A stretch of 64,000 nucleotides of DNA from a virus: the IMG/VR virus record IMGVR_UViG_3300042507_004023; one strand, written 5' to 3'. The position numbers and the translations under genes were made by a program. Position 1 is the first letter of the stretch, and every line of letters starts with the position of its first letter. The notes under the pieces were generated by a model, which was not told the origin of the DNA, searched no databases, and worked only from the letters and a program-made list of their open reading frames with translations. Shown piece after piece: positions 1 to 64,000 of this stretch.

Positions 1-1422
1 AGTTTTACCAGGCACATAAATGCTCTTCGTGTCGGCAAACACGCTTGTTCCACTCATTGAAACATCAAACAAGTCTACACGCCAACGCTGACCTGTTGGG
101 CCTCCCTTGAATTCAATACCTCTAACCTTCGCTGTTCCGATAGGAGCATATGCTCCTGTTGGTGATTTATTTGAACCGAGAATAACGGTTGGGATTCTGT
201 TTAAGTTAAATCCTGTTAAGCCAAGGCTTGGGAAAGATGCGTTCGGATTTAGTTCTGCTAGAACATAAGGGCCAACAACGGAAGAGATGCGAGCATCTTC
301 AAATTCTCGTGTGGCTCTAGCCTTAGGTAGATCAATTTTAGTTACGCCTTGTGTTTCAAATTCATAACCAAAAATATACGCTTTGCCTGCACCGATTTCG
401 GCAACTAAGGTTGCTCCTGTTGCTCCATAAACTCCTTCGCTTATAGAGATTGAAAACGGATCAACAATATAGTTTCCAGATTCATCATAAGTTCTTCTCG
501 CTAGTGTGTCTCCCAACACAGCATATGATGGATATTTTTCTTTCTTGATTGTTGTCCCATCAACAATTCTTATAAATTCAACGAAATCTCGTCTTGAAAA
601 ATTATCTGTTGAAGAGGTGTTGGTTGGACTAAACTGATATTGCGTTATAGCCATTCCAATCTTATAACGATCTGCACCAGGAGCAGAATAGTTATAGAAT
701 CCAAATGATGGATCCTTTAGAGTTTCATCTTCTTCACTAGTAATAAATTCACGACTTACATTAAATCCAACCCGTGATGTTGGATTATCGTAGAGACGAA
801 CTTGAGATCCTGTAGATCCGGTTAGCGAATACGCACCAATTGTTTGCAAATCGTTTGCAACAAAGAATCCGTCAACATAACGAACTCCTGATCCGGCGTT
901 GATAAGAATCGCATTACCTAAAGCGTAACCAGTCACTCCTCCTGAAGTTACTCCAGAGATAACCATAGAAACGCTGCTTCCGTTTGGAGCAGTTCCGCCT
1001 ACCGCTAATCCGTTTGAAAATGCTGTTCCGCCTGAGGTATACTCAAAGAATATGACAGGCATATTGTCTACCGTGCTTGACGACAGACCGCTTTCTGCGT
1101 GAACGATTTTAGCGTTTGCTCTGCCTGATACTGTTAAAACTGATCCGATAGTGTCGGTTATACTCAAAGTTCCCGTTAATCCGGTAACACGAGCATATTT
1201 TACACGGTTTTCAACAACCTCTCCACCTAAAACAATTGATCCTTCTTCAAAAATATTGTCTCCAAATTTCGAGATTTGATTCTGAAGAATGGATTGAAGT
1301 TGTGTGAGTTCACGAGCCTGAATTGCATATCCCGGTCTAAACAACATTCTAAGAAACTTTTTGTTCTGATCGTAATCATCGTAATAAGGATCAACATTAA
1401 AGATGGTTGGATCGTATGTCAT
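1..1422 (-). CDS. DUF4815-type T4-like virion/baseplate structural protein (runs off the window start; partial)
   Basis: Not in the ORF track because no stop lies inside the window. Manual translation from ATG 1422: MTYDPTIFNVDPYYDDYDQNKKFLRMLFRPGYAIQARELTQLQSILQNQISKFG, later AEIGAGKAYIFGYE. AAGGAAA lies upstream; follows gp8. Confidence 0.85.
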   Translation of the reverse strand, partial: MTYDPTIFNVDPYYDDYDQNKKFLRMLFRPGYAIQARELTQLQSILQNQISKFGDNIFEEGSIVLGGEVVENRVKYARVTGLTGTLSITDTIGSVLTVSGRANAKIVHAESGLSSSTVDNMPVIFFEYTSGGTAFSNGLAVGGTAPNGSSVSMVISGVTSGGVTGYALGNAILINAGSGVRYVDGFFVANDLQTIGAYSLTGSTGSQVRLYDNPTSRVGFNVSREFITSEEDETLKDPSFGFYNYSAPGADRYKIGMAITQYQFSPTNTSSTDNFSRRDFVEFIRIVDGTTIKKEKYPSYAVLGDTLARRTYDESGNYIVDPFSISISEGVYGATGATLVAEIGAGKAYIFGYEFETQGVTKIDLPKARATREFEDARISSVVGPYVLAELNPNASFPSLGLTGFNLNRIPTVILGSNKSPTGAYAPIGTAKVRGIEFKGGPTGQRWRVDLFDVSMSGTSVFADTKSIYVPGKT

Positions 1423-1437
1423 ATGGTTTCCTTAGGC

Positions 1438-3912
1438 TCAGAACTGGAAGAGAACCTTGATTTCCTCTCTCTGTTCAATATTTCTCTTGATTGGTTGCGT
1501 ATTCTGTATGTAGATAAGTTCACCGGAGCGATACAGGAGTTCTTCTTCGTGAACCACCGAGTTTACGAGACAATTTGCGGAACTTGACGCAGAATCTTTA
1601 AATTCTATCTGTGTTCCTGTGAATGTTCCTTTGACACCTGAAAGTCTCAAGGTTCCTGTTGTTGCTCCCACAGGGGAGAAAGACCACTCAACAACAAGTC
1701 CAGTTCCTTGGGTGGTTGCTCCTGTTATTCCCCGAACAGCAAAATCACTCGGGAAAGAAATTGTGGAGAATGGTTTAGCCTCAGTTGTAACAACCGTTAA
1801 AGTTGTGGTTTGATCGTATACTGAAACAGATTCTCGTGTAATTTCTCCAATATCCACAACTTTCGCTGTGGCTGAAACTCCTGTCGGGCCACCCAAAGTT
1901 GGGCGCATGTAGTAATCAGATTCCACCAAGTATTCAAACCGAGTTGGATATTTTGTTGGATCTTCAACATATAGAGTTCCCAATGCATTATTGCCTGGAG
2001 CGGTTTCCCACTTATTGATTATTCCCGTGAAACGAGAATTTGAAATATTATTCTGTCTGTTACCGATAGAATTTACCCACAAGCCTGGACGGAAATCTGA
2101 GCCGTCCATTCGGAACTCTGCGCCCGAAGCACCTGAAGCAGGCGAAATCTTTAGACGAAGAATTTCGCGTCCTTCGGTTCCAGCAACTGTTCTGCGATTT
2201 ATATCCAAGATTGTAAAGTTTCCGCTACTTGCCGCTCCTGTTGAAGAAGAAACAATTCCTCCACAAACAAATGCTCCTGATGTTATCGACTCAACAACAA
2301 GTTCGGATGTTCCGTTGTAACCACTAACCCCATCATTCCAAGAAACTATTCTTGCCGTTGCTGCGCTTAACCCTGTAGCACCATCAGCACCAGTTTTACC
2401 TTGTATTAGTGTTGCTCCACCTATAAAAGATCCAGACAAGCCCCATTGCTCTAGTCTAAATCTGGTTTGAGGTTTCTTTAATAGTGGGTTTTTTATAATA
2501 CCAAATTGGCGGTAGTCATTATTAACAGATAGTTTTTTTCGTTCATCTTGACTAAAATCAATCACAACCATTAACGCGGCTGCGCCCAATTCTTTTATGG
2601 CATTACTTCCATGCCCGCCCGGAGGAGACAGAACAATATTTGCAACATCGTTAATGTTTCCTGTTCCTGTGAATCCTGCTGCAAAGGTTAATCCCTTTAC
2701 AGATATAAAATTTGCTCTACTATATCCAGCACCAGTGTCAACCATTTCGAACGAATCAATCAAGGTCTGATTGTAAATGTTCGTTAGATTGCAGTTATCT
2801 CTAGAAGAAGTTACACCAGGCCCAAATTTAACGGTAATATCTGCCTCTTTAAATTTGTTTAGGTATGTTTCTCGTGAATTGCCGTCGCCTTCTATTCTGA
2901 TGTTTGGAACAATCGAAAACTTGCTAGAGTTTGCAGACAAACCAACAGTTAGAGGCTCATCTAAAGTAATTGTTCCGTAGTTACCTATGGCGGTGTAATT
3001 GTAGGTTTTGATTACACGGCGTTGCCCTTCACCAGCACCAGAATCTACCGAGAAAACTAGATCGTTATAAAAGCCATTTAGACCAATCAGATAAGGACTG
3101 TAAATTCTTATTGATCCTGTATAACCATTTGAATAGTTTTGCGAAATTGAGTTAGCATTATTCGGAGTTACACAGTTTACGGCAGTTAGATACGGACGGT
3201 ATTCTGCTCGCAGTTCTGTGAAAGCAATTTCTCCATCAATTGCGCTTTGTTGAACATTCCATTGTAGTGATCGTTCTTCATCAACAAGACGAAGATAATC
3301 CACATATTCAACAGGAATATATCCCTGCACAACAACTCTTTGAAATGCTGCGGTTGAACTTGAAGTTTCATCATATACAGTCTTTGTGATAAACTTTCTT
3401 TTGCTCTCTGGAATCATATACATGAATTTCCAGCGATATCCATCAGAAAGTTTACGAATTTCGGGATCGGTGTGTGTTGGTGCAACCGTGGATACAGAGT
3501 TATAATAGTTGTCTATGCACTTATAGACTCGGGTTTCATCAACAACCACATAAAATCTAACCGGATTTATAGGATCAAATAGATCGGAGTCGTAACGATA
3601 CGGCTCGTAAACAGATCCCAATTTCCAATCAAATCTTGGTATCACTAAAGAGGCGTTATCTTGGGTTAGCCGCTTTACAGCAACAACATTTTCCCAAAAT
3701 TCAGTTTCTGTATCGTCCGTATCGTTTGACACCGGAACGGAACTAGCATATGAGCCTGATATTCCATCTGAAATTTCTTCAGTTTTCCAAGGGTTTACTC
3801 TACCTATACTCAAGAAATAATTGTTTTCCGATGAAATCGAAAGATCTGAAAGCACCTTTTCTGAAAGGTGTCTTCTAAAATTTTGGCGTATTGGGGAGCA
3901 GGATGATGACAT
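1438..3912 (-). CDS. gp8: Baseplate wedge subunit gp8-like (824 aa)
   Basis: Motifs YFLSIGRVNPW, FYVVVDETRVYKCIDN, DGYRWKFMY, PPGGHGSNAIKELGA, NDYRQFGIIKNP, ELIYIQNTQPIKR; follows gp7. Confidence 0.85.
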   Translation of the reverse strand: MSSSCSPIRQNFRRHLSEKVLSDLSISSENNYFLSIGRVNPWKTEEISDGISGSYASSVPVSNDTDDTETEFWENVVAVKRLTQDNASLVIPRFDWKLGSVYEPYRYDSDLFDPINPVRFYVVVDETRVYKCIDNYYNSVSTVAPTHTDPEIRKLSDGYRWKFMYMIPESKRKFITKTVYDETSSSTAAFQRVVVQGYIPVEYVDYLRLVDEERSLQWNVQQSAIDGEIAFTELRAEYRPYLTAVNCVTPNNANSISQNYSNGYTGSIRIYSPYLIGLNGFYNDLVFSVDSGAGEGQRRVIKTYNYTAIGNYGTITLDEPLTVGLSANSSKFSIVPNIRIEGDGNSRETYLNKFKEADITVKFGPGVTSSRDNCNLTNIYNQTLIDSFEMVDTGAGYSRANFISVKGLTFAAGFTGTGNINDVANIVLSPPGGHGSNAIKELGAAALMVVIDFSQDERKKLSVNNDYRQFGIIKNPLLKKPQTRFRLEQWGLSGSFIGGATLIQGKTGADGATGLSAATARIVSWNDGVSGYNGTSELVVESITSGAFVCGGIVSSSTGAASSGNFTILDINRRTVAGTEGREILRLKISPASGASGAEFRMDGSDFRPGLWVNSIGNRQNNISNSRFTGIINKWETAPGNNALGTLYVEDPTKYPTRFEYLVESDYYMRPTLGGPTGVSATAKVVDIGEITRESVSVYDQTTTLTVVTTEAKPFSTISFPSDFAVRGITGATTQGTGLVVEWSFSPVGATTGTLRLSGVKGTFTGTQIEFKDSASSSANCLVNSVVHEEELLYRSGELIYIQNTQPIKRNIEQREEIKVLFQF

Positions 3913-3929
3913 ATTACCTATTATCTATA

Positions 3930-6900
3930 TTAAGTTAATTGATAGTTGAATTCCTTGACAGTTTCGCTGCCTGTAATAATGGCATTTGAAACATTTCGGA
4001 AGTATAGTTTGAGTCGATATACGCAATTTGTATTCGGATACTGATTTCCTCTCCAACTAAATGGACTTCCTACAGTTCCTCTACCCAAAGTTATTGCACC
4101 AGGCTCGCTGTTCGGATTGTCGGGATTTACGAACGGATATAGGATGTTTATGCTGTTGGCAGAGGTTGGGAAAGGCCCCACCGAAGCCATCTGATATTCC
4201 TTGCCTGTTTCATCCACCACAGACAAATCTGCCCAAAGACTTATTGCCGAGTAATACGAGAGGTATAGCAAGGTGGAAAGTCCTGCCAACTCGCCCGAAG
4301 AAATCAGAACCCCATCAAGTTGAATGTTCATGGATCGGCTACCAGGTTCACTATCAACCACATATTGAGTATCTGTGCTCCATTCCGGAATGTCTACCGA
4401 CTTTCCGTTTACAGTAACTACCTTGACTTGCGGGACAGGAGGAGTCAAAACTTCCTGATCTTTACAATTAAATTCGGGACCAACTGGCATTTCTAGGAAT
4501 GAACGAAGCGTTATCTTTCTGAATTCCGAATAGTCCACTCTAGAACCTAAAGTTGTAAGTGCAAGTATTGGGCCGTTATCTCCCGTTTCTCCCGAGGTTG
4601 ATCCGGTTTGACCTAATTCACAATTACAAGTTTCAACACAATATGTGTGATTTACTCGATACTCGGCATAACAATCTATGGGTAGACATTGACCGCAATT
4701 ATCGTATTCTTGTTGTGTTGGGCAATCGGCACACACATCGCACCCCTCAGAAACACATCCATTAGCAACACAATCCGAGCAACTTATAGATGGAGTGCAA
4801 CCGCAATCTCTACAGAAACTGTTGTTTATGCTGTATTGGTTGTCGCAATCTGATGGAGTGCATTGACTACACAGCGTGTAACTCTGTTCACAACCACAAG
4901 ACACACAGAACTCGTAATTAATTGAGGATGGATAATCGCAATCACCTTGCAAGCATTGGTTGCAGTTTGTGTATTTGCCAGGGCCATCGTAAATACACTC
5001 GTCACATTCCGTTCGGCAACGAATGCCATTACAATCATTTTTTACACACTCATCGCATAGAACTGTTGTTGGCACACAGCCACAGGTGTTTCTACAGAAT
5101 TTAGTATTAACTGTTATGCTATCACAGTCCAATTGAGTGCATTCTTCACAACTTGTGTAAATGGTTCCACAACCACAATCAACACAGAAATCATAATTTA
5201 AAGTTCCTACTGTGCAATCTGCTACTGTGCATTGTGAACACTTGGTATACTTTGTCTTGCAGCCCTCGCAGTTATAACAGCCCGAACAACCTGCACAATC
5301 GTAACTTCCTGTGATGCTGAAACAATCAAAAATTGGTGAGCAACAAGAGCAACCTGTGCAACCAGGATCTACTACCACAGCAGAACAACCCGTGCAACTG
5401 TGACAGCCTGAGCAGCCTGCACAATCATACATTCCGCTCACAATGTTGTAGCAGGGCAATCCTTCCCAAGTCGAGCAAGCCGCACATCCTGTTGGACCAG
5501 CAGATGCTCCTGTTATGGCACATCCTGTGCAACCACCAAATCCTGAACAACCCAAGCAGTCGTAAACACCCAAGAAAGTGTTCCAACATGCAAATCCATT
5601 AGCAGTAGTTCCGCAGCATAGAGCACCAGAACAAGTTGGGCCAGTTACAGGACATCCTGTGCATTGCCAGCAGCCAGAACAACCTTCACAATCATATCCT
5701 GTCGGAATATCCATTGTAAAACACGGATTAACTTGAGAACAACGATCACATCCTGTGGCTGGTGCTGTTACACCACAGCCTGTAAAGCCATAGCATCCTG
5801 AGCATCCTTCGCAATCTAGCAAACCTGTGATACGGTTATATCCTCCCGTCAAACAACATTCGCAGCCTGTGCATCCGCCTGTTACAGGACATCCTGTGCA
5901 CGAGAAGCACCCCGAGCATCCTTCGCAGTCATATAGACCTGTTACAATGTTGTAGCAACCGCCCGTCACGCTTGTTGAGCAGCAACCACAACCTGTGCAA
6001 CTAGTTGCTCCTGTGATAGAGCATCCTAGACAGCCCCAACAACCCGAGCAGCCTTGGCAATCGTAGAATCCATCAATTGTGAAGCATGGGTTTTCTTGAC
6101 TGCATAGAGCGCATCCTGTTAGACTTCCTGTTATACCGCAGCCCGTGCAACCGTTGAAGCCCGAGCATCCCACACAATCGTATATGCCTGTTACAATGTT
6201 GTAGCACAGAGTTCCACTGCCTGTGGTTCCGCAGCATGCCGTGCCACCTGAACCCGTGCAACTAGTTGCTCCTGCGGATACACCAGTGATACCACACCCT
6301 GTGCATCCAAAGCAACCCGAGCAGCCTTCACAATCGTAAAGATTTGTAGCCTTATTGAAGCAGCCACCCGTGCAGCACTCACAACCAATACAAGGAGTTG
6401 TTGTTGTGCAGCCCAAGCATCCAAAGCAGCCTGAGCAGCCTTCACAATCGTAAATTCCACTTAGAGTCCAGCAAGGAGCGTCCGAACGGCAAAGATTGCA
6501 TCCTGTTGCTCCTGTTGGGCCTTGAGGACATCCTGTGCATCCGTGGCAACCAGAACATCCTGCACAATCGTAAATACCGTCAACAGTATGGCAAAGGTTT
6601 ACAGAACTGCACAGAGCACATCCTGTTGCAGGAGCAGTTATACCGCATCCTGTGCATCCGAAGCATCCAGAGCATCCTTCGCAATCAAGCAGTCCTGTCA
6701 TTATGTTTAGACACGGGATACCAGGATGGCATGAATCGCAAGGATCTTGTGGAATAGATGGACATCCTGTGCAACCGCCAAGTCCTGAACATCCTTCACA
6801 ATCATAAACTCCCAAGAAAGTATTCCAACATGCGTTTCCGTTTGCTGTCGTTCCGCAACAACTTGGACCCGAGCAAGTTGGGCCTGTTGCAGGACATCCT

Positions 6901-9900
6901 GTGCAGCCTGGACAACCTGAACAGCCCAAACAGTCGTATAGTCCACCTAGTGTGAAGCAACCAAACTGACAACAATCGCATCCAGTGCAAGCCGTTGGGC
7001 CAGGATCTCCACCAAAAATATAAGCCCTGTCGATTTCATCGAATACAACAGGAACATAACCCATGTCTATTAGTTCTTTAATTACTGTTCCGCGAGCAAC
7101 ATCTCTGTCATTTGCTCGTGTTGGATCTCCTCCAAATCCTCGTAGAGCAGGATCGTTTGAGGAATACCAGTTGCAACCAACCCAAGTTTCGTGATCTGGT
7201 GTTAGATAGTTTGCCAAGCCAAATGACTTAGTTACATTTCGATTACCATTTGAGGCGTTAAACAAATCAAGATATGTTGCATCTTTTCTGTGCATGTAAT
7301 CAGAATTTCTACTCTCTGTAACATACTTTATTTGTCCCTCATATAGCGACAAATAAGAATTTCTAATTGACTCTGCACCTATGTAAGAAACCTCATTTGG
7401 GGCATTCGATGGATGCCAAGCATCCAATCCTATCATACCCTTTGAAACGCCTCTAGAATTTATAGTGATATTTGCGACTCTATCTAACTGATCGAGTATT
7501 AGTTGGTCATCGTATCCAGTCGATCCAAACGGATAAAGAGTTCCACCAAATTCGGTTTGATATTTCAATGAATTGCCAAACCAAAACCCGACTTGTTTAT
7601 CATCATCCAACGCATCTATCATAGATTTGAACAAAGAAACTCCATCATCCATATTATTTGTAATGGAGAATGTTGCACCTAATGGAGTAGTCCAAATTCT
7701 ATCAGGTTCGTCCCAATGCGAAACTGCTCTAACTGGATAATTTCCACTTGCTGCTGCTCCACTTGGAGTCCAAATCATAACACGATCCCAACCCTTTTTC
7801 TCTATCTGATCCTTAACATAATTTACAGGGCCAGACATACCAACCACATTTGGGTATCCTCCAGCCTGAGCAGATTTGGTTTGAATTGTATCCCAACCGT
7901 AAGGATTGTAATTAGAAGCGGTGGGACTAGAAAGGTTTACTAGGTGTTCATATCCAAAATGAACTCCTTTAACTGGTCTATAATCTGGAATATACGAATG
8001 CGGATACTTGGAGTCCAAGAAATCTTTATACACCGATAAAGTTTCAAACGCGGCAGCATCTTGTAAATTCACATCTTGTTCTATTAACGATTTTCCGCCA
8101 ATTAGATTCTGAGAAATCGGAATAGTGTTGAATTTAACAACCACTTTATAGGTTCTAGTTTCGCCTGCCGGTATTTTTGCAGAATCATACAATTGAGATT
8201 CGTTTTGTGTTGCAAATTGGAAACTATATCTATCAACATATGCCTTATAATTTTGATTTGCAGCAACACTCATCGCAACAGCCGGATTGTCTTGTGGCGG
8301 GAAAACTACAAGACTTATATCGTGACCGTAAACTTCTGGTTGATATCCAACAACAGACATACTTACAGCAAAATTGTTTTGCTCGCAACAAGCACCTTCA
8401 AACTTAGTTTTTGCGAGATGAATAGGAGAATACAAAATATCAGGATATCTTGCACTTTGAACAGAACCATTTCTGGTTATAGTTCTATAGGTTCCTATTG
8501 GGGATCCTGTTGCTCCATACAGTTTTGTATCGTAATATTCAATAGAATCACCCAAATTCAATGAAGGAGTGTCCAACCAATCTATGATTTTTTCTTCGCT
8601 GCAAGTGTTGGTATATGTGTAATTTACTTCCATTGTTCCGTCATTATCGTTTGTAATAACGGATATGTTTGGTTTGATTACCGAATTTGAACAATTTGAT
8701 GTTCCTGGTTTTGGTGGAGTCCACCCGTTGATAATGATTCTGTCACCAGGCCCATATGCATACCAAGAATCACCTATCACATCGTATTCAAAAGCAAAAT
8801 CTGTAGTTTTAGGATTGTTATACTTTTGATTCCAATAGTTTAGTGCGGCTTCGATTTGTGTATAATTTATTTTATCGGTAAGGGCGAAAACATTATCAAC
8901 TTCTGATTTACTGATTCTTGGGAAATCACCACTAACGCTAACATTACTTACAAGTTCGAATGTTGCACCTATAGCACCAAAACTAATAATATCTCCAGGG
9001 AATCCCAGGTTCACCCATCTTGGTCTTTGATTTGCGTAACTAGGATCTTTTTGTAGATCTAAAGCCTTTAGTTGTGCATCACCTGTAACTGGATTTGATG
9101 CTCCTAGACAGGTCGAATAAGGCGCATTTCCACTAGTAAATCCGTGAGTTGCACCATCAACTCCCCAATATCCCGTATCAGTTCTTGAGCCGAATGGGAC
9201 AGCGGGAGTCCAAAGGGCTACATCGTTACCAGCCTCTTGGGTAAATTGTGGTTGCCCTACAAAGAAGAAAGGCTCAACACCAATTTCAACAGTGTTTGCA
9301 TCAATCGCTTGAACTCGCTTAACATATCCTATACGATCCGCAGTGTTCCAACCTTTGTCTTGATATGATCGACCGTCAGGGTAAGAAAATACGGTGGCGG
9401 ATCCTGTTAACGAATTAAATAACGGATTTGAAATAATGTCTCCGGTTACTCCCACACCGTCACGAGATCTTATTGGAGTAGACGATAACGGATTTACTGT
9501 TCTGTAATTAAACGCAAAAGTTGTGCCTGGAGCCATGCTTAAATTTACAGAGTTTGCTCCGTTAGCAGAGAATTTCTTTATTCTGAATGTGTATTCTTTT
9601 ATACTGCCCCATTCAGGCAAATCTCTAGTTTTCTCAAAGAAAGATGGATATTTGGTTTTTAGATAAGCATACTTTTCTGGTTTGTCAAACACAAATTGAG
9701 CACCAGTTTGTCCTGTCATGCCATCAAGGAAGGCTTCATACGATAGTAAATTCATACGAGCCTGAGTTTTGGGAGTTTTGCCAGTCAATCTTGCAGGAGC
9801 GGATGCTGTTGGCCAAACCGGAGCCAAAGATCCTCCCCACCAAGGATTTCCTCCCTGTTTTCCACTTGTAATCAACCATGATACACGCGGTTTACCATTA

Positions 9901-12900
9901 AGCCCAATAGGAACTCCTGGTCCTGTTGGTGCTCCTGGTCTTAACGCTTCTCCACCAGCAAAATCCCAATATGGCTCAAATCCATAAGAAACGGTTAATG
10001 GATTTAGTTTCCAATCAATAACTGATCCATCGGCTCCAGTAATTTCAATGGTTCTTGGATTTGGAGAACTAATGGCGCATCCCCACTTTTTGGTGTAGGT
10101 ATCGTCTCCAGACCACAGATAGAACCCGTGAACTGAGCCTTTTGGATTACCCGACAAAGAACCTTCAATATACAGATTAACAAATTCTGATGGACTAAAG
10201 AAAGATCCGTCTTGTATTGATGGGGCTACTGCTCCGTATCCGCCACTTCCAGTTCCAACAGTATACGCTTTATTTGAAATGAACGGGATAATTAGCACAT
10301 TATCGTATCCCTTTTCTGCTGCAATTTCTTGCCGCCATTTAACCATTTCGGTTATGGTCAAATTTTGCAGGGCTTTTTCTGCTGCTATATTTTCTGTGGC
10401 AACATAAAAACTAGGCATCCACACATTAACATTTCTTGCATAATTCGTCCATTGTTCTTTCCACAGTTTTAAAGCGTGGTCACGATACTTGGTTCCGAAT
10501 CTAACATCCAAAATACCTAATCCGCTTGCTTTTGATGATTGGGGATCGTTAGTATCCAAAGTATCTCTGCCGTCCCAACGGCAATCGGGGCATGTTGGTG
10601 AAGGCACATAACTCTTATAATCAACGGACTTGCCATCAATTATTCTTGTTAAGGTTTCAAACTTTGAACTTCTAGCGTCTCCACTAAATCCTGGATAATC
10701 GTGATATTTCAAAATGTTTCTTGGAACTGCGTATGGCTGCCCGTAGTTTGCAAACAGGGCGTTTGGAAATTTTTGTTGCAATCCGTCAAAAGTTAGTCCA
10801 TCCGCACCAGTTCCACCAACAAATATCGGAATCATATACTTGTTCATTATAAAATTGCCGACCGAATTTGGATCATCTGGATTTGCTCGTCCTACACTGC
10901 TAGAAAAAATTGGATCCCAGGTTTCATTATTCATTGCGATCAGATTGTCATACTCGAAAGTGTAACGATTATCCCCTAAACGCAAAGTTCCTGCGCCAGA
11001 AATTCCATTCCAGTCTGGCTTAATATCTCCAAGCAAAGACGAGACAAATTTATCCATTGCTGCTTTAGAGGTATTTGTAAGCCCGTGTGTTCCTGCAACT
11101 ATACCTTTAAAAGCACCAACTTTAGGATAATGGCTGCTTGCTTCTGAATCCCAATTTGTGAATCGGTTGTATTGTAGTGTGATGTTATCCGCGTAAGATG
11201 TTTTATCTTCAGAAGTGTCTGAATTATTCAAGTTCTTTGCCAATGGGCTTAAAGAACCAATTGCCTTTACGGTTTGTGTTTCATCAATTCCAATCACTTC
11301 TCCGTTTTCATTTCTCAAGTAATAATCCAAAGTAATATCTGTTCCTGTAGACAGATTTTTTTGAGGGGTTAGATTTGAAACACTCTTGCTATTATCAGTC
11401 TTTAGTTTTTCTAGATCCTTATATCCTTGAAGAGTGAAAACATTATCATAATAAATTTTTGGCAAAAATGCGGATTGTCCTACAAGTTTATTTTGAGGAG
11501 TCAAAAACTCTTGAACAGATTGTGGTTCATAGTAGGTTTGAGTATACGGTTTAACTGGATTGTAATTCAGGGTTACATATCGTTCTCCTGAAGTGAATCC
11601 TGTCGCCCAATCTGTTCGATTTGCGGTGCTACCTTCTGTCCACTCTGCCCAATAGCCAGTATAACCGCTATTATTAGAAGAAATTCCAAAAGGAAACTCT
11701 CTGCCTGCTCCCAAATCATTCAAGAATTCGTTCTTTAGATCGTAAGGAATTCTAGCCGTAACTGAACCACGAATCTTGCGATTCGGGTGCTGATATACGA
11801 TCCAGAAAGGATCTGCGTTTTGAAAGTTTGCTGTTCTCAGAGGAACTAGAGGATTTTGGAATGCTCGGTTAAATGTTACGGGATTTCCTATAGACTTTAA
11901 ATATTCCTTTGAGGAAATTCCATCAAGCCCCGCAAGAGCAACATCACCGAAATCTATTATCCCGTTTTCATCAAGATCATTTCTTATAATCTGATTGTGA
12001 ACTGTTGGATCGTAGCCAGCCAAAAGTCCTGTGTTTGGATCCGTAAACCAGTTTGAAAGATCGTCGTAAGTTTTGAATGTATACGGTGCGTAGTGACCAA
12101 TAATCGGCACTTCGTATTCCACAAGAGATGTGCTGTTCTGCAAATCTGCAACAGCGCAACGCTTAATTTGAACTTTACCAAAGAACGCAAGACCTGCTGG
12201 ATTTAAAAGTCTCTTTAAAACATCACGATAACGATCAACAGTAACTTCACTTAAAATAACATATGAAAAGTTTTGATAGTAATGATTGTCTTGAATAACT
12301 TTATTGGTGCTTAATCTGCCGTCGTTGTTGGCGTAATAACCTTGGTATTCCGCCATTCCATTAACAGTAACAGAACCAACAAATCCGGTTCCTGCTTCAG
12401 ATTCAATTGTTATTGCGGGAGCAACCTTGTAATTAACACCATAATTATCAATCAAAATTTTTCTGATTTTACCCAAAGCGTCAACTTCAGCAACACGAGC
12501 AGAGGCTTTAACACCAGTATCTCCTTCAGCAGAGGCAAAAATAACACGATCTCCTGCTTTATACCCGCTTCCGCCGTTTGTTATTGTGATTTTTCCAATA
12601 ACAGAGAAAACTCGGTTTTCTTTACGCAAAATACCAGTTTTGTCTGTAAATTCTATGCCATCATAGCCTGCCGCAAATTGACCATTTACTCCACCCAAGA
12701 AAAGTTCAGCAATATCATTAGTTCCAACTCGATATGTGCTAACTTCAATGACTCGTCCACTTGCAGCAATATCTCCGTTCGCATCTCGTTGAACTACTGT
12801 TGCGCCAATAGAATCAAAAATAGCATTTCCTATATTGTTACTCGTCTTTATAGAACGACGGACAACCCACTTTCCGTCTGAAAGTTTCATAATATCATTC

Positions 12901-13292
12901 TTGGGATAATAGAATTCTACGGAAGTATCAAACAGAATTCTAAACAAGAAATCGTAGGTTTTTTCGGTTCCTTTTGCTCGGTAAAATCCCTTGATGTTTT
13001 TCATCAATTTTACAGGATCTACAGGCTTTTTGGTTGTCTCGGATACCGCTAGTTTTTCTGGAAACCCAAGAAGATATTCATTCTTAAAATATGAAATGAA
13101 TTCTTCTAGTGTAGAGTCAACATCAATAACGCTAGCAAGTTTCTTTGGAGATCGTAGGAAGGTGTTATCCGAATCTAACCACTCATAGTAAGCCGTAAGA
13201 AAAGCAACCAGAGTTGGATGGTCAACCCTTACAAATTCTGGTAATTGTCCTGCTATGAATGGTGATGTAGGATTAAAGTTTTTGTCTGTCAT
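3930..13292 (-). CDS. gp7: Giant gp7-like baseplate wedge initiator (3120 aa) with large inserted domains and Cys-rich repeats
   Basis: N-terminus QLPEFVRVDHPTLVAFLTAYYEWL...KNIKGFYRAKGTEKTYDFLFRILF and GRLSTNKVIQDNHYYQNFSYVI...LLNPAG match gp7-type proteins; lies between gp6 and gp8; single uninterrupted ORF. Confidence 0.8.
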   Translation of the reverse strand: MTDKNFNPTSPFIAGQLPEFVRVDHPTLVAFLTAYYEWLDSDNTFLRSPKKLASVIDVDSTLEEFISYFKNEYLLGFPEKLAVSETTKKPVDPVKLMKNIKGFYRAKGTEKTYDFLFRILFDTSVEFYYPKNDIMKLSDGKWVVRRSIKTSNNIGNAIFDSIGATVVQRDANGDIAASGRVIEVSTYRVGTNDIAELFLGGVNGQFAAGYDGIEFTDKTGILRKENRVFSVIGKITITNGGSGYKAGDRVIFASAEGDTGVKASARVAEVDALGKIRKILIDNYGVNYKVAPAITIESEAGTGFVGSVTVNGMAEYQGYYANNDGRLSTNKVIQDNHYYQNFSYVILSEVTVDRYRDVLKRLLNPAGLAFFGKVQIKRCAVADLQNSTSLVEYEVPIIGHYAPYTFKTYDDLSNWFTDPNTGLLAGYDPTVHNQIIRNDLDENGIIDFGDVALAGLDGISSKEYLKSIGNPVTFNRAFQNPLVPLRTANFQNADPFWIVYQHPNRKIRGSVTARIPYDLKNEFLNDLGAGREFPFGISSNNSGYTGYWAEWTEGSTANRTDWATGFTSGERYVTLNYNPVKPYTQTYYEPQSVQEFLTPQNKLVGQSAFLPKIYYDNVFTLQGYKDLEKLKTDNSKSVSNLTPQKNLSTGTDITLDYYLRNENGEVIGIDETQTVKAIGSLSPLAKNLNNSDTSEDKTSYADNITLQYNRFTNWDSEASSHYPKVGAFKGIVAGTHGLTNTSKAAMDKFVSSLLGDIKPDWNGISGAGTLRLGDNRYTFEYDNLIAMNNETWDPIFSSSVGRANPDDPNSVGNFIMNKYMIPIFVGGTGADGLTFDGLQQKFPNALFANYGQPYAVPRNILKYHDYPGFSGDARSSKFETLTRIIDGKSVDYKSYVPSPTCPDCRWDGRDTLDTNDPQSSKASGLGILDVRFGTKYRDHALKLWKEQWTNYARNVNVWMPSFYVATENIAAEKALQNLTITEMVKWRQEIAAEKGYDNVLIIPFISNKAYTVGTGSGGYGAVAPSIQDGSFFSPSEFVNLYIEGSLSGNPKGSVHGFYLWSGDDTYTKKWGCAISSPNPRTIEITGADGSVIDWKLNPLTVSYGFEPYWDFAGGEALRPGAPTGPGVPIGLNGKPRVSWLITSGKQGGNPWWGGSLAPVWPTASAPARLTGKTPKTQARMNLLSYEAFLDGMTGQTGAQFVFDKPEKYAYLKTKYPSFFEKTRDLPEWGSIKEYTFRIKKFSANGANSVNLSMAPGTTFAFNYRTVNPLSSTPIRSRDGVGVTGDIISNPLFNSLTGSATVFSYPDGRSYQDKGWNTADRIGYVKRVQAIDANTVEIGVEPFFFVGQPQFTQEAGNDVALWTPAVPFGSRTDTGYWGVDGATHGFTSGNAPYSTCLGASNPVTGDAQLKALDLQKDPSYANQRPRWVNLGFPGDIISFGAIGATFELVSNVSVSGDFPRISKSEVDNVFALTDKINYTQIEAALNYWNQKYNNPKTTDFAFEYDVIGDSWYAYGPGDRIIINGWTPPKPGTSNCSNSVIKPNISVITNDNDGTMEVNYTYTNTCSEEKIIDWLDTPSLNLGDSIEYYDTKLYGATGSPIGTYRTITRNGSVQSARYPDILYSPIHLAKTKFEGACCEQNNFAVSMSVVGYQPEVYGHDISLVVFPPQDNPAVAMSVAANQNYKAYVDRYSFQFATQNESQLYDSAKIPAGETRTYKVVVKFNTIPISQNLIGGKSLIEQDVNLQDAAAFETLSVYKDFLDSKYPHSYIPDYRPVKGVHFGYEHLVNLSSPTASNYNPYGWDTIQTKSAQAGGYPNVVGMSGPVNYVKDQIEKKGWDRVMIWTPSGAAASGNYPVRAVSHWDEPDRIWTTPLGATFSITNNMDDGVSLFKSMIDALDDDKQVGFWFGNSLKYQTEFGGTLYPFGSTGYDDQLILDQLDRVANITINSRGVSKGMIGLDAWHPSNAPNEVSYIGAESIRNSYLSLYEGQIKYVTESRNSDYMHRKDATYLDLFNASNGNRNVTKSFGLANYLTPDHETWVGCNWYSSNDPALRGFGGDPTRANDRDVARGTVIKELIDMGYVPVVFDEIDRAYIFGGDPGPTACTGCDCCQFGCFTLGGLYDCLGCSGCPGCTGCPATGPTCSGPSCCGTTANGNACWNTFLGVYDCEGCSGLGGCTGCPSIPQDPCDSCHPGIPCLNIMTGLLDCEGCSGCFGCTGCGITAPATGCALCSSVNLCHTVDGIYDCAGCSGCHGCTGCPQGPTGATGCNLCRSDAPCWTLSGIYDCEGCSGCFGCLGCTTTTPCIGCECCTGGCFNKATNLYDCEGCSGCFGCTGCGITGVSAGATSCTGSGGTACCGTTGSGTLCYNIVTGIYDCVGCSGFNGCTGCGITGSLTGCALCSQENPCFTIDGFYDCQGCSGCWGCLGCSITGATSCTGCGCCSTSVTGGCYNIVTGLYDCEGCSGCFSCTGCPVTGGCTGCECCLTGGYNRITGLLDCEGCSGCYGFTGCGVTAPATGCDRCSQVNPCFTMDIPTGYDCEGCSGCWQCTGCPVTGPTCSGALCCGTTANGFACWNTFLGVYDCLGCSGFGGCTGCAITGASAGPTGCAACSTWEGLPCYNIVSGMYDCAGCSGCHSCTGCSAVVVDPGCTGCSCCSPIFDCFSITGSYDCAGCSGCYNCEGCKTKYTKCSQCTVADCTVGTLNYDFCVDCGCGTIYTSCEECTQLDCDSITVNTKFCRNTCGCVPTTVLCDECVKNDCNGIRCRTECDECIYDGPGKYTNCNQCLQGDCDYPSSINYEFCVSCGCEQSYTLCSQCTPSDCDNQYSINNSFCRDCGCTPSISCSDCVANGCVSEGCDVCADCPTQQEYDNCGQCLPIDCYAEYRVNHTYCVETCNCELGQTGSTSGETGDNGPILALTTLGSRVDYSEFRKITLRSFLEMPVGPEFNCKDQEVLTPPVPQVKVVTVNGKSVDIPEWSTDTQYVVDSEPGSRSMNIQLDGVLISSGELAGLSTLLYLSYYSAISLWADLSVVDETGKEYQMASVGPFPTSANSINILYPFVNPDNPNSEPGAITLGRGTVGSPFSWRGNQYPNTNCVYRLKLYFRNVSNAIITGSETVKEFNYQLT
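4620..5258 (-). repeat. Coding Cys-rich repeat family II in gp7: 7 modules of 6 Cys
   Basis: Five long modules such as YTKCSQCTVADCTVGTLNYDFCVDCGC and YTNCNQCLQGDCDYPSSINYEFCVSCGC, plus two short ones (LCDECVKNDCNGIRCRTECDEC; SCSDCVANGCVSEGCDVCADC). Confidence 0.9.
5259..6989 (-). repeat. Coding Cys-rich repeat family I in gp7: 14 modules with core [Y/L]DCxGCSGCxxCTGC
   Basis: 14 copies counted in the translation; 120 Cys in 577 aa. Confidence 0.95.
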
Positions 13293-13300
13293 GGCTCATA

Positions 13301-15253
13301 TTAATACGGGAATGGTGCGCCAGTTTGCTGATTGATTGTGGGAACCGAGTCGAGTTCCACATTAAAATTTGATTTACTGTAGTCCAAAACTATGATTTGA
13401 TTACGCAAAGACTGTATATCGGATTTTTGAGGAATAACGGTTATTTTTATTTCAGAATCGGTTCTTGGTTCAATGTATTGTGGGTTGAAGTTATTTAGTG
13501 TGATGATACCAGTATTATAATTTATCTTGCCTATTTTGGTGTTGATATACACCTTAGTGGTTCCTTCAATTTTATAAATTCTGATATTACCGTAACCGTC
13601 GTCGTCAAGATAAGCATCAACGACCGGCTTAACTACCGCTGCGTTTGTTTGATCTTGGTATCCAAAAGCGGACGAGGAAACAATAGAAGTAAATCCGTCT
13701 ATAGGATGAAGTAAAGGATTATTAAATCGAATAGTATATGGAGAAGGTTTACCTAAAAATGGTTCAATTCTCTTTTGCAGACGAATTGAAAGATTAGTTC
13801 CTGTGATGGATTTGTTTGAATTGTCTACCAAAGAAGACAGTTTGGATGCCTTGAAATTTCTACCAAACTTGTCCAAATTTGCGGTTTCAAACGATTCAAC
13901 TGCCAGTTTAATTTGAGCGGCAAGTCCTGCGGGGCTTAAATTTGTTCTAGACGGATCGTAAGCGGAAAGAGAGTCAATTTCCAGATAAATGTAATCAGGA
14001 TCCACAATTTCTGGTTGAATTGTGACTAGATTTCTTTTGCCCAATACACTCTTTTGAATGGCTAGTTTTTCAAGAATTCCTATCTTGCTTCCATTCTTGG
14101 GCTTGATTGATATGAAAACTTTACCGTATTGTGGCGGATCATTTTCTTCCCCACCCCACACAAAGAATGAATCCACGCCTTCGCTGAACTCTTTTACCAA
14201 TATGGTTTTATAATCTTCAACTGTTACTGCTCGTTCTTGAGCCTGATAATTTCTTGGCGCGTAATACTTGATTGATTCAATGCTTTCTGGTAAGGTTCCA
14301 CCATAAGAAACAGTTGGATTCCCGTCCGGATCTGAGATGGTGGATACGCCATACGATGGAGATCCAGTTGAATCCACCTTTTGAACATATGGTGCTAGCA
14401 CTCCAGAAACATAGGAGAAAGTTCTGCAATTATTTGCAAGTTCTCCGTTTGTAAGCAGATACTCCACGCTAATCACATTTCCATTTTCTAGGGCTTTGCC
14501 TACTATCCCGTCTCCGAAGTAAATTTCAAAATTTCCATCCTCGGTTTCTTGCAAGAAATACACTAGCGAATCCGAGTTTAGCCCATTCACATCAGTTGCT
14601 TTGTTCCATATGTTTATCAGTCCTGTTGTATCTGTTACTGACTTTTGGATTCGGACTCTTAGAGTATCCACATCAATATTATTACTTGGAAGAATGAATC
14701 GTTGGGTTGGGTCAAAAGAATTTACAACAAAGGTGTATGTTCTGAGAGTTCCCTCATAAGCCTTAACATTCTTAACTGTAGCAATTCCACCAATCATATC
14801 CACTTTGTAATCATCCAAAACAACAAAGTTAAAGAAACGATTTCCTGGCAGGGTTGCTCGGAAAATATCACCTCGGTTAACAAAGGCATTACCTTTTCTT
14901 ACACGATCCTCGACCGTTTCTCCATTGGTGTTTGTTATAGTTTGTGTTCCAAATTTAACATCCAAAAATATCTTGGAGGCTTTAACCGATCTTGGTGTAT
15001 ACCCTAGTTGCTTGGCAATAGAAACTGTGCTTGAACGAAGAGCGGACGAATCCAAAAAGGCTTCATTCGCAACCATGTTTGCATAAAACGACTGGTAGTG
15101 TGTGTTGTAAGCAAGAAGATCTAGTATGATGTTCATACCCGATCCTTCAAAATCAAAATCTTTAAACTGATCTTGAGAACGAAGATAGGTCTTCAGGTTT
15201 GACTTTATTGCATCAAAGTCTAGGCCGTCAATTCTTAGGTTGGTGTTGCTCAT
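13301..15253 (-). CDS. gp6: Baseplate wedge subunit gp6
   Basis: LDFDAIKSNLKTYL..QDQFKDFDFEGSGMNIILDLLAYNTHY; AQERAVTVEDY; WGGEENDPPQYGKVFISIKP; DDDGYGNIR. Confidence 0.95.
   Translation of the reverse strand: MSNTNLRIDGLDFDAIKSNLKTYLRSQDQFKDFDFEGSGMNIILDLLAYNTHYQSFYANMVANEAFLDSSALRSSTVSIAKQLGYTPRSVKASKIFLDVKFGTQTITNTNGETVEDRVRKGNAFVNRGDIFRATLPGNRFFNFVVLDDYKVDMIGGIATVKNVKAYEGTLRTYTFVVNSFDPTQRFILPSNNIDVDTLRVRIQKSVTDTTGLINIWNKATDVNGLNSDSLVYFLQETEDGNFEIYFGDGIVGKALENGNVISVEYLLTNGELANNCRTFSYVSGVLAPYVQKVDSTGSPSYGVSTISDPDGNPTVSYGGTLPESIESIKYYAPRNYQAQERAVTVEDYKTILVKEFSEGVDSFFVWGGEENDPPQYGKVFISIKPKNGSKIGILEKLAIQKSVLGKRNLVTIQPEIVDPDYIYLEIDSLSAYDPSRTNLSPAGLAAQIKLAVESFETANLDKFGRNFKASKLSSLVDNSNKSITGTNLSIRLQKRIEPFLGKPSPYTIRFNNPLLHPIDGFTSIVSSSAFGYQDQTNAAVVKPVVDAYLDDDGYGNIRIYKIEGTTKVYINTKIGKINYNTGIITLNNFNPQYIEPRTDSEIKITVIPQKSDIQSLRNQIIVLDYSKSNFNVELDSVPTINQQTGAPFPY
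13492..13499 (-). promoter_or_regulatory. Possible internal late promoter ACTAAATA for gp7
   Basis: Matches the window's late motif ~200 nt upstream of the gp7 start, but lies inside gp6 coding sequence and could be chance. Confidence 0.35.
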
Positions 15254-15639
15254 CGTGTCCTCTCTAACAGTATATTGGTTTCCAAAACTTGGGGTCTATT
15301 TGCGATTGTAAACTTGATGTTTAAGGTGACTGAGTTTTTGTCAGGCTCCGCATAAAAACCAACGGCTAGATTATTTACTCGGGGTTCATATTTTCGTATT
15401 AGTTCTTCAATTTGCCCTTGCAATACACTATAAACAACGGGGCTAGGATTTTCAAACAGTAAATCTTGAATGCCTGAAGACACTTCGGGATGAAATGGCT
15501 TTTCAAATCTACGAAGCAAAATCAAATTTCTAAGACTTCTTTTAACAGCATCCTCATTGATTTTGATGGTTACATCTCTATCAATATAATTTGGCTGAAA
15601 GTTCAGGTCTAAATCAATGAAATAGTTTTTACTTGCCAT
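15250..15639 (-). CDS. gp25: Baseplate wedge subunit gp25
   Basis: DLDLNF...NEDAVKRSLRNLIL..RFEKPFHPE..SGIQDLLFE...IRKYEPRV...LERTR. Confidence 0.93.
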   Translation of the reverse strand: MASKNYFIDLDLNFQPNYIDRDVTIKINEDAVKRSLRNLILLRRFEKPFHPEVSSGIQDLLFENPSPVVYSVLQGQIEELIRKYEPRVNNLAVGFYAEPDKNSVTLNIKFTIANRPQVLETNILLERTR

Positions 15640-16270
15640 TGTTTTTCCTTAACATTTCTAGTTCTATAAAAGAACGATATTGTTCCATTAGTCGTTTAGC
15701 ATCATCTGGATCATCAGGCAACATCATTATGTCATTCCATTCTAATCGTATAAATCCAACATACAGTTCACCTTTTCGTATTGGCAGAACAGAGAACGCC
15801 TGAATGTTTTTTGAATCATTATAAGTTTTTAAAGCACTTTCAACAGGCAGAGATCTGGTGAATCTTATCTTTGAATCATTTTGCTTTAGCATTTGGATCA
15901 TATCACTAAACAAGGTGGTTAAAACTGCTTGAAGAAACGGATACTCCATTGATACACCAGGATTGCAAGTTTCGTGGGTGACACTAAACCGCTTCATCGG
16001 AGAACCCTCCAAGAATTTTCCTCCGTTATGAAACTGTGCGATTTGTGCTCGGTCTGCGCTCATTTGAATTCTTAAAGACACCAACATATCGTAAATGTTG
16101 TTGTGTTTAATTTCGCTAGGAGATATCACATCAAGAATTTCTTCTTCTGTTTTCATTTTGGCATACTTATTTTTAATGTAGGTTACACCCATCATTATGC
16201 CACCCATAACGGCAGCAATGCCCACACCCACATTTGTCCAAAATTCTAAATTTACCGCTGAAAGAATCAC
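15629..16270 (-). CDS. Single-pass membrane protein with globular C-terminal domain (possibly T4 holin T-like)
   Basis: Start revised to GTG 16270 (GGAGGAGG just upstream; removes the overlap with PAAR). Hydrophobic VGVGIAAVMGGIMMGVTYI followed by KNK, then ADRAQIAQFHNGG...RFSVTHE. Confidence 0.5.
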   Translation of the reverse strand: MILSAVNLEFWTNVGVGIAAVMGGIMMGVTYIKNKYAKMKTEEEILDVISPSEIKHNNIYDMLVSLRIQMSADRAQIAQFHNGGKFLEGSPMKRFSVTHETCNPGVSMEYPFLQAVLTTLFSDMIQMLKQNDSKIRFTRSLPVESALKTYNDSKNIQAFSVLPIRKGELYVGFIRLEWNDIMMLPDDPDDAKRLMEQYRSFIELEMLRKNNGK

Positions 16271-16274
16271 TACT

Positions 16275-16577
16275 TTACCCTCCTCCACAGTAAACATTAC
16301 TGCTTCCTCTTGCCATTGCGGAACCACAACCCACAGGGTCGCCTATACGCATTCCCTGACGACTATTCACAAAAACTTGAGAAGATCCTTTTACACTGAT
16401 GGAAATATGAATGGGATGATCGTCATCGCATCCGTGGGCATGGGGCCCTAATCCATCGTATTGACGATGCCAACCTTTGCTGTTTACAAATACATTGTTC
16501 GACCAAGCGATAACTTGGCGTGGTGGGTGGCAATCGTGCCCGCTACAAATATCCCCTCGTGTGCTTACTCCAGGCAT
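16275..16577 (-). CDS. gp5.4: PAAR spike-tip protein (gp5.4-like)
   Basis: RGDICSGHDCHPP, VFVN, RIGDPVGCGS...GSSNVY with His/Cys metal ligands; downstream of gp5. Confidence 0.92.
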   Translation of the reverse strand: MPGVSTRGDICSGHDCHPPRQVIAWSNNVFVNSKGWHRQYDGLGPHAHGCDDDHPIHISISVKGSSQVFVNSRQGMRIGDPVGCGSAMARGSSNVYCGGG

Positions 16578-17575
16578 TAGTCGAAATATCCTCTCCTTTT
16601 CATACCCAAAAGGTATTCTCGGTTTGTAACGGGTTTCCCGTCTAAAAAGAATTGATTATCAATATTTAGGATCAAACGATCACGATCCGAAGACCAGTTG
16701 TTTGTTATAGTCATAGTGAATTCTCGGTCATTGAAAACTCTAGGATCACGGGCGTTAAATGCTCTTATTGTGAACCTAACCGTATTAGTTGCAGGTATTC
16801 CGTTTGAAAATGAAGATGAAGATCCAAAGGTTGCGTAGTTTTTTTCTGTAATTCTAAAGTCAGGCGGTAGTCTCCACCTCTCTATAAAGTAGTCTTTACT
16901 GTTTGGATCACCCGGATTATCAGGCAAATCCATCTCAGAAATAAAACCAGAAGCAACGCCAGTTTCCATATCAAGCACTAAATCTGGAGGAAATTCTCCT
17001 CCAACTACCATGTATTTGATGTCACAGCATTCGTTGCAGGTATATCTCATCTCATACCTAGACGCATAAACACCAACTGTGGATGTGGTTGCGGGGCCAG
17101 GTGAAGGATAGGCGTAGAATGCAACTCTTTTACTTTCTTTTGATATGGTCTGCAATTCTCGAAACGAACCAAGATTTGAATTAACATTTGCAAACGGAAA
17201 ACTGCTTACTCCGTTTGCACCACCAAATAAAATCAAACATCCTGCTCCAGAATAAGATTGAGAAGTGCTTGTGACAAGTTCGCCCCCTGCACCACCCGAA
17301 GCCCCGTAGGTGGTAAATCCGGTAACTCCAACAGCACGACATCCCGTGCCCTCTTGTATCTTAACGCCATCTATGGAATATGGGCCATTTGGATAGTAAA
17401 ATTCGGGAGGTCGCATTCCTTTATGGTTGTATTTTCCAAGCCAACCTGTCCATTCCACAGAACCTGTATTACTGTAAGACTCAGAGCCATCACTAATATG
17501 ACATTCCGCAGGAATCGAGTATATTAAATTGTATGGGCTTTGAGTGTAAGCACCAACAGATCTAAATCTTGGCAT
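16577..17575 (-). CDS. Hypothetical baseplate-associated protein, probable Ig-like domain
   Basis: YMVVGGEFPPDLVLDMETGVASG...FTIRA resembles putative-Ig (He_PIG-type) repeats; translationally coupled to gp5 and PAAR. Confidence 0.5.
   Translation of the reverse strand: MPRFRSVGAYTQSPYNLIYSIPAECHISDGSESYSNTGSVEWTGWLGKYNHKGMRPPEFYYPNGPYSIDGVKIQEGTGCRAVGVTGFTTYGASGGAGGELVTSTSQSYSGAGCLILFGGANGVSSFPFANVNSNLGSFRELQTISKESKRVAFYAYPSPGPATTSTVGVYASRYEMRYTCNECCDIKYMVVGGEFPPDLVLDMETGVASGFISEMDLPDNPGDPNSKDYFIERWRLPPDFRITEKNYATFGSSSSFSNGIPATNTVRFTIRAFNARDPRVFNDREFTMTITNNWSSDRDRLILNIDNQFFLDGKPVTNREYLLGMKRRGYFD
16663..16670 (-). promoter_or_regulatory. Possible internal late promoter CCTAAATA for the PAAR-gp25-gp6 block
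   Basis: Late motif 86 nt upstream of the PAAR start, inside coding sequence. Confidence 0.35.
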
Positions 17576-19809
17576 TAGAACTCTCCACCATCAACTTCTG
17601 TTATTGGTGTGGGTTTCATTGATGGGAATTGGGTTTCAAATGTGATTATTGGAATTGCAGGAATTCCTTTTCCTGCGGCACTATTTTCTGCTGCTCTACC
17701 AGGATATCCTGATATTACTGTAGCAGTTCCGCCAGGAACAGCATACAAAGATTCTGTTGGTAAACCAGGAGCCCCTATATCCACAAGATTTGTGTCTGTT
17801 ATTGTTTGTCCCGCAATGCCCGCAGATACAGGTGGAAGCGGGGTTGCACTAAGATTCGTTATACCCTCAGGTGTAACATTAAGATAAGATGCCGGTGATG
17901 GAACCGTAGCCGTCGAGACATTTGCTGCTATATTAACTGCTTGAGATGCCAAAGCCGGATTAACAAACGCCAACGCTCCTGCAAATGCCCCACCAACAAC
18001 AGTTCCTACAGGGCCCAAAGCCCCACCAAGAAGTGCTCCGCTAGCAACTCCTCCGAGTCCACCCAAATCCAATCCTTCTGGAAGAACCGCTTGAACTCCT
18101 TCAATTGCGCCGCCTACTGCCTCGCCAACTCCTCCTAAGAATCCGCCAACTTCATCCTGTAGCAGTGGGAATCCCAATCCTTCGCCTGCACCACCTTGAA
18201 CTGCTCCAGGAGATACACCCAAATCTGTTCCAGAGACCACGGCTTGTGTGGGTTGTGTTTGTGCTACAGTTTGTGATAGTTGTTGGTTTTGTTGTGATAG
18301 ATTTGTTTGTGTTTGTTGAATTTGTGCATCATCAAGTTGAGCAATGTTGTTTTGCCTTACCGCTTCTTGTGCGCTCTCTGACATTAAAGATTTGTTGTTG
18401 TCTGCAATCTCTTGTTCGCTTGGAATCATTTCCTGCGGCATTTTTTCGGTTTTAATAACTGTTCCATCAGGCAGAGTAGACGGTATGGCGGCTTTAGCCT
18501 CACTTGCAGGAACATCTTTCCACCATTGATCTCCTTTAACAGGAACATTTTGTGTTAAAGCCGCTTTGCCTGTTTGATCCCACGGAATCGTGGCAGCGTT
18601 AGGAGATGCACTTTCATAATAAGATTTGAAAGCATCCAATCCAACAGGCATATCTTTAGGTCTAAGGTGAAGTTTCTTGAAATAATCGGTTGACAGGTAT
18701 TTGTCTTTTTGTCCTTGAAGAATTTGATCCAAAGGCAATGCTCTGCCAGGAAATACGGTTGCATCTTGCAATAAGGGTGCAGGATTTTTTCCTGTTGCTA
18801 GTCCTGGAGATGATGCTAGATTTACAGCAACTCCTTCAGGGTTAAAATCAATTCTTGGAGCAACAAAACTCATGTTACCATCGCTGGCAACCGTATAAGT
18901 TCCGTGAACTCTGTGCTCAAAATTCTTACCGGTTTCCATCACAACATTACCACGAGCAAGCATTCTCAAATCGCCATTTATTTCAATGTAAAAATCTTTG
19001 CCTGTTTTTAGTGTTGTTATAGGCCCGTCAATATTCATAAAGCAGTTGCCTTGAACAAGAAGTTTCTTGTCGGACATTGCTACTTCATAATCGTCTCCTC
19101 GGATTCGCTCAACCCTTGATCCATCAGGATGAAGTTCAATCCAAGTTCCGGCTTTATGATAAACGCTTATTCTTTCTTTATCGGGAGTATCGTCAAGTTC
19201 AATAACATGACCAGACTCGGTTTCCATCACATGGTTTTTAGGATATTTGGGATCGTAATCTGTTACTTTTTCATCCCATGTTAACCAAGGGTGCAGAGCG
19301 GTTTGAACTCCAACTTTTGCTTCCTCTCGTTTTTTTTGAACTATTGTTTTTTCAATCTTTTCGTTTCGGGTTAAACGATTTGTATCGGCTTCGCCACCAT
19401 ACTCTTTGCTGGGCCATTTGCCTTCAGGATCATTGAATCCTAAAGAGGGATCTGAGTATTGACCAGTAGTTCCTTCTATAGGATCTGGCTTACCAACAAA
19501 GGATCCCAAAACTACAGGATCTTGGCAGTTAACACCGTCTCGGAAAAACCCAATAACCCACGAGCCTTGTAAAAGTCCTGTTGGAGAAATTCCTTTTCCA
19601 CTTACAGAAGCACTAGTTACGGGAAGCAGGGGAGTTGCCCAAGGCAAATCTTGAGTGGGCAACAATTCTTTGTCCGCATTGTGAAATTCAAAACAACGAA
19701 CACGAACACGACCCATTTTTAATGGATCGTTAATGTCTTCTACAACTCCGTGAAACCACACGAAGCCGTTCTTGCCCATTTGATCGTGAACTGTTATGGT
19801 GTCTAGCAT
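17575..19809 (-). CDS. gp5: Baseplate central spike gp5 (OB-fold plus beta-helix; no recognisable lysozyme domain; long C-terminal extension)
   Basis: FVWFHGVVEDINDPLKMGRVRVRCF, LPWATPLLP, GSWVIGFFRDG, YPKNHVMETESGHVIELDDTPDKERISVYHKAGT. Confidence 0.92.
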   Translation of the reverse strand: MLDTITVHDQMGKNGFVWFHGVVEDINDPLKMGRVRVRCFEFHNADKELLPTQDLPWATPLLPVTSASVSGKGISPTGLLQGSWVIGFFRDGVNCQDPVVLGSFVGKPDPIEGTTGQYSDPSLGFNDPEGKWPSKEYGGEADTNRLTRNEKIEKTIVQKKREEAKVGVQTALHPWLTWDEKVTDYDPKYPKNHVMETESGHVIELDDTPDKERISVYHKAGTWIELHPDGSRVERIRGDDYEVAMSDKKLLVQGNCFMNIDGPITTLKTGKDFYIEINGDLRMLARGNVVMETGKNFEHRVHGTYTVASDGNMSFVAPRIDFNPEGVAVNLASSPGLATGKNPAPLLQDATVFPGRALPLDQILQGQKDKYLSTDYFKKLHLRPKDMPVGLDAFKSYYESASPNAATIPWDQTGKAALTQNVPVKGDQWWKDVPASEAKAAIPSTLPDGTVIKTEKMPQEMIPSEQEIADNNKSLMSESAQEAVRQNNIAQLDDAQIQQTQTNLSQQNQQLSQTVAQTQPTQAVVSGTDLGVSPGAVQGGAGEGLGFPLLQDEVGGFLGGVGEAVGGAIEGVQAVLPEGLDLGGLGGVASGALLGGALGPVGTVVGGAFAGALAFVNPALASQAVNIAANVSTATVPSPASYLNVTPEGITNLSATPLPPVSAGIAGQTITDTNLVDIGAPGLPTESLYAVPGGTATVISGYPGRAAENSAAGKGIPAIPIITFETQFPSMKPTPITEVDGGEF

Positions 19810-19810
19810 A

Positions 19811-21235
19811 TTAAACTCTAGATTCTCTTATGGTTGGATTGTAAATGCCAGTATCAGCAGTATCTTTATAGTCAGGAACTGGAGCACGATAACTGTCTTT
19901 GCTTACTGTCATAACAAGTTCGTAATCTTGATGTCCTATTGAATGATTTATTTTTGTTACAAGGTAGTTGCCTGCAAGATACTTATCGCTACCATCATTG
20001 TTTACTCCTTTTCCTTTTCCATTTAACGATTCGGGAGAAGGAATGTCCAAGTAAATCACATCTCCAACTCGTCTTCTGGAATCTCCTTTAACCTTTATCT
20101 GAAGGGTAATGCAGTTCAATTGGTTCATTTGGCTTTGGCGAAGCAGAGCATATTTTTCATGCTCTTCATTATCTTCAATTCCATCATACTTATAAGAGTT
20201 TTTTGGCAACACTTTAATGTATGACAAAATAGCGTCACTAAACCTATCCAAAGAGTGTGGAACCAAAGGATATTGATCTGTGTGTTGTGTTTCCACAAAC
20301 TTCTCTTTATAACGATAAAAGTCCCCACCTATTTTTTTCTTGTTTATGTCAAAAGTATTCAATACTGAACTATAAACTCCTGTTGAAACATCTTGCAGTT
20401 TATTGTTTAGAGAAACTATAGTAATTTCATTGATATTATCAAATTCTTCTGCATCTCTTTGTTTGTTGGCAAACGCATGTCGGTATCTTGCAACCGGTGC
20501 TTGTGCCTTGAAATACGAAACAGGAGCAAACATATAATTGCCGTTTAATTGTTGAAAAAACAAATAGTCTGCCGTTTTCTTGTCGGTTATTCCACCAAAT
20601 CCTGATCCTGGCGGAGCAATTAAAGTGTGTGATTTATTAGCCAACCAGTTTATCGCATAGAATGGAGACCAGAAAGGAAATACAATCGCTTTATCTGCTC
20701 CCGTTGTGGGAACGACAACAAGACTTCTTCCTTCTGAAGGTGTGGGCTGTCTTGCCGATTGACTTTTTGAAATAACATCTACTATTTGTTCTTGAAATAT
20801 TTTTTGAGCCATTTCCGAATAAGACATATTTTTGTAAGACACCGAAAATCTCACCATGCTGTTTATGAAAAATTCTTCAGAAACAAAATCAATAACAGTA
20901 ACCATCGCTTTATCAGTAACATTTGCCTTGTGTATCTTATACGCCACCATGTTCAATTCAATCTTTTTGTGGGGTTGATCTTTTTGACCAGGCGTATAAA
21001 ACACTATTTTCAATCGTTCGTTGCCTGTGATAGGAAGATGGTTTGAAAGAGCAAGGCTGTCGCTAATAACCAAAGAACCGGAAAGACTGTTTGAATACAT
21101 GTCTTCAAATATTTCGATGGACATCATTAATTCTTTAAGGTTGGCAGCACCACCCGCTGGCGTAGCAATAGTAATTTCTTCTATTACAATGTCGCCTGGT
21201 AAATTAAGTTTGTCTAAAGATTCTACAACTGCCAT
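19811..21235 (-). CDS. Baseplate hub protein (gp27/GpD-like)
   Basis: SIEIFEDMYSNSLSGSLVISD...LPITGNE; YLFFQ; GDSRRRVGDVIYL; LAGNYLVTKINH; lies between gp53 and gp5. Confidence 0.75.
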   Translation of the reverse strand: MAVVESLDKLNLPGDIVIEEITIATPAGGAANLKELMMSIEIFEDMYSNSLSGSLVISDSLALSNHLPITGNERLKIVFYTPGQKDQPHKKIELNMVAYKIHKANVTDKAMVTVIDFVSEEFFINSMVRFSVSYKNMSYSEMAQKIFQEQIVDVISKSQSARQPTPSEGRSLVVVPTTGADKAIVFPFWSPFYAINWLANKSHTLIAPPGSGFGGITDKKTADYLFFQQLNGNYMFAPVSYFKAQAPVARYRHAFANKQRDAEEFDNINEITIVSLNNKLQDVSTGVYSSVLNTFDINKKKIGGDFYRYKEKFVETQHTDQYPLVPHSLDRFSDAILSYIKVLPKNSYKYDGIEDNEEHEKYALLRQSQMNQLNCITLQIKVKGDSRRRVGDVIYLDIPSPESLNGKGKGVNNDGSDKYLAGNYLVTKINHSIGHQDYELVMTVSKDSYRAPVPDYKDTADTGIYNPTIRESRV

Positions 21236-21241
21236 GTTGTG

Positions 21242-22114
21242 TTACCTAACTTTTTTAGGTCTTAAAAGTTCAGAGAATTGTTGTATTGCTTGGGTTACAT
21301 ATTCTGGCTTGAGTAAATTTATTTTTCGTTTTGCTTCATTTTTTACCAATTCGTATTCGCTGTTGGTGACATCACCCATCAAGCCTAAAGTTGGTTTAAT
21401 ATTTGGCGGTTGTGTGTAAATCTTTATTCTCTCGGTAGAACTTGCGCCAGCAGTTTGAGTGCTGATATATCCCCGAGGATCTAACCAATTTCCATATCTG
21501 TCTTGGAAATGGTGTAGTGCGGTTTTGTTTTCTTCAATATATCGTATTCTTCCTTTAATATTCACACCATCACTATTTGTTATGTAAATCGTTCGATTTG
21601 GTTCCGATGGAATTGGTGTTGGTATTGGTTCAGCACCCGTTACCACCAATTTCCCTAATAGGGGATCGTAAGACAAAATTTTAACAGAAGTTACTCCTAT
21701 TGTTCCGTTTACAGGATTAGAACCAACCACGGGTTCTGTGCTTGCAATAGGTGTGTCTATTTTTGACCCTTCGTTATACAGGAATACATCATCCACATAA
21801 ATTGCTCTACCTGGATACTTCTTTTCGATATAGGAATCCAATTCCGATTGGGCAAGAGGCCAACTGTAATATGGATCTATAATTTCGTTAAAAAGCAAAA
21901 TCACCCAATGGTAGTCTGCTCTACCGTATAAACGATAGGCTAAAGTGTCTGGTCGTTCGCCATCTTTTATCAGATATTCATCAAAAAGACTGTCTCTGTT
22001 TTTGATATAATCAGAAAATTTTGCTCTAAGCAAGATGTTTCTTGCTTGAACAACTTTTAGGTTGTCTTTATCTAAAACAACAGAAGTTACGGGAAAGTTT
22101 GAGAAATAACTCAT
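21242..22114 (-). CDS. gp53: Baseplate wedge protein gp53
   Basis: MSYFSNFP; YLIKDGERPDTLAYRLYG..DYHWVILLFNEIIDPYYSWPL; NEAKRKINLLKP. Confidence 0.92.
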   Translation of the reverse strand: MSYFSNFPVTSVVLDKDNLKVVQARNILLRAKFSDYIKNRDSLFDEYLIKDGERPDTLAYRLYGRADYHWVILLFNEIIDPYYSWPLAQSELDSYIEKKYPGRAIYVDDVFLYNEGSKIDTPIASTEPVVGSNPVNGTIGVTSVKILSYDPLLGKLVVTGAEPIPTPIPSEPNRTIYITNSDGVNIKGRIRYIEENKTALHHFQDRYGNWLDPRGYISTQTAGASSTERIKIYTQPPNIKPTLGLMGDVTNSEYELVKNEAKRKINLLKPEYVTQAIQQFSELLRPKKVR

Positions 22115-22117
22115 AGA

Positions 22118-23617
22118 TTAGTATCCTTGATCTACTCTTTCCTGAGTCAGGATTTCTAGTTCTTCAAATGTTAGAGACATATCAATTTTTGTTGGTGCTG
22201 CGCCGAATGATTGACCGTTTTCTCCCATCATTGGAGCAAAGGTTGTAAACGGTTCATCCCCGTAACTAACCGAAACATCTTTTAATGCACAACGAGCAAT
22301 TTTTGGAAGGAATAAATTTTCAACTCCATTGTGAAAAAACTTTATCTTGAATTCTGCGGGATACTCCAAGATTCTTCCACCTTTACCCTCTGCTCGCTTC
22401 GGCAGAGAGTGTTTTTTCAGGGTGGTTATAATGTTATAAACGGCTAAAACTTCTTGTTTGCTTCTTGGCAAAAATCTAAAAGCAAAATCAAACGATCTTC
22501 TTTTTGCATTCTTAAATTGATTGATTATGAACGGATTGATTTGTGTTCTGGTCGTTGCACTGAACGCTTTATCCAAATTCAAATTACCACCACCAGATAT
22601 TGGAGAAGCAATTGAACTAAGTTTATCGTTTGCTTGTGTTAGTGCGTGTCTAGCGGCAACATCACTAACGCCTCTAAGTAAAGAGGCTAAAGATTCGTTT
22701 TGGGGAGCACCTTTAATTAAATTTGATAGTGTTGATGCGGCTACTTTAACTGTTCCGATAGCGGTAACTAGAGGTGTGTAATCTTCTTCCGCGTATTCTG
22801 CACCATACGATGCTTTGAGGCTTGACGGCATGTATAGACAAACTGTTTTATTTACCTTTTTATTTGCGGTGGTAAATCCTGTGGTTTCTTGGCTGAAGCC
22901 AAATTGTTGTGTTCCATATTGAGGTTCGTAACTAAAATTGTTCCAAACGCTCTGACCAAGTTTTGCTGCCATTCCGCTAGTAACAACCTGAGTTGCGGCA
23001 CTTCCTATAGTTAAAGCACCAACAATGTTTGTTGCCGCAATACCAGCGGGAGTGTTTACAGCATTTCTAACTTTTTCTGCTGATGTTCCTAGTTGCTCAG
23101 GAAGAGTCCCGAGATTTATTCCGAACACCTGATTATCGTTAGCATCTCTTTGTTGAGATTCAATACCGTAACCACCGTATTCATACATTTCAATCTGAAC
23201 CCAGTTTAACAATTCGGGATTGGATCCCAAATCTTCTGGATAAACATAAACTTGCTTTGTCAATTCATACAGCAAATCATTAACAAGATTTGTTGCAGAC
23301 GGCTTAGTTTCTTGTAGTCCAGTTTGATTGCCTCCACCAAACCCGTATTTGGATTGTAATCTGTTTAAATAAGGAGCATTATCCGACGACAAAGGATCAA
23401 CAGATGGGGGTTCTCCCGCCTGTAGAGAACCTGGTTGCATGGTGAATATGCCATCTTCCATGTATCCTTGTTGTGCTTGCGATATAGTCTGTTGTGTTGG
23501 TGTAGTAACCGGAACAGTATTTGCTCCAGGTTGTCCCTTATCAAGAGGTAATACAGTTCTATCTGGCCCACTTAACACATCATCGTAGGCAACAGTTTTT
23601 TGGAATCCTCCTGGCAT
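22118..23617 (-). CDS. gp48: Baseplate tail-tube cap gp48
   Basis: VCLYMPSSLKASYGAEY; NPFI..QFK...RRSFDFAFRFLPRS..E; LPKIARCALKDVSVSY; LTFEELEILT. Confidence 0.85.
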   Translation of the reverse strand: MPGGFQKTVAYDDVLSGPDRTVLPLDKGQPGANTVPVTTPTQQTISQAQQGYMEDGIFTMQPGSLQAGEPPSVDPLSSDNAPYLNRLQSKYGFGGGNQTGLQETKPSATNLVNDLLYELTKQVYVYPEDLGSNPELLNWVQIEMYEYGGYGIESQQRDANDNQVFGINLGTLPEQLGTSAEKVRNAVNTPAGIAATNIVGALTIGSAATQVVTSGMAAKLGQSVWNNFSYEPQYGTQQFGFSQETTGFTTANKKVNKTVCLYMPSSLKASYGAEYAEEDYTPLVTAIGTVKVAASTLSNLIKGAPQNESLASLLRGVSDVAARHALTQANDKLSSIASPISGGGNLNLDKAFSATTRTQINPFIINQFKNAKRRSFDFAFRFLPRSKQEVLAVYNIITTLKKHSLPKRAEGKGGRILEYPAEFKIKFFHNGVENLFLPKIARCALKDVSVSYGDEPFTTFAPMMGENGQSFGAAPTKIDMSLTFEELEILTQERVDQGY

Positions 23618-23648
23618 TTATAGACTCTCCTTTTGAATTGCTACCCTG

Positions 23649-23656
23649 TATTTAGA
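23649..23656 (-). promoter_or_regulatory. Late promoter TCTAAATA for the leftward baseplate operon
   Basis: Intergenic, 32 nt upstream of gp48; back-to-back with the gp4 promoter. Confidence 0.7.
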
Positions 23657-23665
23657 TAAATTTTA

Positions 23666-23673
23666 CATAAATA
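23666..23673 (+). promoter_or_regulatory. Late promoter CATAAATA for gp4-gp2
   Basis: Intergenic variant of TATAAATA upstream of gp4. Confidence 0.65.
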
Positions 23674-23694
23674 TAAAAAAGGAAGAGTGTTACC

Positions 23695-24156
23695 ATAGGA
23701 ACCTACAGAACATATAAAGGGTTCTACAAACCCCAAAACCCAAGCAAGTATAAAGGCGATCCCACCAACTGCGTATACCGCTCACTTTGGGAACGCAGAT
23801 TTATGCAATACTGTGATTTAACGGAATCGGTTACGGCTTGGGCTTCTGAGGAGGTTGTAGTTCCTTACATCTCTCCTATAGATGAAAAGGTTCACCGCTA
23901 CTTTGTGGACTTTTGGATTAAAACTGTGAACTTGGACGGCAAGGAAGAGTGCTTTTTGATAGAAATCAAACCAAAAAAGAGAACAGTTAAGCCCGAACTT
24001 CAAGGCAAAAAGATGACTCAAGGCAGACTAAACGAGGTTAGAGAGTGGATGATAAACACTAGTAAGTGGGAAGCCGCTGAACGATTTTGTGAATCTCGTG
24101 GGTGGAAGTTTAAAGTGCTTACAGAAAACGAAATATTTGGGCCCAAAACCGCATGA
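23695..24156 (+). CDS. gp4: Head completion protein gp4 (probable non-canonical ATA start)
   Basis: YKGFYKPQNPSKYKGDP..CVYRSLWERRFMQYCD...WASEEVVVPYISP.D.K.HRYFVDF. The conserved N-terminus lies upstream of the tracked ATG 23803; in-frame TAA at 23674. Confidence 0.85.
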   Translation: MGTYRTYKGFYKPQNPSKYKGDPTNCVYRSLWERRFMQYCDLTESVTAWASEEVVVPYISPIDEKVHRYFVDFWIKTVNLDGKEECFLIEIKPKKRTVKPELQGKKMTQGRLNEVREWMINTSKWEAAERFCESRGWKFKVLTENEIFGPKTA

Positions 24157-24740
24157 GTCAAGAAGAGGTAAGAGCAATACTGCGTAAGTTTCAGTTTGAA
24201 GACATTGATATGGCTTCAAGAGCCGCTACCCATTGGTTGAGCGATCATTTAACTCAAATTGGCCCAATCAACCGACCAAATATACTTTCCGAGGGAGAAT
24301 CCCCATATTCCATACGACCTGGAAACATGTATTTCTTTTCATACAACCCGTTAACCAAATCAAAACTCCCGTTTTATGACATGTTTCCTGTAGCCATAGC
24401 AATGCAAAAAGCACCTGGCGGGTTCATAGGATTAAACCTGCACTATCTAAGATTCTACAATCGAGCAGTATTTTTAAACTTTCTTATAGACTCGGCAGAT
24501 CGTTCCAACTGGTATGAAACGGATATCGCTAGACTGCTACTAGACTATACCAACATGCAAAGAACGGCAAGCATGGCAAAGCATATTAAGGGAGCAATAA
24601 AGCGATACTACTTCCGACAGTTTTTAAGTCAAGCGGTTATGGTTCAGCCTAAGGATTGGAAAGTGGTTCCATTTCTTCCCCTAGATAGATTTGTAAAAGC
24701 CACAAGAGAAGAAGTTTTTAGATGGGCATCTCAATTATAA
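24153..24740 (+). CDS. gp2: DNA end protector gp2
   Basis: GNMYFFSYNP.TKSKLPFYDMFP...GFIGLNLHYL; IKRY. Confidence 0.9.
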   Translation: MSQEEVRAILRKFQFEDIDMASRAATHWLSDHLTQIGPINRPNILSEGESPYSIRPGNMYFFSYNPLTKSKLPFYDMFPVAIAMQKAPGGFIGLNLHYLRFYNRAVFLNFLIDSADRSNWYETDIARLLLDYTNMQRTASMAKHIKGAIKRYYFRQFLSQAVMVQPKDWKVVPFLPLDRFVKATREEVFRWASQL

Positions 24741-24754
24741 AGGAACAAACCTAG

Positions 24755-25762
24755 ATGAGTGCTTTAAACAATTTTAATTTCCCTAGTTTTCAAGACTTGT
24801 TGGCATCCTCTGTTTCCCGAGAGGGGGGAGTAACACCAACAAACAGAGGCCCGTCGTTTGTAGAGCAACTTGTTACATTCGGAAGAACGATGGGTTACAT
24901 GAGAGCCAATCGTTACTGTGTATTGCTTGAGAATCCGCCAGCATCAGCAGGCATGTTTCCGTATGATATGACCTTTGCATCCCGCTTATCTTTAAATTGT
25001 CTTCAAGCACAAATTCCTGATGTTGGATTTGCCTCTACCGAACAGTTCATTGCAGGCCCTAAGAGAGTTATACCTCAAGCATTTTCATATGGTGACAACA
25101 ACGCGCAGTTTCAATTCAATTGCGGTGTAGACCTATACGAATATCTGTTCTTCCGAAATTGGCAGAGATCTATTGTTGATCCAATTTACAATTACGCTTC
25201 GTATTATAATGACTACGCCAAAAACTGCTCGTTGACCGTAATACTCCTGCCCAACAATGTTAGAAATTTTGAAGACATGTTGACTAAACTAAACAACAAT
25301 CAATTATATGGGGTTAGACTTGATGAAGTGTATCCCCGAACTGTTGGGATAAATGCGGTTCAAAACGCATCAACCAACATAGTTCTAGTTTCTAATATTA
25401 CATTCGGTTACAGAAAACTCACTCCATATCGAGATTTTGGAGACGAGTTGAAGTATGCTCTACATGCCGCTTGGGATTCTACCATGAATCTAGCAGACAA
25501 TACTCGACATGTGGACGAAAGTGCTTTGAAGGACGGAATCAAGAAAGAATACACTAAAGCAGAAATTCAAGAACTTAAAGAAAAGTATCTTGCGACAGAT
25601 CCACTACGAGCAAAGAGAAAACCAGGGCCATTCGATTTCCTCAATCCAGAATTACCGTCCAAAGATCCATCAATCACGCCGCCTGAACTCGACGCTAATC
25701 CGTTTATCAATAACATATTGACCTCAGGCATCAATATAGCCGCCCTATTCCAAGGTATATAA
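24755..25762 (+). CDS. Tail-tube-family protein (gp54/gp19-like tube initiator)
   Basis: RANRYCV, LNCLQAQIP, FRNWQ..IVDP, YYNDY, EVYPRTV, ITFGYR: tube-fold pattern; lies between gp2 and gp26. Confidence 0.7.
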   Translation: MSALNNFNFPSFQDLLASSVSREGGVTPTNRGPSFVEQLVTFGRTMGYMRANRYCVLLENPPASAGMFPYDMTFASRLSLNCLQAQIPDVGFASTEQFIAGPKRVIPQAFSYGDNNAQFQFNCGVDLYEYLFFRNWQRSIVDPIYNYASYYNDYAKNCSLTVILLPNNVRNFEDMLTKLNNNQLYGVRLDEVYPRTVGINAVQNASTNIVLVSNITFGYRKLTPYRDFGDELKYALHAAWDSTMNLADNTRHVDESALKDGIKKEYTKAEIQELKEKYLATDPLRAKRKPGPFDFLNPELPSKDPSITPPELDANPFINNILTSGINIAALFQGI

Positions 25763-25765
25763 ATA
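25758..25765 (+). promoter_or_regulatory. Canonical T4 late promoter TATAAATA for gp26
   Basis: Exact consensus, 30 nt before the gp26 ATG, with AAGGAG in between. Confidence 0.8.
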
Positions 25766-25795
25766 AAAAGTAGCGATTGAATCAAGGAGATTATC

Positions 25796-26506
25796 ATGGG
25801 TTTACCCACACTAGCGACACCAAAATATGAATTAACTATTCCATCCACAGGACAAAAAATCGAATATCGTCCATTCTTAGTTAAAGAAGAAAAAATTTTG
25901 CTGCTAGCCAGCGAAACAAAGGATGAGCGAGAGCAAGTTCGAGCAATGAAACAAGTAATTGAAAGTTGCACCTTCGGTAAGGTTGCAATAGATTCTCTCG
26001 CTTCATTTGATATTGAATATTTGTTTCTTAAACTTCGCTCAAAGTCTGTTGGCGAAAGCGTTGAGGTTGGCATCAAGTGTTCGGGCTGTGGTGAAAGTTG
26101 TCCAACCTCAGTAAATCTTAATGATGTCGAGGTTAAGTTTGATCCAAAGTTTACCAATCGAATAAAACTGTCGGAGAGTGTTGGAGTTTTGATGCGATAT
26201 CCAAATTACGAAGACATGATTCGATTGTCTGAAATACAGAAAAGCCAAAACTCAGAAGATGTTATGGGATTTGTGGCTAGTTGCATCGACAAAATTTACG
26301 ACGACAAACAAACATACAACACCTCTGATTTTACCAAAGAAGAGGTTGCGGCATTTATGGATGAACTTTCACAAGTGGGCCTAAAGAAAATTATGGGCTT
26401 CTTTGAGAACATGCCAAGTTTACAAAAAGAACTGAAGACGAAGTGTTCAAAATGCTCGAAAGAAACTGATATAACTCTAAGGGGGGCACAGAGTTTTTTT
26501 CAATAA
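25796..26506 (+). CDS. gp26: Baseplate hub assembly protein gp26
   Basis: LPTLATPKYELTIPSTGQKIEYRPFLVKEEKILL; FDIEYLFLKLRSKSVGE; FFENMP. Confidence 0.93.
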   Translation: MGLPTLATPKYELTIPSTGQKIEYRPFLVKEEKILLLASETKDEREQVRAMKQVIESCTFGKVAIDSLASFDIEYLFLKLRSKSVGESVEVGIKCSGCGESCPTSVNLNDVEVKFDPKFTNRIKLSESVGVLMRYPNYEDMIRLSEIQKSQNSEDVMGFVASCIDKIYDDKQTYNTSDFTKEEVAAFMDELSQVGLKKIMGFFENMPSLQKELKTKCSKCSKETDITLRGAQSFFQ

Positions 26507-26508
26507 GC

Positions 26509-26715
26509 ATGATGCATGATACTCTGGCAAATTGGTATCAGAGCAATTTCGCCATGATGCAGCATCATAAGTATTCGTTGGCTGATCTTGAAAATCTGAT
26601 GCCTTGGGAAAGAAGACTTTACATTGATATGCTTGTTCAACATGTTAAAGAGGAGAATGAGAAACACAAAGAAATGAACGGAAATCAATATGATCCGGCA
26701 CAATTTCAAAGGTAA
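26509..26715 (+). CDS. gp51: Baseplate hub assembly catalyst gp51
   Basis: NFAMMQHHKYSLADLENLMPWERRLYIDML. Confidence 0.9.
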   Translation: MMHDTLANWYQSNFAMMQHHKYSLADLENLMPWERRLYIDMLVQHVKEENEKHKEMNGNQYDPAQFQR

Positions 26716-26725
26716 TAGGGGATAA

Positions 26726-29428
26726 ATGGCAGAACAAGGATTTAATGTAGGGCCTAATGCAACACCAGGGGGAGCACCAGAAGATCCTCGTGTGAATAAT
26801 GCTGCTTTGAATGCTGAACTGAAACAGGCTCAGTTGTTGCAAGCACAAACTATAAAGTCTCTGACAGAAACAATTGAAGAACTGCAAAAACAGTATGCCG
26901 AACTAACTGGCGAAGCCAGAACCTTGTCAAACGACGAAAAACTGGTTACTAACAAACTCCGAGAAAAAATTGAAACTCTCACTCAAATTCTTAAGAGCAT
27001 GCAGGACAGCATGGCTAAAGGAGAGCCTGTTCGCTCGCTTGCAAGTATCGGTCAAAAGGAAAGAATACAAACCTTTGACAAATTAACTGCGGTAATTTCT
27101 CAGTATCAAAAGAGTAACTTGGAGTTTATGAAATCGTCGCAAGGGCAGTCTCTTGATTTTGATAGTTGGTATGAAGGATTCTTAGAACAACAAAAGGTGG
27201 ATTTGGCTAATCTTGAAGCCTCGGAATACAACGGTATTGTATTAGAAGAAATCAAGAAAATACTAAAAGCATCCTCTACAGACCTAGCAAAAGTTTCAGA
27301 TCCTGAACTTGAAGAACTAGCAAAACAGTCGCTTAAACTTTCTGTGGATGAGAAGCGTAGAGATTTAGAATTCTATGAACAAAATAGAGACATCATAAAA
27401 CTAAATCGAGAAGCCAACATTCAAGAGCAAGAGAATGTAAGAAAACTGGTTGCTTCAAATCAGTTTGATCCATCAAAGCCTATTTTGGAACACGGGTTTA
27501 AGAGTGTTTCCAAAGATATGGACAAACTGATTCAAAATACTAAGCATCGTTCTCTAATAAAGATAATATCTGATCTTTTAGGGCCATTTGGCCCAATCAT
27601 TATGGGCTTGGTGAAGTTTGTAGTTCTGCCTCTGATGTTTGCTTTAGGTTTGTTTGGTGGCGTGTTGGTTGCTCAATACCTGAAACTTCGTGCTTTAGGC
27701 AATCTTTTAACTCTAGCCCCAATCAAAAACTTTATTGTGGGTATACAAGATATTGGAATACAACTCAAAGCATTTAAAATTGGAATAGAAAGAACGATAT
27801 TCCACGATTTGCCCGAGGTATACAGATCTATATCTGAATTTGCTAAAAGATTTAAATTTAGACTAAGTAATATTCTTAACATTTTTGCAGACACCGAGTT
27901 TGCAAAACGATTTGAGATGGTTCCCGCATTCATAAAGTATTTGTTTGATACAGGATTGCAGAAAATAACACAGTCTCGAATCGGCACAATATTTTCCGGA
28001 CTGTTTAAATTCATTGGTCAAACAGGTAAAATTCTAGGAAATATAGGCTCAAGAGTTTTGTCGGTAACAAATTCTATAGCCGGTTTTTTCAGTAAAGTAT
28101 TTGAACCCATCACCACATTCTTTAAGTCGGGAACAGGCAGACTTGTCGTTGCGGTTGATGGTGCAACCTTGGGAATATTCCGAATGATTAAGTTTGGATT
28201 TCAGATAGGAAAAACTCTAGCAGGAATTGCTGGCCCTATTGCAACTGTGATGAGTATTTTCGAGGGATTGCCTGCCTTGTGGTCAAAATTAACTTCTGGA
28301 GATTTACGAACAGCGATAAAAGGAGCGTTGGCTCTTATAACACAAATTACCGCACAAGCCCTAGCAACTATTTTTGGTGGGCCAGTTGGTGGTATCGCTG
28401 CGGCTATGACACTAAACTTTGAAAGAATTTACCGATGGTTTGAACCGCTATTTGATTTGATTCTCGATGTTGGTGAAGTCATTTTTGGTGTTATTTCTTC
28501 AGTATACAAAGATTTTGTTGAACCTATAATGGCAACCATAACAAAAGTTCTAGTAACCTTGATGGATAGTGCTTTTAAACTGATAAATCCTGTAATTAAA
28601 TCGTTGAGAATATTGTTTCTTGTATTGAGTTATACAATAATACCTCTAATAAAAGCAGCATTCAAAGTTTTAGGATTTGTTTTGGGCAAACTACTAGAAG
28701 GAGCATTGTGGCTTTACGATCACACTATAGGCCCTGTGATAGACGGCATTTCTGGTATGTTTAACTATCTGTTAGACAATCTTGAAAGTGTTATAAAAGG
28801 TATTGTTGGTTTTGCTATTGATCTATACAACAAAACTGTTGGTAAGGTTTTTGGAAAAATGGAAAATCCGTTTGAGACATCTAAAGCCAAAACCGCTCCA
28901 ACTCCAGCACCAACTGCGGAAAAGCCTCCAACAGAAACACTAATGTCAGATACGGAAAAGAAAGATTGGTTTAATTCGTTAAGCACCTCGGTAACTGAGG
29001 GCGTTTCTGATGCGGTAGGAAAAGGTAAAGAAATGGGAGGAGCCGCTTCAGAATCTATTAAAAGTCTAGTTGATGTGATGAAAGAGCATACCGAAGCGGT
29101 TAAACAGCAAACTGAAGCATTGGCAAACAGTCCGCTTGGTATGAAAATTAGACAGAAGGGATTAGAAGGCCTTGAGTATGCAACCACACCGATAAGTAAT
29201 CAGCAGATGCAGTATGCAGCATCACCACAACTTGCTCAAATGAGTCAGCAAGAAATGATGAATGCGGCTCTTGGCTTTAAAGGAAAAGCCGGAGATACTG
29301 TTGTGAACAATGTAGTCACGAACAATACCTCCGGCTCGGGTGGAGGCGGATTTATTCCAATGGTGTCGTCAGGTCACATGGATCCTACCAAAGTAGCACT
29401 CCAAATTTCCTATCGACCACCAGGGTAA
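26726..29428 (+). CDS. Probable tape measure protein (gp29 position)
   Basis: 900 aa; coiled-coil N-terminus, long amphipathic/hydrophobic helical middle, C-terminal VVNNVVTNN segment; directly after gp26-gp51. Assignment is positional and compositional. Confidence 0.6.
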   Translation: MAEQGFNVGPNATPGGAPEDPRVNNAALNAELKQAQLLQAQTIKSLTETIEELQKQYAELTGEARTLSNDEKLVTNKLREKIETLTQILKSMQDSMAKGEPVRSLASIGQKERIQTFDKLTAVISQYQKSNLEFMKSSQGQSLDFDSWYEGFLEQQKVDLANLEASEYNGIVLEEIKKILKASSTDLAKVSDPELEELAKQSLKLSVDEKRRDLEFYEQNRDIIKLNREANIQEQENVRKLVASNQFDPSKPILEHGFKSVSKDMDKLIQNTKHRSLIKIISDLLGPFGPIIMGLVKFVVLPLMFALGLFGGVLVAQYLKLRALGNLLTLAPIKNFIVGIQDIGIQLKAFKIGIERTIFHDLPEVYRSISEFAKRFKFRLSNILNIFADTEFAKRFEMVPAFIKYLFDTGLQKITQSRIGTIFSGLFKFIGQTGKILGNIGSRVLSVTNSIAGFFSKVFEPITTFFKSGTGRLVVAVDGATLGIFRMIKFGFQIGKTLAGIAGPIATVMSIFEGLPALWSKLTSGDLRTAIKGALALITQITAQALATIFGGPVGGIAAAMTLNFERIYRWFEPLFDLILDVGEVIFGVISSVYKDFVEPIMATITKVLVTLMDSAFKLINPVIKSLRILFLVLSYTIIPLIKAAFKVLGFVLGKLLEGALWLYDHTIGPVIDGISGMFNYLLDNLESVIKGIVGFAIDLYNKTVGKVFGKMENPFETSKAKTAPTPAPTAEKPPTETLMSDTEKKDWFNSLSTSVTEGVSDAVGKGKEMGGAASESIKSLVDVMKEHTEAVKQQTEALANSPLGMKIRQKGLEGLEYATTPISNQQMQYAASPQLAQMSQQEMMNAALGFKGKAGDTVVNNVVTNNTSGSGGGGFIPMVSSGHMDPTKVALQISYRPPG

Positions 29429-30334
29429 TCAATCCTCTTCAGCCAACTTGCGGAAGTAGGAAAGCGTATCCTCTTCGCCGCCATCGTCCTCTTCAACAAC
29501 AGGCTTCTTTGCAGCGGCAGTTTCCTTCTTACGGAACTTCTCGCTCAAACTCTCACGGATGGGTTCTTCATCTTCAGCCTTCTTGGAAGACTTGATTTCA
29601 GTCGTGAGAACAGTCTCAAGACGCTCCTTCAATTCCTCGTAAGACTTGAACTTGTCTGCACCAGTAAACTCGGCAAGAGCATACTGTGACTTCCACACCT
29701 TCTCAAGAAGTTCATCCTTGCCGTCAAGTAGCGGACTCTTGTTATCAAATTCGCTCTTGTCATAGTTAGCAAAGCCACCAACAGTCTGAATCTTCATCTT
29801 GAAGTTTCTGCCGTTCCAAAAATCGAACGGATTGATTGGCTCTTCGCCGGGGAACTTCGGCTGCATGGAGTCGGTGATCTTATCAAAAATCTTCTTGCCG
29901 TAGCGGAACAGGAACACCTTGCCCTCGTTCTCACGGTTCGCAGGATCGCTGACAACCATGATGTTTGAGATGTAAGACAGTTTGCGCTTACGAGCACGAG
30001 CAATTTCCTTGTCGGCTTCAATCCCGCTGTTCCACAACTCGTTGTTGGCTTCGCATACAGGACACTTCTTACCCAAAGTGGTTGGGCAGTTTTCAATATA
30101 CCAACCGCCCTTGCCTTGGAAGCCGTGCGAGAAAACTCGTGCCCACGGAACTTCTTCGCCCTCGCAGGCAGGCAGGAACCGAAGCACGGCATAACCGTTT
30201 CCGTCCTTACCACGCTCTGGGCTCCAGAAGCGGTCATCCTTGTATGATTTGGTTTCTGTCGTCTTTTCCAATTCCTTGGCGAGAGCCGAGACAGAGTTCT
30301 TGCTCATCTTCTTTAAATCTGAAAATCCAGCCAT
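29429..30334 (-). CDS. gp32: Single-stranded DNA-binding protein gp32
   Basis: DDRFW, GNGYAVLRFLP, WYIENCPTTLGKKCPVCEAN, RKRKLSYISNI, FDFWNGRNFKMKI, acidic tail. Confidence 0.97.
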   Translation of the reverse strand: MAGFSDLKKMSKNSVSALAKELEKTTETKSYKDDRFWSPERGKDGNGYAVLRFLPACEGEEVPWARVFSHGFQGKGGWYIENCPTTLGKKCPVCEANNELWNSGIEADKEIARARKRKLSYISNIMVVSDPANRENEGKVFLFRYGKKIFDKITDSMQPKFPGEEPINPFDFWNGRNFKMKIQTVGGFANYDKSEFDNKSPLLDGKDELLEKVWKSQYALAEFTGADKFKSYEELKERLETVLTTEIKSSKKAEDEEPIRESLSEKFRKKETAAAKKPVVEEDDGGEEDTLSYFRKLAEED

Positions 30335-30338
30335 TGTA

Positions 30339-30392
30339 GTATCCTTTCGTATTACGGAGTATTAAAGTGTGTTAGTGAGTATGGTATTGTAT
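30339..30392 (-). repeat. 10-nt phased ATAC repeat in the gp32 leader
   Basis: Plus-strand GTAT at 30339, 30349, 30359, 30379, 30389 and GTGT at 30369; additional GTAT at 30384. Confidence 0.75.
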
Positions 30393-30414
30393 ACTAAGTA
30401 TTCTTTGTATGCAA
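30386..30414 (-). promoter_or_regulatory. Sigma70-type promoter for gp32 (TTGCAT-N17-TACAAT)
   Basis: -35 at 30414-30409, -10 at 30391-30386. Confidence 0.5.
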
Positions 30415-31014
30415 CTTATTTGTGATGATTTCCGATATGATTCTCTTCAAGTCATCACGCCTAGTATCTAGGTGGAGGAATGGAGCATACCGCAAAATTG
30501 GTATACCAACCTCTTCCCATATAGGGTCGCCGTCCATACGCCAGCGTTTTGTAAATCCAAGTATGCTGTCCAAAACTAAAAAAGTTTCAGGAGAAATTCG
30601 CTTCTCCATTACAGCACGAAATATATCAGGATGTGTGCCTTCTTGATGTGTAAACAAACGATTGAAACACTCCGGGTCTTCTTTGCAGCGTTCCCAAAGT
30701 GTATTCATTTCAGTTTTAACCTGATACTGTAAAGCCTGAACCCTGCGTAGTCTAGACAGATGTTCGGCTTCTGCATCTTCTCCAAGCATGTCACCAACCC
30801 AAGTTTTATTGGCTAGAATTTGTGACAAGAAGAACTCCACGATTTCATCTCGGGAGTAACGCTTGGCTAACTTCTCAAAGTAATAGCGATCTTTGCGTCG
30901 TTCAAAAGTTTCAGGGGCAACTTTAACCTTGCCGAACTTATGATAGTCAAACCCGCTGTTTTTAAAGTGTGCTTTGAGAGTTATGAAAGTTTGATAGGCT
31001 TCAAACGGTCGCAT
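30394..31014 (-). CDS. gp59: Helicase loader gp59
   Basis: FEAYQTFITLKAHF..SGFDYHKFG..KV...FERRKDRYYFEKLAKRY; adjacent to gp32 and gp33. Confidence 0.88.
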   Translation of the reverse strand: MRPFEAYQTFITLKAHFKNSGFDYHKFGKVKVAPETFERRKDRYYFEKLAKRYSRDEIVEFFLSQILANKTWVGDMLGEDAEAEHLSRLRRVQALQYQVKTEMNTLWERCKEDPECFNRLFTHQEGTHPDIFRAVMEKRISPETFLVLDSILGFTKRWRMDGDPIWEEVGIPILRYAPFLHLDTRRDDLKRIISEIITNKLHTKNT

Positions 31015-31239
31015 TTAAAATAGTTTAGAACTCTTCTTAAGCATGTTGGCTTTCTGTCCTTCCACACGAAGCCGCTCTTTTATGGGCTTGGTTAGGAGTT
31101 TAGCCACTGCTTCAGGCTCAATCCCATGCTTTTCGCACAAGTCAACAATCACTTCCATGTAGGTAGTATCTTTACGACTTCTATACAATTCTTCTATTTG
31201 ACGACAGAAATCGTTTTGTAGATTGAGTATCGACCCCAT
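31015..31239 (-). CDS. gp33: Late transcription coactivator gp33
   Basis: F...IEEL...YMEVIVDLCEKHGIEPEAVAKLLTKPIKERLRVEG...NML. Confidence 0.88.
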   Translation of the reverse strand: MGSILNLQNDFCRQIEELYRSRKDTTYMEVIVDLCEKHGIEPEAVAKLLTKPIKERLRVEGQKANMLKKSSKLF

Positions 31240-31466
31240 TATTCTTCACCTATCTCTTCTTCGCGTGGAACCACAGTTAATTGTTCGCCACGAATGAGAG
31301 CATTGTTGAACTCTTCTTCTGTAAGGAACAGAGTCAACTCACGATCTTTATACATGATGTGAACAATGTGCTTACCTTCGCCCAACTTTTCCAAGATAGA
31401 CTCTTTGATCTTTGCGATATCTACTGGCTCTTCTTTACGCTTGAATAGTTGTGTTAACCACTTCAT
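31239..31466 (-). CDS. Small hypothetical protein (75 aa)
   Basis: Start revised to ATG 31466 (MKWLTQLFKRK) with AGAGGA upstream; stop overlaps the gp33 start. Confidence 0.6.
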   Translation of the reverse strand: MKWLTQLFKRKEEPVDIAKIKESILEKLGEGKHIVHIMYKDRELTLFLTEEEFNNALIRGEQLTVVPREEEIGEE

Positions 31467-32115
31467 TGATTTTCCTCTGTAATTCTGAGAAATTGTTGTC
31501 TGCCCAATATCCCTTAATGGCTTCACCTAGTTTGGTTTTGTAGTCATCAGGATTCTTTTTGAAAACTTGTGTTACACCGTCTTCCGCCGTAACAAGAATG
31601 ACAACCTGCGGAATTCTTTCACCAAAATTCTCTAGCCACATATACGAGTATGCGGCAGTTTGTTCAAAGTAGTTACCTATCCACTCTTCTTTACGAGCGG
31701 TGCGGGCGGTCTTGAAGTCAATCACAGAAAGCACTCCATCGTAAACACCTATGCAGTCAAATCTGCCTGCCATACGAAGTGTATCTGAACATAACTGCAT
31801 TTCCTGTGCTCGCCAACTGCTGATTTTATTCAAATTTGGAACAAGTTGGTTGAACAACATTTGAGCCGTTGAATCTTCGGTTTTGTATTCAATTCCGTTC
31901 AGGTGTTCTTCCACCATGCGATGAACCGTCGTGCCACGACTAGTAGCCTGTTCAGAAACTTTTTGATTTTCAGGCTTCTGTCTCCACTTTGCCCAAAAGT
32001 CTCGCTTTGCCCAACCTGTAACAGTCGTAACAGATGGATACCAGTTTCCTGTTTTTGCAGACTGATAGAATCTGCCCATTCCTGGAATTTCAATTGATTT
32101 TAGTTTTGCTTCCAT
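31435..32115 (-). CDS. PD-(D/E)XK exonuclease (RecB/Cas4-like; common in T4-like phages)
   Basis: YPSVTTV, RGTTVH..VE, AGRFDCIG...VIDFKTA, YFEQTAAY. Confidence 0.88.
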   Translation of the reverse strand: MEAKLKSIEIPGMGRFYQSAKTGNWYPSVTTVTGWAKRDFWAKWRQKPENQKVSEQATSRGTTVHRMVEEHLNGIEYKTEDSTAQMLFNQLVPNLNKISSWRAQEMQLCSDTLRMAGRFDCIGVYDGVLSVIDFKTARTARKEEWIGNYFEQTAAYSYMWLENFGERIPQVVILVTAEDGVTQVFKKNPDDYKTKLGEAIKGYWADNNFSELQRKINEVVNTTIQA

Positions 32116-32116
32116 T

Positions 32117-32368
32117 TCAATAATCTCTCATGGTGTTTCTAGGATGCGCTTTCTTTATTTTTGAAATAACATCCTTGAAACCACCGTCAGGTCTTGTGAT
32201 ACCTAGACGCACAGGATCAATCACTTGAATCGCTGCATCTAGTTTGATAACTTTCTTCTTTCCGCACTTCGGGCAAGGCTTCTTGGTAGGCTTGTTTCGA
32301 TTTGCAATGGTTTGAAAATCGTCCCACACATGCTCGCATGCGTTGCATTTATAATCGTATAGAGGCAT
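32117..32368 (-). CDS. FmdB-family zinc-ribbon protein
   Basis: MPLYDYKCNACEH...CPKCG; GFKDVISKIKKAHP. Confidence 0.85.
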   Translation of the reverse strand: MPLYDYKCNACEHVWDDFQTIANRNKPTKKPCPKCGKKKVIKLDAAIQVIDPVRLGITRPDGGFKDVISKIKKAHPRNTMRDY

Positions 32369-32377
32369 TCGGTATCC

Positions 32378-32385
32378 TATTTATA
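32378..32385 (-). promoter_or_regulatory. Canonical late promoter TATAAATA upstream of the FmdB-exonuclease-gp33 block
   Basis: Exact consensus 9 nt before ATG 32368. Confidence 0.7.
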
Positions 32386-33304
32386 ACACTTGTCCTATTA
32401 TACTACGATATTCAAACAATGCAAGATCTTTTGCTTTGGCTTCAATCATTACATCATAGGGCGTATTGCCCAAGTCTGGTATGCGTTGTTTAATGTAGTC
32501 GGAGTGTGCTTGAGGTCGCTTGCCTTCCGCAGATTCCGAATAGTGAATCTTTGGAATTTCACAAAACCCACCCCATGTGGAAAACGCCATATCAGCCGCT
32601 TCTTGCAAAGACTCTTTAGCACAAAATCTGTGGTGATGAATATCCAATACTAGTTTCACGGTGCAATACTTTGCAACCTGCTTCAGTAGATCGGTCATAC
32701 TCCACATGGAAGCCTTGTCGTCGTTCTCTAAGGTCAATCGTTTTTTAGTATGATCGGGCAATTTAGAAAAGTTTGCTAGAAACCTTTCTGCGGTTTCATG
32801 CTTGCCTTCATACACACCACCCATATGAATGTTTATAGCAAACTCGTCACCGTATCCCAACAGATCGCCAATCAGAGAGTGCATCTCAAGTGAAACGATA
32901 GACTTCCTGACAATTTCAAGGTTAGGACTAGCCAAACAAGTGTATGGGCCAGGATGACACGATAGACGAATGCCTGCGGCTTTAGCAATTCTGCCTGCTT
33001 CTGTGAAATTTCTTGTGATACTTTCCTGATGATCTTCTCGCAGATGCCGCAAAGCATAGCCAATAGTCATATGATCCATGAACGGAAACATTTCGCTGCT
33101 GACACGAAACATCTTGATATTGTTATCGGCATTCCATTGCATGATCTTGACAAGATCGGCAGCATTCTTTGCTGCCAGATCGCCACAGCGTTCCAAACTA
33201 AAGTTGGACATCCGCAAGGTTCTGCTTGTGGTGATCTGATCTTTCTTTTTCAAGCCTTGATTCATCGTTAGATTTACACAGGCGTATCCGATATTGCGTA
33301 TCAT
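32381..33304 (-). CDS. uvsE: UV-damage endonuclease (UvsE/UVDE)
   Basis: IGYACVN, SRTLR, FRVSSEMFP, RLSCHPGPYTCLASP, INIHMGG, RLTLENDD, LDIHHH, KIHYSE, HSD, DVMIEAKAKD. Start revised to ATG 33304 (GGAG upstream). Confidence 0.93.
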   Translation of the reverse strand: MIRNIGYACVNLTMNQGLKKKDQITTSRTLRMSNFSLERCGDLAAKNAADLVKIMQWNADNNIKMFRVSSEMFPFMDHMTIGYALRHLREDHQESITRNFTEAGRIAKAAGIRLSCHPGPYTCLASPNLEIVRKSIVSLEMHSLIGDLLGYGDEFAINIHMGGVYEGKHETAERFLANFSKLPDHTKKRLTLENDDKASMWSMTDLLKQVAKYCTVKLVLDIHHHRFCAKESLQEAADMAFSTWGGFCEIPKIHYSESAEGKRPQAHSDYIKQRIPDLGNTPYDVMIEAKAKDLALFEYRSIIGQVL

Positions 33305-33320
33305 GCTTTCTCCAATATAA

Positions 33321-33346
33321 CACAAAAGCCTTGCGTGAGCAAGGCT
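33321..33346 (-). terminator. Intrinsic terminator after the small early genes
   Basis: Perfect 8-bp stem AGCCTTGC/GCAAGGCT (33327-33346) followed by TTTGTG on the minus strand. Confidence 0.7.
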
Positions 33347-33375
33347 AATGTGGCAAGAATCACACCCGTAAGTTT

Positions 33376-33618
33376 TTAATCATCGTCCCTGTCGGGAGCG
33401 GAGCCGTCGTCTTCATCATCGAAGTAGAAATTTGGATCTTCTTCTTCAATTTCATCCATCTGTTCTGCGTATTCCTGATCCGGCTCGTCAGGATTGTGCT
33501 CGCTTCCATATTCATCAGAATCCTGATGCTCATCATCATCGTAAGCCCCCTCATCGGGATCCGGCGAACTTGCAAGATAGTAGTTTTCGTAAAAATCGTC
33601 AGGGTTGTAGATCGACAT
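33376..33618 (-). CDS. Very acidic 80-aa protein
   Basis: 34 Asp/Glu, 1 Arg, no Lys; fills the gap between the upstream ORF and the terminator. Confidence 0.75.
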   Translation of the reverse strand: MSIYNPDDFYENYYLASSPDPDEGAYDDDEHQDSDEYGSEHNPDEPDQEYAEQMDEIEEEDPNFYFDDEDDGSAPDRDDD

Positions 33619-33620
33619 GA

Positions 33621-33845
33621 TTACTTGTTCTTTCGATTAGGCTGTGCGGTAACTTCAAGATCACTTGTCTTGACCCAATGTTGAACATACGGATAAGTAT
33701 CTTCAATAGTCTCGGGATCGTGAACAGAAACTAGATACTGCGCTCCATAACGAGGATCGCGCTCAACGCGAACAATCATACCTGCTCGCTCCATACTGTG
33801 AACCCAAACCTTAGTGCCGGGAGTGTAAACTTCTTCAGTTGTCAT
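33621..33845 (-). CDS. Small hypothetical protein, SH3-like beta pattern (74 aa)
   Basis: Start revised to ATG 33845: MTTEEVYTPGTKVWVHSMERAGMIVRVE...QYLVSVHD...WVKTSDL. Confidence 0.6.
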   Translation of the reverse strand: MTTEEVYTPGTKVWVHSMERAGMIVRVERDPRYGAQYLVSVHDPETIEDTYPYVQHWVKTSDLEVTAQPNRKNK

Positions 33846-33905
33846 TGTGTTTATTAATAAAAATGGTAGGCGACCACAAGCCGCCAAGTAACGCTTGATG
33901 CCAAC

Positions 33906-33933
33906 AATATACTACACCAAAAAGTTTTGTCAA
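33906..33933 (-). promoter_or_regulatory. Sigma70-type early promoter TTGACA-N16-TATATT (leftward)
   Basis: -35 at 33933-33928, -10 at 33911-33906. Confidence 0.65.
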
Positions 33934-33936
33934 GGG

Positions 33937-33964
33937 TTGACACAGAAAAAATCCATGTTACTAT
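33937..33964 (+). promoter_or_regulatory. Sigma70-type early promoter TTGACA-N16-TACTAT with extended -10 TG (rightward)
   Basis: -35 at 33937-33942, -10 at 33959-33964, ATG 9 nt later. Confidence 0.7.
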
Positions 33965-33973
33965 CGTATCGCC

Positions 33974-35104
33974 ATGAGCAAAAAAATTGAACAACAGTAT
34001 TGGGGCGAAGAGCCCCCTTGGGACGATCTTCCTAAAAATCCTGAAGATGTGCGTGTAGCCACTCGTTATTGCAGGGCTATTCAGTGGTATCACAATATGG
34101 CTGATGAAGCCGATTATAAAAAGTGGGTCATGGAGTGGATGACTAAAAATAAATATTCCGCCGCAAACATCAGTTTTGTAAAAAGACTTTCTGATGTGAG
34201 CATCTACCCCGACGATGTGGAGGGTCTTCGTTTGGGTATGACAGTTGGCCCCATTGCTCGTATGCTTACGCTTGGGGCTCCACTATATCCACAACAGATT
34301 GCGGATTTGAAAAAGTGCGTGGCTCACCTTATCTCTAAAGGCAAGCAGGTGCGCGAAGAACTCGCTTCTTCAGGCAGACCTAGTGTTCGTGACCATGTGC
34401 GTGAACAAGTGCGTGACATGATAGAAGAGATGGAACTAGTGGTAGACAAGATTCTCGCAGGAGAAAAGGTGATTTGGAAGCCCGAAGAGTTTATTAAAGA
34501 TCATAACATCAAGCCGATGCAGTCTACCATGATTGCCGAATGGTTTGGTAAGCAGACTAGCGATATTGATTCGATTCTTGAGGGGACTGCTGATGAGCAG
34601 TTAAAAGAAGGATATTCTTTGTTCAAGAAGCCCGTGCTTAGACGGTATCAGGAATGGCTTAAGAGCGTTCTGGATGCGTTCCGTCAGGTAAAGCGGGCTG
34701 CACCACCTATTCGCCGTGTAAAGCGTCGTAAGCCGCCCCTAGAGCGTGTAAAGCGAATGCGTTGGAAGAAGGAAGACCCTGATTTGGGTATCACTTCTAT
34801 TCATCCTTCACGCATAATTGGTGCTTCCAAGGTGGTGCTGTTCAATATCAAAGCACGAGTTGTCACCCTTTTGGAGGCGGAAACGGTAGACGGATTAGAT
34901 GTAGACGGCACTTCTGTTCGTGGATTTGATCCTAAAAGCAGTAAGAGCAAGAAGGTTCGTAAGCCAAAAGAGTTCTTGAAGGACACTAAAGGCGATATCG
35001 GTATTCGTGCGTTCAAAAACGCCTTTGATGCGTTAAAAACTGAAGAACACGAGGCTAGTGGAAGAACCAACGAAGAAACTATAATTTTAATTGTCTACAA
35101 GTAA
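33974..35104 (+). CDS. Hypothetical protein of a type recalled from T4-like phages (376 aa)
   Basis: Long ORF with YWGEEP, AIQWYHNM, WMTKNKY and C-terminal IIGASKVVLFNIKAR...VDGTSVRGFD; function unknown. Confidence 0.75.
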   Translation: MSKKIEQQYWGEEPPWDDLPKNPEDVRVATRYCRAIQWYHNMADEADYKKWVMEWMTKNKYSAANISFVKRLSDVSIYPDDVEGLRLGMTVGPIARMLTLGAPLYPQQIADLKKCVAHLISKGKQVREELASSGRPSVRDHVREQVRDMIEEMELVVDKILAGEKVIWKPEEFIKDHNIKPMQSTMIAEWFGKQTSDIDSILEGTADEQLKEGYSLFKKPVLRRYQEWLKSVLDAFRQVKRAAPPIRRVKRRKPPLERVKRMRWKKEDPDLGITSIHPSRIIGASKVVLFNIKARVVTLLEAETVDGLDVDGTSVRGFDPKSSKSKKVRKPKEFLKDTKGDIGIRAFKNAFDALKTEEHEASGRTNEETIILIVYK

Positions 35105-35111
35105 TTAGCAT

Positions 35112-35119
35112 GCTAAATA
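35112..35119 (+). promoter_or_regulatory. Late promoter GCTAAATA
   Basis: Intergenic, 30 nt before ATG 35150, AGGAG in between. Confidence 0.65.
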
Positions 35120-35149
35120 TTAGAGTCCTATGAATAGGAGTAAAACACA

Positions 35150-35581
35150 ATGCGATCTTTGATTAGTGAGGTTCTAGAAGAAGTCTCACAGGCTAATACT
35201 GAAGAACAAAAAATCAGTATTCTTAGAAAAAATTATTCTCCCGCTTTGGAAGATGTTTTCCAATGGGCGTATAATCCAAACATACAACTGTTTACAAACA
35301 AAATTCCTCCGTATACACCAGATCAATCCCCTGATGGGTTGTCTTTAACCACTCTCTACTCCGAACATAAAAGATTTTATATGTTCCTGAAAGAGTCGCG
35401 TATAACAGAAGAACGAAAGACTATTCTTTTAATTCAAATGCTTGAGGCTTTGGGTGTAAACGAAGCCAAAGTTCTTGAGTATATCGTAACAAAAAATATT
35501 CCTAGTGTTAGTAAAGAACTTGTAGAAAAGGCTTATCCAAATCTTTTCACAAGACCCGTTAAAATTCCTATGGAGGCATAA
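35150..35581 (+). CDS. Hypothetical protein of a type recalled from T4-like phages (143 aa)
   Basis: LISEVLEEVS...KISILRKN..PAL...WAYNPNI...PPYTP; strong AGGAG SD. Confidence 0.8.
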   Translation: MRSLISEVLEEVSQANTEEQKISILRKNYSPALEDVFQWAYNPNIQLFTNKIPPYTPDQSPDGLSLTTLYSEHKRFYMFLKESRITEERKTILLIQMLEALGVNEAKVLEYIVTKNIPSVSKELVEKAYPNLFTRPVKIPMEA

Positions 35582-35586
35582 TAACA

Positions 35587-35763
35587 ATGGGACGATCTCA
35601 AGATTATAATGAGTGGGAAGACCGTATTTCCCGAAAGAATCGCAAAGCAGAAACTAGAAAAAATCGTAAGCGTGTCAATTCAAATGAACTGATGGAGCGT
35701 TACGGTCGCAACAATGATGACGATGATTTGTATAACGAAGGCGAAAAGTTCCACCATCGTTAA
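35587..35763 (+). CDS. 58-aa basic/acidic small protein (below the ORF-track cutoff)
   Basis: MGRSQDYNEWEDRISRKNRKAETRKNRKRVNSNELMERYGRNNDDDDLYNEGEKFHHR; GGAGG upstream; fills the gap. Confidence 0.65.
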   Translation: MGRSQDYNEWEDRISRKNRKAETRKNRKRVNSNELMERYGRNNDDDDLYNEGEKFHHR

Positions 35764-35770
35764 CTAAATA
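35763..35770 (+). promoter_or_regulatory. Late promoter ACTAAATA for the glycosyltransferase
   Basis: Late motif 35 nt before ATG 35806. Confidence 0.65.
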
Positions 35771-35805
35771 AACGGCTAACGCCACTTACATAAATGGAGA
35801 ATAAA

Positions 35806-36966
35806 ATGGCTGATAATGCTACTGCTAAGAAAAAGGTTTCGTTATGCATGATTGTAAAGAACGAATCCCGAGTTATCGAAAGATGTTTGGCTTCGGTTCT
35901 TCCGGTGATTGATTATTGGGTTATTGTTGATACTGGCTCAACCGATGGAACTCAAGAGAAGATCAAGAAGTTTTTTGATAATGTGGGAATTCCTGGAGAA
36001 CTCCATGAGCGTCCGTGGAAGAACTTTGGACACAATCGTTCCGAGGCTCTTGAACTTGCTCACAAGAACAATGATATTGATTACTGCTTGATGATCGACT
36101 CGGATGAAGTTCTTCAATTTGATCCAGGCTTTGATCCAGATAAGTTCAAGGAAGGGTTGACCGCAGATCTTTATAATGTGTTTGCTTTCTACGGCAATAC
36201 TCGTTACCATCGTCCACAATTGACCAGCAATAAGTTGCGGTATTATTACCGTGGTGTTCTTCACGAGTATGTGGATTGCCATGATGAAGTAAAGACTCGT
36301 GATTTTGCCAAGGGATTCACAAACACTCCTATTCAAGACGGTGCTCGTTCTCAGAATCCAACCAAGTATGCGGACGATGCCAAGATGTTTGAAGAAGCCT
36401 TGAAGGGCGAGGTTGATCCTAAGGATTTCAATCGTTACCACTTCTACCTAGCACAGTCATACCGTGACTCGCAGCAATGGGAAAAGTCTCTTGAAGCATA
36501 CCTCAAGAGAGCAAATCTTGGCGGATGGAACGAGGAAGTGTTTTATAGCCTGTTCCAAGTTGGCAGAATTCGTGAAATTCTAAAGCACTCAATTGATGAT
36601 ATTGTGGCTTCATACTGGCAAGCCTATCAGATTGCTCCGTGGAGAGCGGAAAGTCTTTGGGCTGCTGCACGAGTTTGTCGTATCGCAGGCAGATTCGATC
36701 AGGCTTACCGCTTCTCCAAGCAGGCGGTAAAGATCAAATATCCTGAAGGTGCTCTGTTTGTGGCACAGCCTGTATACGATTGGATGATTCTAGACGAATA
36801 CGCTATTGCCGCTTATTGGACAGAAAACTATCGTGAGGCACGAAATGCTTCCATGAAACTCCTTCAGGAGGGTAAGTTCCCGCCAGATCAGAAGGAAAGA
36901 CTAGAAGCAAATCTTAAATTTTCTACCGAGGCTATCGTCAATCAAAGCGAAACCGTCACGGCTTGA
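35806..36966 (+). CDS. Family-2 glycosyltransferase with C-terminal TPR repeats
   Basis: VSLCMIVKNESRVIERCLASV...IVDTGSTDGT, DxD motif IDSDE, YRGVLHEY, TPR-like helices (FYLAQSYRD, YSLFQVGRIRE, RAESLWAAARVCR). Start set at the second ATG (GGAG 6 nt upstream). Confidence 0.92.
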   Translation: MADNATAKKKVSLCMIVKNESRVIERCLASVLPVIDYWVIVDTGSTDGTQEKIKKFFDNVGIPGELHERPWKNFGHNRSEALELAHKNNDIDYCLMIDSDEVLQFDPGFDPDKFKEGLTADLYNVFAFYGNTRYHRPQLTSNKLRYYYRGVLHEYVDCHDEVKTRDFAKGFTNTPIQDGARSQNPTKYADDAKMFEEALKGEVDPKDFNRYHFYLAQSYRDSQQWEKSLEAYLKRANLGGWNEEVFYSLFQVGRIREILKHSIDDIVASYWQAYQIAPWRAESLWAAARVCRIAGRFDQAYRFSKQAVKIKYPEGALFVAQPVYDWMILDEYAIAAYWTENYREARNASMKLLQEGKFPPDQKERLEANLKFSTEAIVNQSETVTA

Positions 36967-36988
36967 TTTAAATCTAAAATCAGTAAAG

Positions 36989-37018
36989 AAGCGACTCTTC
37001 CGGGTCGCTTTTTTATTT
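36989..37018 (+). terminator. Intrinsic terminator after the glycosyltransferase
   Basis: Stem AAGCGACTC/GGGTCGCTT (one G-U), loop TTCC, then TTTTATTT. Confidence 0.85.
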
Positions 37019-37035
37019 TGCCACTTATGAATCGT

Positions 37036-37043
37036 GCTAAATA
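37036..37043 (+). promoter_or_regulatory. Late promoter GCTAAATA for fibre-neck-terminase genes
   Basis: Directly after the terminator, 32 nt before ATG 37076. Confidence 0.7.
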
Positions 37044-37075
37044 GCATGTAGCAAGCAGAAGAGGATGCCTCAAAT

Positions 37076-40000
37076 ATGCCAAATTTTAGATCAAATCGTT
37101 ATTACAACACGATCTATATTCAGCCCACTCCCAACGAAGTCGGCTTAAGTGATATCTACACCCAACCTGGTCACGGGCTAGAGCCTGGAACCGCTGTATA
37201 TCTTGACTCTGCTAGCGGCAATCTGTTGCCCGCTATCGCATCCTCTTTGACAAGATCCACAGTTTTAGGCATTGTTCAATCTGTTAACGGCAATGATGTA
37301 ACAGTCGTTTACCAAGGGGAAGTTACATTTCCGGCAGGAGCAACCTCTAATGTAACCAGTTTCCCTCTGTTAACAGGCAACACCTACTATCTGTCTGCCT
37401 CTGTAACAGGCGGTATTACTGCGGGATACAACACCACAGTTTCAAGCATTATTAAACCGTTACTGATTCCTGTTTCAGGATATCAGGGTGTAATTGTAAA
37501 TTCACTACCTCTGTCATCAGCACCATTGGTTTCTCTGTTTACCCCAGTTGGTAGCATTGTTCCCTACACAGGTGGTGGTTCAAATCTGCCAGAAGGTTGG
37601 TTGTTGTGTGCAGGTGATGCATTATCTAAAGCGTCACAAGATCCACCGTATTCCACACTTTACGATATTATCGGTGAGAAGTATGGAGTTCTAGGCGTTT
37701 CTGTATCTTCAACCACAGGAAATACTGCCTACATTCGATTTGATGGCTCGGTTGATGATCCGCCAGCATCAGGCCCCGGATCTACAAAAAATCACAGCAT
37801 TGAAAACAACGATGTTTTCAAGATGATTTGGGGTTCCAATGAAACTGTTGTTCAGGCTTATTCTGCAACAGGCACAACTCATAATGTAACCTTTAAATAC
37901 CTTGCAGCGGTTACTGGTAGCACATCATTCAATTCGCTAGGTGACGGCACAGAGATTACCCTAAAGGCATTGGTGAATGGAGAAGCCGCAGGATACACAT
38001 CCGATAAATTCTTCATCCCCGATTTGAGAGGTCGTGTTGCTATAGGAGCAGGCAAGGGTCGTGGATTGTCGAGCCGTAATGTGGGCGTGTTTGGTGGTGA
38101 AGAAACTCACACATTGACCAATGCGGAACTTCCTTCCCACTCTCACAACATACAACTTTTGAATTCAGAAGGAATTTCTGGAACGGCTTCATACCTGTTA
38201 AGCATAACGGGTGGTGTTGGAACAGTGCAAGCCACTCTATCTTCTTTCCCGCAAGGTCAGCCTGTGGTCAGCAGTGCTACAGGTGGAGCAGAAGATCACG
38301 AGAACATGTCTCCATTCTTGACCACGAATTGGATTATTCGGTATCGCTCTAGCGCAGGTCAAGCAGGTATTGAAGTTGGGCCTCAAGGCAAAGCAGGTGT
38401 AACTGGTGCTCAAGGCATTCAAGGTGTAACTGGCTCTAGGGGTGCTACCGGTGGAACTGGCTACGCTTTAGGTGCAATGCACTACACTTACACAACTGTT
38501 ACTAATGTGCCACCAGGATATTTTAACCCGTTTGTAACCACGGGTGTTGTGGACACTTCATCTGGAACTCCCGTAGTCACTTTTACTCCAAACATTGTGA
38601 TTAGTGCAAACGAATACTACGGAGCGGAAGTTGGCAACTATATTGTAGCCTCGATGAGTAACAACAATTCGCAACGACAAGCACTTGCAATTGTTCGTTC
38701 CATGAGAGATCCAAGCGGCTTCTTTGGTGTTTACGCTCTCAAGAATCCGTATACAGTTGTAAGTCTTACAGGGCCCGATGCTGTTCCCGCCCCGTCAACA
38801 GATACTCCTCCTCCAGCGGCACAATACGATCCTGCCGCAGGAATCAGTTACTATCGTTTACCAATCAAGGCAACTCTTGCGGCAAGTGGAAATTATGTGG
38901 CAGGAGAAATGTATTCCATAATTCTTGTTCCTAGTGCAAGTGATGGCTCGCCAGGAGCAAAAGGTGCAACTGGAGCCAGAGGCGCAACAGGCGAAAGTGT
39001 TAATGCCGGACTTTTAACTTATTATTATGCTGGAGACCAACTTTTAGACTTGGGCGCAAGTGGACAACCTGGAGATAAAGGCATTCTTTCATATTATACT
39101 AATGGATCTTGGTTCTTTACTAATAAAGACTACTTTGGAAATGATGCTTCTTCATTGTTTGAAACAATTGGTCAAGCAAATCTTTATCAAACTTCTTCGG
39201 GTATAACTGGAACAAGGCAGAGAAACGGTGTTCAGATGACTATTCGCTCATTGAGCGAAACTGGATCTCGATATCTACAAACTTTCTACCTTAGTGGAAA
39301 TTATGTTAAAAACACCACTAGTCCTGGAGGAACTGCTTACTACATGTTGGAAGGAAATCCAGGCTCAACCGCTTCAGGTAGTGCTGGTGGATTGCTTCCA
39401 GGAACTTTGTATGGTATTTCTCTTAATCCAATGGCGATTAAAGATGGAACAGGATACAAACAAGACGGAAGTGAAACTACGATTGTAATTACAGACGATA
39501 CTGGAGTTGATGTGGATTCTGCTGTGGCAGATGATGATAGCACTGTTATATCTGAACTCGCAGCATCTGATCCGCTAACATATCAGTATCCGTATGGAGC
39601 ATCTAAAGATATTGCAGAACCTACAAGTGGCCCAAGTCTGTTTAACGCGATGGAAGGATCATATTCTTCTCGCAGATTTAACAGTTTAAGCACATCTCCA
39701 GTTTGGGCTCAGTTGTCTGTTAAAAATTCATTCAACTATAATCTATCCTTGACTTCTCAGCCGTGTGGTGGCAATTGCCAAGGTGGAAGTGGTTACATTG
39801 CTCTTTGTGATATTGTTCGTGATCCTGATGTGGGAAATTACTACACTGCACCCCGAGCAACAAACATTCTTTTGGCTAAAACTTCAGCAAACACGGTTAT
39901 AGATTCAAATGTAACTCAAGTTGTTGACGGTTGCTCGGTAAACATCTACGGAGGAACTGGCGCGTATTTCTCCAAAGTTCCTGTCGGAATTTCTGCAAAT

Positions 40001-41182
40001 TATATGAATACAGGCGGAGAAACTGGCAGAAACACCTTGGTGGTTGATGTTTACATGAACACCAACAATGTTGTGGCTGGAAACTACATTGGTATTCGTC
40101 CAGAATACTTTAATCTTGCTCTAACAGCAGATGCAACCGGACATCAATCTCTTGCTGGAATTTACAAAGTAGACTCTGTTTCTACCGATAAAGTTCGTGT
40201 CCACACTAGTGTTCCGTTTGGAGCAAGTGGTTCGTCTGTTTTCACAGGATACATTACTGGTGGAATTAGTGGCGATTTTAATCGAGTAGATGTGTATACC
40301 GTATCAGTAAATTTCAAAGACTGTTCGGGATACATTGTAAATTCTGGTGAACTTACACTAGGATTATCTTCTTACGGATTGCCTTTCGTAGTCTCGTTCG
40401 AGGGAACCACTTCTGATTCTCAAACAGCAAAGGCAATAAGTGTTATTAACTCTGGATTTGTAGAAGTTGGAGAAAATGTGGCATTCTACGGATGGCCCGC
40501 ATATGGAGCCGCACTCTATGCGGCATCATCAGGAAATTTAAAGGCAGATAATCCAATCGTATCAAAATGCGGGCATGCCGTTGTTGCGAAAGATGGTGGA
40601 GTTATTGATATTGCCAACCCAATATTAACAGCAAACACATACGGAATGTATTCAAGAAGTGGTGGGTCAATACATGTTATGAATTTTGGTAACAGTCCAT
40701 CTTTTACAACAGTAGTAAACAATGCTGTTATGGGAGTTCTTGATAGTGGTATAATTGAAATCGAAGACAGTAGAGCAAATCTAATGTCCAACAGATTCCA
40801 ATCTGGATTCTACTTCGGAGGAAACTCTAGTTTCTTTGCAGGCGCAGGCCCAGAGTCAGCGGGATTGACTGGAGCAACTGGATTGAGTTCAATCTTTACT
40901 AGTTCTACAGGTGGAGCAACAGGCACAAGTGGAAACACTGGTGGATCTAGTTTCTTTATACCATCTCCTGATTCCGCTGGAGAAGCAGAACTAACTTATG
41001 GATTTGGTGTTGTTGGAGTTAGTCAAACAGGCAACTCTTCACTTCGTGCTTCCACAAAAAACACAACTTCAGGAGTGAATCGTCAAATATACACAAGTCC
41101 AATAGTTGCTGGCGCTAAAGCCCCAAATTTTGGATTCCCAAGAATAGGTGTAGTAAATCCACCAATAGAAGGCAATTATTGA
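37076..41182 (+). CDS. Tail fibre / collar-domain fibre protein (1368 aa) with collagen-like segments
   Basis: Tail-collar motifs PVGSIVPY..LPEGWLLCAG, FFIPDLRGRVAIGAG, GGEETHTLT.AELPSHSH, HENMSPF; G-x-y triplets at 38378-38458 and 38945-38998; beta-helix-like C-terminal part. Confidence 0.82.
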   Translation: MPNFRSNRYYNTIYIQPTPNEVGLSDIYTQPGHGLEPGTAVYLDSASGNLLPAIASSLTRSTVLGIVQSVNGNDVTVVYQGEVTFPAGATSNVTSFPLLTGNTYYLSASVTGGITAGYNTTVSSIIKPLLIPVSGYQGVIVNSLPLSSAPLVSLFTPVGSIVPYTGGGSNLPEGWLLCAGDALSKASQDPPYSTLYDIIGEKYGVLGVSVSSTTGNTAYIRFDGSVDDPPASGPGSTKNHSIENNDVFKMIWGSNETVVQAYSATGTTHNVTFKYLAAVTGSTSFNSLGDGTEITLKALVNGEAAGYTSDKFFIPDLRGRVAIGAGKGRGLSSRNVGVFGGEETHTLTNAELPSHSHNIQLLNSEGISGTASYLLSITGGVGTVQATLSSFPQGQPVVSSATGGAEDHENMSPFLTTNWIIRYRSSAGQAGIEVGPQGKAGVTGAQGIQGVTGSRGATGGTGYALGAMHYTYTTVTNVPPGYFNPFVTTGVVDTSSGTPVVTFTPNIVISANEYYGAEVGNYIVASMSNNNSQRQALAIVRSMRDPSGFFGVYALKNPYTVVSLTGPDAVPAPSTDTPPPAAQYDPAAGISYYRLPIKATLAASGNYVAGEMYSIILVPSASDGSPGAKGATGARGATGESVNAGLLTYYYAGDQLLDLGASGQPGDKGILSYYTNGSWFFTNKDYFGNDASSLFETIGQANLYQTSSGITGTRQRNGVQMTIRSLSETGSRYLQTFYLSGNYVKNTTSPGGTAYYMLEGNPGSTASGSAGGLLPGTLYGISLNPMAIKDGTGYKQDGSETTIVITDDTGVDVDSAVADDDSTVISELAASDPLTYQYPYGASKDIAEPTSGPSLFNAMEGSYSSRRFNSLSTSPVWAQLSVKNSFNYNLSLTSQPCGGNCQGGSGYIALCDIVRDPDVGNYYTAPRATNILLAKTSANTVIDSNVTQVVDGCSVNIYGGTGAYFSKVPVGISANYMNTGGETGRNTLVVDVYMNTNNVVAGNYIGIRPEYFNLALTADATGHQSLAGIYKVDSVSTDKVRVHTSVPFGASGSSVFTGYITGGISGDFNRVDVYTVSVNFKDCSGYIVNSGELTLGLSSYGLPFVVSFEGTTSDSQTAKAISVINSGFVEVGENVAFYGWPAYGAALYAASSGNLKADNPIVSKCGHAVVAKDGGVIDIANPILTANTYGMYSRSGGSIHVMNFGNSPSFTTVVNNAVMGVLDSGIIEIEDSRANLMSNRFQSGFYFGGNSSFFAGAGPESAGLTGATGLSSIFTSSTGGATGTSGNTGGSSFFIPSPDSAGEAELTYGFGVVGVSQTGNSSLRASTKNTTSGVNRQIYTSPIVAGAKAPNFGFPRIGVVNPPIEGNY

Positions 41183-41185
41183 TCC

Positions 41186-41692
41186 ATGAAATTTGAACGA
41201 TTAGAATCGGGCGACTTTATGATTGATGGAGTTCTTGTTAGACGACAAGTATTTTTTATGCTTGAACCGCACTATTCTGAACCCATGAATACGATACACA
41301 TGAAATATGAACAAGGTGTTGGTAGAATTATAACCACCACAGAAAAACAGTATCGTATTGATGGAGTATGGGAAGAAGGAGATCGTTATTTCCGTCGCCT
41401 ATACGATTTCAAGAAGGCTAGCGGAATTGTGGAAACACAAATAAATCAAGAACTAGCAGAAACTAACGCTTTAATGAAGTCGGTTGAAGAAAAATCGTAT
41501 AGAGATTCCCGTCGAGACGAATACCCACCCCTAACAGACTTGGTTGTTGCTTTATGGGAAAATTTAGTGGAAAAGAAGTCTAAAAAAGACTCAGGTGTTG
41601 AAGCAATTCAAAAACTGAGGAAAGCCATAAAGTCTAAATATCCTACGGAGAATGCCGATGCCCTCAGTGAGGACGAGACAGAAACTGATTGA
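41186..41692 (+). CDS. Hypothetical protein, possible fibre assembly chaperone
   Basis: Follows the fibre gene; C-terminal YRDSRRDEYPPLTDLVVALW resembles fibre-associated small proteins. Confidence 0.5.
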   Translation: MKFERLESGDFMIDGVLVRRQVFFMLEPHYSEPMNTIHMKYEQGVGRIITTTEKQYRIDGVWEEGDRYFRRLYDFKKASGIVETQINQELAETNALMKSVEEKSYRDSRRDEYPPLTDLVVALWENLVEKKSKKDSGVEAIQKLRKAIKSKYPTENADALSEDETETD

Positions 41693-42473
41693 TTACGCTC
41701 TACGGGCTTTAGGTTCGCCTGTAGTGGAAATAAATGTTGATGACGATCAGGTTCAAGATCGCGTCGATGATGCTATTCGTTTTTTCTCGGAATACCACTT
41801 TGACGGTGTTGAGCAGGTATATTTAAAATATCAGATTCAACCCCAAGACATTGCAAACAAATACATCACAATTAAAGCGGACAATCCAGGATTTCAATCC
41901 TCGGATACAACCTTTAATAACGAGGAAGATCCAACAGCAGCAGACATTCTGCTTGAAGACTTGATGACCAGCGTAACTAAAATATTTCACATCACAGCAC
42001 AGTCTGTAGGAATGTTTGATGTTCGTTACCAATACGCACTAAACGATCTTTACACCTTTGGAACCATTGATCTAGTGCAATATGATCTCACCCAACAGTA
42101 TTTGTCTCTTTTGCGCCAATACCTATCACCAGAAAAAATGGTGAACTTTAGCAGAGTCACAAATAAACTATACATCAATATGGATTGGAAGTTTGTTCAG
42201 CCTGGACAATACTTTATCATTGATGCATATCGAATTCTTGATCCTAGAATTTATACCGAAGTATACGAGGATCGTATGTTGAAAAAATATGTTACCGCTC
42301 TAATCAAAAAGCAGTGGGGCATAAATTTAAGCAAATACAGTGGCATCAAGTTACCAGGTGACATTACTTTTAATGGCGATAAAATTTTATCTGAAGCAAA
42401 AACAGAAGTGGATGAGATAGAAAAAGAAATCATTGCCAAGTATGAGTTGCCAACCGATTTTATGATGGGATAA
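41658..42473 (+). CDS. gp13: Neck protein gp13
   Basis: RQKLIDYALRALGSPVVEINVDDDQVQDRVDDA...YHFDG; ALIKKQWGINLSKY.GIKLPG. Second ATG chosen (GGAG 7 nt upstream). Confidence 0.95.
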   Translation: MPSVRTRQKLIDYALRALGSPVVEINVDDDQVQDRVDDAIRFFSEYHFDGVEQVYLKYQIQPQDIANKYITIKADNPGFQSSDTTFNNEEDPTAADILLEDLMTSVTKIFHITAQSVGMFDVRYQYALNDLYTFGTIDLVQYDLTQQYLSLLRQYLSPEKMVNFSRVTNKLYINMDWKFVQPGQYFIIDAYRILDPRIYTEVYEDRMLKKYVTALIKKQWGINLSKYSGIKLPGDITFNGDKILSEAKTEVDEIEKEIIAKYELPTDFMMG

Positions 42474-42476
42474 CCC

Positions 42477-43358
42477 GTGGCACTCAATCCGTATTTCAAT
42501 AAGTTTAAGAATCAGCCTGAACAGAATTTAATTGAAGCCTTAACTATCGAGGCAATTAAAATTCACGGAATGGAGATGTATTATCTTCCCCGTTCTATGG
42601 TGCATCGTGATGACTTTTTTGGTGAAGCACCGTATTCACGATTTTCTACTTTTAAGATGATTGAAATGTATATGGATACAACCACCGCATTTGAAGGTGG
42701 TGACACTTTCACTAAGTTTGGCTTCGAAATTAGGGACAATGTGAAATTTACAGTTTCAAGAAAACGATTCAAGCGAGAAACTGGAATGGATAGACCAATG
42801 GAAGGAGATTTACTGTTTCTTCCATTAAACAACGGCTTGTTTGAAATTAAGTTTGTGGAGCACGAAAATCCTTTCTACAGTTTAGGCAAATTACTTTCTT
42901 TCCAACTAACATGTGAACTGTTCCAATACAGCGAGGAAAAGATGGAAACCGGAGTCCCAGAAATAGATGTTGTGGAGGACATAAACGGTTACAGTATTAC
43001 CCTCTCTCTAGGAGCAACCAGTGGAACAGGAACTTTTGGAAAAGGCGATCTCGTATACCAGTATTCGAGTGGATCAATCACGGGAGGCGTTTCGGGCGCA
43101 GATGCTAAAGCGACCGTTCTTTCCTATGACCCGAGCAGTCCAAACACTATTATTCTCACTGATGTATATGGTAAGTGGCTCGCGTCCTCGGGCGGAACGA
43201 CTCGATATGTAACTACGAGTAGCAACTCTCTTTATCGAACTGTATCTGGCATCAACGATTCGTTTGGGGAATTTGTTGATGATACAAACACCAAGATACA
43301 AGAAGAAGCAAATCAGTATTTAAACTTTACTGAAAAACATCCGTTTGGAGATCCGTGA
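42477..43358 (+). CDS. gp14: Neck protein gp14
   Basis: NPYF...EQNLIEAL..EAIKIHG..MYYLPR; RPMEGDLLFLP...LFEIKFVEHENPFY.LGK; LTCELFQYS; GTG start. Confidence 0.95.
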   Translation: MALNPYFNKFKNQPEQNLIEALTIEAIKIHGMEMYYLPRSMVHRDDFFGEAPYSRFSTFKMIEMYMDTTTAFEGGDTFTKFGFEIRDNVKFTVSRKRFKRETGMDRPMEGDLLFLPLNNGLFEIKFVEHENPFYSLGKLLSFQLTCELFQYSEEKMETGVPEIDVVEDINGYSITLSLGATSGTGTFGKGDLVYQYSSGSITGGVSGADAKATVLSYDPSSPNTIILTDVYGKWLASSGGTTRYVTTSSNSLYRTVSGINDSFGEFVDDTNTKIQEEANQYLNFTEKHPFGDP

Positions 43359-43361
43359 TAA

Positions 43362-44195
43362 ATGCTAGAACACTTTTACCATCAAACGATTCGTAAAGTT
43401 GTAGTAGCATTCGGTGCGTTATTTAACGATATCTACATCTCTAGACTTGACGATAATAACGCTGAAGTGGAACGAATTAAAGTTCCTATTGGTTACGGCC
43501 CACAGCAAAAGTTTATTCGTCGTCTTGCTAGAATTGGGACAGATTTTGATGCAAATAAGGTTCGCATTGAAAACTATTTGCCTCGTTTATCCTTTGAAAT
43601 TGCAAACATCTCTTACGATCCTAATCGTAAATTAAATCCATTAAATCGAACTGTTTTGTATAAAAATGCTTCAACTGTAAAAAGCAGATACGAAAAGGTT
43701 CCGTATAACATGGATATAAATCTTGGAATTATGACCAAGAATACTGAAGATGCTCTACAGATCATGGAACAGATTCTGCCGTATTTCCAACCAGAATACA
43801 CGGTTTCTATTCGCATGAATGATATAGATCAAAATGTAAACATTCCAATTGTGTTTAAGAGTTGCAACATAGGCGAAGGCGATGATGGTTCTTATGGTGG
43901 ATACGATCTTCGTAAACTGACTTACGCATCCATGATCTTTACGGCTAAACTATACTTGTATGGCCCAATCAGCGATGTGGGAGTCATCACAGATACCGGT
44001 GGCGTAAGTCTTGGTGCAGGGCCATCATCAGTTTCAGGATCTTTGAGTGGAATAAACATTATGATTGGCATACCAAATGGCCCAACTGCTGCAAACATTC
44101 GAGTGTATCCAAACACAGGAGTTACTGCGGGTTCGTATGTTCCTGAAGGCCCAACAGCACAACACCAAATTACAGAATTCCCCGGCAACGGGTGA
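43362..44195 (+). CDS. gp15: Tail sheath stabiliser / terminator gp15
   Basis: FYHQTIRKVVVAFGALFNDI; KVPIGYGP.QKF; LPRLSFE; QIMEQILPYFQP; KLYLYGP. Confidence 0.95.
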   Translation: MLEHFYHQTIRKVVVAFGALFNDIYISRLDDNNAEVERIKVPIGYGPQQKFIRRLARIGTDFDANKVRIENYLPRLSFEIANISYDPNRKLNPLNRTVLYKNASTVKSRYEKVPYNMDINLGIMTKNTEDALQIMEQILPYFQPEYTVSIRMNDIDQNVNIPIVFKSCNIGEGDDGSYGGYDLRKLTYASMIFTAKLYLYGPISDVGVITDTGGVSLGAGPSSVSGSLSGINIMIGIPNGPTAANIRVYPNTGVTAGSYVPEGPTAQHQITEFPGNG

Positions 44196-44210
44196 TTGAT
44201 AGGAGTTTAT

Positions 44211-44708
44211 ATGAATGGTGAATCTAAAGTTGATATGAATTTGGATAATGCAATTTTTGGGCAACCTTTGCCTGAACATCAAATAACAAAGACTACCTCT
44301 TCTCTTCCTGTCAAAATAGACTCTTCCGTAACAGGAAATACTGACACAGATCGAGACTACCGAGAAGTCCGAGATAATCTTAAGCGTGTTATTGTTCAGT
44401 CTGAAGATGCAATTCAAGGTGTTCTTCAGGTGGCTCAGGAAACTCAAAGTGCCAGAGCCTATGAAGTTGCTGCACAATTAATACAAGCCACACTAGAGGC
44501 TAATAATAAACTAATGCACCTTCATAAGCAGTTAAAGGATATCAAACGCGAAGATCCATTGAAAGCAGGTGGTAATGTAACCACCACAAATAACAATATT
44601 TTTGTGGGTAATACCTCTGAACTTTCTAAGTTCTTGCGGGCTCGTAAAGATTTAGAAACCGCAACCAAAGAACTTCCGTCTGGTGGAGATATCATAGATG
44701 CCCGCTAA
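44211..44708 (+). CDS. gp16: Terminase small subunit gp16
   Basis: DYREVRDNL...ARAYEVAAQLI...KLMHLHKQLK...NNNIFVGNTSEL; start revised to ATG 44211 (AGGAG). Confidence 0.88.
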   Translation: MNGESKVDMNLDNAIFGQPLPEHQITKTTSSLPVKIDSSVTGNTDTDRDYREVRDNLKRVIVQSEDAIQGVLQVAQETQSARAYEVAAQLIQATLEANNKLMHLHKQLKDIKREDPLKAGGNVTTTNNNIFVGNTSELSKFLRARKDLETATKELPSGGDIIDAR

Positions 44709-46374
44709 ACAAGGAATTGCTTATCTTGGCAACGCTCTGCTCAAAGGGCCTGGAGTCAAGATTGAATACTCCAAAGAACAAATGGAGGAGTATGTAAAAT
44801 GCTCGGAAGATTTACAATACTTTCTAACCAACTATTTCTACATTCGTTCTCTTGATAAAGGCCCAATTCTTTTTGATCTTTACGACTATCAAAAAAGGTT
44901 TCTAAAAGAAGTTAGAAACAATCGTTTTACAATCTGCAAGTTTCCTCGTCAGACAGGCAAAACCTCATGCGTCACTGGCGATATTCTACACATGACGCAA
45001 TTTACTCCCGACTACAAAGTAGCCGTTCTAGCCAACAAGCAGAAGACCGCAACAGAAATTCTTGATCGTATCAAATTGGCGTATGAACGACTTCCTATGT
45101 GGCTGAAGCAGGGTGTGGTGGAATGGAACAAAACCTCGATTAAATTTGAAAACGGCTCCAAAATTATTGCTTCGTCAACATCTGCAACAGCCGTTCGTGG
45201 TGACTCTTTTAACTACATCATGTTGGACGAGTTCGCATTCGTTCCCAACAATATTGCCGACGAGTTCTTTGCCTCCGTATATCCAACAATTTCATCAGGT
45301 AAAACTTCTAAAGTTGTAATCGTGTCAACCCCAAAGGGCATGAACATGTATTACAAAATTTGGAAAGATGCTTTAGCCGGAAGGAATCCATACAAAGCGA
45401 TTGAGGTTAAATGGTGGGAAGTGCCTGGTCGTGATGAAGCATGGAAAGAAACCACAAAGAAGGCGTTAGGTTCAGATCGTTTATGGCTAGCAGAGTATGA
45501 GTGTGAATTCTTGGGTTCAGAAGATACTCTGATACGACCAACCAAACTTTCAACTCTAGTTTATGATGATGTTAAACTAGCAACTAGTGATGGACTTAAC
45601 ATCTACAAAGAACCAGAAAAAGATCACATATACGCCATGACAGTAGACACCTCTAGGGCTCTAGGACTAGACTATCATGCGTTCGTGGTTATAGATGTAA
45701 CCAAAATGCCGTATCAAATTGTGGCAAGATTCAGAAACAACATCATGCCCGTAATGCTTGTTCCAAACATGGTTGCTTCTGTGGGGGCTAGGTATAACGA
45801 TGCCTACATTTTGGTGGAAATGAATGACACAGGACAGCAGGTGTCCGACATTTTGCACGAAGAGATGGAATATGAGAATTTAGTTACCACCACGATTAAA
45901 GGTAAAAAGGGTCAGCGAGCAACAGGGTTCGGAGTTGGGCGAGTTCAATATGGTGTAAAGATGTCGAATCAAATTAAAAAAACCGGCTGTCTTGTTCTGA
46001 AAGAACTAGTGGAAAACGATAAGATAATTTTAACCGATTTTGATGTGATATCCGAGTTGTCCACCTTTGTGAGCGAGAAAGCCTCCTACGCGGCTTCTGA
46101 GGGCTATAACGACGATCTGGTGTCCTGCTTGGTGATGTTTGGTTGGCTAACCACCCAATCATATTTCCGAGACTTGGTTAATACGAACATCCGAAGAAAA
46201 CTCATGGAAGAAAAAATTAAGAAAATGGAAGAAGATCTGCTTCCGTTTGGTTTTTTAAGTTCTGAAATGGACAACTCCGATCAGGACGCAATAGATTTGG
46301 GCAGAGAGTCTAAACCTAAAAATACTCCACAATATGGCGATTTTAATGATAGTGGCACATACGGGGGTTGGTAA
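44698..46374 (+). CDS. gp17: Terminase large subunit gp17
   Basis: YLGNALLK, PRQTGKT (Walker A), IMLDEFAF (Walker B), YPTISSGKTSKVVIVSTP.G, DDLVSCLVMF. Confidence 0.98.
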   Translation: MPAKQGIAYLGNALLKGPGVKIEYSKEQMEEYVKCSEDLQYFLTNYFYIRSLDKGPILFDLYDYQKRFLKEVRNNRFTICKFPRQTGKTSCVTGDILHMTQFTPDYKVAVLANKQKTATEILDRIKLAYERLPMWLKQGVVEWNKTSIKFENGSKIIASSTSATAVRGDSFNYIMLDEFAFVPNNIADEFFASVYPTISSGKTSKVVIVSTPKGMNMYYKIWKDALAGRNPYKAIEVKWWEVPGRDEAWKETTKKALGSDRLWLAEYECEFLGSEDTLIRPTKLSTLVYDDVKLATSDGLNIYKEPEKDHIYAMTVDTSRALGLDYHAFVVIDVTKMPYQIVARFRNNIMPVMLVPNMVASVGARYNDAYILVEMNDTGQQVSDILHEEMEYENLVTTTIKGKKGQRATGFGVGRVQYGVKMSNQIKKTGCLVLKELVENDKIILTDFDVISELSTFVSEKASYAASEGYNDDLVSCLVMFGWLTTQSYFRDLVNTNIRRKLMEEKIKKMEEDLLPFGFLSSEMDNSDQDAIDLGRESKPKNTPQYGDFNDSGTYGGW

Positions 46375-46403
46375 TTTACAGATTATCCCTAAGTAACCGA
46401 TTT

Positions 46404-46411
46404 GCTAAATA
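46404..46411 (+). promoter_or_regulatory. Late promoter GCTAAATA for gp18
   Basis: Intergenic, upstream of AAGGAG and ATG 46459. Confidence 0.72.
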
Positions 46412-46458
46412 CACATCGAAACCCAAAAGTTCTTCATCCTTAACAAGGAGACCGATAG

Positions 46459-48201
46459 ATGGCATTCCAATTAAGTCCTGGCGTAAATGTAACTGAAAAA
46501 GATCTAACCACAATCGTTCCTGCTGTAGCAACAACCTCGGCAGGTATGGCTGGCTTGTTTGAGTGGGGCCCTGTAGGGCTTCCCGTTCTTGTCAGCACCG
46601 TTCAAGAACTAGGTGCTCTTTACGGCTTACCTAGAGAATCAAACTATGAGTGGTGGTTTACTGCTTATAACTATCTCGGATACGGTAATAATCTTAAAGT
46701 TGTTCGCTGTGTTGACGAAGGCGCAACAGGTGCTAAGAACGCAACCCCAAGTGGTCTAACCGCAGCACTAGTAAAAGTTCCTTCAGATGCAGAAAGCATT
46801 GTTCCAGGCACAAACGGTTCATTCATGGCTCGTTATGCTGGTGAACTAGGAAACTCGCTATGGGTTGATCTTTGCGGTGGAGCAACCAGTGGTGGCGCAG
46901 GTGCAACATTCGGTTCTTGGACATTCAAGAGCCTGTTCGGTGTTACGCCAACCCAAACCTCTTACGCAGATCGTCTAGGTCTAAGCGGATCAAACGATGC
47001 ATTCCACCTTGTTGTGGTGGATAAAGACGGTAAGTTTAGCGGAGCCCCTGGAACTGTTCTAGAGCGTTACGAAAATGTTTCAATCATTCCTGGTGCAGTA
47101 AACTCGGATGGAACTTCTTTGTTCTACAAGAGCAAGATTAATGCCGAATCGCGTTACATTGTAACCACAGGTAGTTTGGCTGCATTTGACGGAACCACAT
47201 TTGCCACAGGATTCACCGCAGGTGGAACAAGCGTAGTTGCCTTCACCAAGTCTGGTGATAACTACACCTCGGGCGGTGCATATTACGCCAAGATGAACGG
47301 CGGAACCGGTCAATTCTCGGGCGCAAGTGATATTGTAGGAAAGATTGACAACGGATTCGAGGCTTTCTCTGATCCTGACAAGGTTGATGTTGCTCTGCTT
47401 CTTGGTGGCCCACTAAGCGGCAATCAAGCACAGCAATTGTGCGATATCGCCAAGGCTCGTAAGGATTGCGTAGCCTTTGTTTCTACTCCAAATAAGAATT
47501 CCGCAGACAGTTCTTCAACCAAGTTGGCAAACTGCTCAACTCTAAGAACTGCTGTTGGTAACAACAACTACGCATTCATCGACAGCGGTTACAAATACAT
47601 GTATGATCCGTTCAACGATGTGTATCGCTATGTTCCGCTGAACGGTGATACCGCAGGGTTGTGCGTCAGAACCGACATCACAAACGATCCTTGGTGGTCG
47701 CCAGCAGGCTTCAACCGTGGTCAAGTTCGTAATGTTGTAAAGTTGGCATTCAATCCAAGCAAGGCTGAACGCGACACAATTTATTCAAACGGAGTTAACC
47801 CTGTTGTTACCTTCTCGGGCGAAGGAACTGTGTTGTTCGGTGACAAGACTGCACAAACAAGACCATCGGCTTTCGACCGTATCAATGTTCGTCGTCTGTT
47901 CATCGTGCTTGAGAAGGCGATTGCAACCGCTGCCAAGTATAGCCTGTTCGAATTCAATGATGCATTCACCCGAGCCCAATTCAAGTCGCTAGTAGAACCA
48001 TTCCTACGCGATGTTCAGGCTCGTCGTGGCATCACCGATTTCAAGGTTGTATGCGATGAGAAGAATAACACACCACAAGTTATCGACAGCAACAACTTTG
48101 TTGCCGACATCTATGTGAAGCCAAATCGTAGCATCAACTTCATTCAGTTGAACTTTGTTGCTACCAAGACAGGCGTTTCGTTCGAAGAAGTAGGAGCCTA
48201 A
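46459..48201 (+). CDS. gp18: Tail sheath protein gp18
   Basis: MAFQLSPGVNVTEKDLT; WWSPAGFNRG; FDRINVRRLF; KPNRSINFIQLNFVA. Confidence 0.98.
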   Translation: MAFQLSPGVNVTEKDLTTIVPAVATTSAGMAGLFEWGPVGLPVLVSTVQELGALYGLPRESNYEWWFTAYNYLGYGNNLKVVRCVDEGATGAKNATPSGLTAALVKVPSDAESIVPGTNGSFMARYAGELGNSLWVDLCGGATSGGAGATFGSWTFKSLFGVTPTQTSYADRLGLSGSNDAFHLVVVDKDGKFSGAPGTVLERYENVSIIPGAVNSDGTSLFYKSKINAESRYIVTTGSLAAFDGTTFATGFTAGGTSVVAFTKSGDNYTSGGAYYAKMNGGTGQFSGASDIVGKIDNGFEAFSDPDKVDVALLLGGPLSGNQAQQLCDIAKARKDCVAFVSTPNKNSADSSSTKLANCSTLRTAVGNNNYAFIDSGYKYMYDPFNDVYRYVPLNGDTAGLCVRTDITNDPWWSPAGFNRGQVRNVVKLAFNPSKAERDTIYSNGVNPVVTFSGEGTVLFGDKTAQTRPSAFDRINVRRLFIVLEKAIATAAKYSLFEFNDAFTRAQFKSLVEPFLRDVQARRGITDFKVVCDEKNNTPQVIDSNNFVADIYVKPNRSINFIQLNFVATKTGVSFEEVGA

Positions 48202-48204
48202 ATA
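48197..48204 (+). promoter_or_regulatory. Late promoter CCTAAATA for gp19
   Basis: Overlaps the gp18 stop; lies within a 7-bp inverted repeat (48195-48213). Confidence 0.7.
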
Positions 48205-48238
48205 AATTAGGCTAACCGTAAAGATACAGGAGATCTAA

Positions 48239-48871
48239 ATGGCATACAGTCAGTTTAGCATAGATGCGTTCAGAGCAAATCTGATAAATGGTGGTGCAAG
48301 AGACAACCTCTACCTAGTCTCAGGTGTATTTCCCGGAAATGCCACAGGCGTTATTAACGCTGCTGCTGGCGTAGCCGGTGCTCTCTTTGGTGGAGCCGTG
48401 GCAGGAGCAATCACAAATGTGGCTGCTGCTGTAGGACTAAGCAATCCTGGTGCTCAAGTTTCCTTCCTTTGCCGTTCAGCAGGCATTCCTGCTGCAACCT
48501 TGGGTCAAGTGGAAGTAAACTACATGGGAAGAAAATTAAAGTATGGCGGCGACCGCGAATTTGCCGACTGGTCAATCAAGTGCTACAACGATGGTAACTA
48601 TACTCTTCGTAAGGCGTTTGAATCGTGGTCGAACCTTATTAACTCGTATCAAGGTAATGTTGGCCCAAATAACATGGCTTCATACCTTTGCGACTGGTAT
48701 ATTCAGCCTCTCACTCGTGAAGGCAATCCTATCTGCACATACAAGATGGTGGGTGTATGGCCGAAGGATATTCAAGGCTACGAAATGAACTTCGATTCCA
48801 AGACCAACATCTCGGAATTCGGCGTAGTCATGTCATACCAGTATCACGAGTTGCAAGGCGTAACTACCTGA
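48239..48871 (+). CDS. gp19: Tail tube protein gp19 with a Gly/Ala-rich insertion
   Basis: SFLCRSAGIPAATLGQVEVNYMGRKLKYGGDREFADW; FESW; VWP; EFGVVMSYQY. Confidence 0.93.
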   Translation: MAYSQFSIDAFRANLINGGARDNLYLVSGVFPGNATGVINAAAGVAGALFGGAVAGAITNVAAAVGLSNPGAQVSFLCRSAGIPAATLGQVEVNYMGRKLKYGGDREFADWSIKCYNDGNYTLRKAFESWSNLINSYQGNVGPNNMASYLCDWYIQPLTREGNPICTYKMVGVWPKDIQGYEMNFDSKTNISEFGVVMSYQYHELQGVTT

Positions 48872-48896
48872 TACAATTTAAAGGAGTATTTACATA

Positions 48897-50402
48897 ATGG
48901 AACTCTTCGGCTTAAAAATTGAGCGGTCGAAGAAGCAGCAAAGCGACTTCAAGGCACTAAAGTCTTTCGTAGTTCCAACTACGGACGACGGTGCTATTCC
49001 AGTCGAAGCAGGCGGCTTCTACGGTCAATACATTGATCTTGACGGATCGGTTCGTAACGATTACGAACTGGTTGCGAAGTATCGTGAAATGTCAATGGAT
49101 CCGATCTGCGAAACCGCAGTAGATGATGTGGTCAACGAATCTATTGTTTGTGAAGGAAAGCGATCTCCTGTTAAAATCTTTTTTACAAGTGATCTAAAAC
49201 TTGGCGAACCAATCAAAGACAAGATTCAAGAGGAGTTTAAAAACATCCTCAGAATCATGCAGTTTGAAACCAAGGGTTATGAAATATTTCGTCGTTGGTA
49301 TGTGGACGGTAAAATCTACTTTCATATCATCAATGATGAGAAGAAGCCAGAAAAGGGCATTCTCGAACTTCGGTTTGTTGATCCACTAAACATTCAAAAG
49401 ATCAGAGAGTTTGAAAAAGAAACTCGCAAAGACGGCACGAAAATTATCACGGGTTATCGTGACTTTTACATCTACAACAAGGACAACCCTCGTGCTGGCG
49501 GCAACGCTTCTGGCATCAAGATTAACGATGATGCCATTGCATTCTGTTCTTCGGGTCTATTCGACAGCCGATACCGCAGAACTGTTGGTTTCATGCACAA
49601 GGCTATCAAGCCGCTAAACCAACTCAGAATGATGGAAGATGCTGTAGTCATCTATCGTATTTCTCGTGCTCCTGAACGCCGCATCTTTTACATAGATGTT
49701 GGTTCGCTGCCCAAGACCAAGGCAGAGCAGTATGTGAAAGACATCATGGGTAAGTATCGTAACAAACTAGTTTACGATGCCAATACTGGCGAAATTCGTG
49801 ATGATCGTAAGTTTATGAGCATGTTGGAAGACTACTGGCTACCTCGTCGTGAAGGCAGCAAGGGAACTGAAATCAGCACTCTGAGTGGTGCTCAGAACCT
49901 TGGAGAACTGACCGATGTGGTGTATTTCCAAAAGAAACTGTATAAGGCTCTAAATGTTCCTGTGTCTCGTTTGGAGCAGGACAAGGGATTCCAACTAGGC
50001 AGAGCCGCAGAAATTAGTCGAGATGAACTGAAATTTAATAAATTTGTGATTCGTCTACGCAACAAGTTCAGCGAAATATTCTATGATCTGCTACGCAAGC
50101 AACTCTTGATGAAAGGTATCATCAAGCAGGACGATTGGGCAGGATTGAAAGAATGCGTATTCTTTGACTTCCTGAAGGATAGTCACTTTGTAGAACTTAA
50201 AAATCAAGAACTTCGTAAGGGAATGTATGAGGAACTGAGTCAAGTTGAAAAATACATAGGTAAGTATTATTCACACTATTGGATTAGAACTCAGGTGCTT
50301 GGTATGAGTGAAGCACAAATTAAAGAAATGGACAAACAAATCTCGACGGAACGCAACGCAGGTTTGTATGCTCCCGACAATTCAGTGTTCGGTTTACAGT
50401 AA
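48897..50402 (+). CDS. gp20: Portal protein gp20
   Basis: FRRWYVDG; KPLNQLRMMEDAVVIYRISRAPERRIFYIDVG; EDYWLPRREG.KGTEISTL. Confidence 0.98.
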   Translation: MELFGLKIERSKKQQSDFKALKSFVVPTTDDGAIPVEAGGFYGQYIDLDGSVRNDYELVAKYREMSMDPICETAVDDVVNESIVCEGKRSPVKIFFTSDLKLGEPIKDKIQEEFKNILRIMQFETKGYEIFRRWYVDGKIYFHIINDEKKPEKGILELRFVDPLNIQKIREFEKETRKDGTKIITGYRDFYIYNKDNPRAGGNASGIKINDDAIAFCSSGLFDSRYRRTVGFMHKAIKPLNQLRMMEDAVVIYRISRAPERRIFYIDVGSLPKTKAEQYVKDIMGKYRNKLVYDANTGEIRDDRKFMSMLEDYWLPRREGSKGTEISTLSGAQNLGELTDVVYFQKKLYKALNVPVSRLEQDKGFQLGRAAEISRDELKFNKFVIRLRNKFSEIFYDLLRKQLLMKGIIKQDDWAGLKECVFFDFLKDSHFVELKNQELRKGMYEELSQVEKYIGKYYSHYWIRTQVLGMSEAQIKEMDKQISTERNAGLYAPDNSVFGLQ

Positions 50403-50414
50403 CGGAGAAATTAA

Positions 50415-51341
50415 ATGGAAAATTTGCAAAAAGCAATCGAGGCTACACGAGAAAAAGACGCAATTGGTTTCAAGGATGCTATTGCCACAGAGTTGGCTAG
50501 TCGTTTATACGCATCAATCAACACCAAGAAGGAATCAATTTCAAAGAGTGTAACTGATTCAAACGATTCCGCAGAAGTTGCCGAAGAGCAACCAGAAGAA
50601 ACTGCTGTGACTGAAGCCAATGTTATTGCTCCTTCTGCTCCTGCAACAGGAGCCAAAGCGGGTATTCCAGGATCCGAGCGAGGTAATGCCGGAGTTGGAG
50701 AGGTGCAAGACCCTTTAGCCGACGAACTGAAGGCAGAAGTAGAAACCGCCTTCGGTCTAAAAGGAGAAACTGATAAGTTGACGGCTAAGGATGATGATAT
50801 CTCACTAGATCCCAACTTTGAAAAAGAATTCTACATCAAAGAAATGGATTACAACGGACACAAAATCACATTGAAGCAAATCGGGTTGGGTTTGTCTAAG
50901 CCTGTTCGTGTTTATGTTGACGACAAGCGTTGGGAATTCTTTCCAGGCCCCGAAGCCGCAATGAAGGCTTCAAAGTCTTATATTGATGGCATGAGCCAAA
51001 AAGAAGAATTTATTCCTGTAAATGAGCGAGTAGAAATTGATGCAAGAACACGCTTGTTCAAAGATACCATGACTCGCATAGAAAACGCCAGAAGAATTCG
51101 TGAAACAAAAATTGTTAGAGCCGAATCTGACATGTTGACAAATCAACAAATAATGGATGCTGTTAACATGAAAAACGGCAAGTATGTAATGGATGAAAGT
51201 GAATTAAACGAAAAGCAAAATGAATATCGTAAATTCTTTGCTGGTGCTTTAAAGAAGCACGGCATTTCTTCTCCAAGCGAATTGACTGGCGAGAAGAAAA
51301 AGCAATTCTTTAACTATATCAAGAAAAATTGGAAGGGATAA
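50415..51341 (+). CDS. Putative prohead core protein (gp67-like N-terminus)
   Basis: Between portal and protease; N-terminal helix like gp67; C-terminal YRKFFAGALKKHGISSP..L....KKQFFNYI.KNWKG. Confidence 0.55.
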   Translation: MENLQKAIEATREKDAIGFKDAIATELASRLYASINTKKESISKSVTDSNDSAEVAEEQPEETAVTEANVIAPSAPATGAKAGIPGSERGNAGVGEVQDPLADELKAEVETAFGLKGETDKLTAKDDDISLDPNFEKEFYIKEMDYNGHKITLKQIGLGLSKPVRVYVDDKRWEFFPGPEAAMKASKSYIDGMSQKEEFIPVNERVEIDARTRLFKDTMTRIENARRIRETKIVRAESDMLTNQQIMDAVNMKNGKYVMDESELNEKQNEYRKFFAGALKKHGISSPSELTGEKKKQFFNYIKKNWKG

Positions 51342-51604
51342 TGACTGATAGATCAACACATCTGAATGAATTGGTTTCACGCAGAATAATTCAATGCGTG
51401 ACAGAATGTGTTTCCACAGGAAAAGGAAAAACCCTTGAACTGATGGATGGTTCTATTGTTCGTTTAACTCCAATGCAAGCAAAAAAGTTTATTGAAATAC
51501 ACGATAAACTTAGCGAGTCTAGTCAGGCTTCTTTTAGATTGATGCTTGTAGAAACAAAAAAAACATTTGATGGCGTTAACGCCTTCTGTAAGGAGAAGAA
51601 CTAA
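51341..51604 (+). CDS. Putative prohead core-associated small protein
   Basis: Start revised to ATG 51341 (TAATG coupling); LELMDGSIVRL...LSESSQASF..ML. Confidence 0.55.
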   Translation: MTDRSTHLNELVSRRIIQCVTECVSTGKGKTLELMDGSIVRLTPMQAKKFIEIHDKLSESSQASFRLMLVETKKTFDGVNAFCKEKN

Positions 51605-52020
51605 TGGCTGCTAGATTAGACTATCTTGTAAAGAGCAAAAACCGTTGTGTGGTGGCGTATTCCTCGGATGGAGGAGGCGGAAATGTCAATTTTGATATTG
51701 GGCCTTCAGCCTTTTGTTCGAACATTACGGAATTTACCGGAGAATTTGCCACCAAAGGATTGACCTTTACTTCTGCTTGCTTGTCTAGAGTTATAGGTTC
51801 TGCTGGTGGTAATGCAGGAACTATTGAAATTGCGTTTGCTGGATCCGCTCCATATCAAGCATTTCAAGTTCCTTTTGCTAGTGTTGTTGATGCCAACTTC
51901 GAAAGATTCACTATACAAAATTTATCAACAGGATCAACAGGAATGGCAACCATCACAAATCGTTTAGGTAGCGGTGCTACCGCTTCAATTATCATGGAAT
52001 TTGTGACTCGTCATGTCTAA
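51604..52020 (+). CDS. Hypothetical virion protein (138 aa)
   Basis: Coupled ORF in the head cluster; beta-rich, Gly/Thr-rich. Confidence 0.65.
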   Translation: MAARLDYLVKSKNRCVVAYSSDGGGGNVNFDIGPSAFCSNITEFTGEFATKGLTFTSACLSRVIGSAGGNAGTIEIAFAGSAPYQAFQVPFASVVDANFERFTIQNLSTGSTGMATITNRLGSGATASIIMEFVTRHV

Positions 52021-52045
52021 TCAAATTTAAAGGGAGAAACCATAA

Positions 52046-52693
52046 ATGAAACTATTCTGCGACATTAACGAGGAAATTCAAGTTCTAACTGAAGAGAACG
52101 AGCCAGGTAAGAAAAACTACTTTATTGAAGGCATCTTCCTGATGTGCGATCAAAAGAATCGCAACGGTCGTGTCTATACCTTTGAAATGATGAACAAGAA
52201 GGTTAACGAGTATAACAACAGTTTTGTAAAGCAAAAGAGAGCGTTCGGTGAATTGGGACACCCCGAGGGCCCAACCATTAACCTAGAGCGTGTCTCACAT
52301 ATGATTACTGACCTTTACTCCGATAAGAAGAACTTCATAGGTAGAGCCAAAATTATGGACACCCCATACGGTAAAATTGTTAAAAATTTGATTGATGAGG
52401 GTGCAAAACTAGGCGTTTCAAGCCGTGGTATTGGTTCTTTGGAAGAAAAGAACGGCGTAAACTATGTGAAAGACGATTATCAGTTAGCCACGGCTGCGGA
52501 TATTGTAGCCGATCCATCGGCTCCAGAAGCCTTTGTAAGAGGTATTATGGAAGGAAAAGAATGGATTTGGGAAAGTGGCAGATTGGTAGAAAGAGATCTA
52601 GAAGAAATTAAAAAGAGCATTCAAAAAGCCTCTTCCCGAAAACTAGAAGAAACAAAAATTCAAGCATTTGAAAGGTTCTTACGGAATCTTTAA
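52046..52693 (+). CDS. gp21: Prohead protease gp21
   Basis: FIEGIF...KNRNGRVY; AFGELGHP.GPTINLERVSH; LGVSSRG.GS; DIVADPSAP.AFV. Confidence 0.97.
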   Translation: MKLFCDINEEIQVLTEENEPGKKNYFIEGIFLMCDQKNRNGRVYTFEMMNKKVNEYNNSFVKQKRAFGELGHPEGPTINLERVSHMITDLYSDKKNFIGRAKIMDTPYGKIVKNLIDEGAKLGVSSRGIGSLEEKNGVNYVKDDYQLATAADIVADPSAPEAFVRGIMEGKEWIWESGRLVERDLEEIKKSIQKASSRKLEETKIQAFERFLRNL

Positions 52694-52697
52694 GAAC

Positions 52698-52705
52698 ACT
52701 AAATA
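52698..52705 (+). promoter_or_regulatory. Late promoter ACTAAATA for gp22
   Basis: Intergenic, upstream of AAGGAG. Confidence 0.72.
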
Positions 52706-52743
52706 CAGTTTGACACCTTCATAAATTCACAAGGAGCGAGTTC

Positions 52744-53850
52744 ATGGACTCATTTAAGAACGAAGAAGTAGAAGAAATCCTCGAAGAAGAGGAAACCACA
52801 ACCGAAGCAGCACAAACTGATTCGGAAGAAGTAGTCGTAACAGACGAAGAAACCATCGAAGAGGATTCGGCTGCTACTTTGAAGGCTAATGTTGCCGCAA
52901 AGCAAGCCAAGGGAGATAAGACTAATCTTAAGTCTGCTCCTGCCGCTGCTGGATCATCAAAGTATGCGGGTCTTTACAAGGATGGAACAGGTAAGGGAGT
53001 TGTAATTCCTGAACCAGTTGCCACCGATGGATCTGCTTCTGCCGACAAGCAAATGAAGTTGGTGGACGCAAAGCGTTCTGGTAAGACTGAAGGAGTTCAA
53101 GTTCATATGGACGCTATGTTCAATGGAGAAGAACTAAGTGAAGACTTCAAGAACAAGGCTTCTACCATTTTTGAAACCGCTCTCAACGAGCGTGTTCAAG
53201 TTATTGAAGCCGAAATTAAGGCTGAATACGAGAATCGTCTCATCGAACAAACTGAAACGATGAAGACTGAACTCACTCAGCAACTTGATTCATACCTCTC
53301 ATATGTTGTAGAGGAATGGATGGAAGAAAATAAACTTGCTGTAGAGAAGGGTCTACGCACTGAAATCGCTGAAGAATTTATTGAAGGTCTTCGCGGTCTC
53401 TTCTTGCAGCATAACATTGAAGTCCCACAAGGCAAGACTGATCTGCTAGATCAAATGGCAGAGAAGGTTGAAACTTTGACCGCTTCCTTGAATGAAGAAA
53501 TTAATAAGACTCTCGACATGAAGAACAAAATTGCTGAACTTGAAAGACAACAACTAGTTGCTTCAATGAGTGAAGGTCTTGTTGATACCGACAAGGAGCG
53601 TTTCTTAAAGTTGGCGGAAGGCGTTGGGTTTGAAACCAATAACGAGTTCCGTTCCAAGTTGGAAACAATCCGCGAATCATACTTCGGAGACTCAGGCAAG
53701 ACCGTATTGAATGAGAATGTCGAAGATGATATGACGGTTGCAGAAAATGCCCCCGCGAACGAACAAGAAACCTTGTCCGAATCAATGGAAGCATACTCAC
53801 AGATGTTGTCTCGCTTGAGCCGCACAAAGGCTCCAAGCAAGAAGAACTAA
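52744..53850 (+). CDS. gp22: Prohead scaffold gp22
   Basis: LSEDFKNKASTIFE; LDSYLSYVVEEWMEENKLAVE.GLRTEIAE.F; KLETIRESYF. Confidence 0.95.
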   Translation: MDSFKNEEVEEILEEEETTTEAAQTDSEEVVVTDEETIEEDSAATLKANVAAKQAKGDKTNLKSAPAAAGSSKYAGLYKDGTGKGVVIPEPVATDGSASADKQMKLVDAKRSGKTEGVQVHMDAMFNGEELSEDFKNKASTIFETALNERVQVIEAEIKAEYENRLIEQTETMKTELTQQLDSYLSYVVEEWMEENKLAVEKGLRTEIAEEFIEGLRGLFLQHNIEVPQGKTDLLDQMAEKVETLTASLNEEINKTLDMKNKIAELERQQLVASMSEGLVDTDKERFLKLAEGVGFETNNEFRSKLETIRESYFGDSGKTVLNENVEDDMTVAENAPANEQETLSESMEAYSQMLSRLSRTKAPSKKN

Positions 53851-53852
53851 TT

Positions 53853-53860
53853 TATAAATA
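53853..53860 (+). promoter_or_regulatory. Canonical late promoter TATAAATA for gp23
   Basis: Exact consensus upstream of AGGAG and ATG 53898. Confidence 0.82.
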
Positions 53861-53897
53861 ACTTTAACCTTTAAACTACCACAGGAGTATAAAACCA

Positions 53898-55310
53898 ATG
53901 GAACTCACTATCTCAGAAGCCCTACAGAGCAAGTGGAAGCCAGTGCTTGAGCACCCAGAACTTCCCGACATCTCTGATCCATACCGCAAGGCGGTAACAA
54001 CGATTCTCTTGGAGAATCAGCAGCAATATCTACGCGAAGATGGCCCATCAAACATCGGCTCGAACCTTGACGGTGGCGTAGCCGGTGGCAACTCAAATGT
54101 TGCTCGTTGGGATCCAATCCTCATTTCGCTCGTTCGTCGTGCAATGCCAAATCTCATTGCTTACGATGTATGCGGCGTTCAACCAATGAGTGGCCCAACC
54201 GGTCTTATCTTTGCTCTACGCAGCCGTTACAACAACCAGTTCGGTGACGAAGCCCTATTCCAAGAAGCCAACAGCCGCTTCTCAGGTAAGGCTGCTACCG
54301 GTCTAACTGGCGCAGGTCTCGGTCAAACCGCAAACTTCGGTGGCGTAACCGCAACTGATACTGATCCGTTCTATAACGGTGTCAACGCTGGTTTCACCGC
54401 AGGTAACTTCGGTCTAGATCCAAACGGCGACCCATTCTTGGGCACAGCAATGTCAACCAACACAGGCGAAGCCCTTGGTTATCCAAACGGTTCACAAGCC
54501 TCAGGCTCACAGTTTGCACAAATGGCATTCTCAATCGAGAAGACCACTGTGACTGCTCAGACCCGTGCGTTGAAGGCAGAATACACAATGGAATTGGCAC
54601 AAGATCTTAAGGCTATCCACGGTCTTGACGCTGAAACCGAACTCGCCAACATCTTGTCGAGTGAAATTCTTGCCGAAATCAACCGCGAAGTCGTTCGTCG
54701 CATCTATGTGTCAGCCAAGTTGGGTGCTCGCTCAGGTCTAACTCAGACCACAGGCGTGTTCGACTTGAATGTTGACTCGAACGGTCGTTGGTCAGTCGAG
54801 AAGTTCAAGGGTCTGCTCTTCCAAATGGAGCGCGAGTGCAATCAAATTGCCAAGGAAACCCGTCGTGGTAAGGGTAACTTCGTCCTCTGCTCGGCAGATG
54901 TGGCAAGTGCTCTAAGCATGGCAGGCGTTCTTGACTACGCTCCAGCCCTCTCAACCAACCTCAATGTTGACGATACAGGCAACACCTTCGCTGGTGTTCT
55001 CAACGGTCGTCTCCGCGTCTACATCGACCCATACGCTTCACAGACAGCAACTCACGAGTTCTTCTGCGTTGGCTATAAGGGTTCGAGTCCATACGATGCT
55101 GGTCTCTTCTACTGCCCATATGTTCCTCTACAAATGGTTCGTGCAGTTGGCGAGAACTCGTTCCAGCCAAAGATCGGATTCAAGACTCGTTACGGTCTAA
55201 TCCACAATCCATTCGTATTGAACTCAAGCGGTCAGGTAACAAGCGATCTCGATGCTACAGTTCGTCGCAACATGTATTATCGTATCGTCAAGGTCACAAA
55301 CCTCTTCTGA
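53898..55310 (+). CDS. gp23: Major capsid protein gp23
   Basis: DPILISLVRRAMPNLIAYDVCGVQPMSGPTGLIFALR; ALKAEYTMELAQDLKAIHGLDAETELANILS.EI.AEINRE; GRWSVEKFKG; FQPKIGFKTRYG. Confidence 0.99.
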   Translation: MELTISEALQSKWKPVLEHPELPDISDPYRKAVTTILLENQQQYLREDGPSNIGSNLDGGVAGGNSNVARWDPILISLVRRAMPNLIAYDVCGVQPMSGPTGLIFALRSRYNNQFGDEALFQEANSRFSGKAATGLTGAGLGQTANFGGVTATDTDPFYNGVNAGFTAGNFGLDPNGDPFLGTAMSTNTGEALGYPNGSQASGSQFAQMAFSIEKTTVTAQTRALKAEYTMELAQDLKAIHGLDAETELANILSSEILAEINREVVRRIYVSAKLGARSGLTQTTGVFDLNVDSNGRWSVEKFKGLLFQMERECNQIAKETRRGKGNFVLCSADVASALSMAGVLDYAPALSTNLNVDDTGNTFAGVLNGRLRVYIDPYASQTATHEFFCVGYKGSSPYDAGLFYCPYVPLQMVRAVGENSFQPKIGFKTRYGLIHNPFVLNSSGQVTSDLDATVRRNMYYRIVKVTNLF

Positions 55311-55334
55311 TCTTTCAGAAGTCTCTCTACTCGG

Positions 55335-55367
55335 ACAGCCCCCTCGAAAGAGGGGGTTGTTCTTTTT
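55335..55367 (+). terminator. Intrinsic terminator after gp23
   Basis: 11-bp stem ACAGCCCCCTC/GAGGGGGTTGT with GAAA loop, then TCTTTTT. Confidence 0.9.
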
Positions 55368-55403
55368 ATACCGTGCGAACTACTTTGCACAATTTTGCGT
55401 ATA

Positions 55404-55411
55404 CCTAAATA
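55404..55411 (+). promoter_or_regulatory. Late promoter CCTAAATA for orphan cassette 1
   Basis: Intergenic, after the gp23 terminator. Confidence 0.7.
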
Positions 55412-55465
55412 GGGGTAACAGAAATTTAAAATATACACGCAAGCCATAACCAAAAGGGGAAATAC

Positions 55466-57094
55466 ATGGCAGTCTATTATTGGAAGGGATCAACAGGCGG
55501 AACTGCAAGCAATTATGCTTGGAATGTTCCTCAAAACTGGGTTAAAGTCGTAAAACCAAATCCATATTCATCGTTTTCTTACTTTGTTGGAGCAACCAAT
55601 TCTGTTCCATCAGGTGGCGATGATGTGTATATTGGTGGATTTATTACGGGCCCAACCTGTGTGTCGCCGCTAGTTTACGGTGGATACTCAGGTTCTGGTA
55701 ACACGGGTTCTTGGATTTCAAATATCGGAGGAACCGGCGCAACAACTGCACAAGGTCAACTCAATTCGCTTGTTGTTGGTTGGCAAACTGGTGCTACAGG
55801 CAAATATCCATTTACAACTATTGGTGGTGGTAAGACCATAGTTTGGGATATGACTGGCTCAAATTTCAGCATAGGTGTGGTTGGCACAATGACTCCTGGA
55901 CTAACACCAGACAGTCTTGTGGGAACTTACTATGATACCTTGACTGTTTTGGCTAAAAACACTTACGAAACTTCTTCAAGTGTTGGTGATACCATTAACA
56001 GTGTGGACGCAAACCCATACACAATCAAATTAAATTACGCTCTAGGTTCTACTGCATTTTCATCAAATTTGTTTACAAACACAGTAATCAAAGGAGCAAG
56101 ATCTTTAATTGGTCTTCCAATTCAGGCTTGTGGTTGGGAAGACGGAGGATCATCTAGCAAATCCAAGATGATTCTTTCTGGTTATTTGAATAAAGTTCAA
56201 GACTTGTCTGCTCCATGCCAAACCTATTGGATGTCTGGACAAACTAATTTTGGTTCTCCAATGGTTTACTTCCAAGGTTGCACATTCGCAGAGTATCAAG
56301 GCAATAATCATTGCACTCTAGTGCTTGATGAAAATTCAACTGCGGCACTGATTTCAATTAATTCTTGGTTTAATTATCCAAGTAATGTTTTGGGTAAGTA
56401 TCCATATCACTACATTAAAGGAGAAATTAACGCATCTAAAGCGTTAGCAGTATTTGGTTTAACTGGTGGTGTAACTGGCGCAGGAAAAGGAACTTTGTCC
56501 GTTAATGCAGATTGGTATTCAAATATTGGATGGCAATATGAAGGTGTGTGGGAAAACAGTCCTTTAAATAACAGCACTAGACAAGAGTGCGGGTTTATTA
56601 TCCTTAGTGGTGACGATTGGAGTGGTGTTACAGGCAACACTCGTATAGGTGAAATATTAGTTAGAGGTGGCAATCCAGTTGATGGTGACGGCGGAACTCC
56701 TTGGAATTTTGCATCACAATCAAACAAGCCTATCTTGATGGTTAAGCGAGGAACTGTTATAGGTTCTGCAAATATGGAATATGGCGAAATGTTTGGGCAT
56801 GATGCTCCAAATTCTCCAGCGTCTGTTGGTCAGTTGGTTATGTCTAGAGACTCTACACTTTGGACAAATTCAATGGCTTGGCAGTTTGGCGTTACCGCAG
56901 GAGCAACAGGAGCCACCGCAATCGTTGGTGGTATATTCGGTGATACCACTACTTGGATTCGTATGAGTGACGGCGTTCAATTGTTCAACAAGAATCTTGC
57001 TAGAACATTCAAGAACACTACTTATAGTGCAGTCAACTTTAGCATCAACGATGTCACTCTTGAACCTGATACCATGAGAAAAGAAGCACTATAA
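55466..57094 (+). CDS. Orphan Gly/Thr-rich beta-structured probable virion protein (paralog A)
   Basis: N-terminal YYWKGSTGG...YAWNVPQNW; own late promoter and terminator; directly after gp23. Confidence 0.75.
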   Translation: MAVYYWKGSTGGTASNYAWNVPQNWVKVVKPNPYSSFSYFVGATNSVPSGGDDVYIGGFITGPTCVSPLVYGGYSGSGNTGSWISNIGGTGATTAQGQLNSLVVGWQTGATGKYPFTTIGGGKTIVWDMTGSNFSIGVVGTMTPGLTPDSLVGTYYDTLTVLAKNTYETSSSVGDTINSVDANPYTIKLNYALGSTAFSSNLFTNTVIKGARSLIGLPIQACGWEDGGSSSKSKMILSGYLNKVQDLSAPCQTYWMSGQTNFGSPMVYFQGCTFAEYQGNNHCTLVLDENSTAALISINSWFNYPSNVLGKYPYHYIKGEINASKALAVFGLTGGVTGAGKGTLSVNADWYSNIGWQYEGVWENSPLNNSTRQECGFIILSGDDWSGVTGNTRIGEILVRGGNPVDGDGGTPWNFASQSNKPILMVKRGTVIGSANMEYGEMFGHDAPNSPASVGQLVMSRDSTLWTNSMAWQFGVTAGATGATAIVGGIFGDTTTWIRMSDGVQLFNKNLARTFKNTTYSAVNFSINDVTLEPDTMRKEAL

Positions 57095-57122
57095 TATAAT
57101 TTTACTATCTTATTCACGAAAG

Positions 57123-57149
57123 GACGACTCCGAAAGGGGTCGTCTTTTT
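57123..57149 (+). terminator. Intrinsic terminator of cassette 1
   Basis: GACGACTCC-GAAA-GGGGTCGTC followed by TTTTT. Confidence 0.88.
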
Positions 57150-57152
57150 ATT

Positions 57153-57160
57153 TCTAAATA
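57153..57160 (+). promoter_or_regulatory. Late promoter TCTAAATA, 5 nt before the ATG
   Basis: No SD between the motif and ATG 57166. Confidence 0.65.
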
Positions 57161-57165
57161 CTCTT

Positions 57166-57711
57166 ATGGAAAAAGATTACGGAATACCAAAGTATCTTGA
57201 AGGAGGAAGGCTGTCTATACAGCCTGAAAATACTAATCCAGCATTAACCACAAACTTTGTGTTCCTGCTTCCTAAAATACCGAATGTGGTATTCTTTTGC
57301 ACTAGCGTTTCTTTGCCTGGCATGACCTGTAACGAACTTGCTTACAAAACAGGCAGAGGAATATCGTATAAAGTTCCTGGCTCAGAAATATCTCACGGCG
57401 AACTAACCTTCACCTATCTTGTAGACGAAAAAATGAACAACTTTAAAGAACTGCAACAATGGTTTAGAACTATGACAGCCTTCCGAGATTTTTCTAATGT
57501 TTCAGAAATGCGTAATTGGTTGAGCGAAGAAGGACAACTAATAGTTTTGTCTGCTAGAAAAACAGCAAAGTATAGAATAGTTTTCCGAGGATTGTTTCCT
57601 TCAAAAATGTCAGGCGTTACTTTCAATAGTGCGGATACTGAAGCAAACAATTTAGCAGCAACCTGCAACATGAATTTCACCTATTATAATTGGGAGCCAA
57701 TGAATGGCTAA
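57166..57711 (+). CDS. gp3: Tail completion / tube terminator gp3-like (copy 1)
   Basis: NPALTTNFVFLLPKIPNVVFFCTSVSLPG...FTYLVDE.MNNFKELQQW...FRGLFP. Confidence 0.8.
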   Translation: MEKDYGIPKYLEGGRLSIQPENTNPALTTNFVFLLPKIPNVVFFCTSVSLPGMTCNELAYKTGRGISYKVPGSEISHGELTFTYLVDEKMNNFKELQQWFRTMTAFRDFSNVSEMRNWLSEEGQLIVLSARKTAKYRIVFRGLFPSKMSGVTFNSADTEANNLAATCNMNFTYYNWEPMNG

Positions 57712-58225
57712 AGAATACGATCTTCCTGATCGTCCTAGACGAGCAGAACAAAGTGTAAATCTTTCAATACCTCAAAACTTTCAGTTGGGTGTAAAGAAAA
57801 TGCCTGCGTTCACCTATTCGGTTCAAACTGTAGCATTGAACGAAATGGGTGGAGATCCGATGGATGTCTCGTTTGCTTTAGGCCCAAATCTTAAACTACC
57901 GGCTGCTGCACCAAGAATTTCCGCCTTTACTGTAACATTCGTGGTTAACGAAGACCTTTCAAATTACTACGAGATTTTACGGTGGATGCGTGAGGCTACA
58001 CCATACAAAGATTTTGATGAAATACAACCTCTGAAAGAAGTTTGGCAAGAAGCGTTTCTGTTGTATCTAACCAATAAAAAGAATCCGTATCGCAAAATTA
58101 CTTTCCGAGGAATATTTCCCACAGAATTATCAGGCTTGGAATTCAATTACGCAGACACGGAAGCAAAGCCGCTAATCGCCACAGTTAAATTTACAATTAA
58201 CGACTATATTATTGAAGATTTATAA
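57704..58225 (+). CDS. gp3-like protein (copy 2)
   Basis: NLSIPQNFQL.VKKMP..TYSVQTV.L...FVVNEDLSNYYEILRWMR...FRGIFPTELSGLEF. Confidence 0.78.
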   Translation: MAKEYDLPDRPRRAEQSVNLSIPQNFQLGVKKMPAFTYSVQTVALNEMGGDPMDVSFALGPNLKLPAAAPRISAFTVTFVVNEDLSNYYEILRWMREATPYKDFDEIQPLKEVWQEAFLLYLTNKKNPYRKITFRGIFPTELSGLEFNYADTEAKPLIATVKFTINDYIIEDL

Positions 58226-58226
58226 T

Positions 58227-58254
58227 TTGACTTCCTTGAAATTTCTGCTAAACT
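58227..58254 (+). promoter_or_regulatory. Sigma70-type promoter TTGACT-N16-TAAACT with extended -10 TG, for uvsY
   Basis: ATG 6 nt after the -10 box; no SD. Confidence 0.6.
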
Positions 58255-58260
58255 TACCGT

Positions 58261-58698
58261 ATGCGTCTAGAACAAATTCGTGAAATGGTGGAACGAGATA
58301 TTCCTATCGACAAGACGGAACTTGGTGACGAGTCGGCTAGAATCCCGCAGTTGCACAACAAGTATCTGAACCTGTTTCACGACGAGCGGTTGGTCTTAAG
58401 CAAGATGAACGCGGATTTCAATGTGTTGCGTAAAAACAAATGGGAGTGGATGACCGGTAAACTTAGTCAAGAGCAGTTGGCTGCTTTGGGTTGGGAGCCG
58501 TTTCAAATTCGCATCATGCGTCAAGACCTTGAACTGTATATGGATGCGGATGCTGATCTCAACGAAGCACAGGCTAAGATTGCTTTGCAAAAGGAAAAGA
58601 CCGAGTATCTTGAGTCCCTGCTAAAGGCTATCAATCAGCGTCATTGGGTTATACGCAACGCAATTGAATGGCGAAAGTTCACCCAAGGCGTTGTATAA
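58261..58698 (+). CDS. uvsY: Recombination mediator UvsY
   Basis: D..IDKTEL..ES.RIPQLHNKYL; KWEWMTGK; IRNAIEWRKFTQG. Confidence 0.92.
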   Translation: MRLEQIREMVERDIPIDKTELGDESARIPQLHNKYLNLFHDERLVLSKMNADFNVLRKNKWEWMTGKLSQEQLAALGWEPFQIRIMRQDLELYMDADADLNEAQAKIALQKEKTEYLESLLKAINQRHWVIRNAIEWRKFTQGVV

Positions 58699-58714
58699 CG
58701 CTTCCGCAGACACC

Positions 58715-58722
58715 CCTAAATA
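58715..58722 (+). promoter_or_regulatory. Late promoter CCTAAATA for uvsW, inside a 6-bp hairpin
   Basis: CCCCTA-AATA-TAGGGG at 58713-58728. Confidence 0.6.
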
Positions 58723-58730
58723 TAGGGGAT

Positions 58731-60245
58731 ATGTCTGTGATTTCTGCAACATGCTTTAATACGGTTCATGCTCGCATTTACGCCGAGCCTGGTGTTGCTC
58801 GTGAGATACAAGAGTATTTCACTTTCGATGTGCCTAACGCAAAATTTACACCTGCTTACAAAAATCGTTATTGGGACGGTAAGATTCGGTTGTTCTCTCC
58901 GTTCAACGGATTACTGTATATCGGCTTGTTGGACTATCTGGCTGCGTTTGCAAAAGAACGCGGCTACACTCTAGAACTTGATAAAGGCTTTACACAAAAG
59001 CCGCCACAAGTCACTCCTGAACAAATAGTCGAATTTCTAGACACCTTAAAACTTGCTGCAAACGGCAAACCTATCAAGCCGCATCCTCATCAGTTAGATG
59101 CTATCGGTGCTGCGGTAAACCGTGAGCGGGCTTTGCTGTTGTCTCCCACCGCAAGCGGCAAATCGCTTATCATTTACTCGCTGCTTAGATGGTATCAAAA
59201 TATTATACCACCTGACCGAAAAATCTTGATTGTGGTTCCCACCATATCACTGGTGTCTCAAATGAAATCCGATTTTGCAGACTATTCCAAGACTACAGAT
59301 TGGGATGCGGAAGAAAATTGTCACACCATCTTTGGTGGGCAGCAGAAAATGGACTCACGACAAATAGTAATCTCCACATGGCAATCTATTTACGAACTGC
59401 CTAAGGCTTATTTCGATCAGTTTGAAGTTGTAATTGGTGATGAGGCTCACCTGTTTAAAGCGCAATCTTTAACTTCCATAATGACAAAACTCACCAAGTG
59501 TCCGTATCGTATTGCACTAACAGGAACCTTGGATGGAACTAAAACCAATAAACTGGCTATTGAAGGCTTGTTTGGGCCAACCTTGCAAGTAACAACAACA
59601 CGAGATCTGATTGACAGCAATCTGTTGTCCACTATCAGCATTGACTGCATTGTATTGAACTATCCTGCTGAAGTTTGTCAAACCATGCGAGAAGCATCGT
59701 ATCAAGACGAACTTGAATTTTTAGTTACAAACACGCTTCGTAACAAGTTTATAACTAATCTTGCTTTAAGCACCAAAGGCAATACCCTAGTTTTATTTCA
59801 ATTCGTAGAAAAGCACGGCAAGCCGTTACACGAATTAATTCGTAAAAAAGCGAAAGGCAGACCTGTCTTCTTTGTTCACGGTGAAACTGAAGCCGACTAT
59901 CGTGAGTCTGTTCGTCACATCACTGAAAGTGAAGACAACGCGATTATTGTAGCCTCGTATGGAACCTTTTCTACAGGCATTAACATTAGAAGTTTAAAAA
60001 ATATCATCTTTGCCTCGCCGTCCAAGAGCAGAATTCGAGTTTTACAGTCTATAGGCAGACAACTACGAAAAAGCGAGAAGAAGGATAAGGCTCATCTTTA
60101 CGATATTTCTGATGATCTGCGATGGAAAGCCCGCAAAAATCATACCTTAAAGCATTTCGTGGAGCGTGTAAAGATATATTCAGAAGAAGGTTTCCCGTAT
60201 AAACTTATAAAATTGCCGGTGGTCTCAAAAAATACTTCAACCTAA
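58731..60245 (+). CDS. uvsW: SF2 DNA helicase UvsW
   Basis: WDGKIRLFS, SPTASGKS, GDEAHLFKA, LTGT, SYGTFSTGINI, QSIGRQLR. Start revised to ATG 58731. Confidence 0.96.
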   Translation: MSVISATCFNTVHARIYAEPGVAREIQEYFTFDVPNAKFTPAYKNRYWDGKIRLFSPFNGLLYIGLLDYLAAFAKERGYTLELDKGFTQKPPQVTPEQIVEFLDTLKLAANGKPIKPHPHQLDAIGAAVNRERALLLSPTASGKSLIIYSLLRWYQNIIPPDRKILIVVPTISLVSQMKSDFADYSKTTDWDAEENCHTIFGGQQKMDSRQIVISTWQSIYELPKAYFDQFEVVIGDEAHLFKAQSLTSIMTKLTKCPYRIALTGTLDGTKTNKLAIEGLFGPTLQVTTTRDLIDSNLLSTISIDCIVLNYPAEVCQTMREASYQDELEFLVTNTLRNKFITNLALSTKGNTLVLFQFVEKHGKPLHELIRKKAKGRPVFFVHGETEADYRESVRHITESEDNAIIVASYGTFSTGINIRSLKNIIFASPSKSRIRVLQSIGRQLRKSEKKDKAHLYDISDDLRWKARKNHTLKHFVERVKIYSEEGFPYKLIKLPVVSKNTST

Positions 60246-60248
60246 ATA
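60241..60248 (+). promoter_or_regulatory. Late promoter CCTAAATA for orphan cassette 2
   Basis: Overlaps the uvsW stop; 46 nt before ATG 60295. Confidence 0.65.
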
Positions 60249-60294
60249 GAGGTAGTTTTAAAACCACTCATTCTCTTTAAAGGGGTAATAACAC

Positions 60295-62037
60295 ATGTCA
60301 TTAGAATACCACTGGATTGGTGCTACCGGCAATTCAATCAACAAATACGACTGGAACAGTTTAAACAACTGGCTCGTATACGATTCCACAAAAGTAAACA
60401 CAATCGTTGGGCCTTGGAGCCGTGCAACTCGCGTTCCTGAGGCTCTTGATACGGTTAAGATTGGTGAAAAATTCCACTGCTTTAGCCCGCTTCTGTTCGG
60501 TGGTTACACCGGTGGTTTAACCCACAGCAGCGGTTCTTGGGGTGTTGCAGGTGGCGTAACAAGCGCAACCGCAGGTGTTACTGACGGTGGTGTAATGTTT
60601 GTGTATGTTACCGACAAACCGGCTTCAGATTACGGCCCATCAGTTTCTGGTGCTCTCATCTACGGTGTTGCAGGTCTTAACTCAAGATCTCCTTCGGGAA
60701 TTTGGGCATCTTTCGACGGCGGTGCTCAAGATCTTGTTGAAGCATTAGAGTTGATTAACCCACACATTTCTGATCTGTCGGCAACTGGATCAGCATCTTA
60801 CGATTATAACGATTCGTTGTATCCGTTCCCATACCTTGGCGGTGGGTTGACTGGTGAAATCTTGGATTGGGTTTACACTCAACACAAGACCTCTTACGAG
60901 GCTCACGCTGCTGTAGGAAATTCCGCCTATGCCGCAGCAAACGCATGGGTTGGTGGCGGTGCAACCGGCGCACTTGAACCAAGAACACAGGAACTAAGAA
61001 TTCGTGCAAAGCGAGTTGATATGAATCCTGGTGTAGGCAACACATCTCTACAGAACACAAGAATTGTTAACATTAAAGTCAATCCAGACCGTGAAAAGAA
61101 TGGTGGAACAATTCAAACTGTGGTAAATGTGAACCAATACGAAAACCCATTCCACTACTACACCATCAAGAATGTGGTGGCAAGAACTGTTAATGTTATG
61201 GGTGATGCTAGCGTTGAACTGCTTGGTGTAACCGCAGCACAAGTCAACTCTGATATGCACAGCACACTAAAGACGGATCGTAATTGCAGTCTAGGTGGTC
61301 TTCGTGTTCAAAGTGGACAAAACACGGCTCGCTACAATGTGTGGCCTCTATACTTTGCAGGTCAAATCACTGCTGGTGCTGTTAGCGCAGTATGGGGTAA
61401 CGCAGCACAAACCATTCCTGTAGGCACTTACGCAAACGCAATCGTAGTTGACCCTGCACCAGCAAATTTCGCCGGAACTGGTTTAACTTCAGTAGTTCAA
61501 ACCAGCAATCTAAGCCCATACATCGGTATTGGAGAGTATCAAGGCGGAACATCACACTTCGCCACAATTCCATCACTAATCTTGAACTCAGCAAGCGAAG
61601 GTGGAGGCCCCAAGCACAGCCTACAGTTTATAGGTTCCGCAAAGATTGCTGAAGTTGAACTAAACGGTGGCGAGTTTGTTCCTTCACTGTTGTTGACTAA
61701 TGGCGATCCTTGCGAAGTTTATGTTGGTAGTCTAAACATCTCCAACAATGCAATCGTAAGAATGAATGTCAATCCGGCGTTCGATTCGCTGTTCATGGGT
61801 GGTATCACAGGAACCAATCCAAGCAACTTCCGTTTAATCGGCGGAATCAATGCGTTGGATGACACTTGTGTGATTTATCCAGACACAGGAATTCGTCTAG
61901 TAAACACCAAGATTCTAGAAGGTGGTCAGGACGCTTCGGGCAAGAAGAACAATACATTCTTCACCGTAAGCAGAAACGATATCACAGCCCTACAAGGCTC
62001 GTTGGGTATCGAACAACCGAAGATTGCTCTCGACTGA
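60295..62037 (+). CDS. Orphan Gly/Thr-rich probable virion protein (paralog B of 55466-57094)
   Basis: YHWIGATGNS..KYDWNSLNNW...VP..LDTVKIG..CFSPLLFGGYTG aligns by eye with paralog A. Confidence 0.75.
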   Translation: MSLEYHWIGATGNSINKYDWNSLNNWLVYDSTKVNTIVGPWSRATRVPEALDTVKIGEKFHCFSPLLFGGYTGGLTHSSGSWGVAGGVTSATAGVTDGGVMFVYVTDKPASDYGPSVSGALIYGVAGLNSRSPSGIWASFDGGAQDLVEALELINPHISDLSATGSASYDYNDSLYPFPYLGGGLTGEILDWVYTQHKTSYEAHAAVGNSAYAAANAWVGGGATGALEPRTQELRIRAKRVDMNPGVGNTSLQNTRIVNIKVNPDREKNGGTIQTVVNVNQYENPFHYYTIKNVVARTVNVMGDASVELLGVTAAQVNSDMHSTLKTDRNCSLGGLRVQSGQNTARYNVWPLYFAGQITAGAVSAVWGNAAQTIPVGTYANAIVVDPAPANFAGTGLTSVVQTSNLSPYIGIGEYQGGTSHFATIPSLILNSASEGGGPKHSLQFIGSAKIAEVELNGGEFVPSLLLTNGDPCEVYVGSLNISNNAIVRMNVNPAFDSLFMGGITGTNPSNFRLIGGINALDDTCVIYPDTGIRLVNTKILEGGQDASGKKNNTFFTVSRNDITALQGSLGIEQPKIALD

Positions 62038-62061
62038 TCCGCAGTATAAATCCTTACAAAG

Positions 62062-62087
62062 AACGACTCCGAAAGGGGTCGTTTTTT
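62062..62087 (+). terminator. Intrinsic terminator of cassette 2
   Basis: AACGACTCC-GAAA-GGGGTCGTT followed by TTTT; 20 nt identical to the cassette 1 terminator. Confidence 0.88.
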
Positions 62088-62126
62088 GTTTTTCGTCGAA
62101 ATGCTATAAGTTGTGGTGTTTAGTCA

Positions 62127-62134
62127 CCTAAATA
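62127..62134 (+). promoter_or_regulatory. Late promoter CCTAAATA
   Basis: 11 nt before ATG 62146. Confidence 0.6.
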
Positions 62135-62145
62135 CTATTAGTCTT

Positions 62146-62607
62146 ATGCTTAGAAGTTCAGTTAAAATTCTTCGCTTCAAGATCGGTGACACGATAATCT
62201 GTGGGCTAACTCATAATTCAGATACCAACGAGTATCTTATTGAAAAGCCTATGCAAATTTCCATGCTTCCCATTGTAGGCAAAAAAGGTGTTCAATCCAT
62301 GAGCATCTACATGCAAGAATGGCTTGAATACGCAAAAGAAACCGTATTCAAAATTCCTGCTGATGTGGTAATGCTGATTGCCACACCTGAAGATGAAATG
62401 GCGGAAGAGTATATGGATGCTTTAGAAAAGAATGAATTACACCGCATTCAAAGAGATTTCGAAAAAATATCGAAAAATTACGGCGAAGAAGACTCGGAAA
62501 TAGATGACAACCCTTCAAATATGGGTTATAATAACGAGCAGTATGATACTGAGTATGAAGAAGAGGACTACGACGAAGACGACTTCGAAGAAGAGAAACC
62601 CGACTAA
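62146..62607 (+). CDS. Hypothetical protein (Sm-like fold suspected) with acidic tail
   Basis: VKILRFKIGDTIIC...LIEKPMQI...EWLEYA; typical position between uvsW and gp55. Start revised to ATG 62146. Confidence 0.7.
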   Translation: MLRSSVKILRFKIGDTIICGLTHNSDTNEYLIEKPMQISMLPIVGKKGVQSMSIYMQEWLEYAKETVFKIPADVVMLIATPEDEMAEEYMDALEKNELHRIQRDFEKISKNYGEEDSEIDDNPSNMGYNNEQYDTEYEEEDYDEDDFEEEKPD

Positions 62608-62722
62608 CGGGTATCTGGTCCTTACCTATAGATTATTTCATTCAAACCGGACACTGATATTTAGTGGGTGTGTTTGAGTGCCCCCGAAAAATTCTAGAAG
62701 ATTTACACAGAAAGTTTACACC

Positions 62723-63304
62723 ATGTCAAAAAACTCTCACTACATTGATAATCAAAAATTCTTGAAAGAAATTCTTCAATACAAAAAGTCGGTTAGACTT
62801 GCTGAAAAAGAAGGATCTCCAAAACCAGGAGTTAGCAACTATATCGGACAATGCTTTATAGACATTGCTGAAAATCTAGCCAAAAAGCCAAACTTTGCAA
62901 ACTATCATTTCAAGGATGAGATGATTAGCGATGCGGTGGAAAACTGCATCATGTATACCAATAATTTTAATCCAAAGAAGTCCAAGAACCCATTCGCGTT
63001 TTTCACACAGATAATCTTCTATGCTTTTCTTCGTCGCATACAGAAAGAGAAAAAGCAGTTGTATATCAAGATGAAGCAATTCGAAGAGTTCGATCCATCA
63101 GGCAAATTTAGGAATTGGCTGAAGGATAAGTTTGAGCCAGATCAAAACCCATTCTCGGATATTTTAGAAATAACTCCCGAAGACATGCAAGTTTTTGAAA
63201 CTAAAATGAAGGGTAAAAAGAAGGTTGTAGTCAAGAAGAAGAAGAAAGTTAAAAAAACTTCTGTGAAAACTACATCATCTCGCCTTGACAATTTTATCAA
63301 GTAA
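62723..63304 (+). CDS. gp55: Late sigma factor gp55
   Basis: HYIDNQKFL; NYIGQCFIDIAENLAKKPNFANY.FKDEMISDAVENC; NPFAFFTQIIFYAFLRRIQKEKKQ. Start revised to ATG 62723. Confidence 0.97.
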   Translation: MSKNSHYIDNQKFLKEILQYKKSVRLAEKEGSPKPGVSNYIGQCFIDIAENLAKKPNFANYHFKDEMISDAVENCIMYTNNFNPKKSKNPFAFFTQIIFYAFLRRIQKEKKQLYIKMKQFEEFDPSGKFRNWLKDKFEPDQNPFSDILEITPEDMQVFETKMKGKKKVVVKKKKKVKKTSVKTTSSRLDNFIK

Positions 63305-63312
63305 GGTATACT
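63285..63312 (+). promoter_or_regulatory. Sigma70-type promoter TTGACA-N16-TATACT for gp47
   Basis: Near-consensus boxes; ATG 7 nt after the -10 box. Confidence 0.72.
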
Positions 63313-63319
63313 TGAGCGT

Positions 63320-64000
63320 ATGAAGATTGCTGTGCTGTGTGATACCCATTTTGGGGCGCGAAACGATTCTCCAATCTTTCTGCACTACTTCTTTCGTTTT
63401 TTGGATGAGGTTTTCTTTCCTCATCTAGAACGAGAAGGTATTACAGAGGTGCTGCATCTTGGCGACCTGATGGATAGGCGTAAGTTTGTCAACTTTGCCA
63501 CGCTTCACGAAACACGAGAGCGTTTTATTCAACGCTTGATTCAAAAGGGTATTCGTGCAAACATTCTTTTGGGTAATCACGACACTTACTTTCGCAACAC
63601 TAGCAGCATCAATTCTATTGAAGAATTGTTTGGTGGTATGGAAAAGCAAGGTATCACAGTTCACAAAGATCCAACTGAACTGACACTTGGTGGAACCAAG
63701 TTTTTGTTGCTACCGTGGATTAATCGCAGCAACGAAGAAGTAAGCCGAGATTTAATTGCCAAAACAAATGCACCAATTGTTGTGGGACATCTTGAACTAA
63801 CAGGTTTTGAGGTTCTTCGTGGAACCAAGTTTGAAAACGGCATGGATCCTGCTCCTCTGAAGAGATTTCAAGCAGTGTATAGTGGTCACTTTCACTGCAA
63901 ACACTCCAAGGATAATGTTCACTACTTGGGAACTCCGTATCAGATTACCTTTGGCGATCTGAATGAACCAAAAGGATTTCATGTGTTTGATACGGATGAT
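63320..64000 (+). CDS. gp47: Recombination endonuclease subunit gp47 (Mre11/SbcD-like), runs off the window end
   Basis: Not in the ORF track (no stop). MKIAVLCDTHFGARNDS...LHLGDLMDRRK...LGNHD...LLPWI...GHLEL.GF...SGHFH. Confidence 0.96.
   Translation, partial: MKIAVLCDTHFGARNDSPIFLHYFFRFLDEVFFPHLEREGITEVLHLGDLMDRRKFVNFATLHETRERFIQRLIQKGIRANILLGNHDTYFRNTSSINSIEELFGGMEKQGITVHKDPTELTLGGTKFLLLPWINRSNEEVSRDLIAKTNAPIVVGHLELTGFEVLRGTKFENGMDPAPLKRFQAVYSGHFHCKHSKDNVHYLGTPYQITFGDLNEPKGFHVFDTDD

Follow-up and report, generated by a model that had tools for sequence, protein, structure and literature searches.

In this study, we found that an uncultured T4-like phage (IMG/VR record IMGVR_UViG_3300042507_004023) encodes, directly upstream of a fibre with collagen-like repeats, a glycosyltransferase (GT) of GT2-TPR architecture which is likely to O-glycosylate structural proteins of the same phage at G-x-T-[G/A] sites. 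The collagen-like fibre is the most secure target; the activity, the donor sugar and the acceptor sites are inferred. The window analysed here is the whole 64,000-nt stretch of DNA from this record. Because members of the GT family adjoin Gly-x-Thr collagen-like genes across bacteria and phages, the enzyme most probably sugar-modifies its own fibre, and we regard fibre glycosylation as probable, in the absence of biochemical or mass-spectrometric evidence in this clade. GTs found in the fibre regions of phages are routinely read as modifiers of DNA or of host LPS.

The translation of the GT gene (Table 1) contains the motifs VSLCMIVKNES, VDTGSTDGT and MIDSDEV. The true start, as judged from sequence, is probably the second ATG (35806), because a GGAG box lies 6 nt 5' of this codon and the N-termini of close homologues agree with it. 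PF00535 matched residues 16-108 with 37.8 bits (Pfam cut-off 23.3), PF13704 matched with 30.5 bits (cut-off 27.5), and PHROG 13126 matched over the full length (E 1.4e-29). In an alignment of 39 homologues (A1), reaching down to 38% identity, E24, D46-T-G-S-x-D51, D102-x-D104 and H157-E158 were invariant, and D102-S-D104 is the DxD metal/nucleotide-sugar binding motif of the enzyme. Invariant residues were also present in the helical domain (D195, R214, Y218, E248, E286, R296, E335, and N373). Pfam gave only a weak match to TPR_12 there (E 0.0068), but the AlphaFold model (pLDDT 95.5) has ten helices over residues 190-390, which aligned with the peptide-binding TPRs of Sgt2, CHIP, and Hop at Z 15-17. 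Thus, both the GT2 domain (SLCMIVKNE, DTGSTD, and DSD) and the TPRs named in the preliminary description were borne out. We presume that the TPR-like domain is an acceptor-peptide binding module, although peptide binding itself is inferred. The GT-A domain of the model has a Rossmann-like fold, and residues 13-182 aligned with WrtF and TarS at Z 15-16. Inspection of the translation revealed no hydrophobic N-terminal segment, and the product is predicted to be a soluble protein without a membrane segment.

Table 1. Features of the 64,000-nt window considered in this study. Coordinates are window positions; "a vs b" gives observed and expected numbers of G-x-T-[G/A] motifs.
Feature	Coordinates	Strand	Basis or observation
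DUF4815 structural protein, cut by window edge	1..1422	-	8 vs 0.9
gp8-like baseplate wedge protein	1438..3912	-	6 vs 0.9
gp7-like baseplate protein	3930..13292	-	33 vs 4.9; candidate further substrate
CTAAATA late-promoter-like box of GT gene	35764..35770	+	30-36 nt before start
GT2-TPR glycosyltransferase gene	35794..36966	+	390 aa; translation, Pfam GT2, PHROG 13126, AF2 model
GT-A catalytic domain, residues 14-182	35833..36339	+	invariant columns of alignment A1 (39 sequences); WrtF/TarS fold matches
TPR-like helical domain, residues 190-390	36361..36963	+	ten helices in AF2 model; TPR fold matches
Intrinsic terminator hairpin and U run after GT gene	36982..37017	+	folding
CTAAATA box of fibre gene	37037..37043	+	
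Collar-domain fibre, 1368 aa	37076..41182	+	Pfam Collar, tail-fibre PHROGs; 17 vs 3.5
Fibre collagen-like segment 1, residues 434-465	38375..38470	+	ten G-x-y triplets, several of them with Thr at y
Fibre collagen-like segment 2, residues 624-641	38945..38998	+	sequence
Fibre C-terminal G-x-T cluster, residues 1263-1290	40862..40945	+	motif scan
gp15 tail-sheath stabiliser	43362..44195	+	three motifs in variable C-terminal tail
gp18 sheath	46459..48201	+	5 vs 1.0
gp23 major capsid protein	53898..55310	+	5 vs 0.6
Orphan late gene	55466..57094	+	12 vs 1.5
Orphan late gene, paralogue of 55466..57094	60295..62037	+	6 vs 1.2

The GT gene lies in a module of T4-like structural genes. The genes 3' of it in the window include those for gp13, gp14, gp15, terminase, sheath, tube, portal, and gp23 (Pfam and PHROG), and 55 T4-like relatives from IMG/VR carry the GT in the same slot, before (fibre)-gp13-gp14-gp15. 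The identity of the GT across these relatives is 56-91%, and gp15 or gp18 is often less well conserved than the enzyme; some of the relatives retain the GT without an adjacent long fibre. No close DNA relative was found among cultured phages, the nearest of which are cyanomyoviruses with ~40% identity on gp15. The CTAAATA box occurs 16 times in the window compared with 9.35 expected (16 was reached in 4 of 100 shuffles), and 11 of the 16 copies sit 12-61 nt 5' of structural genes in the same sense. The T4 late promoter is TATAAATA, and by analogy with it we infer that CTAAATA acts as a late promoter; late expression of the GT gene is in turn inferred from the box, as its timing has not been measured. 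Behind the gene, a hairpin of -19.9 kcal/mol (z -6.41, with 0 of 200 shuffles as stable) was missed by a simple consensus terminator scan and revealed by folding. The late promoter and terminator of its own previously assigned to the gene therefore both have a counterpart in the sequence. As a separate observation, the gp7-like baseplate protein of this phage bears Cys-rich repeats (GCSGC / GCTGC), whose S-glycosylation would be a purely speculative idea by analogy with SunS.

An indication of the substrate comes from the genes that accompany the family elsewhere. Among 80 bacterial loci representing many phyla, the GT homologue has a (G-x-T)n collagen-like ORF within 10 kb in 42, at a median distance of 375 bp and within 1 kb in 29 loci, and every bacterial partner found is a long collagen-like run. 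In five whole genomes, 408 of 417 (GxT)5 DNA matches were inside the 21-kb GT loci. In Bradyrhizobium, for example, an 1882-aa homologue adjoins an ORF of 1891 aa that contains about 480 G-x-T triplets, and plasmids of E. coli and Enterobacter carry, directly 5' of the homologue, the gene for an autotransporter in which G-x-T runs on for 45 triplets. The pairing also recurs in two unrelated cultured phages: the tail fibre of Tunturiibacter phage Tunturi_5, 3.7 kb from the GT, has 110 collagen triplets, of which 66 contain Thr, and the GT operon of Actinomycetia phage DSL-LC01 includes four GPT-collagen genes. The co-occurrence that had been put forward as a check is thus strong in bacteria, plasmids, and unrelated phages. 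It is not universal; no G-x-T ORF was detected within 10 kb in 38 of the 80 bacterial loci and in ~10 of 25 non-T4 viral loci, many of these contigs being short, and no Clostridia were among the bacterial loci kept. The pairing is likewise unsupported for the homologues on Bacillus cereus-group plasmids (~23% identity), which have no collagen-like ORF within 6 kb, and for the distant homologue of Bacillus sp. N5-665, which likewise has none over that distance.

This linkage bears on the usual annotation of such phage GTs, in which the enzyme would act on a glycan of the host envelope (LPS O-chain, capsule, or cell wall), for instance to block superinfection. Database names such as 'beta-1,4-glycosyltransferase' and 'glycosyltransferase involved in cell wall biosynthesis' are in line with that role, and GTs in the tail-fibre regions of pelagimyophages have been read as modifiers of the host O-chain (PMC7029224). 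Moreover, the GT-A domain by itself resembles TarS, TarP, and RmlT in fold searches, and bacterial homologues occur fused to GT25 'LPS' domains. Nevertheless, an envelope glycan seems improbable as the target of a soluble enzyme with a TPR-like, presumably peptide-binding domain, whose full-length fold relatives are peptide glycosyltransferases, whose gene has a late box and a position inside the structural module, and whose family shows a tight, genome-wide specific linkage to genes for G-x-T proteins.

The fibre encoded directly after the GT gene, which had been described earlier as carrying collagen-like repeats, indeed contains two such runs and G-x-T clusters near its C-terminus (Table 1), and it is the most likely GT substrate. 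The motif is not confined to it. In this window, G-x-T-[G/A] occurs 102 times compared with 21.8 expected, and the excess, a 4-5 fold over-representation, is wholly in virion proteins, with none in early genes; G.TG ranks 2nd of 8000 gapped patterns (z 17). Four of the five gp23 motifs fall within one variable loop (residues 135-168), and the positions of the motifs in the gp15 tail are kept in GT-carrying relatives while the surrounding sequence varies. When collagen runs were masked, the observed/expected ratio was still 4.05 in this window and 2.6-4.5 in five GT-carrying relatives, with a lower value of 1.4 in another one (L116). In contrast, the ratio was 0.6-1.5 in six T4-like phages without the GT. 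Dispersed motifs are thus enriched in T4-like phages that carry the gene and not in the six that lack it, as the proposed co-occurrence check would have it.

Alternatively, the GT may act only on the true collagen-like (G-x-T)n segments of the fibre, the dispersed sites being unrelated structural motifs and no coat extending over the virion. We consider this unlikely, albeit by no means dismissed. The bacterial partners, all of them long collagen-like runs, would be expected from such an enzyme, and in most other viral lineages the enrichment was gone after masking of the collagen runs (Tunturi_5, L164, L169, and L171). The case for dispersed sites accordingly depends on a single clade and one phylogenetic contrast. 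The number of gp23 motifs also differs widely across 80 relatives (three picked ORFs proved to be the wrong gene and were left out of the alignment), which may be taken in the same sense; however, these are short contigs of unknown GT status, and for that reason the gp23 counts are uninformative on the co-occurrence of the GT and the motif. Against restriction to collagen, the masked enrichment, ~4-fold here, is 2.6- to 4.5-fold in most relatives in the clade and about 1 in the six GT-lacking phages. Furthermore, relative L118, which has no adjacent long fibre, keeps both the GT and the dispersed enrichment, and SgtA of Clostridioides difficile can use a short peptide as acceptor even when only one Thr or Ser is present in it (PMC7157674). 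The preliminary description had inferred that the GT modifies sites across capsid, sheath, baseplate, and fibres. The part concerning the fibre stands as probable, whereas the virion-wide glycan coat is plausible but unproven, and glycosylation of capsid, sheath, and baseplate would be less secure than that of the fibre, as it rests on a motif statistic in one clade.

Taken together, it is reasonable to propose that the product is a soluble, late-expressed, metal-dependent GT-A glycosyltransferase in which the TPR-like domain at the C-terminus would accommodate a Gly-rich peptide in extended form. With a host nucleotide sugar as donor, it would O-glycosylate the Thr, and perhaps also the Ser, of G-x-T-[G/A], presumably in the cytoplasm, while the virion is being assembled or earlier. 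Among the targets, the collagen-like part of the directly downstream fibre would be the most secure, matching the action of SgtA on BclA3; the many G-x-T-[G/A] sites dispersed over variable regions of the orphan late proteins and of proteins of the capsid, sheath, neck, and baseplate would probably be modified as well, and the virion would thereby be decorated with sugars. The biological benefit is inferred to be protection, masking, or adsorption. In its widest form, which we put forward only tentatively and as falling somewhat short of an even chance, the proposal is that a widespread uncultured aquatic T4-like clade practises virion-wide O-glycosylation, with one late GT2-TPR enzyme and a G-x-T-[G/A] sequon seeded wherever the proteins of capsid, sheath, neck, baseplate, and fibre are exposed and variable making a glycan-shielded myovirus, and that the family marks a general system, shared by bacteria and viruses and so far largely unrecognised, for the glycosylation of Gly-x-Thr collagen-like surface proteins.

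If the family does act on Gly-x-Thr sites of the phage that encodes it, the tail-fibre and capsid surfaces of very abundant environmental T4-like phages bear glycans, and such glycans would have consequences for adsorption and aggregation, for resistance to proteases, and for the way in which host defences or grazers recognise the particle. Likewise, collagen-like surface proteins of bacteria, hundreds in number and with autotransporters borne on plasmids among them, would likely be glycoproteins with a dedicated enzyme, and a compact tag for peptide O-glycosylation could serve glyco-engineering. The idea lends itself to a concrete and cheap test, in which a single enzyme, a sequon of four residues, and defined peptides are involved.

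In comparisons with known enzymes, the solved structures closest to the GT are those of peptide or protein glycosyltransferases. The best full-length fold matches are SunS and ThuS (Foldseek E 7e-15 to 1e-13; PDB 7msn, 7msp, and 7msk), with Z 21.7 over 279 residues for SunS and Z 20.6 over 314 residues for ThuS. Like the phage GT, they have a GT-A domain followed by TPR-like helices, which in SunS and ThuS recognise the peptide substrate, but the identity is just 14-16%, and they S-glycosylate Cys of a small bacteriocin. Among solved structures, the best sequence match is the GT domain of Listeria GmaR (E 1.1e-8, residues 14-110), and the alignment is limited to the first 100 residues. GmaR shares the GT2 + TPR architecture and acts on protein (PMC9638930); its roles as flagellin O-GlcNAc transferase and MogR anti-repressor are both irrelevant to a phage structural module.

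As these are the closest solved relatives, and as a 58-aa ORF (35588-35763) lies directly 5' of the GT gene, the target might be a peptide or protein outside the virion, either a small secreted glycopeptide as for SunS or host flagellin as for GmaR. Such a target appears highly improbable. The best NCBIfam match of the GT, the SunS family TIGR04195, reached 28.8 bits, far under the cut-off of 350; the 58-aa ORF reads as highly charged and without Cys; no Cys-containing glycocin precursor, export, or maturation gene was found beside the GT, where the neighbours are structural genes; and the family-wide linkage is to G-x-T proteins.

The T4 alpha- and beta-glucosyltransferases resemble the phage GT in being encoded by T4-like phages, but they act on DNA, are expressed early, and are GT-B enzymes. 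DNA glucosylation is known classically from T4-like phages, and phage GTs are often assigned such a role in the literature, so glucosylation of hydroxymethyl-pyrimidines in the phage DNA as a guard against restriction has to be weighed here as well. It is scarcely credible for a GT-A + TPR enzyme with a late-type box and a place in the morphogenesis module, whose bacterial homologues are widespread beside surface-protein genes. In the comparison suggested earlier between protein GTs and DNA hydroxymethylcytosine glucosyltransferases, SunS, ThuS, and GmaR came out nearest, with no T4 or other DNA glucosyltransferase among the sequence and fold matches listed; a family absent from these listings is not thereby strictly ruled out.

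As noted in the preliminary description, mycobacteriophage GTs decorate their own capsid and tail-tube proteins, according to the summaries of Freeman et al. 2023 in PMC12619734 and PMC12801897. These are siphoviruses of actinobacteria, with glycans at subunit C-termini, and the parts of these sources available to us report neither a collagen-like or G-x-T sequon nor a TPR enzyme. We found no published T4-like example, in agreement with the preliminary description, in which none was known.

The biochemical precedent, also named there and confirmed by the literature, is SgtA (CD3350) of C. difficile, a 358-aa protein with a GT-A domain and four TPRs that is encoded directly upstream of bclA3 (PMC7157674); BclA3 is a collagen-like glycoprotein of the exosporium. 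In vitro, in the presence of Mn2+ and UDP-GlcNAc, SgtA adds beta-O-GlcNAc to Thr, and also to Ser, of collagen (GPT)-repeat peptides (PMC7157674). The two systems differ in that our GT is encoded by a phage, in a T4-like late structural module, with a tail/neck fibre rather than spore-surface BclA3 as the presumed substrate, and in that the phage has dispersed G-x-T-[G/A] sites outside collagen runs. In the phage GT, the GT-A domain is also shorter (~170 aa, whereas SgtA is reported to have 260) and the helical domain longer, and since sequence homology to SgtA is not established, the common architecture could be convergent. Nonetheless, the two enzymes are alike in size (about 360-390 aa), in being soluble, and in having the GT-A domain at the N-terminus and the TPR domain at the C-terminus, and in both systems the GT gene is located directly 5' of a Gly-x-Thr collagen-like gene.

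The product of the gene directly upstream of the fibre gene, a GT2 glycosyltransferase with a TPR-like region (GT), is best supported as a late, soluble protein O-glycosyltransferase that modifies structural proteins of the same phage at their G-x-T sites, an activity that is inferred. Its 390-aa translation contains the GT2 motifs quoted in the preliminary description. The true start is probably the second ATG (35806), since it is preceded by a GGAG box and close homologues begin at the equivalent position. Pfam places GT2 above threshold and gives a weak TPR match, and PHROG 13126 spans the full length. An AlphaFold model from 39 homologues has very high confidence (pLDDT 95.5): residues 14-182 form a compact GT-A domain, and ten helices make up residues 190-390. 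DxD, H-E, DTGSxD and several charged helical-domain residues are invariant in the 39-sequence alignment. Among solved structures, the GT domain of GmaR, the O-GlcNAc transferase that acts on Listeria flagellin, gives the best sequence match (E 1.1e-8), followed by SunS. In fold, two glycocin S-glycosyltransferases match best over the full length, SunS (Z 21.7) and ThuS (Z 20.6), with Foldseek E of about 1e-14. The next matches are partial: residues 242-390 resemble peptide-binding TPR domains, and residues 13-182 resemble teichoic-acid or O-antigen GT-A enzymes. No DNA glucosyltransferase is among the sequence and fold matches listed, and glucosylation of DNA fits worse than modification of a host glycan. 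The family has 16,438 representatives at E < 0.001 (3,139 at < 1e-30), and in many bacterial members the same 370-aa unit is fused to GT25, Anp1-like, GDSL, sulfotransferase or FkbM methyltransferase domains, which fits enzymes that initiate, then elaborate, a glycan.

The source of the window is an uncultured T4-like myovirus. None of 50,697 phage records matches it at the nucleotide level, and its nearest cultured phages are cyanomyoviruses, with ~40% identity on gp15. A CTAAATA box sits 30-36 nt 5' of the GT start, and 3' of the stop codon there is a hairpin of 16 bp (dG -19.9, z -6.4) followed by a U run. Based on these two elements, which agree with the late promoter and terminator previously ascribed to it, the GT gene appears to form a separate late transcription unit, the late timing being inferred from sequence. 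Eleven of the 16 CTAAATA copies in the window are sense-oriented and lie 12-61 nt upstream of structural genes, including fibre, gp13, gp18, gp19 and gp22. Because 16 copies are only a mild excess over the 9.35 expected by chance, the promoter argument depends on the position of the boxes.

Features of the window and of loci around GT homologues
Feature	Location	Strand	Description
gp5-, gp6-, gp7-, gp8-like baseplate genes	upstream of GT	opposite to GT	
gp7-like protein, 3120 aa	window 3930-13292	-	about 20 Cys-rich repeats YDCxGCSGC...GCTGC
Divergent near-consensus sigma-70-like promoters	window 33906-33964	both	minus, TTGACA-16-TATATT; plus, TTGACA-16-TACTAT with TG; border between leftward early genes and rightward block running to GT
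58-aa ORF	window 35588-35763	+	between DUF6433 gene and GT; GGAGG ribosome site; very high charge, Lys/Arg-rich centre, Asp-rich end, no Cys; stop codon abutted by CTAAATA box
GT ORF	window 35794-36966	+	
Fibre gene	window 37076-41182	+	1368-aa Collar-domain protein
gp13, gp14, gp15, both terminase subunits, sheath, tube, portal, prohead protease, scaffold, gp23	downstream of GT		
Orphan late gene	window 55466-57094	+	12 motifs vs 1.5 expected; no Pfam/PHROG match; with its paralogue flanks UvsW region
Paralogous orphan late gene	window 60295-62037	+	6 motifs vs 1.2 expected; no Pfam/PHROG match
Bradyrhizobium sp. 26S5 chromosome (L004)	3294-8966	-	1891-aa G-[A/S]-T ORF, uncalled in gene index
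Phage DSL-LC01 (L177)	18445-21089		GT homologue overlapping end of gene annotated tryptophan halogenase
E. coli plasmid pRT18-1_294k_tetX (L265)	2594-7212		autotransporter, then GT homologue 108 bp later

Co-occurrence of GT with G-x-T genes was found in bacteria, phages and plasmids. A profile search with the GT family retrieved 80 bacterial loci (Alpha-, Beta- and Gammaproteobacteria, Streptomyces, Myxococcota, Chlamydiota, Bacteroidota, Acidobacteriota, Planctomycetota and Cyanobacteriota), and in 42 of them an ORF whose collagen-like runs include at least 8 G-x-T triplets lies no more than 10 kb from the GT homologue, at a median distance of 375 bp (29 within 1 kb). When five whole genomes were searched for (GGNNNNACN)x5 as a background control, 408 of 417 matches fell inside 21-kb loci around a GT homologue. 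In Bradyrhizobium, a 1882-aa homologue is ~1 kb from the 1891-aa ORF, which contains an unbroken series of roughly 480 G-[A/S]-T triplets; the two are divergent, and the homologue is a multidomain glycosyltransferase (TPR, GT2-TPR unit, Anp1-like, GDSL, GT25). Tunturiibacter phage Tunturi_5 repeats the pairing: of the 110 collagen triplets in its annotated tail fibre, gp29, 66 bear Thr. The freshwater Actinomycetia phage DSL-LC01 carries a GT homologue and four GPT-collagen genes in one operon. The homologue stands at the end of this operon, and a UDP-galactopyranose mutase and a second glycosyltransferase are located 6-8 kb away. In E. coli, Enterobacter and Citrobacter, a GT homologue is plasmid-borne, and the gene directly upstream of it encodes an autotransporter with a run of 45 G-x-T triplets, which is a candidate for glycosylation. 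In the E. coli plasmid this collagen-like linker joins passenger and barrel, and the homologue, the same on the Enterobacter and Citrobacter plasmids, has 36% identity to the phage enzyme. No G-x-T pairing was found at the distant Bacillus plasmid homologues.

Metagenomes contain >7,000 close GT homologues, some on contigs of up to 177 kb. In 55 IMG/VR relatives, GT keeps its place and strand before (fibre)-gp13-gp14-gp15-gp17-gp18 with 56-91% identity, and is often better conserved than gp15 or gp18. The adjoining fibre, which in the window has collagen-like runs rich in G-x-T, diverges fast among relatives, with a short Collar protein instead in some. In one sub-clade (L102, L107, L112-L114, L118, L133, L138-L140, L170), the long fibre between GT and gp13 is absent or swapped for a short Collar-domain protein, and GT is kept at ~70% identity.

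The candidate glycosylation motif G-x-T-[G/A] occurs 102 times in the window, as compared to 21.8 expected from per-protein shuffling. This excess is restricted to virion proteins (gp7-like, gp8-like, DUF4815, fibre, gp15, gp18, gp23 and two orphan late proteins), with none in the early and replication proteins of the window. G.TG takes second place out of all 8000 gapped a.bc patterns (71 vs 11.1, z 17), outranked only by the gp7 Cys repeat and followed by G.TA and G.SG. The Cys repeats of the gp7-like protein make C.GC the strongest pattern (49 vs 1.0 expected). The majority of motif sites are isolated, outside collagen runs, and a 4-fold excess persists with these runs masked. Enrichment also accompanies GT across T4-like phages, a check proposed in the preliminary description: the observed/expected ratio is mostly 2.6-4.5 in GT-carrying relatives (1.4 in one), whereas it is 0.6-1.5 in six T4-like phages without GT (two cyanophages and phages of E. 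coli, Acinetobacter, Ralstonia and Rhizobium). The C-terminal tail of gp15 is variable, but throughout the clade it keeps its motif positions while flanking sequence varies, and phages without GT lack these positions. Since enrichment in most other viral lineages is limited to collagen runs, the virion-wide pattern is a trait of this clade, and statistically one contrast.

Glycosylation of G-x-T-[G/A] across capsid, sheath, baseplate and fibres had been proposed in the preliminary description. The proposal is best supported for the fibre, with its G-x-T-rich collagen-like runs, and is weaker for capsid, sheath and baseplate, where it rests on motif statistics in one clade. In the absence of activity data, we regard the adjacent fibre as the target of highest confidence, and capsid, sheath, neck and baseplate as targets of lower confidence. 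Glycosyltransferase genes of this sort in marine myophages have been read as host-glycan modifiers (PMC7029224), the usual annotation, but such a role fits badly with the enzyme's TPR domain, its relatives among peptide transferases, its place in the late module and its genomic linkage.

Our literature search found virion glycosylation for mycobacteriophages only, with no case among T4-like phages and none concerning collagen-like fibres of phages. For protein O-glycosylation by GT, the reading we prefer, a precedent is C. difficile SgtA, a 358-aa protein with a GT-A domain and four TPRs, encoded immediately upstream of bclA3 (PMC7157674). With UDP-GlcNAc as donor, recombinant SgtA attaches beta-O-GlcNAc to collagen-repeat peptides, at Thr but also at Ser, in a Mn2+-dependent manner (PMC7157674). 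The likeness between SgtA and the phage GT is one of shared architecture and does not imply homology.
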